Made by a program: the position numbers and the translations under genes. From a virus (lineage: Duplodnaviria; Caudoviricetes), in the IMG/VR virus record IMGVR_UViG_3300050162_000108, positions 1-26,469 of that record: a stretch of 26,469 nucleotides of DNA, one strand, 5' to 3'. Below, one piece after another: positions 1-26,469 of the stretch (the stretch's first letter is position 1; every line of letters begins with the position of its first letter). The notes under the pieces were generated by a model. That model saw nothing but the letters and a program-made list of their open reading frames with translations, did no database searches and had not been told where the DNA came from.

Positions 1-1060
1 GCAGCAGTCCTACGCCACCGGCGAATTTTGCAATAGTGGCCAACCTCCCCACCAGTGTCGCCACCCCGCCGGCTGCTGCTGCGTCCGCTGCCGCGCCGAT
101 GCCCAAGATCTTGCCTGCCACACTTGCTAGGCCCGCCAAGATCGGTGCTCCGCCAATGAAGCGGAGCACCCCCAGCACTACTATCAGTTTAGTGGACCAC
201 CCATTAGTAGCGTGATCTAGTTGGGTAAGCAGGCCGATAACCTGGATCAGAACCGGGACGGCCACCTCGGCAAATCGGGCCATAACATCCGCGAGTTTTT
301 CCATCGATGGCAGCAATCGCATTACGAGGGTGCGCCATGTCACTTCCATACGCTGCTTTACGCGGGTCCATTTCTCCTCGGCCTCCCGGCTCGCTTTTGC
401 ATCTGCCGCTGTTACGCCTTTCTGGGCGCGGATCATCGCGTCCATTTCTCGGCGGCTGCGCAGCATTAGATTTAGCGTACCCTCGTCCAGCCCCATCGCT
501 TGACCGATGTTAAACGCTTGCTGACGCGGGAGTCTGCGAAGTGCATCCCCCATGTCGCTAGTCAACTGAACGACGTTTTTGGCTTTACCTGAGGCGTCAA
601 CCAACCCAACGCCGAGCATGGACAGGTAAGGGGCTAGCCGGGTTTCACCGGTAAGCGAGAAGTTCGTCAGCTCCTGGCTGAGTGATTGCATGGTGCCTAA
701 GAAGCCCGCCGACGTGCCTCCCGCCACCTCTACCGCACCCGACCATTTAGATAGGGTCCCAACCGACACGCCGAGATTTTTAGACATGCGGTCGAAAGTC
801 GCGGCGCTGCCGATCACGGTTCGCGTGAAGTCGGCCAGCCCCCGCCCAACAGTAAGGACCGCAAAAAACTGCAGTGCGGATTTACGTAGTTGTCCAAAAA
901 ACTCAGCGGCTTTTTTGCCGCTAGCAGACATCTCGGTAGCTGTTTTTTCAGCGGCTTTCTTGCTTTTAAGCAGCTCGGCGGCAGCAACTTTTTGTCCCTT
1001 GCTGAAATTCTTCGGGTCTAATCCAAGCGTGACTACTAGCTCGTCAATTACCGTCGCCAT
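1..1060 (-). CDS. Tail tape measure protein, N-terminal part (runs off the window edge)
   Basis: Not in the ORF track because it has no stop in the window. My translation from ATG 1060 gives MATVIDELVVTLGLDPKNFSKGQKVAAAELLKSKKAAEKTATEMSASGKKAAEFFGQLRKSALQFFAVLTVGRGL..., open to base 1, Ala/Gly-rich and helical. It lies directly after the tube and chaperone genes. Confidence 0.88.
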   Translation of the reverse strand, partial: MATVIDELVVTLGLDPKNFSKGQKVAAAELLKSKKAAEKTATEMSASGKKAAEFFGQLRKSALQFFAVLTVGRGLADFTRTVIGSAATFDRMSKNLGVSVGTLSKWSGAVEVAGGTSAGFLGTMQSLSQELTNFSLTGETRLAPYLSMLGVGLVDASGKAKNVVQLTSDMGDALRRLPRQQAFNIGQAMGLDEGTLNLMLRSRREMDAMIRAQKGVTAADAKASREAEEKWTRVKQRMEVTWRTLVMRLLPSMEKLADVMARFAEVAVPVLIQVIGLLTQLDHATNGWSTKLIVVLGVLRFIGGAPILAGLASVAGKILGIGAAADAAAAGGVATLVGRLATIAKFAGGVGLL

Positions 1061-1271
1061 TCAGCAGCCCCCGATTATAGTTATCAACCATGTGGATTTC
1101 AAAAAGGTCGTAAGCGTCCTGTGACCCATAGGCGTTTTGGAGCTCGCTTAGCGTAGCCATCCGGGCAGATACGAGCGTAGCGATCAGGCCCGGCAGGTTA
1201 GCGTACTTTACTAGCCGACCGACGCCTTGCCGACGCGGGGCTAACCCCCAATCGGGCTGGCGCCGTTCGTA
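1044..1271 (-). CDS. Frameshift extension of the tail assembly chaperone (gpT-like, 75 codons in the -1 frame)
   Basis: The -1 frame after GGTTTTTTT reads YERRQPDWGLAPRRQGVGRLVKYANLPGLIATLVSARMATLSELQNAYGSQDAYDLFEIHMVDNYNRGLLNGDGN*. It fills the gap up to the tape measure start and has no good upstream start of its own. Confidence 0.8.
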   Translation of the reverse strand, partial: YERRQPDWGLAPRRQGVGRLVKYANLPGLIATLVSARMATLSELQNAYGSQDAYDLFEIHMVDNYNRGLLNGDGN

Positions 1272-1678
1272 AAAAAACCGATATGCAGCTTTATGGTCTC
1301 TAGGCGTAACGCCAGGCGCGTAGATAGCTCTTCAATGTCGCTCCCGAGTAAGGGGCGCACGACATTACCCGGCAACTGGAGTGCAACGCACGCCATCAAT
1401 TCCTCTAGCAGCGGCTTGGCTTCTTTCGGATCGATAGCGGCGAGTGCTTTCAAACCGTGACGCGCGAACTCCGCGAGGTGGCCCGCGTCCCCCAGTTCCG
1501 GCTCGGTGCGGAGCGCTTTGGCAATTCCGTCAACATCAAACTCAGTTTTTGCCAGTGCCTGGAGGCACCGAAAAGCCCACCACTCAGCAGCTTCGGCGGA
1601 CATTTCAGTGATGTGAAAAGATTTCCCGTGGTCTCGGTTATCTGCGGTAACGCCGTAAATTGTAGTTTTTCGTGCCAT
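1241..1678 (-). CDS. Tail assembly chaperone (gpG-like)
   Basis: 145 aa between tube and tape measure genes. It ends ...LHIGFFTNGASPIGG with a slippery run at GFF. Confidence 0.85.
   Translation of the reverse strand: MARKTTIYGVTADNRDHGKSFHITEMSAEAAEWWAFRCLQALAKTEFDVDGIAKALRTEPELGDAGHLAEFARHGLKALAAIDPKEAKPLLEELMACVALQLPGNVVRPLLGSDIEELSTRLALRLETIKLHIGFFTNGASPIGG
1271..1279 (-). promoter_or_regulatory. Programmed -1 ribosomal frameshift slippery site (GGT TTT TTT)
   Basis: 7-T run in X XXY YYZ register near the 3' end of the chaperone gene, with an open -1 frame following. Confidence 0.78.
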
Positions 1679-1697
1679 TTGGGCAGGCTCCTAGCTG

Positions 1698-2138
1698 TTA
1701 CGAAATGGGGAGGGGGAGAACAGACTCCCAAGTAATTTTATACTCGGCCGGGGCCAATGTTTTATTGACCGCCGCCATCGGGGGGTATCCTGTGAGTACT
1801 CCCCGACCTAACACATAGCTCATGCCCAAGCCCGGGATAGTGATCACGCCGCCGAGCCGGTATACGGTCTTAGCTGCGTCCTGCGTCGCTACGATCAGAT
1901 CAAAGACCGACCGACTATCCGAGTCCGCCTGTAGATGGATTGTTTGGGGGTACAGGCGCGGGAGCCACCCCGCCGAGCTGATTCCATCTACCCCCTGGAT
2001 CATTTCGGCGGTAACCACCTCGTCAAACGCAAAAGCCGCATCCGCTGCGTACCCCGTGATAGACGTGGCGATTAACGCAAAATCCGACGAACTTAGAACA
2101 AACGAGCTGTCGGCACTGGTAATAGTTTTGGACGCCAT
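1698..2138 (-). CDS. Tail tube protein
   Basis: 146 aa immediately after the sheath. N-terminus KTITSADS, motifs GYAADAAF, GVDG..SAG, LQADSDS. Confidence 0.8.
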   Translation of the reverse strand: MASKTITSADSSFVLSSSDFALIATSITGYAADAAFAFDEVVTAEMIQGVDGISSAGWLPRLYPQTIHLQADSDSRSVFDLIVATQDAAKTVYRLGGVITIPGLGMSYVLGRGVLTGYPPMAAVNKTLAPAEYKITWESVLPLPIS

Positions 2139-2151
2139 TTAGTCAGCCCCT

Positions 2152-3642
2152 TTACAGTACTGCGATCGATGCGAGCGCAATTTTTTGGATACTTCCGCCG
2201 TCCATGTACCACAGAGTGAGCGGCGGCGACGTGCGAGCGCTACGAGTTGCGGCAGTGGCGTCGGAAATTAGCAGATAGTAACCATAGTTAGACAGCGGGC
2301 TGCTTATGTCCAGCCCCGCCGCTGCATTGATCTCCGCTTTCTGAGCAGCGGATAGCGTAACCCCGGTGCGGATGGTGCCGTTATTTAATGCGTCCGCAAT
2401 CGGATCAGCTGCCCAAGCTCGAATATAGCTGTAGCCGAGGCTGTTATACGGCGAGGTATTAACCGCGCGAAGCCCCTCGAAAATAGTACGACGCAATTCG
2501 GAGTTGAGGCGAATCTGATTAATGTAGGTATCCGCCCATTTGAAGTCAGAGCCATTCATGCGCCCATCGTACATTTGGGTATACGTATCACCAGAATCAG
2601 ACTGATACAGACCAAAATAGCTAGCGTTATTGCTCAAAACCGCATTGGCGGTAGCCAGATCGCTCACGGTTGTTGCCAGACCCGACTGTGTGCGGAACGC
2701 GAGCGTAGCCCTACCTTCTCGCGCGCTCCAGTTGATCGAGGCCGCCCACGCGCAGATAAACGCCGCGTGGTTAGTCGTACCATATACGACTACTACCCCG
2801 TCATAGTTGTTCACGTCTACGATCGTTCCAAAAACCGCCGAATTGCTCGCCGTGGCGTACCCCGGGTCATTGTCTGCTGCGACGTATAGATACCGACTCG
2901 ATTGCGCGGAGACCCACGTAGCAAACGCGATCATGTCCGATCCGGTCGGCTTCCAGGTGGTGGCGAACGTGGCCCAGTCAGTGGCCAGCGCTTTAATCCG
3001 CGCCATCGCTGAGGCCGGTGTATCCGCCGCCGCGCCTTGGGAAAGAACTCCCGCCGACAAACCCAGCCCCGCCGCGATAGTGCCGGTAGCCTGCGTCATA
3101 GTTGAGGTCGCGCCCGTTGTGCCGCTGGTAATAACAAAACGGCTACTGGTCGCGTCCCACGTCACCGCAGCACCGCCGGTCAGCGCGAGGGCCGTGGTGA
3201 GCAGCGCTGCCGCATTCGTAAAGCTGGTGGCGGCGCTCAAATTTACGCTAGCTGCGCTTTTGACGACCCCATCAACCGTGACCGACAGCGAACCACTCAG
3301 CGCCTGGATTGTGGCCAGCGTAGTGCCCGCCAAAGACGATCCGCGCAACCACGCGGCGCGGTCGGCTGCGGCATAGCCGGCAAAATACAGCTGGTACGGT
3401 TGGGTGGTGCCGTTAGTAAATCCGGAAAAATACACAGCCGCCATAGCATATTCGGTAGAGCTGGTACCGAAGTAAGTGCCTACGTCGTCTGCGTCATAGA
3501 ATGTCAGGAGCGACGAAAGCGGCACATTGGCTGCGTTATCAATAAATATTGCATTCAGCGCCAACGCATTGCCACCCGCTCCGACTACTCCGGGGGTGAT
3601 GGTCACGATTTGGCTGAGTGGGATTCCTGCTGTCATTGTCAC
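2152..3642 (-). CDS. Tail sheath protein (DUF3383-like)
   Basis: 496 aa. N-terminus IPLSQIVTITPGV, YFG..STEY.MA..YF.GF, C-terminus LWYMDGGSIQKI, typical of the DUF3383 sheath family. Confidence 0.88.
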   Translation of the reverse strand: MTMTAGIPLSQIVTITPGVVGAGGNALALNAIFIDNAANVPLSSLLTFYDADDVGTYFGTSSTEYAMAAVYFSGFTNGTTQPYQLYFAGYAAADRAAWLRGSSLAGTTLATIQALSGSLSVTVDGVVKSAASVNLSAATSFTNAAALLTTALALTGGAAVTWDATSSRFVITSGTTGATSTMTQATGTIAAGLGLSAGVLSQGAAADTPASAMARIKALATDWATFATTWKPTGSDMIAFATWVSAQSSRYLYVAADNDPGYATASNSAVFGTIVDVNNYDGVVVVYGTTNHAAFICAWAASINWSAREGRATLAFRTQSGLATTVSDLATANAVLSNNASYFGLYQSDSGDTYTQMYDGRMNGSDFKWADTYINQIRLNSELRRTIFEGLRAVNTSPYNSLGYSYIRAWAADPIADALNNGTIRTGVTLSAAQKAEINAAAGLDISSPLSNYGYYLLISDATAATRSARTSPPLTLWYMDGGSIQKIALASIAVL

Positions 3643-4139
3643 TCCGTCACTGGGTTTGTGGTAACCGACCCGAGCGTATCAAAATACGCTTGCGAGACAG
3701 TTACCCCCGAATTGTACTGTAGTGTGGCGGTGGTAGTCCACCGGTTTTCCCACTGTTGTTCTGCTGTGAGCAGCGGAGCCTGGATGCCGTCGCCGCAGTA
3801 AAGGGGCTTGACGTCGTCCGGGAACTGTCCCGGGGCGTAGGGGCTCCGCAGCATCGTGATTACTCTACGGCATAGGTCCGCCGAGTTGGGTGCATAAAAA
3901 TCGATTTGCACATCGCACCGTGCGGGCGTGCAGTACGTCGCAGTACTGGCGGTTGCGTCATACGCAATGCGGTAGGTTTCCAGATCTACCTGCCGCAGCT
4001 CAGTGAGCACGATGCACGGTTCGCCGGGCTGCGGCACGCGGTTCACTTGTGCTCGGACAATCTGCACATCCGAACCGACAAGCGGCTGAATGAACTCCGC
4101 CAGGGCCACAATAACTTGGTCTACGGTAATCTCACTCAC
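3639..4139 (-). CDS. Tail terminator/neck protein
   Basis: Probable GTG start at 4139 overlapping the upstream stop (GTGA). Motifs RAQVNRVPQP, VQIDFY, QQWENRW. Positioned just before the sheath. Confidence 0.7.
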   Translation of the reverse strand: MSEITVDQVIVALAEFIQPLVGSDVQIVRAQVNRVPQPGEPCIVLTELRQVDLETYRIAYDATASTATYCTPARCDVQIDFYAPNSADLCRRVITMLRSPYAPGQFPDDVKPLYCGDGIQAPLLTAEQQWENRWTTTATLQYNSGVTVSQAYFDTLGSVTTNPVTE

Positions 4140-4516
4140 ATCTGCCCCCCACCCTGCAGCACAATGCAAACCTTAGTCCACGTCGGCCACGTCTCCAGCA
4201 CTTTGGTAACCAGCCACTGCTGCGTTCCGATATCGATCATATCCCCACCCTTACCTTCCGGCCGGATCACACCAGCAAGCGGGCCGCGCAGATAAAGGGC
4301 GCGCAATGTGCCCTGCAGGTTTAGGCCGTCAATCTGTTTCAGATCATCACCGTCAAGCGCCTGGATCTGCGCAAAGCCCGTCACGGCTGTCGCATACCCG
4401 GGCACCTGCTTGCGCGTAGTGGGATCGATTGTGTAGCCAGTTGACCGACGCACGGACACGGAAACATTCGGATTGATTTGGCTGCTCACGCTGTTTGCTA
4501 TGCCCCGCAAGTCCAT
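4136..4516 (-). CDS. Head closure / head-tail joining protein
   Basis: 126 aa, MDLRGIAN...STGYT...QIQAL...GGD...WLV..VLETWPTW, within the neck gene cluster. Confidence 0.7.
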   Translation of the reverse strand: MDLRGIANSVSSQINPNVSVSVRRSTGYTIDPTTRKQVPGYATAVTGFAQIQALDGDDLKQIDGLNLQGTLRALYLRGPLAGVIRPEGKGGDMIDIGTQQWLVTKVLETWPTWTKVCIVLQGGGQM

Positions 4517-4578
4517 ATCTAGCCCCGATATCGTGGTGTAAGAAAAAGTCCATACGGAACAATAACTTACTTCTCTAC

Positions 4579-4683
4579 TACCCCTATACCCCAGAATAAT
4601 AGATAATTAATAAGTAATACGTATACGCACATAATGTAATAACGCATATATACGTATAGAAGGAGTTGCGAGCTAGTGGGGTA
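4579..4683. repeat. AT-rich origin-like element, copy A
   Basis: Non-coding AT-rich island. It shares TACCCCTATACCCCAG (16 bp), CATAATGTAATA (12 bp), ACGTATA and TGGGGTA, in the same order, with 14576-14691. Confidence 0.75.
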
Positions 4684-4697
4684 CGGTAACTCGTTGA

Positions 4698-5132
4698 TTA
4701 TTCAACAATTTCCCACCCCACCGAATCCTTCATATGACCCGTGTCGACCAACGGTTTGTCAAATCCCTTGGCTGCGATGGTGCTCGGAGCATTGCCCGGA
4801 TTGCTCCAGCCAATAATCGATTGCTGCAGAGCGCCGGTAATGTCCTCGCCCATCAGTCCTAAAATGGCATTTCCGTCCGCGCCGTTGCCACCGAGTTTTG
4901 CCATTTTCATCGCCCAACCAGGAGATTCTGCGGCAATCATCGACCGGAAAAAGGGGCGCGCGGGTATCCTGCTAGTGCCGAACTCATTCCAGAATGCTAC
5001 CTGCGCAACACTCTCGCCGTCCGGGTAAGTGGCTCCGGCGAGAAAGCCGACTTTGACTTTACCCGCCGCAAACTTGGCCCCGTACTCGGCGAGCACCCGG
5101 GCCATCTTATCCCCACCAATCAGACCGGACAT
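4698..5132 (-). CDS. Neck / tail completion (virion morphogenesis) protein
   Basis: Motifs VKVGF, VAQVAFWNEFGT..IPARPFFR, NAPSTIAAKGFDKPLVDTGHM. Confidence 0.8.
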   Translation of the reverse strand: MSGLIGGDKMARVLAEYGAKFAAGKVKVGFLAGATYPDGESVAQVAFWNEFGTSRIPARPFFRSMIAAESPGWAMKMAKLGGNGADGNAILGLMGEDITGALQQSIIGWSNPGNAPSTIAAKGFDKPLVDTGHMKDSVGWEIVE

Positions 5133-5135
5133 ACG

Positions 5136-5540
5136 TCACCATCTCGTAGGTTGCGGGCGGTAGCGGAAACCGCGTAACGCCATTGTGGCGGCCCAGAATG
5201 CCGCACCATACTGCGTCTGTTGGAACCACGCGCCGCTGCCAGGAGTGGCGGGCATGTAGTCGAACGAGGCCGACACGCTGCCCTCCGACCCTGCCGAGAC
5301 GCGCCCGACTGGCAAAGCCTGCCCGTCTGCGGCTAACGCGCCGCCAAGCTTGGCAATGTGCGCGGTAAGCATCCACAGAAGCGACTGGCGACGCGCAAGG
5401 TTCTGCACAGGGCTTGCGTCACTGTTCGACAGATAAAGCCCGCTATCATCGAAGCAGGCCGACAGCAGCGTATCGCTGACGGCGGCGAACTCGGGATAGC
5501 GGGTCTTAAACGCCGCTGGGTCAAATACCACGGCGGTCAT
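5136..5540 (-). CDS. Head-tail adaptor (DUF4054-like)
   Basis: Likely start at ATG 5540 (MTAVVFDPAAFKTRYPEF), which avoids overlap with the upstream gene. Motifs GRVSAGSEGSVS and QTQYGAAFW. Confidence 0.82.
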   Translation of the reverse strand: MTAVVFDPAAFKTRYPEFAAVSDTLLSACFDDSGLYLSNSDASPVQNLARRQSLLWMLTAHIAKLGGALAADGQALPVGRVSAGSEGSVSASFDYMPATPGSGAWFQQTQYGAAFWAATMALRGFRYRPQPTRW

Positions 5541-5544
5541 GTCG

Positions 5545-5907
5545 TTATTGCTCGGCGGTTGCCACGCCGCCAGCATCCTGGCCGGTGGCTTCAAACCCAG
5601 TCGCTTCAGTACGCAATTCGGCAGCTTGTGCCTTGGCCGATTTTTCGTCTTTGGCAACAAAAATAGCGTTGGCTTTCAACGGTGCAAAATCCGCGTTTGC
5701 CGCGATCCATTTTTCCCAGAATCCGGCATCCACTTCCGTGATACCAAAATGGTCGCGCTGCAGGACGATGATGTCAGTGTACTCAAAAGCGGCGGACTGA
5801 TTCTGCCCCTTCAACGCGACGCTGGTAACTTCTTTGGACACTGCATTTTCGATCTCCAGCACGATGCCATGCGGCAAACGGCAGCCGATCAGAACAGTAT
5901 TAGCCAT
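5545..5907 (-). CDS. Conserved virion-associated protein downstream of the major capsid gene
   Basis: 120 aa with SD AAGGAG. Motifs IGCRLPHG and GITEVDAGFWEKW. Confidence 0.65.
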   Translation of the reverse strand: MANTVLIGCRLPHGIVLEIENAVSKEVTSVALKGQNQSAAFEYTDIIVLQRDHFGITEVDAGFWEKWIAANADFAPLKANAIFVAKDEKSAKAQAAELRTEATGFEATGQDAGGVATAEQ

Positions 5908-5935
5908 GTGGGTAACTCCTTGAAATTAGGGCAAT

Positions 5936-5957
5936 GGCGGGGTGTTGCCACCCCGCC
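5936..5957 (-). terminator. GC-rich hairpin after the capsid gene (pause or stabilising stem, no U-tract)
   Basis: GGCGGGGTG-GCAA-CACCCCGCC, a perfect 9-bp stem with a GNRA loop, 6 nt past the capsid stop. Confidence 0.6.
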
Positions 5958-5963
5958 CGGGCA

Positions 5964-7004
5964 TTACACGCCAAGCAATTGCGAGAAAAAGGCAGGGCGG
6001 TAGATCACGGTGCCCCAAGTTCCCGCCGACTTTTTCTGTTTAAAGCTGGACTCCGCTACGACAATCGGATGCGCGCGCAGCTTTTCAGTGAACGCACAAT
6101 CGACGGTCCGCTGACCCTCCAGCTCTTCGGCAAACAGCTGGACCAGTTCGCCCGAAGTGGTGGAATACTCCGGCGCGGTTTGCAGGGTCAGGTTCGGGTA
6201 GTTCTTCTTCAACAGATCCGCAACGTTGACGTTGTAGTCGTTGGTGAATGTCATCGCCACTTCGGCTCGCGGGGACATCGCCAGACGCATCCTGGTATCC
6301 AGTTGTACTTGGCCCTTAGCGCGGCTTTGCAGGTCGATGTACATTTTCTGGATATCTTTAAGCACTTCCAGCGCAGTAGCGTTTGGTACGCCGCCCGAGG
6401 TCACCCAGGTCACGCCGCTCGCCGCTTTGGTGCTGGGGCTGAGCGCAGCAGGGAGACTCGGGTCATTCAGCAAACCATAGTTTTGCAGGCCAGACACACC
6501 GAAAAAGTAGGTCTTGTTTTGGAACTTGTTTAGAGTCAGAACACCAGCAATGCCGATTCGAGACGCATAGTCCAGCTTAGCCAGGCCCGCACGCTCCAAC
6601 TCGCGTTCGCCCCATTGGCTCATCACCTGATAATGGTACGATTGACGTTGCGGCCAGTTCACATTAACGCCGGATGCGCCCGAATTGCTGTAATCGCCAT
6701 ACGAGGTCGATTGACCGGTCGATTCAACTACCGGGAAAGCAATCGTATCAGTAACCCAATTACCCTTTTTGATTTCGCCGCCCGTCACCTCGGCAGCTTT
6801 CATCGGAGCAACCAGCACTTCGATCAGTTTCGGATCAATCTCGGTGCTGAGCATTGCCAGAACACCCGAGTTAGTCGAGGTAATCAGCCCCGGCTGAGCA
6901 TCCATCGCCATACGTTGCGCCCGTGCGCGGTCCATCATGCGCGGATCAACACCCATGAAATGAATACCCGCGTCCTGGGCCAAATCTTCAAAAATCCGTT
7001 CCAT
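5964..7004 (-). CDS. Major capsid protein (DUF2184-like)
   Basis: 346 aa. AMDAQPGL, YGDYS, WGERELERAG, NKTYFFGVSGLQNYGLLNDP, AFTEKLRAH, GTWG..IYRP. Confidence 0.92.
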   Translation of the reverse strand: MERIFEDLAQDAGIHFMGVDPRMMDRARAQRMAMDAQPGLITSTNSGVLAMLSTEIDPKLIEVLVAPMKAAEVTGGEIKKGNWVTDTIAFPVVESTGQSTSYGDYSNSGASGVNVNWPQRQSYHYQVMSQWGERELERAGLAKLDYASRIGIAGVLTLNKFQNKTYFFGVSGLQNYGLLNDPSLPAALSPSTKAASGVTWVTSGGVPNATALEVLKDIQKMYIDLQSRAKGQVQLDTRMRLAMSPRAEVAMTFTNDYNVNVADLLKKNYPNLTLQTAPEYSTTSGELVQLFAEELEGQRTVDCAFTEKLRAHPIVVAESSFKQKKSAGTWGTVIYRPAFFSQLLGV

Positions 7005-7018
7005 TGCGTCGGCCCTTT

Positions 7019-7498
7019 TTATTGAGTGATAACCGCCAGCTCGCCAACTGCAGCGGCTTGACTGATTACAAATGCGGTTTCGACAAATCCGCTAATGGTC
7101 GCGCCAGCAGCACCCGGTTGCATAGTGCCGTCAGTCAGTTTGGCAAAAGCCTTGTTGCCCACGACCGCAGCGGCCACGGTGACTTTGTCAAAGTAGTCGC
7201 CGGTACGCTGCAGCGTGACCATGAAGCCTGCCGGTATCACCATGCCGCCCTCGGCCAAATACGTGGTGATCAGGGCTTGCTGTTCGCGGTGTACGTAGCC
7301 ATTCGGAACGCCAGTGCCGGTATTCAGCACGGTCACGCCGTCAGCTTGCACCCAAGCGAATTGTCCAACAGTAACGCCGGCAGCACCGGCGACAAAGCCG
7401 GACTCCGGCGAGATGACCGAGGCTCGCGGATTGGTTGATGCAAAGTCGCCTTCAACCGCCGGCGCCTGTTGCAGATTCACGGTAGTCTGAAAACCCAT
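7019..7498 (-). CDS. Capsid decoration / cement protein
   Basis: 159 aa between scaffold and capsid. MGFQTTVN..QAPAVEGDFASTNP, G.VHREQQALIT. Confidence 0.78.
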   Translation of the reverse strand: MGFQTTVNLQQAPAVEGDFASTNPRASVISPESGFVAGAAGVTVGQFAWVQADGVTVLNTGTGVPNGYVHREQQALITTYLAEGGMVIPAGFMVTLQRTGDYFDKVTVAAAVVGNKAFAKLTDGTMQPGAAGATISGFVETAFVISQAAAVGELAVITQ

Positions 7499-7501
7499 GA
7501 T

Positions 7502-8779
7502 TTAGTACCCCTTGAAACGAGCCAAGCCCGGGAATTGTTTAACGGTTGCTGCGTCCGACGCAATGCGCGGAGCGGCTGCCGGTGCGGATTGCTCCGAAGC
7601 GACTTTATACAGTTGGGCCAGACCCGCAGCGGGCATAGAATCGTGGGCGATGCCCATTTGATCCAGTGCAAAACGATACACGGCGGCGGCAGAGTCCATG
7701 CCGATCACGTCGCCAACGGTGCCACGTACGGCGTGCTTTGCAACTTCCAGCGCCTTGAATTCCTTGCGCATAGAGTCCATAGCGGCTTCCAGGTTCGGCA
7801 CCGGCTTGTCTGGGGATTCCGGAGCGCCAGGCTCAGAAGTAGACAGCGCATCTTCGTCAGTCGCGGGTTTTCCCAGACTGCAAGCGTGTGCGATATCTTC
7901 TTCGCTCAGGCCCTTAGACTTCAGGAATTCGGCCAGCGGATCAGCATCTTCGGCTTTCGGATCGACGACGCCTTGCGGTTCGATTGGTTGCGGTTCTTGC
8001 TCAACACCCAGGATCGCATCAATGATGTTGTCCAGCTGTTCAGCATCCAGTTCGGCATCCATCGCCATGATGGATTCGACGGTTACCTTTTTGTTCAGCT
8101 TCTTCGTTGCTGCCCCTACCAGTTGCGACAGCGCAGCGTCTTGCGCAATCTTGGGGGAGGCTGCCGCGATAGCTGCCAAAAGGGCTCGGCCCAATTTGGT
8201 TTGCTTCATTGCAGGGGTTTCCTTTGCAAAAGGGTTATGGTCGGCCACTACCACGTCTGGCCCGGCGCGGCCAACCTCAACTAACGCCAGGTGATTACCT
8301 TCAATCTGGGTCATGCGACCGTCATACCGCACACCTTCAAATTCGCCGGGTTCCATCCTCGGGACATACTTGTATGCGCAAGACAGTTCTTCCATTGTCT
8401 CGGTTTCAATCGCCGCAATAGCTTCTGCAGTCCAGAAACACAGCGATGCATCAAGATAGGGAAGCGTGAAGGTCACGTCACTGCCGATGCTGCCGATGAT
8501 CAATTCTGTAGGAATCGACTTGGCGCTGACGGGGACGTGTTTCGATAGAATAGGGAGATTGTTAAACGTTGCTGCAGCGGCTTCGAGCTCAGCCGGATCG
8601 CGCAGCAATTGATAAACTTTTTTCGGATCTAGTCCGAGTTCTTCCCATCCGGGGATTTCTTCACCGTAATAGGGGTTAACCGTCGCTTTGGAAATATGGG
8701 AGCGGCTGACGTGCAAACGCCCGACAGAATCGAGGTGTCGGGCAGAACTACGATCGAACGCAATAAGCATCTGGCTCAT
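7502..8779 (-). CDS. Prohead protease/scaffold (DUF2213-like)
   Basis: ISKATVNPYYG.EIP, EELSCAY.Y, GNHLALVEVGRAGPDVVVAD, followed by an acidic scaffold-like C-terminal half with AMD motifs. Confidence 0.88.
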   Translation of the reverse strand: MSQMLIAFDRSSARHLDSVGRLHVSRSHISKATVNPYYGEEIPGWEELGLDPKKVYQLLRDPAELEAAAATFNNLPILSKHVPVSAKSIPTELIIGSIGSDVTFTLPYLDASLCFWTAEAIAAIETETMEELSCAYKYVPRMEPGEFEGVRYDGRMTQIEGNHLALVEVGRAGPDVVVADHNPFAKETPAMKQTKLGRALLAAIAAASPKIAQDAALSQLVGAATKKLNKKVTVESIMAMDAELDAEQLDNIIDAILGVEQEPQPIEPQGVVDPKAEDADPLAEFLKSKGLSEEDIAHACSLGKPATDEDALSTSEPGAPESPDKPVPNLEAAMDSMRKEFKALEVAKHAVRGTVGDVIGMDSAAAVYRFALDQMGIAHDSMPAAGLAQLYKVASEQSAPAAAPRIASDAATVKQFPGLARFKGY

Positions 8780-8785
8780 GCGCGC

Positions 8786-8814
8786 ATTATGGGCTATCGG
8801 GACAGATACGGCAA
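8786..8814 (-). promoter_or_regulatory. Sigma70-like promoter giving a probable leaderless transcript
   Basis: TTGCCG-N17-CATAAT-GCGCGC-ATG(8779). No SD precedes the ATG. Confidence 0.55.
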
Positions 8815-8827
8815 GTGGCTATCTTGC

Positions 8828-8856
8828 AGTGTATCCGGTACTAGCGGGGCTGTCAA
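8828..8856 (-). promoter_or_regulatory. Sigma70-like promoter
   Basis: TTGACA-N17-TACACT upstream of the scaffold/capsid operon. Confidence 0.6.
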
Positions 8857-8990
8857 TCAAAGCCAACCCATAAACAAAGCAATGCAAGTTGTGAGACCAC
8901 AATCAGGACCGCAGCCCAGAGGTCTATTATGCACATCTGAGCAAGTACCGCGCCGAGCGTTACAGCAATGACCTTCTTAAGCGAAGTCAT
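8853..8990 (-). CDS. Small hydrophobic (membrane) protein, 45 aa
   Basis: Below the track cutoff. MTSLKKVIAVTLGAVLAQMCIIDLWAAVLIVVSQLALLCLWVGFD*. The start overlaps the end of the upstream gene and the ORF fills the gap. Confidence 0.55.
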   Translation of the reverse strand: MTSLKKVIAVTLGAVLAQMCIIDLWAAVLIVVSQLALLCLWVGFD

Positions 8991-9480
8991 ATTTCTTCAC
9001 CGGGGTCGGCTTGAGTGGCGCCCAAAGCACTTGCGCCGCGCCATTTCCAATCTCACAGATCGTTACCACCGACCCAGTATGCATTGGAATGATCTGCCCG
9101 CGCTCTCCGCCCAAAAGCACGTGGGCATCCAGCAGACGACCAAATAGACTCAAATCGTGACACGCCACACTGCCGTCTGGTTCGATCCGATCATACAGCT
9201 TGCGCCAGTCGGGGAAGTCATCCACGTTGCCACATTCGGCCATTGCTCCGGTCTCGCTGAAAACAAACCCCCCCTCGACGCTCAGCGAATCCCCAGCAAC
9301 GTCGCAGGGTAGCAGCACCGATTCCAGATCACCGCCAGCCTCGACCGGCATGATGAAACACTGCAAACGATCCGTTGCAACGATGCAACATGCCTTCGCA
9401 TCAAACAGGATGGCGGCAGGCTTCTGGGCAAATAGTCGGGCCGCGTCCAGTGCGCCGACGGGCAGTTCAATTGTCAACAT
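8977..9480 (-). CDS. Hypothetical protein with beta-clamp (DnaN)-like motifs
   Basis: Start at ATG 9480 coupled to the upstream stop (TAATG). IVATDRL, DDFPDWRKL and C-terminal VLWAPLK echo the clamp motifs VATDGHRL, GxFPDYRRV and VVMPMR. Confidence 0.55.
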   Translation of the reverse strand: MLTIELPVGALDAARLFAQKPAAILFDAKACCIVATDRLQCFIMPVEAGGDLESVLLPCDVAGDSLSVEGGFVFSETGAMAECGNVDDFPDWRKLYDRIEPDGSVACHDLSLFGRLLDAHVLLGGERGQIIPMHTGSVVTICEIGNGAAQVLWAPLKPTPVKKYDFA

Positions 9481-9659
9481 TAGGCGACTCTCACAATCTG
9501 CCCATTGCTGCGATATGCCTCGCATGCGGCCTCGGTGAATGAGTCAAAAACATACGCGGGAATGTCCGGGGAGTTTGACCAAACCGAAGGGCTGATCGCC
9601 GTCAAGGCCCGGATCGTTCCGCTAATCTCGGAAATGATGATGTACTGGGGAATGCCCAT
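9480..9659 (-). CDS. Small hypothetical protein, 59 aa
   Basis: AAGGAG SD ahead of ATG 9659 (MGIPQYIIISEISG...). First gene after its own promoter. Confidence 0.65.
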   Translation of the reverse strand: MGIPQYIIISEISGTIRALTAISPSVWSNSPDIPAYVFDSFTEAACEAYRSNGQIVRVA

Positions 9660-9688
9660 TTGTGTGTCTCCTTGGGTATGGAGATTCC

Positions 9689-9717
9689 AGCGTAACACAC
9701 TTTGACGCAATAGGCAA
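9689..9717 (-). promoter_or_regulatory. Sigma70-like promoter of the accessory island
   Basis: TTGCCT-N17-TACGCT directly after a terminator. The leader resembles that at 24055-24096. Confidence 0.55.
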
Positions 9718-9739
9718 AAATAAACCCGCTTCGGCGGGT
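9716..9739 (-). terminator. Rho-independent terminator
   Basis: ACCCGC-CGAA-GCGGGT-TTATTTTT. Confidence 0.8.
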
Positions 9740-9758
9740 AGACGTGTGCGAGGGCTGC

Positions 9759-9968
9759 TCAGTGTTGCAGCGCCACCTTAAGCACCGCACCAGCCAGGAA
9801 TATCACGATGCCAAAGACACAACCGCCAATCGCCAAGGTGACGCCCTCGTAGATGCCGAGACAAATAGCCCGGATCGGCCCTTTCTCGCCATTCTCATAA
9901 ATGCGCCAGAATGAGCAAGCCAGCACCATCAGTCCAATCAACCCGAATATCTGAGCCATTTGCATCAC
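9759..9968 (-). CDS. Small two-TM membrane protein
   Basis: 69 aa with two hydrophobic segments and SD TAAGGAG. Confidence 0.65.
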   Translation of the reverse strand: MMQMAQIFGLIGLMVLACSFWRIYENGEKGPIRAICLGIYEGVTLAIGGCVFGIVIFLAGAVLKVALQH

Positions 9969-9980
9969 TCGCTCCTTATG

Positions 9981-10754
9981 TCAAATAGGAAGTATACTAC
10001 GGCTAGAACATCTACAGTTTATGAGCTGTCCAGGTTGTAGATACTCACCACTGATCAGACACCCCGTGTCTATGTTGAACCGCTTGCCGTCAGCGGCTAC
10101 ATGGTCCGGGCGCGGCTCCTTGCCAGCATGCGAGTGCAGCCACTCTGCTTCCGTGATGCCTAGCTCCATGCGCCTGGCGCGGGTCGCCGCAGCGGTCAGC
10201 TTGTTGGACTGGTCGCGGGCAATGAGCGCGGCGCGGCGCTTCGTTACGCCGAACTCCTTTTGCAGGTCCGTGCTCATGGTCGAGAGGTCGCGCCCTTGCA
10301 CAAACGACCGCATCACGATGCCTTCCACGCGGCCCAGGTACTGCTGAGGGATAGACTTGATCAGTGCGACATTCTCACTGATCGACGCATTGAGAATGTC
10401 TCGGGTTACCGGTGTCATCTCGAATTGCACGGTCCATCCCGCATCTGCAAGCGCAGCCTTGAACGCCGAGTCGTGCGCCTTGAATGTACCATTAGCGAAC
10501 CCATCAGCAATCTTAGCGGACATATCATCGAATCGCTTGATCCATCGTTTCCCCAGGTTCTTGAGCATCTGCTGCATCAGTTTGGACGGCGACGCATCTT
10601 GCGCCATTTCCGGGCCGTCCTTGCGGTATTGCTCCCGCACTCCCTCCGCAACCGACGCGCCCATTTCCTTGATCAGCGCGTCAAGCTGTTTACGGTAACG
10701 CGCCTCAACCCCAGAGTTAGGCTTGACGGCGCGACAGGTTTTATACTTTCGCAT
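9981..10754 (-). CDS. Minor head / head morphogenesis protein (Mu gpF / SPP1 gp7 family)
   Basis: ENVALIKSIP, RAALIARDQ.NK, W.HS....EPR.DH, PGQLINCRC. Confidence 0.9.
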   Translation of the reverse strand: MRKYKTCRAVKPNSGVEARYRKQLDALIKEMGASVAEGVREQYRKDGPEMAQDASPSKLMQQMLKNLGKRWIKRFDDMSAKIADGFANGTFKAHDSAFKAALADAGWTVQFEMTPVTRDILNASISENVALIKSIPQQYLGRVEGIVMRSFVQGRDLSTMSTDLQKEFGVTKRRAALIARDQSNKLTAAATRARRMELGITEAEWLHSHAGKEPRPDHVAADGKRFNIDTGCLISGEYLQPGQLINCRCSSRSILPI

Positions 10755-12390
10755 TCACTTTGTCCGGAACAAGTTCCGATGCTTGGGGCGGGGTGGTCAA
10801 AAGTGTGGCTGCCGCTTCGGGCGTTAAGCCGAATGCTTGTTGCAAGATTGCCAACCCCGCCTCATGTGCGAGTGTTCCGACCGCGACGGCTTGTGATACT
10901 TCAATCATGGAACTAACTTGCGCGCCATTTAGAGTCGGTGCTGATGTCGCCAATTCGGCTTGCGATTCTGCCGGCCTATCCTCACCATCGTCCGGCTCCG
11001 GTTCTGCGTCAGGCATCACCACCACGCTGGTATCCAGCCCATCCCAGCCCGACGCTGGATCGCGGGCCAGCTTCTCGCGCACTTCTTCTTGATCCACTAC
11101 CGAGCGATCCAGATAGATCGCATCCGCCTGGGCATCGCTAAGCCGGATCGCGGATTCCTCCTGTGGCGTCATTTGCCACAGCGGTCGGAATTTGATGCAA
11201 ATGCTATCGTCAATCTCGCCCCACAAATGCAGCATAATGACCTTGATGCAAGTGGTCAGAGGTTCGAGATAGTACGCTTCCTGGATCGCGCTGATCCAAT
11301 CGTAGAACACCCTGATCTCGCCATCACTCGATGCGTTCAGCCCAGACGGGCTAATGCCGGTCAGGATGATAGCGGGGGTGCGGCTGATGCTGCACATATG
11401 TTCCTGCGCCTGGGCTTGCAGCTCATGCAAGCCACCAAGCGGCGTGTTGACCTGTATCAACTCCTCGCGGTCTTTGTCCAGTAGCATCAGCCCCTTGTTG
11501 CTACGGGTGGCCGTGAACAGATCGGCCCGAGCAAAAACGTCTTGCCCATCGTCGTTACCCTGTAGCACCTGGTCCATGCTGGTGGCGAGGACGCTAGTCG
11601 AGAAATTGTTGATCAGATCAGACACGGCTTGGCGGGTGCGCAGCCAGTTTTCAACGTACGGCTCGGCAATCTGGCTCAGCGACATGCCGGAGAAATTGTA
11701 CGCGGGCTTGAGCATGTCCGGCAGGGGGCGTGTGATGATCGTCAGCAGCCGGGACGCGTGGACCTCTTGACCGAGCATGAACCAATTAGTCGGTCGGTAG
11801 AAGTCCGGCGCGGCCGGGTCAAGGGCATTATACGCGCTCGGTGTTGTCCACATGGCCTCAACCGTGGTAAACGACTTGAGGGAGCCGACCGGGATAGTGG
11901 CCGGGGACAACACCAGCGGCACTTTGCGGTCCTGCCCGCTGAGGTTGATGAATATCTGCCCGCGCCCGAAGAAGCAATCGTGTGTTGCGGCTAACTGAAA
12001 CAGTCCCTTGAGTTTGAACCGCTCGATCGCTTTCGTCAGCTCGGCAATGCGCGGATTGGTTTTGTCGTCCGCTTCGTCGTCAGTGCTAGACAGCGCGATC
12101 CATTCCCGCGTTAGCTCAGTTGCCATCGTGCTGGCTAGCTGCCGATACTCTCCCCGAGTAGTCAGATTCGCGAGATGCGGATAGCCTGGGAACGGAGCGA
12201 AACCCGTGGTCATGCTGCCCAGGTAGTCGTACGCCAGCGGTGAGTAGTCCATCGCAACGCCCGAGACACGCCCCTCTGGCACCACCCCCAGCGGCAATTC
12301 TGGGGGTGCAAAACGAGGCGGGGGCAAGGGAGCGTCCATTGCCATGCGGTTAAGTGCGCGCCGCGCGCCGCCATTTCGCTTTTCTGCCAT
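10741..12390 (-). CDS. Portal protein (DUF1073-like)
   Basis: Follows terL. FPGYP.L, DFYRP..W, VHASRLL, YNFSGMSL.Q, LTGISPSGLNASSDGEIR.FYD. Start is probably ATG 12390. Confidence 0.9.
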   Translation of the reverse strand: MAEKRNGGARRALNRMAMDAPLPPPRFAPPELPLGVVPEGRVSGVAMDYSPLAYDYLGSMTTGFAPFPGYPHLANLTTRGEYRQLASTMATELTREWIALSSTDDEADDKTNPRIAELTKAIERFKLKGLFQLAATHDCFFGRGQIFINLSGQDRKVPLVLSPATIPVGSLKSFTTVEAMWTTPSAYNALDPAAPDFYRPTNWFMLGQEVHASRLLTIITRPLPDMLKPAYNFSGMSLSQIAEPYVENWLRTRQAVSDLINNFSTSVLATSMDQVLQGNDDGQDVFARADLFTATRSNKGLMLLDKDREELIQVNTPLGGLHELQAQAQEHMCSISRTPAIILTGISPSGLNASSDGEIRVFYDWISAIQEAYYLEPLTTCIKVIMLHLWGEIDDSICIKFRPLWQMTPQEESAIRLSDAQADAIYLDRSVVDQEEVREKLARDPASGWDGLDTSVVVMPDAEPEPDDGEDRPAESQAELATSAPTLNGAQVSSMIEVSQAVAVGTLAHEAGLAILQQAFGLTPEAAATLLTTPPQASELVPDKVNAKV

Positions 12391-12409
12391 ATGTCGCAAT
12401 CCTGGTAAT

Positions 12410-13861
12410 TTAGCGCCTAGTATACCCGCTTGCGCGTTCGAGCGCAGCTCTGGTGATTTTCAACTTGTTGTGCAATGGGAACAGATAGCGCGTCCCTTGC
12501 GTCAAGGCATCGACCTGATCATCGTGTGCCGCAGCAGGAAATGACAGCAATTCGCTCACCAGATCCTTGACCCAGGGCGCAATGTCCGGGTGCGGTAAAT
12601 ATAGGTTCCCAGCTTCCCAGAGATAGGTCATGGCGTGCGCCCTGGCCAGCTTCGACCCATCAGGTTCAATGGGGATCAGGCCGGGAACTTTGGGCTTAAG
12701 TGTGTCGATCACAGCGGGGCCATTCGCTTTGTCTTCGATCAGCGTCGCCCGGATCATCGGGAACTGTTCTCGCATCTCAACAACAGCGGTCACGGTTTTG
12801 GTGAAGCTCATGCGCTCGCGCTTTTGTCCCAGCAAATAGGCACTCGGCACCTTACGCCCCCAGACTTGTCCAACAACAAAGTCGGATCCATCAGTGTCCT
12901 TAAAAGTTGCGTCCCAACTGGCTACCACTTTGTCAAATTTCTCAGGCAGATCCTTCGGCAAATAGTAGCGCACGCCGTCCGCTTTGAACACGTTGCCGCC
13001 CGCTGCCCGAGGTGACTGCTGGTACATCGCGGCCCACCAGTATTCTGACATGCCGCGCTGGATCTCGAGCAGTTGTGCCAAGCTATGCAACTGCGGCACC
13101 AGCGGGCCGAGTGGCAAGTCTGGGTCGTAACCGGCTTCCCCTTCGGCATTGATCGCCGGGAACCGGAGGACTGTCAGGCGCGGGTCACCCGCCATATCGC
13201 TGATGATGCGACCGGCCAGATCGTCCTCGGCCCAGCTAGTCGCCATGACGATCTGGCCGGAGCATTCAGAGGCCCGGGTCTTGAAGACGGTTTGATACCA
13301 GTTCCAGTTTGTCTCTTTGCTGGTGGAGGATAACGCCTCTTTGGCATTTTTGACTGGGTCGTCAATGATGCCAATATCATACGGTCGGCCCGTCAGGCCC
13401 GCACCAATGCCGACGCCCAGGTAACTGCCCGTGCCGTTTGGGTTAGTGAACTCCCCCGCACGGCTCAGGGCGAACCGGTCACGTTTGGCGGGGGCTGGGA
13501 ACAGGCGAAGGTGCGCGTCACCGGCAATGGTGCGCCGTACGTCCTGGGCCATGCTGTTCGCTAGTTCGTCACTGTAGCTGGATCCAGCCAAGCGCATATT
13601 CGGGAATCGTCCGAACAGGTACGCAGGCAACTTACGAGATACGATCTCGGACTTGCCGTGCTGAGGTGGGGCTTGCAGGATCAGGACCGGCCGTTCACCC
13701 GCTTGCACTTGGGCAATGAACCGCTCTAGCGAGGCGCACACGCTGCGGCTGAACGCGCTGTGCTTGTATGCTGGATTGACGTAACTCAGGTATTCGCCAA
13801 GGTCAGTGCGCGCCATGCGCCTAGCCAGCAACTCGGCCGCAGCCTCCGCCTGGGTCGTCAT
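12410..13861 (-). CDS. terL: Terminase large subunit
   Basis: Walker A APPQHGKS, Walker B GIIDDP, nuclease residues SWDATFKD, IEDKANG, HDDQVDA. Confidence 0.95.
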   Translation of the reverse strand: MTTQAEAAAELLARRMARTDLGEYLSYVNPAYKHSAFSRSVCASLERFIAQVQAGERPVLILQAPPQHGKSEIVSRKLPAYLFGRFPNMRLAGSSYSDELANSMAQDVRRTIAGDAHLRLFPAPAKRDRFALSRAGEFTNPNGTGSYLGVGIGAGLTGRPYDIGIIDDPVKNAKEALSSTSKETNWNWYQTVFKTRASECSGQIVMATSWAEDDLAGRIISDMAGDPRLTVLRFPAINAEGEAGYDPDLPLGPLVPQLHSLAQLLEIQRGMSEYWWAAMYQQSPRAAGGNVFKADGVRYYLPKDLPEKFDKVVASWDATFKDTDGSDFVVGQVWGRKVPSAYLLGQKRERMSFTKTVTAVVEMREQFPMIRATLIEDKANGPAVIDTLKPKVPGLIPIEPDGSKLARAHAMTYLWEAGNLYLPHPDIAPWVKDLVSELLSFPAAAHDDQVDALTQGTRYLFPLHNKLKITRAALERASGYTRR

Positions 13862-14436
13862 GCTCCGCCTCGGGCAATACGTGCCAATTCGGCGTCGGAC
13901 ATCTCCGCAACAATGGTCACACCAGGCTGTTTCGGCGCGTCGTCATCGCTGATGTTGTAGGCCTTGCGCTCACCTGCATGGCGGATTGTCAGCATTTCTG
14001 CGGTGATCTTGGCGCATTTGAGTTGGTGGAAGCGTTGTGCTTCGGCTTTCTTGCCGTCTTCCGGCCCCACCACGCCATTTTCTGGCACCGGGACAGCCGG
14101 TTGCATCAACTCGATACCAAAAGCGTCTCTATGGGCCTCCCAGTCCATTTGCTGGCGTCGCATAATTTCCGCTTTGGCGTTGGCGGCTTCCAGGATCGAC
14201 TCGTACCGACGTTTTGAGGACGGTTCATTCACTATGTTTTGAACCCGTTCACGAGCAATTTTATTTGCTTGCTCGTTACCGTCCGAACCGTCGCTCCAGT
14301 TCTGCGCCTTCGACCGCTTGTGGATCAGCCCGACGCTCACGCCGTATTCCACGCTCAGCGCCTTGAAGCTGATGCGGTCAACTTCCCGCTTGATCCGAAT
14401 GTCCGCCCACTGATCCGGCGTCAATTTCTCAGCCAT
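13858..14436 (-). CDS. terS: Terminase small subunit
   Basis: Immediately upstream of terL with ATGA overlap. N-terminal HTH (W.DIR...E....SFKALSVEYGVS...IHKR...W) and C-terminus EMSDAELARIA. Confidence 0.8.
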   Translation of the reverse strand: MAEKLTPDQWADIRIKREVDRISFKALSVEYGVSVGLIHKRSKAQNWSDGSDGNEQANKIARERVQNIVNEPSSKRRYESILEAANAKAEIMRRQQMDWEAHRDAFGIELMQPAVPVPENGVVGPEDGKKAEAQRFHQLKCAKITAEMLTIRHAGERKAYNISDDDAPKQPGVTIVAEMSDAELARIARGGA

Positions 14437-14467
14437 GTCCCGTAATCCCACTTGTCGCAATAGTCAC

Positions 14468-14496
14468 AGTTTAGGGCATTCGATAAGGGCCTGCAA
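14468..14496 (-). promoter_or_regulatory. Candidate promoter for the packaging operon
   Basis: TTGCAG-N17-TAAACT about 30 nt upstream of terS. Confidence 0.45.
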
Positions 14497-14575
14497 CGAC
14501 CCCACAATACCCAACGCTACCCGGAACATTCTGGGCACTCTGAAATGCCCACCCCATAAGGCTTTCCTATTCTTT

Positions 14576-14747
14576 TACCCCTATACCCCAGCGAAATATA
14601 TAATGGTATGTATGGCACATCATGTATTACATTACGCATCATAATGTAATACCACATAAACGTATAAAAGAAGTGAAACGCCTATGGGGTAATGGAACTT
14701 TTTATAAGTACCTGATTTTAATGATGGTTTTCGTACCCTATACCCCA
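14576..14747. repeat. AT-rich origin-like element, copy B
   Basis: TACCCCTATACCCCAG (14576), CATAATGTAATA (14640), inverted TGGGGTA (14685), a further TACCCTATACCCCA (14734) and several ACCC boxes upstream. Lies in the divergent intergenic region. Confidence 0.75.
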
Positions 14748-14761
14748 CGACTAAACAGTGC

Positions 14762-14781
14762 TAAAATGTAATTACATTTTA
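14762..14781. promoter_or_regulatory. Perfect 20-bp palindrome (operator-like) overlapping an extended -10
   Basis: TAAAATGTAATTACATTTTA. It overlaps TGcTAAAAT and abuts the SD (AGGAG) of the 14796 gene. Confidence 0.7.
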
Positions 14782-14795
14782 TAGGAGCTACAACC

Positions 14796-15344
14796 GTGCC
14801 TACCATCCGCGACGAATTTTTCAAACAAGCGCTCGAACCGCTCCCAGCGACCGGGCGGTTACCGCTTGATATTGTAATGTCGGTGCAATTTGACACTAGG
14901 CGAGACGCCGCGAGGGCGGGAGAGGCTACTTATTTCACCGGGCAACCGTGCCGACATGGCCATTTATCTGACCGGTATACCTCAACCGGCAACTGTACCG
15001 AATGCCTCCGATCTGCCAGCGTAGCCAGCTACGCACGCGTAAAAACTGAGCTGTTGCGCCCTGACCTTCCGGTCATTCCAGAGTGCATTGCGGGAAAAGG
15101 GAAGGCTACCCTCAAACCGTGCATGACCTGCCCACGCATGAACGCGGGCTGTAAAGGCTCCCAGTATTCACAAGTTGGAAACAGGGCCGTTCAGGCTTTT
15201 CCGGACTACCCACCGCTCCCGAGAGGAGTGGCCCGCGCTCGTAGATACCAGGTATTCATGCCCAATCATGAGTGCCCTTCATGCGGCCTACGCACGTGGC
15301 GAACGGCGAGGAGTGACGAGTGTTGCGGGTGTGGTTCCAAGTAA
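14796..15344 (+). CDS. Cys-rich putative Zn-binding / DNA-binding protein
   Basis: GTG start with AGGAG. YFTGQPCRHGH...RY.STGNCTEC module, a degenerate second copy (ARARR..VF.P..ECPSCG...R..RSDECCGC) and a central C..CxxC..C. Confidence 0.75.
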   Translation: MPTIRDEFFKQALEPLPATGRLPLDIVMSVQFDTRRDAARAGEATYFTGQPCRHGHLSDRYTSTGNCTECLRSASVASYARVKTELLRPDLPVIPECIAGKGKATLKPCMTCPRMNAGCKGSQYSQVGNRAVQAFPDYPPLPRGVARARRYQVFMPNHECPSCGLRTWRTARSDECCGCGSK

Positions 15345-15346
15345 CG

Positions 15347-15377
15347 CAAAAGGCCCGGAGATCCGGGCCTTGTTTTA
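15347..15377. terminator. Bidirectional intrinsic terminator between convergent genes
   Basis: AAAAGGCCCGGA-GA-TCCGGGCCTTGTTTT. Confidence 0.85.
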
Positions 15378-15509
15378 TTCTGCGTCTTTTTGCATCTTAA
15401 CTTTTACCTCAATGGTGAGTTGGTTGAATTCCTCCTCACTCATTTCTGCTCCAGTATCAAAAAATTCTCCCCAGAGTTGGAAGTTTGCAGCGATTTGTTC
15501 GTAGGTCAT
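15375..15509 (-). CDS. acrIE4: Anti-CRISPR AcrIE4-like protein (44 aa)
   Basis: True start ATG 15509 (SD GGAG): MTYEQIAANFQLWGEFFDTGAEMSEEEFNQLTIEVKVKMQKDAE. It matches the AcrIE4 pattern as I recall it (TYEQIA..F.LWGE..D..AEM.EEEF..L..E.KV.MQ). 10 D/E versus 3 K. Confidence 0.8.
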   Translation of the reverse strand: MTYEQIAANFQLWGEFFDTGAEMSEEEFNQLTIEVKVKMQKDAE

Positions 15510-15540
15510 TTTGTATCTCCGGTTGCGTTTCGATGTGGTA

Positions 15541-15581
15541 ACTATAGCAAACACTATCCGACCCGTCAAATAATATTACAT
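15541..15581 (-). promoter_or_regulatory. Strong sigma70 promoter of the acrIE4-like gene
   Basis: ATGTAATATTAT-TTGACG-N17-TATAGT, a near duplicate of 16987-17027. Confidence 0.85.
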
Positions 15582-15767
15582 ATTTTCTTTTTCCCACTGA
15601 TCTCTACACTCCGCATCGCACCATCGGCGGGGTGATTCTACGGGCTCGCCACACGACAGACATAGTCCGGTGCCACGGGGCCCCTCTGGGCGACGGTAGG
15701 TCATTGCTGCGGCCAGCAACATGGCTTCGTGCTCACTAGCTGCGTCAATCGGGTCTGCGTGTCTCAT
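15576..15767 (-). CDS. DksA/TraR-like C4 zinc-finger protein
   Basis: ADPIDAASE N-terminus and CLSCGEP....RRWCDAECRD. Confidence 0.75.
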   Translation of the reverse strand: MRHADPIDAASEHEAMLLAAAMTYRRPEGPRGTGLCLSCGEPVESPRRWCDAECRDQWEKENM

Positions 15768-16285
15768 GATTCGTTACTCCAGATAGTTTTCCCCAACATC
15801 TTCTTGCGGGACAATCCAATCAGATTCCGCTTAGTGAAAGCGTAACTCAAACCGGTACGAACTGCACGAACCGGCGTATCCAAGCGTTCGGCTATCTCCG
15901 CCGCACTAGATGGGCCTTGCTCTAACAAATCGGCCATTATGCGAGTGATGAATGAATCGGGCGCGCTGGGCGCAACACCAGGCAACAGGTATTCAAACGT
16001 GCGTCCGATGCCGCGTGGCACTTCCCTGATCGTTACTAACCCCCGTTCCCTGGCGTGCCGCATCGCGCACTGAGCTTGACTCAGCGTGCAGCGGGCTTCT
16101 ATAGCGAGTTCTGATGCTGAGCCCCGCCCATGCAGTCGCTCCAGTGCCTGATAGACTTGTTCCCGCACACTGCCTGGCTCGAAAGTTGCAACAGGTGCCG
16201 CCGCGGTTATAAATAAGGATGCGAGTGCGGTGTTCACATTACCCTCCGGCACCGTTTCCCGCGCCAGCCGTTCACGAGTGGTCAT
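15764..16285 (-). CDS. Tandem winged-HTH DNA-binding protein
   Basis: Two wHTH-like units (ALERLHGRGSASELA...ARERGLV; LLEQGPSSAAEIAERL...VRTGL). Start probably ATG 16285, in ATGA overlap with the upstream small ORF. Confidence 0.7.
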   Translation of the reverse strand: MTTRERLARETVPEGNVNTALASLFITAAAPVATFEPGSVREQVYQALERLHGRGSASELAIEARCTLSQAQCAMRHARERGLVTIREVPRGIGRTFEYLLPGVAPSAPDSFITRIMADLLEQGPSSAAEIAERLDTPVRAVRTGLSYAFTKRNLIGLSRKKMLGKTIWSNES

Positions 16286-16410
16286 CTGTTTTTCATCCAT
16301 ATAGCGGTTGCAACAACAATCAGCAATATCAGGCCAAACCCCACGGCTAGCGGGTCATCGCGCCGTGGGGAGCACGATAGGTGGAACGCCACTACTGTGC
16401 ACGCACTCAT
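16282..16410 (-). CDS. Small single-TM protein, 42 aa
   Basis: Below the track cutoff. MSACTVVAFHLSCSPRRDDPLAVGFGLILLIVVATAIWMKNR*, with ATGA overlaps at both ends. Confidence 0.65.
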   Translation of the reverse strand: MSACTVVAFHLSCSPRRDDPLAVGFGLILLIVVATAIWMKNR

Positions 16411-16643
16411 TTTTCAATCTCCTGACGTTCGGTTACCGTAAGCTCCCGCCCGTTATCCGCGGGATCTTCCGACACATCGACCGCCATGTCGCTCGCAGTC
16501 ATGAGCGCGTCAGAGGCGGCTTTGTGCACCGACGGAGACGTGATCACCACTGCCCTAGTCGGGTCGTATGTAATGTGGAACCGCACGCCGAACAGATTGG
16601 CTGCGATCACTAGGACTACTGTTACTCCGATGTACCGTATCAT
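16407..16643 (-). CDS. Small protein with an N-terminal TM/signal segment
   Basis: 78 aa, hydrophobic N-terminus and acidic tail, coupled to the next ORF. Confidence 0.6.
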   Translation of the reverse strand: MIRYIGVTVVLVIAANLFGVRFHITYDPTRAVVITSPSVHKAASDALMTASDMAVDVSEDPADNGRELTVTERQEIEK

Positions 16644-16776
16644 TTAACACCCCCAAGCATATCTCTCGTTTCGTTTTGCACTGCGGCGGGTCGGTGTCGT
16701 CTCTATCCCACACCAGCCCGCACGCCGAGCAGTGCATTTGGTCATTCATCCGGCGCGCCTGGCATTTAGACGGCAT
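16555..16776 (-). CDS. Small Cys-containing hypothetical protein
   Basis: C.A...NDQMHCSACGLVWD.DD.DPP.C motif. The start overlaps the end of the upstream gene. Confidence 0.65.
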   Translation of the reverse strand: MPSKCQARRMNDQMHCSACGLVWDRDDTDPPQCKTKREICLGVLNDTVHRSNSSPSDRSQSVRRAVPHYIRPD

Positions 16777-16951
16777 TAATTGCCTCTGCGATCAGATCCA
16801 CACCATCAACAATCTGTAGGCCGTTGTAGTCATCCCACGTGATCAGATCGCGGTTGCGCATGCTATCGAAAATCTGTTCCGCATTATCACGCGAGCATTC
16901 CGACCCAAGCTGTTCGATGATCTGGTCAATGATGTTATTTCGAGTGTTCAT
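16766..16951 (-). CDS. acrIE5: Anti-CRISPR AcrIE5-like protein (61 aa)
   Basis: MNTRNNIIDQIIEQLGSECSRDNAEQIFDSMRNRDLITWDDYNGLQIVDGVDLIAEAINAV fits the AcrIE5 pattern as I recall it (RN.II.QII...G...RD.AE.I....R..D.I..DD...GL.I...VDL.A.A). SD GAGGAG. 12 D/E versus 4 R. Confidence 0.72.
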   Translation of the reverse strand: MNTRNNIIDQIIEQLGSECSRDNAEQIFDSMRNRDLITWDDYNGLQIVDGVDLIAEAINAV

Positions 16952-16986
16952 TTGCCCTACTCCTCAGTTGCGTTGTCTATGGTTCA

Positions 16987-17032
16987 ACTATAGCCGACTT
17001 TATCCGGGCGGTCAAATAATATTACATTTTAG
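16987..17032 (-). promoter_or_regulatory. Strong sigma70 promoter of the acrIE5-like gene
   Basis: CTAAAATGTAATATTAT-TTGACC-N17-TATAGT. Confidence 0.85.
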
Positions 17033-17036
17033 TGCG

Positions 17037-17063
17037 AAAAAGAGACGGTCCGAAGACCGCCCC
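17037..17063 (-). terminator. Rho-independent terminator after the primase gene
   Basis: GGGGCGGTC-TTCG-GACCGTCTC-TTTTT (cUUCGg loop). It insulates the acr promoter. Confidence 0.85.
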
Positions 17064-17118
17064 TGCACCCGCCCGCCCAAGGAGATATTAGTGCAATTGG
17101 ACAGTAGCACGCTAGGCA

Positions 17119-19428
17119 CTACGCGTCAAGCTCCATTTGTGCCGCGGTATAGATCCGCGCTATTTCAACCGGTGCGGCTGCCAGCGCGGCGACTGAGCCT
17201 GAGCGAACATACAGACGGGGCTTAACCGAGTCCGGCAGTACAACATTGTTAGTACGCCCCCCTGGTAGTGACGGGTGCGGCACATAGCCCAGGCTTGCCA
17301 TTAGGTCCTTACGTTTAGTCAGTGCAATCTCGTGACGGCGGTCTTTAAGCAACACGTCCAGGAAATGCGACGATACAAAATCGCCTTTGAAGCCCACGCG
17401 GCCCTCGTCGATCGCCTCAGCAACCGCCTGCTCTACCGGCCCCAGGCTGCGACTAATGGCCTCGGCGGTAGACGTGGTTACCGGTGCGCGGACGCATACG
17501 GTGGCTGGATTTAGCTCGTTCGGGATGGCGTAGGTGCGCAGATAATGGGTGACCGCACCGAAGCCACCTTGATGCTTGAGCCAGTCATATAGGGCCGGGA
17601 AATAATCGCCGCCCATTCCGTCGCGTTCAATGTGCTCCGGGCACTGCTGCGCGGTATAGAACGGCGCGATACGGCGGTCGTCGGCGGTCTTTGGTACGCC
17701 ATCCTTCGGATTGCAATTGAACAGAAAATTGCAGCACACCGCGCGACTCTCGGCATCCACACCCTTACGCTCAATTGGCGCAACTTCCCCGGTGATCACG
17801 GGTTTCAGTTCTTCCAGCAAATCCCGCCGAACCATAATGTCTTCGATATAGACAAATATCTTGCCATCCATCCAACTGTTGAACTCTTTCTCCAGTTGTT
17901 TCTTAGTTGGACTGCTGGTGTACTTGTGGCCCACCGCCTCACGCAGCACCATGCTGAACAGGGTCTTGCCGTTGCCGGGCGCGCCCTGCATCAGCGGTGC
18001 CCATGAGAATTTGCGGCCCGGGTACTGCACGACGGCGGCCATCCATGCGAGGAATTTGGCGCGATCGTCGCCCTCCGGCAGCAGCTTGGCAAGATGCGTT
18101 AGAAATGGCGCCACATCGCCCGGTGTCGCGTCTACTTGCGCGGGAAGGTAGGTGTTGACGTATGCATCGCCCTGGATATTAACCAGTGCGCCGTGCGGCA
18201 AATCTGGTCTAAAGCACGTGCCTTTAGCATGGGGGGGCCTGCTGGTGGCGCATTGGGTAAAGGCTTTCCATGCGTCGCCCTCGAATTTCTCGCCCATGTC
18301 ATCCAGTGCGTACTTGATCCCGCCGAAGAGCACGCGGAACGCATCGGGGCTAAGCAGCTCGGTATGGTGTGGTACAAATACGCGATTTACCGTTTGCACA
18401 TAAACGCAGCCGCCGAATATGACCGGGTATTCCGCCAGCCGGACAAACGTAGCGGCCTCCCGGGCAACAGGCACAGGCATAACGTGGTCGGCAATCATGG
18501 GGGCGGTCTGCATCACTTCGGCCACGGGGGCGGCTTTATCTCGACATACGTCCCGGCAGTCAGCAACAGCGGACAGGATAGTGCGTTCCAGATAGTCCTC
18601 TCTGTCCCACTTCTCACGCACCAGTGACGATTGCTTCATGATCGACAGCATCCGTTCGCAGTTGCAGCCCGTCCAGAACGCCAGGTGCTGAGCTAATGCC
18701 CGGTCGGCTTCGGACTGGCCCCACGGTGCGTCTGTCGTCGTTGGATAAGACGCCGCGAGCACGTCTGCATTCGCGCACCATAGATCATCAAACGCCGCTT
18801 TGCCACCGAAGATCGCACCGGCGCTCCGACTCTCACGCGCACGGCGGATCAGTTCAGCGTCATCCACGCTTCCGCGCCAGTCTGCACGCGGGGAGTCGGT
18901 CCATTCCGCAGTACCCCCAGCCACGCTGGGGCTCGGCGGGAACCAATCGGGCACGACGGCAGCCAGGTGTGCGGTAAAATCTTGCCACGCATTACCCGTG
19001 GCACTCGCTGGGTCACCCAAGCAGATGAAGCGCTCTTTGTGATACAGCTCAATGCCGTGGGCGGTATTCTTGCACTTGTGGGCCGGCGGCATACCGCAGC
19101 CCCAAATATGTAAGCCGTTGCGCGATTGCGACACTTCAACGGCGGCACCGGGGAACGCGGCAACAAGCGGATGTTCTAGCGTACCGTCAATGTCTAGACA
19201 CCAGAACGGATCAGCCTCAGTCAGCACAAAGCCGACCGGTAGCCCGGTAGCGGCGGCGGTGTCATAGTCGGACCACGATGCCGGGTCGGTACTGCTGGCC
19301 GCCCCTAGCGTGTTTGGGTTGATCGGGATCTTATTGGTTTTACCGGGGCGGGCCGCATCGGGCACCAGTCGCACGGCTACAAATTGATGGAATTGGGCTA
19401 ATTGGGCGAGCGGGGCGGGCAAGGGCAT
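17119..19428 (-). CDS. Primase-polymerase/helicase (AEP prim-pol, helical bundle and SF3 DUF5906-like helicase; NrS-1-like)
   Basis: ASSTDPASW, LDID, EVSQSRNGLHIW, IELY...RF; SEADRALAQHLAFWTG..ERM; Walker A GAPGNGKT, YIED, DRR. Confidence 0.9.
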   Translation of the reverse strand: MPLPAPLAQLAQFHQFVAVRLVPDAARPGKTNKIPINPNTLGAASSTDPASWSDYDTAAATGLPVGFVLTEADPFWCLDIDGTLEHPLVAAFPGAAVEVSQSRNGLHIWGCGMPPAHKCKNTAHGIELYHKERFICLGDPASATGNAWQDFTAHLAAVVPDWFPPSPSVAGGTAEWTDSPRADWRGSVDDAELIRRARESRSAGAIFGGKAAFDDLWCANADVLAASYPTTTDAPWGQSEADRALAQHLAFWTGCNCERMLSIMKQSSLVREKWDREDYLERTILSAVADCRDVCRDKAAPVAEVMQTAPMIADHVMPVPVAREAATFVRLAEYPVIFGGCVYVQTVNRVFVPHHTELLSPDAFRVLFGGIKYALDDMGEKFEGDAWKAFTQCATSRPPHAKGTCFRPDLPHGALVNIQGDAYVNTYLPAQVDATPGDVAPFLTHLAKLLPEGDDRAKFLAWMAAVVQYPGRKFSWAPLMQGAPGNGKTLFSMVLREAVGHKYTSSPTKKQLEKEFNSWMDGKIFVYIEDIMVRRDLLEELKPVITGEVAPIERKGVDAESRAVCCNFLFNCNPKDGVPKTADDRRIAPFYTAQQCPEHIERDGMGGDYFPALYDWLKHQGGFGAVTHYLRTYAIPNELNPATVCVRAPVTTSTAEAISRSLGPVEQAVAEAIDEGRVGFKGDFVSSHFLDVLLKDRRHEIALTKRKDLMASLGYVPHPSLPGGRTNNVVLPDSVKPRLYVRSGSVAALAAAPVEIARIYTAAQMELDA

Positions 19429-19436
19429 AGCACATC

Positions 19437-20003
19437 CTAAATCAAGTATTCAGCGGCGGCGCGCCGCAGTGACTCGGGGGCGGACTTGGCAACGTGATTA
19501 CCAATCTGCAATCCCCGGGCGATCATCTTAGCATCTTCCTGGCTGATCGCCCACGTCATGAGTTTGTCGGGCATATTGCGTAGACCGTCAAAAGCGTTAC
19601 TCACGCTGGCCGGGCACACGCCGGACGCCTCTGCAATTTCAGCACGGGAAACACCGACAAACCCCCGGTCTACAATGAGCCGGGCTGCCGCACCATACAC
19701 GCGGTTCAACTCGTAGCTATTGCACAGCTCAGGGTGACGGTCCCGCGCAATCTTAGCCTCGGCTGGGGTCAAGGTGCAGCCAAACTGCACCATGCGCGCA
19801 ACCATTGGCCAGTCCTCTGCAGTGCGAGCGGCCCGGTACGCTACCTCGCGGTAGGCACGCAGCCCCTTGGCACCTTCCACCTTGACCATACGCGTGATGT
19901 GCGTGGTGCTCACGCCCAGGCGACGCGCCAGGCTTTTACGATCCACGGCGGGTATGCCCCGCTCCACCGCCAGATCACGGAAAGCAGTTGCAAGATTCGA
20001 CAT
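19437..20003 (-). CDS. Tandem TetR-like HTH regulator
   Basis: Two TetR-type N-terminal units (LAVERG...VDRKSLARRLGVS; LIVDRGF.GVSRAEIAEASGV..ASV..AF). Confidence 0.7.
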   Translation of the reverse strand: MSNLATAFRDLAVERGIPAVDRKSLARRLGVSTTHITRMVKVEGAKGLRAYREVAYRAARTAEDWPMVARMVQFGCTLTPAEAKIARDRHPELCNSYELNRVYGAAARLIVDRGFVGVSRAEIAEASGVCPASVSNAFDGLRNMPDKLMTWAISQEDAKMIARGLQIGNHVAKSAPESLRRAAAEYLI

Positions 20004-20031
20004 ATTGGTACTCCATTGAATTGACTCCCAT

Positions 20032-20060
20032 AGGGTAACGCATTGTTACGGGTTGGTCAA
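20032..20060 (-). promoter_or_regulatory. Sigma70-like promoter with inverted repeat
   Basis: TTGACC-N17-TACCCT, with GTAAC-N5-GTTAC (20035-20049) overlapping the spacer and -10. Confidence 0.6.
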
Positions 20061-20061
20061 A

Positions 20062-20538
20062 TTACAGCGACCCCGTCCCAGTGACCATAGCGGCGTCACC
20101 ACCGCGAGCATTGACCATTGCACACCAGCGCATTTGTGCCTCCTCGCGCCCCTTGCCGGTATAGCGCCACCCGGCCCGCTTGACCTCGCGGGACACAAAT
20201 TGCCCCAGGACCATGCCGACATGCTCGGGCAAGATAGTCACGGGTCTGATCCCGATCCAGTCGCCCGACTTGTAGGCTTTATTCATTTGGGGCGAGTCGT
20301 TAGCAAGGCCGTAACGGATCAAGCGGCCTTCGACATCAGTGAGCGCCCCGACATTATTGCGGAATAGCAACACACCTTTGCTTGATGCTTCTTGGCGTAC
20401 TTGGCTGGTTACCCCCGCCTCACTTAACTTCTCGTCTGTTGGCGCACCCAGCATTACCGGCGCAAGTCGGTGCATCAGGTCTTGCAATGCGGCTGGTGGA
20501 ATGCCCCAGGCTTGCGCCCAATCGTGTAGGGGGTTCAT
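20062..20538 (-). CDS. VRR-NUC family nuclease
   Basis: True start probably ATG 20538 (ATGA overlap). SEAGV, LFRNNVG, SGDWIG, SREVKR, Q.RW...V.ARGG.A. Confidence 0.85.
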   Translation of the reverse strand: MNPLHDWAQAWGIPPAALQDLMHRLAPVMLGAPTDEKLSEAGVTSQVRQEASSKGVLLFRNNVGALTDVEGRLIRYGLANDSPQMNKAYKSGDWIGIRPVTILPEHVGMVLGQFVSREVKRAGWRYTGKGREEAQMRWCAMVNARGGDAAMVTGTGSL

Positions 20539-20900
20539 TTGCACAACTCCCGGTAACGTTGCTCGGCTTCTAGGGCCAACCGACGAAGCAGCGTAGGGTT
20601 CCCCCCTGCCCGCTCGTACGCTGCTAATTGATTTTGCCATTCGCGGAACGCGACTAATTGCCGCCAAAACCGAACCGGGGACCACGTAAAGCGCGGTCCA
20701 ACCGGAGGGTAGGCAAACAACAAACCGTCTGGACCGCACGGGCCTGATTCTGATCGAGACTCTCGGCAACTGATAACTCCGGCCATCCCCTGAACCGGGC
20801 CGGATACCAGGTCAATGCGCTCAGTCTGCCGAGCCGCCCCAAAGCACAACTGATGGTTTTTCGGCCCAACACAGTGCTTACAATCTTTGCAGTAGTTCAT
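20535..20900 (-). CDS. Hypothetical Cys-rich protein
   Basis: SD AAGGAGG. CKDCKHC...C...C...CGPDG.LF. Confidence 0.75.
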   Translation of the reverse strand: MNYCKDCKHCVGPKNHQLCFGAARQTERIDLVSGPVQGMAGVISCRESRSESGPCGPDGLLFAYPPVGPRFTWSPVRFWRQLVAFREWQNQLAAYERAGGNPTLLRRLALEAEQRYRELCK

Positions 20901-20924
20901 GTCGTAGTACCTCCTTGAGTCCTC

Positions 20925-20953
20925 AATGTAACCTAATTTAGCGGGCAGGTCAA
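20925..20953 (-). promoter_or_regulatory. Sigma70-like promoter
   Basis: TTGACC-N17-TACATT. Confidence 0.65.
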
Positions 20954-23701
20954 GACCCCATTTGCATCTAATACCGATTGTACCTTAGCGCTCAGTGCGT
21001 CGGCCTCGGGTCGCCCCAGCGTGCGGGCGGTTGCCACATCAACACCGAAGCCAAAATAGAACCGCTTGTAGGCTTCCCGGTCGTCTCGGCCCTGGGCATT
21101 CTGCCAGCCCGCCCATAGTGCGATCATGTCGCCCAGGACCTCCTGGGCCTCTTTGCGGTCGTTATGGCGATTAGCAATAGCACGCGCTACGATATGATCA
21201 GCACCATGCGGGATGAGCGGCGCGGCCATGATGCGGTCGGCCTCCCCGCGTAGCCGCGCCAACGTTGCCGGGTCGAGTTCAAACAAATCCCCGTCCACTT
21301 CCTCGGGGCGACCGCGCCCGGCAGGCACTGGGACATAGCCACACGCCGGGCAACATGGCTCTGTGCGCGGGTAGACAAACAGGCAACCCGCTTCTATCTC
21401 GGGGTTCAGGCAAGTCCGCAAGGGCTCGGCATCGTTGGCGGCGTTGCGGGTACCGCGCTTGCGAGCATCAAGCGACCATTGCCGGGGCGCATCAGGTAAC
21501 CCGTGACGGTCTACGCAATTCCCAACATGGTCGATGATGTACGCCACTGGCTTTTCGCTAGCGGCAATGTGCGCCAGCCGTTCGGCCCGACTCATCTCGC
21601 CCCAGCGGCCCATTAGCTCCGGTGCGATCATGAGTCGGAGTGCGCGACCAAACTGTTGCACAAAAAGACCGAAAGACATGGTAGGTCGCGCAAAGCTCAC
21701 GACCTCGCAGGCCGGAACGTCCACGCCTTCGCCCAGGATGTCCACATTGACCAGTTGCAGTAGCTTGCCTGTCTCGAATTGGCGCATGGTCGTGGCGCGA
21801 TATTCGGTCGTCGATTCGCTAGAAAGTACCGCCGCCGCCACACCGTGTGCGTTGTACGCCGTTGCGATCTCCCGGGCATGATCCAGGTCCACGGCAAACG
21901 TGATACCGCGCTTGCCGGGCGCAATCCGGAGGTATGAGCCGACCACATCACCCACAATGCTAGACTTGTGCATTGCCTCGGATAGCGGCTTAGGCGAGAA
22001 GTCCCCGCCTGCGCTGGTAGCGACTTTGGACAGATCGAGATTACCAGTCGGCGGAGCAAAGATTCGGTAGTCGGTCAACATACCATCGTTGATCATGTCG
22101 CGCATACTCGGCCCAACAATCAATTCGTCAAATAGTCCATGCGAGTCAACACCCAGCCCTTTACCGTCTGCGCGCACGGGTGTTGCTGTTGCTCCCAGGA
22201 TGCGGCAATTGTCCGGCAACATCACAATGGCGCGACCCCATTTGTTGTCTGCCAAGAGATGATGACAATTGTGAACTACGACGCCGTTTGCAACATAGGT
22301 GTGGAATTCATCGACTTCAATATTGTAGACAAAACCATCATTGGTTGATCCAAGATCGTCCGATTCTTGAAACGAAACACTGTCCAGCCTATGCCAGTGA
22401 GAAATTGATCTTTCTTGGTATCTTGGGCTTGGCGGATTTTTGCACCGTGGCTCGGGCCGTCCGCTTCCACTGCGATTTTCAGTAGTACGTTTCCGCAGTC
22501 TATTTTGTAATGCGTCGGATAAAAGGAATTGTAGCCAGTCGGCACAATGGTCTGCAGACAAAATCCGTGCTGCCCCAATATTTCCAGCAACTTCAATTCT
22601 GCTTTCGTTGGTGGTTTCCCGTTGCCTCCCCTTTGTTTCGGCCGATGATGTACCGCTTGCAACGATTCCGACACTTTCCGTCGCACATCCTCCCGATGCA
22701 TCGGATTGCGCTCGGTCATGCGCTCTGATGCGTACTTGTGATTTGTTCGGGCCATCGTTTCCGAACTGATCCGGGATTTGTGTTTGGATGAGCAGTCTAG
22801 CGTGCAGTACGTCGGGTACCCTTTCTTCCAATTCGTCGCCCGATGTCCGGTCGCTTGAAATTGTCGGCCGCATTCTTTGCATGTCGCCAGGATTGATTGC
22901 TTCGGGGGCCACGTTCTCCGTGCATCTCGGTGGGCATACCCGCATTTCGGCGTGCAATACACCCTGCCCGTCTTCTTGAGCCGATAGCGCTGTGTCTCGG
23001 TCGAGTTCAGTATTTCTTTCCCGCATTGCGTGCAGTTCATGCAGCAGCACCTCATCGTCGGTTGTCAGTTTGGCGGCCTCCACCCATCCGCGTCGGGTGT
23101 AAAAAGGGTGCCCACTTGTGCAGTTTAGCACATGGTGCGCCACACACACACGAACCATTTGGGCGGGAATCGGATTCTTGAACAGGCGACGCACCTCACG
23201 CAAATGAAACGTGCCTTCCTCCTCATCGAATGCAGTAACCATGTCACCCACACGTAATGACTCGATCGCTTTCCCGTCGATTAATGTCCCTGCTGGAAAA
23301 CACTCATCGACAACGGCCATCCCCACGCTACGCAAGAACGCATCTGACTTATCGCGCCTGATTAAGGTATCCACCCCAGCCGCCGCGACAGATGCGTTCT
23401 GATCAACCCACCGTCGCCCCAGGTGCCGCATGTGCAGCGCCTCGATGCTGCGACGGGTAGCATCAGGGGCAATGATTCGATGCCGCACGCCATAGCGCCC
23501 CAACGTGAGCGACATTTGGCCGACTAGCTCCTGACGATGAGCCATGACAATGCTCGGACGGGGATAGTCGCTCACGATGTTGGCAAAGGTCGCCGTCTTG
23601 CCCGAGCCGGTTGGCAGCACAATGCACGGTGCTTTACGGCCAGCGGCCCAAGCTGCATGGACCCGCTCGCGTATCTCTTGCTGGTATGGGCGTAGCTTCA
23701 C
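20933..23701 (-). CDS. SF2 DExH-box helicase (YejH/RadD-like) precursor containing an intein
   Basis: Q motif LRPYQ, Walker A LPTGSGKT, HRQEL, DE|CHH split by the intein, ATATP.R.DG, EGVDVP, QQFGRALR, C-terminal Cys cluster. Predicted spliced length 577 aa. Confidence 0.93.
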   Translation of the reverse strand: MKLRPYQQEIRERVHAAWAAGRKAPCIVLPTGSGKTATFANIVSDYPRPSIVMAHRQELVGQMSLTLGRYGVRHRIIAPDATRRSIEALHMRHLGRRWVDQNASVAAAGVDTLIRRDKSDAFLRSVGMAVVDECFPAGTLIDGKAIESLRVGDMVTAFDEEEGTFHLREVRRLFKNPIPAQMVRVCVAHHVLNCTSGHPFYTRRGWVEAAKLTTDDEVLLHELHAMRERNTELDRDTALSAQEDGQGVLHAEMRVCPPRCTENVAPEAINPGDMQRMRPTISSDRTSGDELEERVPDVLHARLLIQTQIPDQFGNDGPNKSQVRIRAHDRAQSDASGGCATESVGIVASGTSSAETKGRQRETTNESRIEVAGNIGAARILSADHCADWLQFLLSDALQNRLRKRTTENRSGSGRPEPRCKNPPSPRYQERSISHWHRLDSVSFQESDDLGSTNDGFVYNIEVDEFHTYVANGVVVHNCHHLLADNKWGRAIVMLPDNCRILGATATPVRADGKGLGVDSHGLFDELIVGPSMRDMINDGMLTDYRIFAPPTGNLDLSKVATSAGGDFSPKPLSEAMHKSSIVGDVVGSYLRIAPGKRGITFAVDLDHAREIATAYNAHGVAAAVLSSESTTEYRATTMRQFETGKLLQLVNVDILGEGVDVPACEVVSFARPTMSFGLFVQQFGRALRLMIAPELMGRWGEMSRAERLAHIAASEKPVAYIIDHVGNCVDRHGLPDAPRQWSLDARKRGTRNAANDAEPLRTCLNPEIEAGCLFVYPRTEPCCPACGYVPVPAGRGRPEEVDGDLFELDPATLARLRGEADRIMAAPLIPHGADHIVARAIANRHNDRKEAQEVLGDMIALWAGWQNAQGRDDREAYKRFYFGFGVDVATARTLGRPEADALSAKVQSVLDANGVLTCPLN
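22268..23302 (-). mobile_element. Intein (345 aa, residues 134-478 of the helicase precursor)
   Basis: Block A CFPAGTLI, block B CTSGHPF, block F VYNIEVDEFHTYVANG, block G VVVHN followed by +1 Cys. Excision restores VVDECHH. Confidence 0.95.
22276..23040 (-). CDS. Nested out-of-frame putative homing endonuclease (Zn ribbons, NUMOD3-like helix, DUF559/Vsr-like nuclease), 254 aa
   Basis: +1 frame relative to the intein, with GAGGTG 7 nt before ATG 23040. CTQCG..YCTPKC and CKECG..YCTLDC, NPM....VRRKVSESL, PTKAE, YKID, IAVEADGPSH, D.KKD.FL...GWTVFRF.N. Confidence 0.85.
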   Translation of the reverse strand: MNCTQCGKEILNSTETQRYRLKKTGRVYCTPKCGYAHRDARRTWPPKQSILATCKECGRQFQATGHRATNWKKGYPTYCTLDCSSKHKSRISSETMARTNHKYASERMTERNPMHREDVRRKVSESLQAVHHRPKQRGGNGKPPTKAELKLLEILGQHGFCLQTIVPTGYNSFYPTHYKIDCGNVLLKIAVEADGPSHGAKIRQAQDTKKDQFLTGIGWTVFRFKNRTILDQPMMVLSTILKSMNSTPMLQTAS

Positions 23702-24012
23702 TGTGCAGCCTCCAGCGTAGCAATCGCCGAATCCAGTTTTTCATTATGATACTCGGCCATTCCGCGCCACTCCCCCGCAATATCACGCAGCATCGCAGAT
23801 AGGGCTGCACCTCGCTCCCCCAGACGATTTGCCTCATCGATTGCGGATTGCAAAAAGTCCTCATCAAAAGGAATACGCGATTCTTGAATCTCACCTACCA
23901 ATTCGGACAGGTTCGGCACTTTTTGCAATCGTTCGATTACTTGCTCCGAACGCTCATCATCTAGTGCGCCGCGGAGACTTACAAATTCAGCGTCGGTAAG
24001 GTTGCTAATCAT
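23698..24012 (-). CDS. Hypothetical helical protein
   Basis: 104 aa, GTGA-coupled to the helicase. N-terminus SNLTDAEF. Confidence 0.7.
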   Translation of the reverse strand: MISNLTDAEFVSLRGALDDERSEQVIERLQKVPNLSELVGEIQESRIPFDEDFLQSAIDEANRLGERGAALSAMLRDIAGEWRGMAEYHNEKLDSAIATLEAAQ

Positions 24013-24033
24013 TATCGTGTTCCATATTCAGTG

Positions 24034-24076
24034 TTGACATGCCAGTTACTATACGTTACATTGGAATCTCAATCAA
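24034..24076. promoter_or_regulatory. Overlapping divergent promoters
   Basis: Rightward TTGACA(24034)-N17-TACATT(24057). Leftward TTGATT(24076)-N17-TATAGT(24053). Confidence 0.65.
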
Positions 24077-24093
24077 CCCAAGGATGCAAACAA

Positions 24094-24834
24094 ATGGAAC
24101 TCAACCTGACCCACGATGACTTGCGCGGCGGCAACACTCACACGGCGGCATTACTGCGTGCGCTGGCAACTGTGCTGGACCCGGTGCCGAGCAATCTACT
24201 CGCTACGCAGACAGTAGAAATCAAGGTCGATACTTCGGTAGTAAAGGAAGCACTTGATGAAATCCGCGAAGAGGCATTTGGCGAGATTCGACAAGAAGCA
24301 CAAGTAATTGACAAACACGTTGCTAGTCAGGCTCCCAGCTTCGGTCTAGACTCAGCGGGTTTCCCGTGGGACGAACGCATTCACGCGTCCAGCCGTGCAA
24401 CCGTGGCAGACGGCACGTGGAAGCTAAAGCGGGGGGCTGACCCGGAGTTGGTTGCTACGCTCCGCGAGGCGTCTAAAGCTCCGATCCTGCCGCCCCCACC
24501 AACCGAAGCCGAGCGCTTGCAAACTGAACAGGAGCAAGACATACCTGATCCAGCTAAAGTCGGTTTTGGCCAGCAAGTACCGCCGCCCCCACCTGTTGTT
24601 GCCGCCCCGGCGAGTGGCGATGCCTGGCCTGTTGACGTGCTCGGCGCGATCCCCGAAGGCAAGACGCCGTTCCAAGTGTTCATGACCTGGGCAATGGCTA
24701 AGCTCACCGATAAGAGTCTGACCCAACCACGCCTGCTGGAAGTGATCCAGGCTCACGGCGTAGCACAGCTGCCGGTGCTGAATACGCAGCCCGAGAAGAT
24801 CCCAGCCATCGTACGCGACTTGGTGGGGGTGTAA
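24094..24834 (+). CDS. Conserved hypothetical Pro-rich protein
   Basis: Likely start ATG 24094 after AAGGA. LDSAGFPWDERIHASS...DGTWKLKRG motif and poly-Pro linkers. Confidence 0.78.
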   Translation: MELNLTHDDLRGGNTHTAALLRALATVLDPVPSNLLATQTVEIKVDTSVVKEALDEIREEAFGEIRQEAQVIDKHVASQAPSFGLDSAGFPWDERIHASSRATVADGTWKLKRGADPELVATLREASKAPILPPPPTEAERLQTEQEQDIPDPAKVGFGQQVPPPPPVVAAPASGDAWPVDVLGAIPEGKTPFQVFMTWAMAKLTDKSLTQPRLLEVIQAHGVAQLPVLNTQPEKIPAIVRDLVGV

Positions 24835-24835
24835 C

Positions 24836-25933
24836 ATGCCCGGCGCACACGCTCGTTTTACTCCGTCGTCTCTGGGCATTCTAATGGCGTGTGCCGGTTC
24901 TCACGAACTGGGCCGCCATTATCCTGACGATGAGGATAGCCCGGCCGCCCGAGAAGGTACAGCAGCCCATGAAGTTGCGGCGGCGCTAGTGGCTACTGGG
25001 GAATTGATGCCGATCGGCACTCTTGCGGCTAACGGTGTAGAAATTACACAGGAAATGGCAGAGGGGGGACACCTATACGCGGAGCATGTTCGCTCCGTAT
25101 TGCCGAGGGGGGCCATATGTGTTGAACAGCGGGTCGAGTGTTTCAATCTACACCCGGAATGTTGGGGGACGCCTGACACGTACCTATTCGACGGTGCCGA
25201 CTTGCACGTGTTCGATTACAAGTTCGGCCACGGTTTTGTTGATGAATTCGAAAATTGGCAATTACTGGCCTATGCCACAGGTATCTGGAACGGTGCGGCG
25301 ATCCGTGACAAGTTGCATTTGCATATCGTTCAGCCGCGCAATTTCTCCCGGCGCGGGCCGGTGCGTACCTGGACACTGACGGCTCAACAGTTAGATGGCT
25401 ATGCCAGCCGGATTTCGGCGCGGCTACGAGACGTGGCGGAGGGGGGTGCCGAGATTGGGTGCGTGACGGGCCAACACTGCCACTACTGCCCGGCCCGGCG
25501 CGGTTGCGAGGCTCTAACACGGGCCGGGCAATTGGCGTGCGTCACTACCGGCGAGGCGATCCCCCTGGACCTGACGCCGGAACAGTTGGGCGTCGAGTTG
25601 GCCTATCTGCAACGGGCTGCCGAATTGCTCAAATACCGAATCGGGGGGCTGGAGGAGCAAGCCGAGGCGCTGCTTCGCGTAGGCGCACGCGTACCGGGCT
25701 ATCATTTGGTTAGTGCGCCAGGTCGAGAACGTTGGACTGCACCAGACCAAGTTGCAGCACTCGGCCAATTGTGGGGAGTGGATCTTATGAAACCTGCAGA
25801 GCCGATCACGCCTGCGCAGGCCCGCAAGAAGCTGCCCGACCCGGCAATGGTGGATACGCTGGCCACTCGCACCGCTGCGCTGGTTTTGCAGCAAGATAGT
25901 GAAAAAGAAACACGCCGTATATTCTGGGCTTGA
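24836..25933 (+). CDS. Cas4-like PD-(D/E)xK exonuclease (DUF2800-like)
   Basis: HA.F.PSS....C, EGTAAH, GTPD, DYKFG, NWQL..YA, C..C.....C Fe-S-type cluster. Confidence 0.88.
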   Translation: MPGAHARFTPSSLGILMACAGSHELGRHYPDDEDSPAAREGTAAHEVAAALVATGELMPIGTLAANGVEITQEMAEGGHLYAEHVRSVLPRGAICVEQRVECFNLHPECWGTPDTYLFDGADLHVFDYKFGHGFVDEFENWQLLAYATGIWNGAAIRDKLHLHIVQPRNFSRRGPVRTWTLTAQQLDGYASRISARLRDVAEGGAEIGCVTGQHCHYCPARRGCEALTRAGQLACVTTGEAIPLDLTPEQLGVELAYLQRAAELLKYRIGGLEEQAEALLRVGARVPGYHLVSAPGRERWTAPDQVAALGQLWGVDLMKPAEPITPAQARKKLPDPAMVDTLATRTAALVLQQDSEKETRRIFWA

Positions 25934-25958
25934 CGGCCTAGATAATATCGGTTACATT
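25930..25958 (+). promoter_or_regulatory. Sigma70-like promoter
   Basis: TTGACG-N17-TACATT upstream of the SSB gene. Confidence 0.65.
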
Positions 25959-25992
25959 GTACTGATACTCACCGCTCAAAGGAGCTACACAA

Positions 25993-26469
25993 ATGACAAA
26001 AGAATACATCGACATCTTGACCCCCGCAGGTCGCATGGTTTACAGCAATCTTTACACCGCCCAGGTAAACAAGTCCGACGACCCGAGCAAGCCCGACCGT
26101 GAATCGTGGGGCTGCGGCATTGCAATTCCGAAGGGTGCCGAGCAACACTGGTCCCAAACTGAATGGGGCGCTAAGATTTGGAACGCGGGTCACGCGGGCT
26201 ATGCTGCCCAAGCTGATGCGCCGACATTCTCGTGGAAAGTAATCGACGGCGACAGCCAAATCCCGAACAAAGCGGGCAACGTGCCGCGTGAGCAGGAAGG
26301 ATACGCCGGTCACTGGATCGTCAATTTCTCCCAAGGCAACCCCCCGCGCATCGTCAACAAGGACGGCTCGCAATTGATCAGCGAACGCGACGCCGTGAAG
26401 CCGGGTTATTTCATCCAGGTATTTGGTAGCGTGAGTGACAATAAGTCAGCCAGCGGGCAGCCTGCCAAG
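25993..26469 (+). CDS. ssDNA-binding protein (DUF2815-like), truncated by the window edge
   Basis: Not in the track. AAGGAG SD, then MTKEYIDILTPAGRMVYSNLY...IAIPK...FSWKVIDGDS.IPNKAG..P...EGYAGHW...VKPGYFIQV. Follows the Cas4-like nuclease. Confidence 0.8.
   Translation, partial: MTKEYIDILTPAGRMVYSNLYTAQVNKSDDPSKPDRESWGCGIAIPKGAEQHWSQTEWGAKIWNAGHAGYAAQADAPTFSWKVIDGDSQIPNKAGNVPREQEGYAGHWIVNFSQGNPPRIVNKDGSQLISERDAVKPGYFIQVFGSVSDNKSASGQPAK

Follow-up and report, generated by a model that had tools for sequence, protein, structure and literature searches.

Two repeated promoter cassettes ahead of predicted AcrIE5 and AcrIE4 homologues in a Jedunavirus/Peatvirus-related phage contig

Repeated promoters in front of accessory genes have been described from T4-type phages, where, in the available text of two papers, the PeSL cassettes are repeated sigma70-like promoters placed before ORFans (Arbiol 2010, PMC2839356; Comeau 2014, PMC4122927); the cassette principle itself has been known since 2010. 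The other arrangement to which the present locus comes close is the acr-aca operon, and Aca operator motifs have, according to the accessible part of one source, already been used for finding anti-defence genes (PMC13551039). No report of the cassettes described here, or of Acrs in Jedunavirus, was found in a literature search that covered mostly papers available without subscription. The DNA under study, here called the window, is the whole 26,469-nt stretch of IMG/VR record IMGVR_UViG_3300050162_000108 (positions 1 to 26,469). It probably carries fixed early-promoter sockets behind which the first gene is exchanged; in this phage they are occupied by homologues of AcrIE5 and AcrIE4.

The phage and its promoter cassettes

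The window is a contig covering part of a phage genome, in which Pfam and PHROGs identify structural genes, portal, terminase, primase, helicase, exonuclease and SSB. In its primase it shares 44-48% identity with the Klebsiella phage JD001 (Jedunavirus), the Pectobacterium phage PEAT2 and the Shewanella phage SppYZU01, and the gene order helicase - nuclease - TetR - primase - variable region - terminase - portal is common to the window and the Jedunavirus/Peatvirus-related myoviruses. On these comparisons the phage is a Jedunavirus/Peatvirus-related myovirus, at a distance too great for genus membership. PEAT2 is lytic by genome analysis and stands near Jedunavirus in the accessible text of a review (PMC8472413). 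At least 0.29 of the region's words occur in 15 runs, all 15 of them leaf-litter metagenomes of 2025 and possibly of one campaign; eight are possible sources. The set of relatives comprises the best 80 of 254 primase loci, which are partial and retain their redundancy. One locus (L001) is 99.98% the window and does not count as an independent genome, and a sister contig (L005) has a primase 96% identical and agrees with the window at 91-95% of nucleotides in the main blocks common to both.

Cassette 1 (16949..17030, minus strand) consists of an AT-rich element, a -35 box TTGACC (17015), a 17-nt spacer, a -10 box TATAGT (16992-16987), an A/C-rich leader, a ribosome binding site (RBS) and ATG. 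Cassette 2 (15507..15584, minus strand) has the same anatomy, with TTGACG at 15569 and TATAGT at 15546-15541. The strings quoted for both in a first-pass annotation of this DNA were located on the minus strand, and the duplication it proposed is real: the 43-nt core of cassette 2 agrees with cassette 1 at 35/43 positions, against at most 24/43 at all other positions on both strands. A repeat finder lists the pair as its top direct repeat (45 nt, 82%, 15540-15584 and 16986-17030, spacing 1446). Both promoters are sigma70-like (10/12 consensus matches, 17-nt spacers) and tie as the best of 15 such sites predicted in 8000-26469 (shuffles 9.6 +/- 3.5). The leaders have ACGCAAC, GGAG and AAATG in common, in an alignment that requires gaps, and the longest contiguous identity between the two copies is about 16 bases. 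The annotation's statement that promoter, leader and RBS are wholly shared is thus borne out for the promoter and somewhat overstated for the leader. Private to the two cassettes are the upstream 13 nt, the TATAGT box and the leader.

The surroundings of the two copies differ. A predicted terminator hairpin (17037..17064, minus strand; 10-bp stem, TTCG loop, T run) separates cassette 1 from the primase gene; the 45 nt that precede this cassette reach -21.8 kcal/mol, and the hairpin is kept in L005. Upstream of cassette 2 there is no hairpin (-7.2 kcal/mol), and the stop codon of a DksA/TraR-like gene lies inside the AT-rich element. The slot behind cassette 2 ends at a predicted bidirectional terminator (15350..15371, -18.0 kcal/mol) common to L005. 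No inverted-repeat operator covers the cassette promoters, near which the sole palindrome detected is an AT stretch of 8 nt ahead of the -35 box, and an Rfam scan of 14300-17300 gave no match at E 0.5.

The spacers of both cassettes contain the motif GNTA-N6-GNTA, a direct repeat of 10-bp period that they have in common with core promoters. It occupies fixed places in 6/71 TTGAC sites of the window, exactly the six sites that pass a strict promoter rule. The four sites beside the cassettes precede a conserved 246-aa gene and the exonuclease gene (24034..24062, plus strand), the Gp2.5-like SSB gene (25930..25958, plus strand), a 121-aa ORF ahead of the nuclease, TetR-like and primase genes (20925..20953, minus strand) and the DUF2213 head gene (head-protease; 8828..8856, minus strand). 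The pattern was drawn from these same sites and its last TA belongs to the -10 box; the chance, by composition, that five further sites agree at its four free bases is near 1e-12.

The AcrIE5 and AcrIE4 homologues

The first gene behind cassette 1 (slot 1; 16766..16951, minus strand) encodes a protein of 61 aa and pI 4.05, which is, judged by its sequence, an AcrIE5 homologue, with homology over the whole protein. It matches PDB 9UPS (9ups_A, AcrIE5) at E 6.5e-6 with 27 identities by our own count, over query residues 2-57 of 61 (56 residues), and resembles AcrIE5 in its similar length, acidic character and three predicted helices. The match is to one PDB chain, and in this search PPR repeats reach 2.8e-5; nothing was found for the protein in Pfam, PHROGs, NCBIfam, phage records or a word-index search. 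Its single-sequence model has a pLDDT of 67.6, and the gene has a GC content of 0.47 versus 0.60 in the primase gene.

Behind cassette 2 (slot 2; 15375..15509, minus strand) stands a gene of GC 0.40, again versus 0.60 in the primase gene, for a 44-aa protein of pI 4.15. This protein can be classed as an AcrIE4 homologue over the whole domain: it matches Pfam PF25703 at E 1.3e-15 (57.6 bits, cut-off 27) and PDB 7VZM (7vzm_A, AcrIE4-F7, in which AcrIE4 forms the N-terminal domain) at E 9.7e-11 with 23/42 identities (own count). It is 57-62% identical to proteins of 29 phage records, 28 of which are Pseudomonas phages. Among them is D3112 orf31 (61.9% identical), which we take to be the original AcrIE4 and whose record says hypothetical. 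The window protein is shorter at both ends than known AcrIE4 and stops about five residues before the end of the family model. In the accessible account of AcrIE4-F7, Cas8e binding is lost in the mutants E19K and D22K, and is weaker by 18-fold in Y20A and by 24-fold in D30K/E31K (PMC8887544). At the corresponding places the window protein has E15 and D18 (for E19 and D22), F16 (for Y20) and E26/E27 (for D30/E31), under a one-residue numbering offset between that paper and the alignment that was deduced from the four residue pairs. Acidic character and Cas8e-binding residues are thus features that it has in common with known AcrIE4 (D3112 orf31, 7VZM).

The annotation's proposal of two type I-E Acr homologues therefore agrees with the sequence comparisons, AcrIE4 through PF25703 and 7VZM, AcrIE5 through 9UPS. 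Homologues of either were found in 0/83 family loci, so AcrIE4 and AcrIE5 are not typical cargo of this family.

Between the two acr genes, all on the minus strand, lie a Zn-ribbon-like ORF of 73 aa (16555..16776; phrog_8641, E 6.5e-7), two small ORFs of 78 aa and 42 aa without family match and kept in L005 (16282..16643), an HTH protein of 178 aa (15764..16300; TrmB/HTH_20 below cut-off) and a DksA/TraR-like Zn-finger ORF (15576..15767; phrog_54, E 5.1e-11). None of the five matches an anti-defence family in Pfam, PHROGs or NCBIfam. The label anti-defence island is generous in view of these five ORFs, which are kept in L005. The 178-aa HTH protein has no Aca structure match at E 0.1 and no Aca family match, and is present, among 83 loci, in L005 only; its ORF sits in operon 1, and no HTH gene stands behind cassette 2. 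Profile and structure-sequence searches gave no classical Aca homologue in the window.

Exchange of first genes in a sister contig and in relatives

L005 keeps the core of cassette 1 at 42/43 and that of cassette 2 at 40/43 positions, and the first gene is changed at both. In slot 1, acrIE5 is absent and the promoter leads to the 73-aa Zn-ribbon-like gene. In slot 2, the place of acrIE4 is taken by an unrelated gene of 77 aa, which has only its first 25 nt in common with it, and the sequences rejoin at the bidirectional terminator, the right-hand join of the swap. The window and L005 thus differ by exchange at fixed sites. Since both promoters are kept while the first gene is changed, the promoters appear as fixed sockets with exchanged first genes; the comparison comprises one sister contig, possibly from the same sampling campaign. 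The plug-in arrangement anticipated in the annotation accordingly finds its counterpart in this pair.

The direction of the changes can be read in part. In a distant relative (L019) a Zn-ribbon-like gene stands directly behind the post-primase promoter (a weak match, E 3e-5), which suggests that acrIE5 was gained. For slot 2, a scar of 19 nt is identical in D3112 orf31, the window acrIE4 and the 77-aa gene of L005, and 12 of 13 family matches align to the 77-aa protein only from residue 6-11 on. From the scar and these alignments we infer that acrIE4 came first and was then replaced in frame at codon 8-9. Run X1, which may be the source sample, contains the window type at depth 220 together with short contigs identical to the private DNA of L005 at depth 2-6, so that the two strain types can meet; the joints in this run lie at L005 11231/11278 and 12561/12815.

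The 77-aa protein is acidic (pI 4.23). Its family comprises 13 representatives at E 0.001 and 17 matches with a profile, about 25 relatives altogether, two of which are hypothetical proteins of Vibrio cholerae. Its structure model is confident, with a pLDDT of 81 overall and of 62 in the first ten residues versus 74-88 elsewhere. No Pfam, PDB-sequence or Atlas-feature match was obtained; the protein is absent from phage records, viral contigs return only itself, and plasmids gave no match to a relative. Foldseek finds nothing for the model at E 0.001 and the best VIA-align Z is 2.7, which does not in itself make the fold new. The single match in genome_contigs (L221) was rejected, as the alignment falls on an unrelated gene. 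In a cluster of two members (P0003/P0016) a domain of the 77-aa type stands behind an HTH whose match to PDB 7XI5 has E 1.3e-12; 7XI5 is Aca10 in the text available of PMC9410881. This Aca10-like link is one context among about 25 family proteins. On slot, charge, size and the Aca10-like link, the 77-aa protein is no more than a fair Acr candidate.

Over 85 loci, with the window and its sister included and one phage counted twice, promoter pairs occur at 32/43 or better in 29 and at 30/43 or better in 40. The post-primase promoter is found in 50/80 loci, and its 44 readable first genes fall into 20 clusters, seven of them inside one group of 24 loci. By a heuristic rule, more than one socket is occupied by 4/31 clusters seen in 2-12 loci. 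A DUF7170 gene stands in two sockets with its join inside the cassette; a 60-aa gene present twice in L020 has likewise moved with a join inside the cassette, and the leader of the four cassettes of L032 is close to the leaders of the window and L005. Cassette-mediated relocation is therefore likely in the relatives, as far as their sequences indicate.

Two other readings of these data were weighed. The copies might recombine with each other in the PeSL manner, with cassette-gene units excised as circles and reinserted, so that the duplication itself drives the swaps. Cassette 1 has the full PeSL anatomy, the slot-1 difference begins right after the -10 box with leaders that differ more than the flanks, and in relatives the DUF7170 gene is identical in DNA over the aligned stretch in its two sockets and carries socket-specific upstream DNA; promoter pairs of at least 35/43, up to 42/43, occur in 8/85 loci (the window, its sister, PEAT2 twice and four others). 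Against this, L005 retains the whole 1.2-kb block that separates the copies (1125/1185 nt identical), the copies have only the contiguous identity of about 16 bases noted above, the left join of slot 2 falls inside the acrIE4 reading frame and not in the cassette, and contigs of four further runs mapped to the window, which drop rare variants, include no joint of cassette 1 with cassette 2. We regard recombination between the copies as unlikely. Of the swapping by recombination suggested earlier, the movement of single genes with a join inside the cassette holds for relatives, and none was seen between the two window copies.

The likeness could also be that of two promoters of one regulon, with slot changes as ordinary accessory turnover and the acr homologues as passengers, possibly inactive in this host. 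The spacer motif is indeed common to all six strict promoters, the spacer of cassette 1 is as near to that of the SSB promoter (12/17) as to that of cassette 2 (11/17), and a promoter-plus-leader pattern that fits both cassettes has 118 matches in viral contigs, many of them in unrelated phages. The upstream 13 nt speak against it, with an agreement of 12/13 between the cassettes and of 0-4/13 when either is set beside the other five promoters, as do the facts that both cassettes head known Acr families and that the essential AcrIE4 residues are kept; this explanation appears very improbable. Under the preferred reading of fixed sockets, each repeat would be an early promoter of predicted host-sigma70 type that keeps its position together with its leader and ribosome site, the first gene behind it would be gained, lost or replaced, and the AcrIE5 and AcrIE4 homologues would likely act early after injection to block type I-E CRISPR-Cas. 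The immediate-early expression named in the annotation is likewise presumptive.

Regulation, marker value and comparison with known systems

Shut-off would most likely be exerted by the phage's own TetR-like regulator on GNTA-N6-GNTA. The candidate (19437..20003, minus strand; TetR_N, E 1.1e-7) consists of two related halves (31% identical, E 1e-5), and the promoter of its own gene, at 20060, has 5/6 motif bases. The motif occurs in 0/372 promoter-like sites of the relatives, 223 of which instead show GTC at a distance of six bases from TTGAC on its downstream side, forming an inverted repeat across the -35 box; each lineage thus has its own promoter signature, and the lineage-specific signature is likely to be an operator. 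That the TetR-like protein acts on it in place of an Aca is a tentative proposal and the weakest step of the preferred reading, to which we give slightly less than an even chance. SppYZU01 weakens the notion that a direct-repeat operator is to be expected wherever the TetR is doubled: it combines a 166-aa TetR-like protein, two-domain by eye, with promoters of the inverted-repeat type, so that the direct-repeat motif does not follow from domain doubling.

The cassette had also been put forward as a marker for new Acrs, a use that the searches do not support. Its strict pattern finds three viral contigs, two of the window's clade and one unrelated AT-rich phage, the core pattern only the two clade contigs, and a looser pattern nine loci in metagenomes, all nine unlike the window by blastn or tblastn. 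Among 124 representatives of first-gene clusters, Pfam recognises the window's own AcrIE4, one Acb2/Tad1 and, under the cut-off, one Stp-like protein; NCBIfam, run on 89 of the 124, gives no Acr, and core genes make up the two largest clusters (41 and 38 loci). The 62 distinct first genes behind the promoter-plus-leader pattern comprise the own AcrIE4, one ArdA, one Stp-like under the cut-off, four HTH, two DUF7170 and 53 genes without match; no Acr enrichment is seen among them. As the profile libraries also missed the AcrIE5 homologue, further Acrs may sit among the 53. The exact form of the cassette retrieves the clade only, the looser form unrelated promoters, and known anti-defence families are rare behind the promoters of the phage family. 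Core genes (SSB, head gene) are preceded by the spacer motif and not by the upstream 13 nt with leader, which in part speaks against the marker proposal on the annotation's own terms. Because the spacer motif precedes core genes too, the cassette motif is a poor Acr marker, and the promoter motif alone should not serve as one.

A wider proposal, which we hold to be rather doubtful, is that the 77-aa protein is the first of a new anti-CRISPR or anti-defence family of unmatched fold, and that Jedunavirus-related virulent phages capture such genes in sockets under a genome-wide TetR-like repressor that replaces Aca. If it were true, slot position and not motif would be the usable discovery rule for this phage family. 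The locus matters in that two type I-E Acr homologues occur, with no recognisable Aca, in a phage group described as lytic, and in that the sister comparison gives a gene replacement whose scar can still be read, together with one concrete candidate, the 77-aa protein.

With the acr-aca operons, as far as the accessible descriptions extend, the window has in common a strong promoter before acr, a regulatory motif over several operons and the motif as a search handle; it differs in that no Aca homologue was found, the spacer has no inverted repeat and the motif occurs throughout the genome, core genes included. The window acrIE4 stands alone under its own promoter in a Jedunavirus-related phage, whereas that of D3112 belongs to an acr-aca1 operon of Mu-like Pseudomonas phages, and its promoter bears no convincing likeness to the D3112 acr promoter. 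The PeSL cassettes, in the portions of the PeSL papers available, are closer in build: both have a repeated sigma70-like promoter, an AT-rich upstream region that contains the stop codon of the upstream gene, a Shine-Dalgarno sequence and a start codon, both are placed before strain-specific ORFans, and both show presence or absence of single genes between close relatives. The stem-loop is found in the window at cassette 1 only. PeSL belong to T4-type phages with about 50 copies, whereas the window represents a non-T4 family with genomes of about 45-50 kb and two copies; its cassettes give no evidence of mini-circles and, unlike PeSL as described there, have a known Acr family in their cargo. 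In the same accounts, PeSL genes are deleted between two cassettes, whereas the genes of the window are replaced behind a fixed one.

Further sequence features of the window

The window carries a 182-aa Cys-rich ORF on the plus strand (14796-15344), with homologues in 44 of the 83 family loci. The sister contig L005 carries it as a tandem duplication (12844-13886, minus strand), the two copies of which have diverged to 32-39%. Ahead of the small terminase gene lies an AT-rich stretch (14520-14800) with two palindromes made from the motif AATGTAA, which occurs 9 times in the window against 1.5 expected. Part of this stretch is replaced in L005. Together with a 41-nt repeat at 4567-4607, the region is a possible origin or regulator site.

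Insertions in the window and in the sister contig

Between primase and cassette 1, L005 possesses an additional insertion (about 10530-11100), absent from the window, with a promoter-like site of its own. The helicase gene of the window (20933-23701, minus strand) is split by a Hint/intein domain and contains, in a different frame, a DUF559-type endonuclease ORF (22276-23055, minus strand). Here the alignment of L005 to the window falls into two pieces, and the Hint/intein insertion seems to be absent from L005.

Anti-defence gene families and cassette arrays in other phages

An Acb2/Tad1 family gene (L072, 3326-3550, minus strand; Pfam E 8e-18) is the first gene after a predicted family promoter. 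Stp is an anticodon nuclease activator; Stp-like peptides of 35-37 aa, slightly below the Pfam cut-off, occupy the variable position behind the post-primase promoter in two Jedunavirus-like loci (L022, 12514-12627, plus strand; L188, 176-283, minus strand). In a different phage, an ArdA antirestriction gene (L214, 2-268, minus strand) lies downstream of a generic promoter-plus-leader pattern.

In the contig group L060-L096, 28 sites (e.g. L071 8134 and 10352) form a second predicted class of promoters, whose spacer is palindromic and which precede small accessory genes; the TTGAC-N6-GTC class serves core genes. Arrays of four to six nearly identical predicted cassettes are present in the phage contigs L082 (19480-21597), L089 (13200-17100) and L032, with identities of up to 41-42/43 over the cassette core, each cassette preceding unrelated small genes. 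These arrays are better cases than the window for shuffling of the PeSL type, i.e. that of the repeated promoter cassettes of T4-type phages.

Follow-up and report, generated by a model that had tools for sequence, protein, structure and literature searches.

Out-of-frame intein nucleases

The concept of an intein whose nuclease lies outside the intein frame has already been published (Gosselin 2025, Phillips 2026, Dassa 2009). Gosselin, Arsenault and Gogarten (bioRxiv 10.1101/2025.01.02.630785) describe non-canonical actinobacteriophage inteins of this kind, which agrees with the initial annotation of the present locus. One of them carries a VSR-like/EDxHD-like nuclease matching 3R3P, and invasion by a free-standing gene is proposed as the origin. 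Phillips et al. (bioRxiv 10.64898/2026.09.14.751524) report a cyanobacterial dnaX intein with an out-of-frame nuclease and a putative Shine-Dalgarno (SD) sequence of its own. Fractured genes, in which a same-strand Vsr-like gene stands between intein halves, are described in Dassa 2009 (PMC2677866). I-Bth0305I (Taylor et al. 2011, PMC3239194) is an EDxHD homing endonuclease located in a group I intron, and the ShiLan insertion encodes an out-of-frame nuclease and leaves its host frame open (Arsenault et al. 2025, PMC11855218).

The locus described here lies in a 26,469-nt stretch of viral DNA (Caudoviricetes; IMG/VR record IMGVR_UViG_3300050162_000108), referred to as the window. It is concluded, with a probability of roughly 84%, that the middle of its helicase intein doubles as a separate, conserved +1-frame gene for a Vsr-like nuclease, and that the intein would splice out, the nuclease made from its own start would cut empty alleles, and the element would be copied into them. 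In the literature covered (non-subscription papers and the main texts of bioRxiv preprints), neither a sense-strand +1 Vsr-type nuclease in helicase inteins nor a four-state helicase-intein nuclease family with a ready test pair was found.

Host helicase and intein

The host gene (20933..23701, minus strand) encodes a 922-aa precursor of an SF2 (DExH) DNA helicase, as identified from its ORF, the Pfam domains ResIII and Helicase_C, and phrog_16. The spliced helicase is predicted to have 577 aa. Sequence and allele alignment place the end of the 133-aa N-extein (23303..23701, minus) at VVDE of Walker B, and the C-extein (20933..22267, minus), with the Helicase_C domain, starts with CHH, completing DECH. 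Between VVDE and CHHL runs a stop-free intein of 345 aa (22268..23302, minus; CFPAG...VVHN). Its splicing blocks are intact, as the initial annotation held: the class-1 residues C1, T62-S-G-H65, H344-N345 and Cys+1 are all present, and the translation scores above cutoff with both Pfam PT-HINT and TIGR01443. The N-terminal splicing region (aa 1-87; 23041..23302, minus) contains block A with Cys1 and block B, with PT-HINT matching 11-96. The C-terminal region (22268..22333, minus), located by sequence and profile match, holds blocks F and G, which overlap the end of the nested coding sequence; VYNIE of the intein is STILK in the +1 frame. Class-3 inteins have a WCT triad of block B Trp, block F Cys and block G Thr. 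This class was ruled out because block F (VYNIEV) has no Cys. The insertion point, Walker B DE|xH, is a conserved host site, and empty alleles exist elsewhere.

The remainder of the intein frame is a stop-free spacer (aa ~88-320; 22343..23040, minus), whose low protein conservation emerges from recoding, dN/dS and clade identity. It had been described as free of LAGLIDADG and HNH motifs, and a family-profile search of the intein frame indeed matched no nuclease family. Single-sequence AlphaFold modelling of this frame was uninformative, with a pLDDT of 33 even in the Hint part; the spacer is presumed to be disordered.

The nested nuclease

The nested gene (P0002; 22276..23040, minus) encodes a 254-aa Zn-finger and Vsr/EDxHD-type endonuclease, recognized from its ORF, DUF559 match, dN/dS and structure model. 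Its ORF occupies 765 nt including TAG in the +1 frame, both frames are open throughout, and it ends 8 nt before the last intein base, as first proposed. Both expected CxxC...YCxxxC motifs were found in the sequence. The first Cys4 motif (C3, C6, C29, C33; 22942..23034, minus) has weak TRASH/zf-FCS-type matches, and the second (C54, C57, C79, C83; 22792..22881, minus) is also seen in the alignment. For the N-terminal half, the ESM Atlas gave only leads below 0.9 (zf-FCS 0.87), and the nested protein matched no PHROGs family. Alignment and model show long helices (modelled at aa 81-129), a conserved SxRM...NPM motif and a GGNG linker across aa 81-141 (22618..22800, minus). The SxRM...NPM helices likely bind DNA. 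A NUMOD3-like helix had been claimed, but Pfam found no NUMOD family among 35 family members.

The catalytic domain (E148, D181, E192, D194, H198, D207; 22294..22617, minus) was delimited by Pfam, structure and alignment. Its original assignment as DUF559/Vsr-like is borne out by the Pfam DUF559 match (E 1.3e-11) and by VIA comparison of the AlphaFold model (pLDDT 91.6), which gave Z scores of 12.7 to 3HRL, 10.9 to 3R3P (I-Bth0305I; rmsd 2.6, 93 residues aligned) and 9.8 to Vsr 1CW0. Foldseek returned E-values no better than 5e-3 to 8e-3. D181, E192, H198 and D207 are unchanged in 152 of 152 homologues, and D181 and D207 lie outside the search patterns. The position of E148 is E in 40 homologues and Q in 108. 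The D-to-H and H-to-D spacings of 17 and 9 are those of I-Bth0305I D196/H213/D222.

It is extremely unlikely that the window's nested gene is a silent remnant, its frame intact only through recent decay or overlap constraint. The long terminal branch of the window (0.86) and a homologue with a broken +1 frame (L165) would fit such a remnant. However, the gene retains all catalytic residues, all eight Cys and its SD, ATG and stop; free synonymous drift of the intein frame would be expected to introduce about 4.4 stops; and the flanks show a conversion-like tract relative to the nearest allele.

Start signals

The SD-like GAGGTG (23048..23053, minus), made by intein Glu-Val codons, lies 7 nt 5' of the nested ATG; another in-frame ATG at 23055 would give a 259-aa product. 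Independent initiation of the +1 gene, anticipated from the window, is supported across homologues. Median SD pairing is -4.7 kcal/mol at nested ATGs vs -2.2 at control ATGs, and values of -5 or lower occur at 53 of 110 nested starts vs 138 of 908 controls, the loci not being phylogenetically independent. GAG serves as the SD-forming Glu codon in 15 of 18 cases against an expected 8.6, counts that are likewise phylogenetically non-independent. Under the start-picking rule used, 13 of 123 loci had no ATG.

Alternatively, the nuclease could be made from the helicase start by +1 frameshift or transcript slippage, as a fusion of N-extein, half-intein and nuclease. The shared strand and one-base offset would permit this, SD pairing is weak at 57 of the 110 candidate starts, and the +1 frame of some loci is open for at least 30 codons upstream. 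Such a fusion is nevertheless very improbable: 36 of 110 loci have a +1 stop no more than 5 codons ahead of the ATG (immediately adjacent in 6), the ATGs cluster at intein aa 80-99, SD pairing is enriched, and free-standing relatives share this N-terminus. Internal initiation at the nested ATG, the preferred reading, would yield a free 254-aa nuclease independently of splicing.

A weak promoter lead for the nested gene is the extended -10-like motif TGCTAAACT in block-B-proximal codons (23122..23130, minus). Its A is a synonymous choice in 15 of 19 clade members (expected 5.0), but many intein positions are A-rich relative to exteins, and nuclease-less mini-inteins also carry this A. A sigma-70 promoter scan found none within the intein.

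Family survey and dual coding

The survey yielded 152 distinct homologous loci, comprising 140 nested in an open helicase frame, 2 split inteins (L149 and L159) and 10 free-standing genes; six in-frame nuclease fusions were found besides. One candidate, L002, was dropped as an unrelated Hint protein. In every nested locus, the nuclease lies on the same strand at +1 relative to the helicase frame. Both intein ends could be located by pattern in 123 of the 140, and 99 of these 123 inteins sit at DE|CH. They span 64 extein clusters (40% identity), and dual coding 200-260 codons long is kept across family GC contents of 26-68%, a natural example of such coding under widely differing composition. 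Single-protein searches of genome contigs, which have low sensitivity, found no relative. The suspicion that gene callers overlook the nested gene proved justified, as none of six annotated intein-bearing phage records examined lists it.

Purifying selection had been expected on the +1 frame. Pooled over 13 disjoint pairs, a family result in which the window has no close relative, dN/dS of the insert is 0.18 in +1 vs 1.45 in the intein frame. Host-frame values of exteins and the N-terminal splicing region are 0.12-0.21, and variation, which elsewhere peaks at host codon position 3, is greatest at host position 1 within the insert. One pair (L082/L118) has no frame contrast (0.53 vs 0.42). Within the clade, identity is 29% for the intein-frame insert vs 55% for the +1 protein. 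These values support the proposal that the intein frame is a read-through spacer, and a canonical intein with an in-frame nuclease was ruled out by them together with the lack of a nuclease family match. When the nuclease was recoded synonymously, 9.9 intein-frame stops were expected and 0 of 20000 recodings were stop-free; with the intein frame recoded, 81 of 20000 sequences kept +1 open. Within the insert, the intein frame would be selected mainly to avoid stops.

Alleles and homing

Allele comparisons revealed homing footprints, in line with the mobile element originally suggested. The element is present in phage phi673 and absent from phi674, which also has another +1 codon; their exteins are 99.7% and 98.4% identical, with mismatches at +1, +2, +3, +9 and +24; the phi673 paper mentions the intein only. 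In L010 and L011, the inteins are 95.8% identical and the exteins 78% and 77%. The +1 codon is converted to Cys in three pairs. For the window, an intein-free related allele (L177) co-occurs in run X11, where the intein with 302 nt of flanks (22089..23425, no strand assigned) is replaced by 302 diverged nt; no joint was seen in the low-cover runs X14-X17. Empty alleles are L177, L179-L183, L186-L189, L191 and L192. The target had been given as the ligated window sequence, a detail that needs correcting: real empty alleles often have Ala, Val, Gly or Phe instead of Cys at +1, so the natural target need not equal that sequence. In 3 of 9 Vibrio alleles compared, DECHH is present yet the allele is empty, and invasion is therefore incomplete. 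The -2/-1 codons of the insertion site show no codon bias.

It is very improbable that the nuclease is expressed and selected for a non-homing role, for instance hindering rival phages or processing DNA alongside the helicase, and that the intein spreads by ordinary recombination. This role would suit the helicase-like gene adjoining 7 of 10 free-standing homologues (judged by eye), the HEN-less 150-aa mini-inteins that persist at the same Walker B site, and nuclease divergence, which correlates more strongly with that of the extein (partial r 0.40) than with that of the splicing domain (0.23; a segment of only 80 aa). The last correlation speaks against a tightly coupled unit over deep time. 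Free-standing homing endonucleases, however, also typically adjoin their target gene. In addition, the exact presence or absence at a single codon boundary in near-identical genes, the conversions to Cys and the near-identical elements within diverged exteins all argue for homing.

Under the homing reading, protein splicing would discard the 345-aa, largely unstructured intein and leave a 577-aa helicase whose Walker B reads DECH. Zn fingers and helices may grip a long site over the Walker B codons, where the Vsr-like domain would cut or nick. Recombinational repair in mixed infection would then copy the intein with its nuclease and part of the flanks, the Cys codon among them.

Evolution and significance

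Free, split, nested and in-frame states within one family make intein nuclease gain and split-intein origin phylogenetically testable. In a quick nuclease tree with a weak backbone (145 of 152 rows), free-standing genes are scattered among nested ones, and the direction of change is not given. Tentatively, and with somewhat less than even odds, the overprinted +1 state may be a stable, dominant form and a hub of intein evolution, with a single Walker-B-targeting nuclease lineage found free-standing next to helicases, overprinted on intact inteins, between the halves of split inteins, or fused in frame. Split-intein halves of the family keep the same junctions as nested inteins. If this holds, one nonsense mutation in the spacer frame would convert a nested into a split intein with homing intact, so that natural split inteins could arise directly. 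The separate frame would also allow expression and exchange of the nuclease without regard to splicing. More broadly, a whole class of probable homing nucleases is missed by gene callers, and inteins rated 'degenerate' may in fact be mobile. The pair phi673/phi674 of Corynebacterium glutamicum offers a ready homing cross.

Comparison with known systems

In Gosselin et al., the inteins are, like the helicase intein, contiguous, with an unbroken host frame and the nuclease in a separate frame. Their VSR-like gene is antisense and their same-strand case is an endonuclease VII in frame 3, whereas the helicase family uses the sense +1 frame. The hosts named there are genes for DNA polymerase, minor capsid, terminase and thymidylate synthase, in contrast to helicase Walker B. 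Their second ORF typically stays clear of the splicing domain, whereas the window ORF runs into block F and has Cys4 fingers. The antisense VSR-like type was ruled out, the nuclease being on the same strand at +1 in all nested loci listed.

A cyanobacterial dnaX intein was reportedly described by Gorbalenya in 1998. In Phillips et al., the dnaX intein likewise combines a disordered in-frame insert, frame-switched dN/dS, and empty, mini and full alleles together. It carries a LAGLIDADG nuclease in one cellular gene; here the nuclease is Vsr-type and occurs in 64 extein clusters on phage or metagenomic contigs.

In the Dassa loci (PMC2677866), the 3' end of the nuclease overlaps the C-terminal intein part, as in the window, and L149 and L159 are such loci. 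Their nuclease starts after a 27-51 nt non-coding gap, whereas the start in the window sits in intein codons. A fractured gene was ruled out for the window, where the host frame is unbroken; only the relatives L149 and L159 qualify.

I-Bth0305I, as described by Taylor et al., shares with the nested protein a C-terminal Vsr-like domain, matching acidic and His residues, and an N-terminal binding region, the latter with NUMOD2/HTH repeats instead of Cys4 fingers and an NPM helix. On the model, the nested protein appears to work like EDxHD homing endonucleases; membership is not claimed. The ShiLan insertion of Arsenault et al. has an HNH nuclease in a methylase host without a splicing domain, whereas the window combines a Vsr-type nuclease, a helicase and an intein.

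Helicase intein and nested nuclease gene

The window is a piece of the genome of a tailed phage, with genes for the terminase, portal, head, tail sheath and primase; leaf-litter metagenomes hold near-identical DNA. It encodes a 922-aa SF2 helicase precursor (20933..23701, minus strand) whose Walker B motif is broken by a 345-aa intein (22268..23302, minus strand). Within the intein, a 254-aa ORF (22276..23040, minus strand) lies in the +1 frame, with GAGGTG 7 nt 5' of its ATG and its stop 8 nt short of the intein end. These values agree with the initial annotation, including its assignment of an SD and ATG to the nested ORF. As that annotation also proposed, the nuclease signal belongs to the +1 frame (DUF559, E 1.3e-11), and Pfam/profile searches of the intein frame returned Hint/intein models alone. 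When the nuclease is recoded synonymously, 9.9 stops are expected in the intein frame, which was stop-free in 0 of 20,000 trials; when the intein frame is recoded instead, +1 stayed open in 81 of 20,000. The two open frames are thus not due to chance. The arrangement in the window is real.

A phrog_93 endonuclease gene (20062-20769, minus strand), a phrog_69 exonuclease gene (24836-25933, plus strand), both PHROGs matches, and an ssDNA-binding protein gene at 25993 could supply recombination for homing. The motif GTTACATT is repeated in intergenic gaps ahead of genes, at 24034-24062 (+), 25951 (+) and 20932 (-), and its copy at 24034 forms part of a promoter-like site, TTGACA-17-TACATT.

Selection and probable translation start

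Selection on each frame was measured in 13 disjoint intein pairs (70-96% identical, pooled, none including the window). Read in the host frame, the exteins had dN/dS values of 0.12 and 0.15 and the N-terminal splicing region 0.21; the insert gave 1.45 in the host frame versus 0.18 in the +1 frame, the purifying selection on +1 that the initial annotation had expected. The host-frame value above 1 is an arithmetic effect and not positive selection. The most variable base moved from host codon position 3 outside the insert to position 1 within it. One pair showed no contrast between frames, and the host frame prevails over the last 15 overlapping codons (0.18 versus 0.89). In the 19-member clade of the window, mean identity is 55% for the +1 protein and 29% for the intein-frame reading, which, with the insert ratio of 1.45, supports the earlier view of that frame as a read-through spacer.

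An ATG lies at most 45 codons ahead of the first CxxC in 110 of 123 loci, mostly at intein residues 80-99, and SD pairing at these candidates has a median of -4.7 versus -2.2 at out-of-frame control ATGs. The nested SD is spelled by the intein D-E-V codons; the Glu codon is GAG in 15 of 18 (8.6 expected). For the window, the start-picking script chose the upstream ATG at 23055; the ATG at 23040 bears the SD and agrees with two orthologues (L008, L022). A +1-frame stop occurs within five codons 5' of the ATG in 36 of 110 loci, which is evidence against frameshifting. Judged from these signals, the nuclease is likely translated from its own start. An extended -10 motif inside the intein is a weak candidate for a promoter element.

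Predicted fold and active site

The AlphaFold model of the nested protein (35-row alignment) has a pLDDT of 91.6. Structure comparison of residues 142-252 of the model gave Z 12.7 with 3HRL, Z 10.9 with the catalytic domain of I-Bth0305I (3R3P; 93 residues aligned at rmsd 2.6) and Z 9.8 with Vsr, in line with the suspected DUF559/Vsr-like nuclease; the top-ranked Foldseek chains were the same, with weak E-values. D181, E192, H198 and D207 are unchanged in all 152 distinct loci among the matches listed; E192 and H198 belonged to a search pattern, D181 and D207 did not. The N-terminal half, which probably binds DNA, has long helices and two Cys4 motifs, corresponding to the two Zn ribbons proposed earlier; the NUMOD3-like helix also proposed is unsupported by Pfam searches of 35 members.

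Family census and gene states

The census covered 177 entries (the window and L001-L176), 175 with a nuclease match and 152 distinct. The collection scans took the best 80 of 306 and best 80 of 130 matches, and nested forms may be over-represented because ranking used the window protein, whose tail comes from intein block F. Among the matches listed, the frame one base upstream was stop-free over the nuclease match in 140 of 152 distinct loci. Both intein ends were located by pattern in 123 of these (270-409 aa); the other 17 ran into a contig end, escaped the pattern or were interrupted upstream. Among the 123, insertion was at DE|CH within Walker B in 99, and the exteins formed 64 clusters at 40% identity. 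Pfam typing of 64 queries (61 cluster representatives and three other pieces) gave 52 SF2 helicases, two SF1, one terminase and nine without a match. Named carriers include Vibrio phages CP-T1 and K391, Pseudomonas MR14 and Corynebacterium phi673. In all six annotated records examined, the helicase is the one gene annotated and the nested gene goes unlisted. Three terminase large subunit genes (L129, L133, L150) also hold the element, at W|CEE or W|CWVEE beside their Walker B. In L165 (3849-4124), the nuclease frame is broken (a 92-aa piece) and the intein frame still open, possibly a decaying copy judging by its reading frames.

The 12 non-nested loci among the 152 listed are two split inteins and 10 free-standing homologues. 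In the split inteins, L149 (2498-4909) and L159 (1364-3598), the nuclease frame is offset by +1 from each half, with junction geometry as in nested loci. Their hosts are SNF2-like helicases; the nuclease lies between the halves and overlaps them, the N-half ending a few codons past the nuclease start. Seven of the 10 free-standing homologues adjoin a helicase-like gene, as judged by eye; these (L073, L094, L105, L109, L120, L125, L151) lie immediately 5' of it, overlapping in most. Searching for longer proteins turned up six UvrD-like helicases (P0031-P0036) whose intein contains the catalytic core in its own frame; all five inspected use the same Walker B site and lack the Cys4 fingers. In P0031, another intein follows a few residues downstream.

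Mobility footprints

The Vibrio phage alleles L010 and L011 have 95.8% identical inteins and exteins of 78% and 77% identity; the first C-extein codons of L011 are L010-type, and the rest of its background resembles the allele L189. The same site hosts empty, 150-aa mini-intein and nested alleles with exteins above 93% identical. Helicase L184 (301-3432, Vibrio phage PS65A.1) has two inteins: its Walker B site is occupied by a 150-aa mini-intein and its Walker A by a long one. The exteins of phi673, which carries the element, and phi674, which lacks it, are 99.7% and 98.4% identical, with mismatches at +1 to +3 (Cys versus Val), +9 and +24; the +1 change recurs in CP-T1 versus VchM-138 and L012 versus L191.

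The nearest helicase to the window among the matches listed, L177, is empty at Walker B (DEFHH), and its identity to the window falls near the site (32/60 at +1..60; mostly 50-59/60 past +180). In sequencing run X11, the window allele occurs together with a related one that has 302 nt in place of 1337 nt, which corresponds to exact absence of the intein plus diverged flanks. The identity drop and this replacement tract fit either conversion from a diverged donor or escape of the empty lineage. L177 (2099-4900) has a different 356-aa intein directly before its QQFGR motif, LAGLIDADG-like by eye, and X11 has an allele of this type alongside the window allele, at window 21637-21664. Over 92 loci, nuclease distances track exteins (partial r 0.40) above splicing domains (0.23), which counts against tight coupling of nuclease and splicing domain.

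Proposed mechanism and known systems

Splicing would restore the helicase, given the intact blocks and the essential-looking gene, and the only requirement on the spacer would be the absence of stops, as the data support. The nuclease, likely produced from its own start, would cut empty Walker B alleles, as its fold and the footprints suggest, and repair would then copy the element along with its flanks, which the footprints support. The probability of this whole mechanism, from splicing intein and stop-free spacer to separately started nuclease and homing into empty Walker B alleles, is put at about 0.84.

Out-of-frame intein nucleases were reportedly the subject of earlier work by Gorbalenya in 1998, cited by Gosselin. 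The concept is already published: Gosselin 2025 (bioRxiv 10.1101/2025.01.02.630785), which bears out the initial annotation's mention of such nucleases in actinobacteriophages, and Phillips 2026 (bioRxiv 10.64898/2026.09.14.751524) describe intein nucleases encoded out of frame. In the papers and preprint main texts searched, no description of a sense +1, Cys4-Vsr, helicase-intein family was found. Arsenault 2025 (PMC11855218) describes an analogue without splicing and Dassa 2009 (PMC2677866) split forms carrying Vsr-like genes, which L149 and L159 resemble as split inteins with a Vsr-like gene. The catalytic domain of the nested protein matches I-Bth0305I in fold and in D/H/D spacing: D181-H198-D207 are spaced as D196-H213-D222, which are among the I-Bth0305I catalytic residues (PMC3239194).
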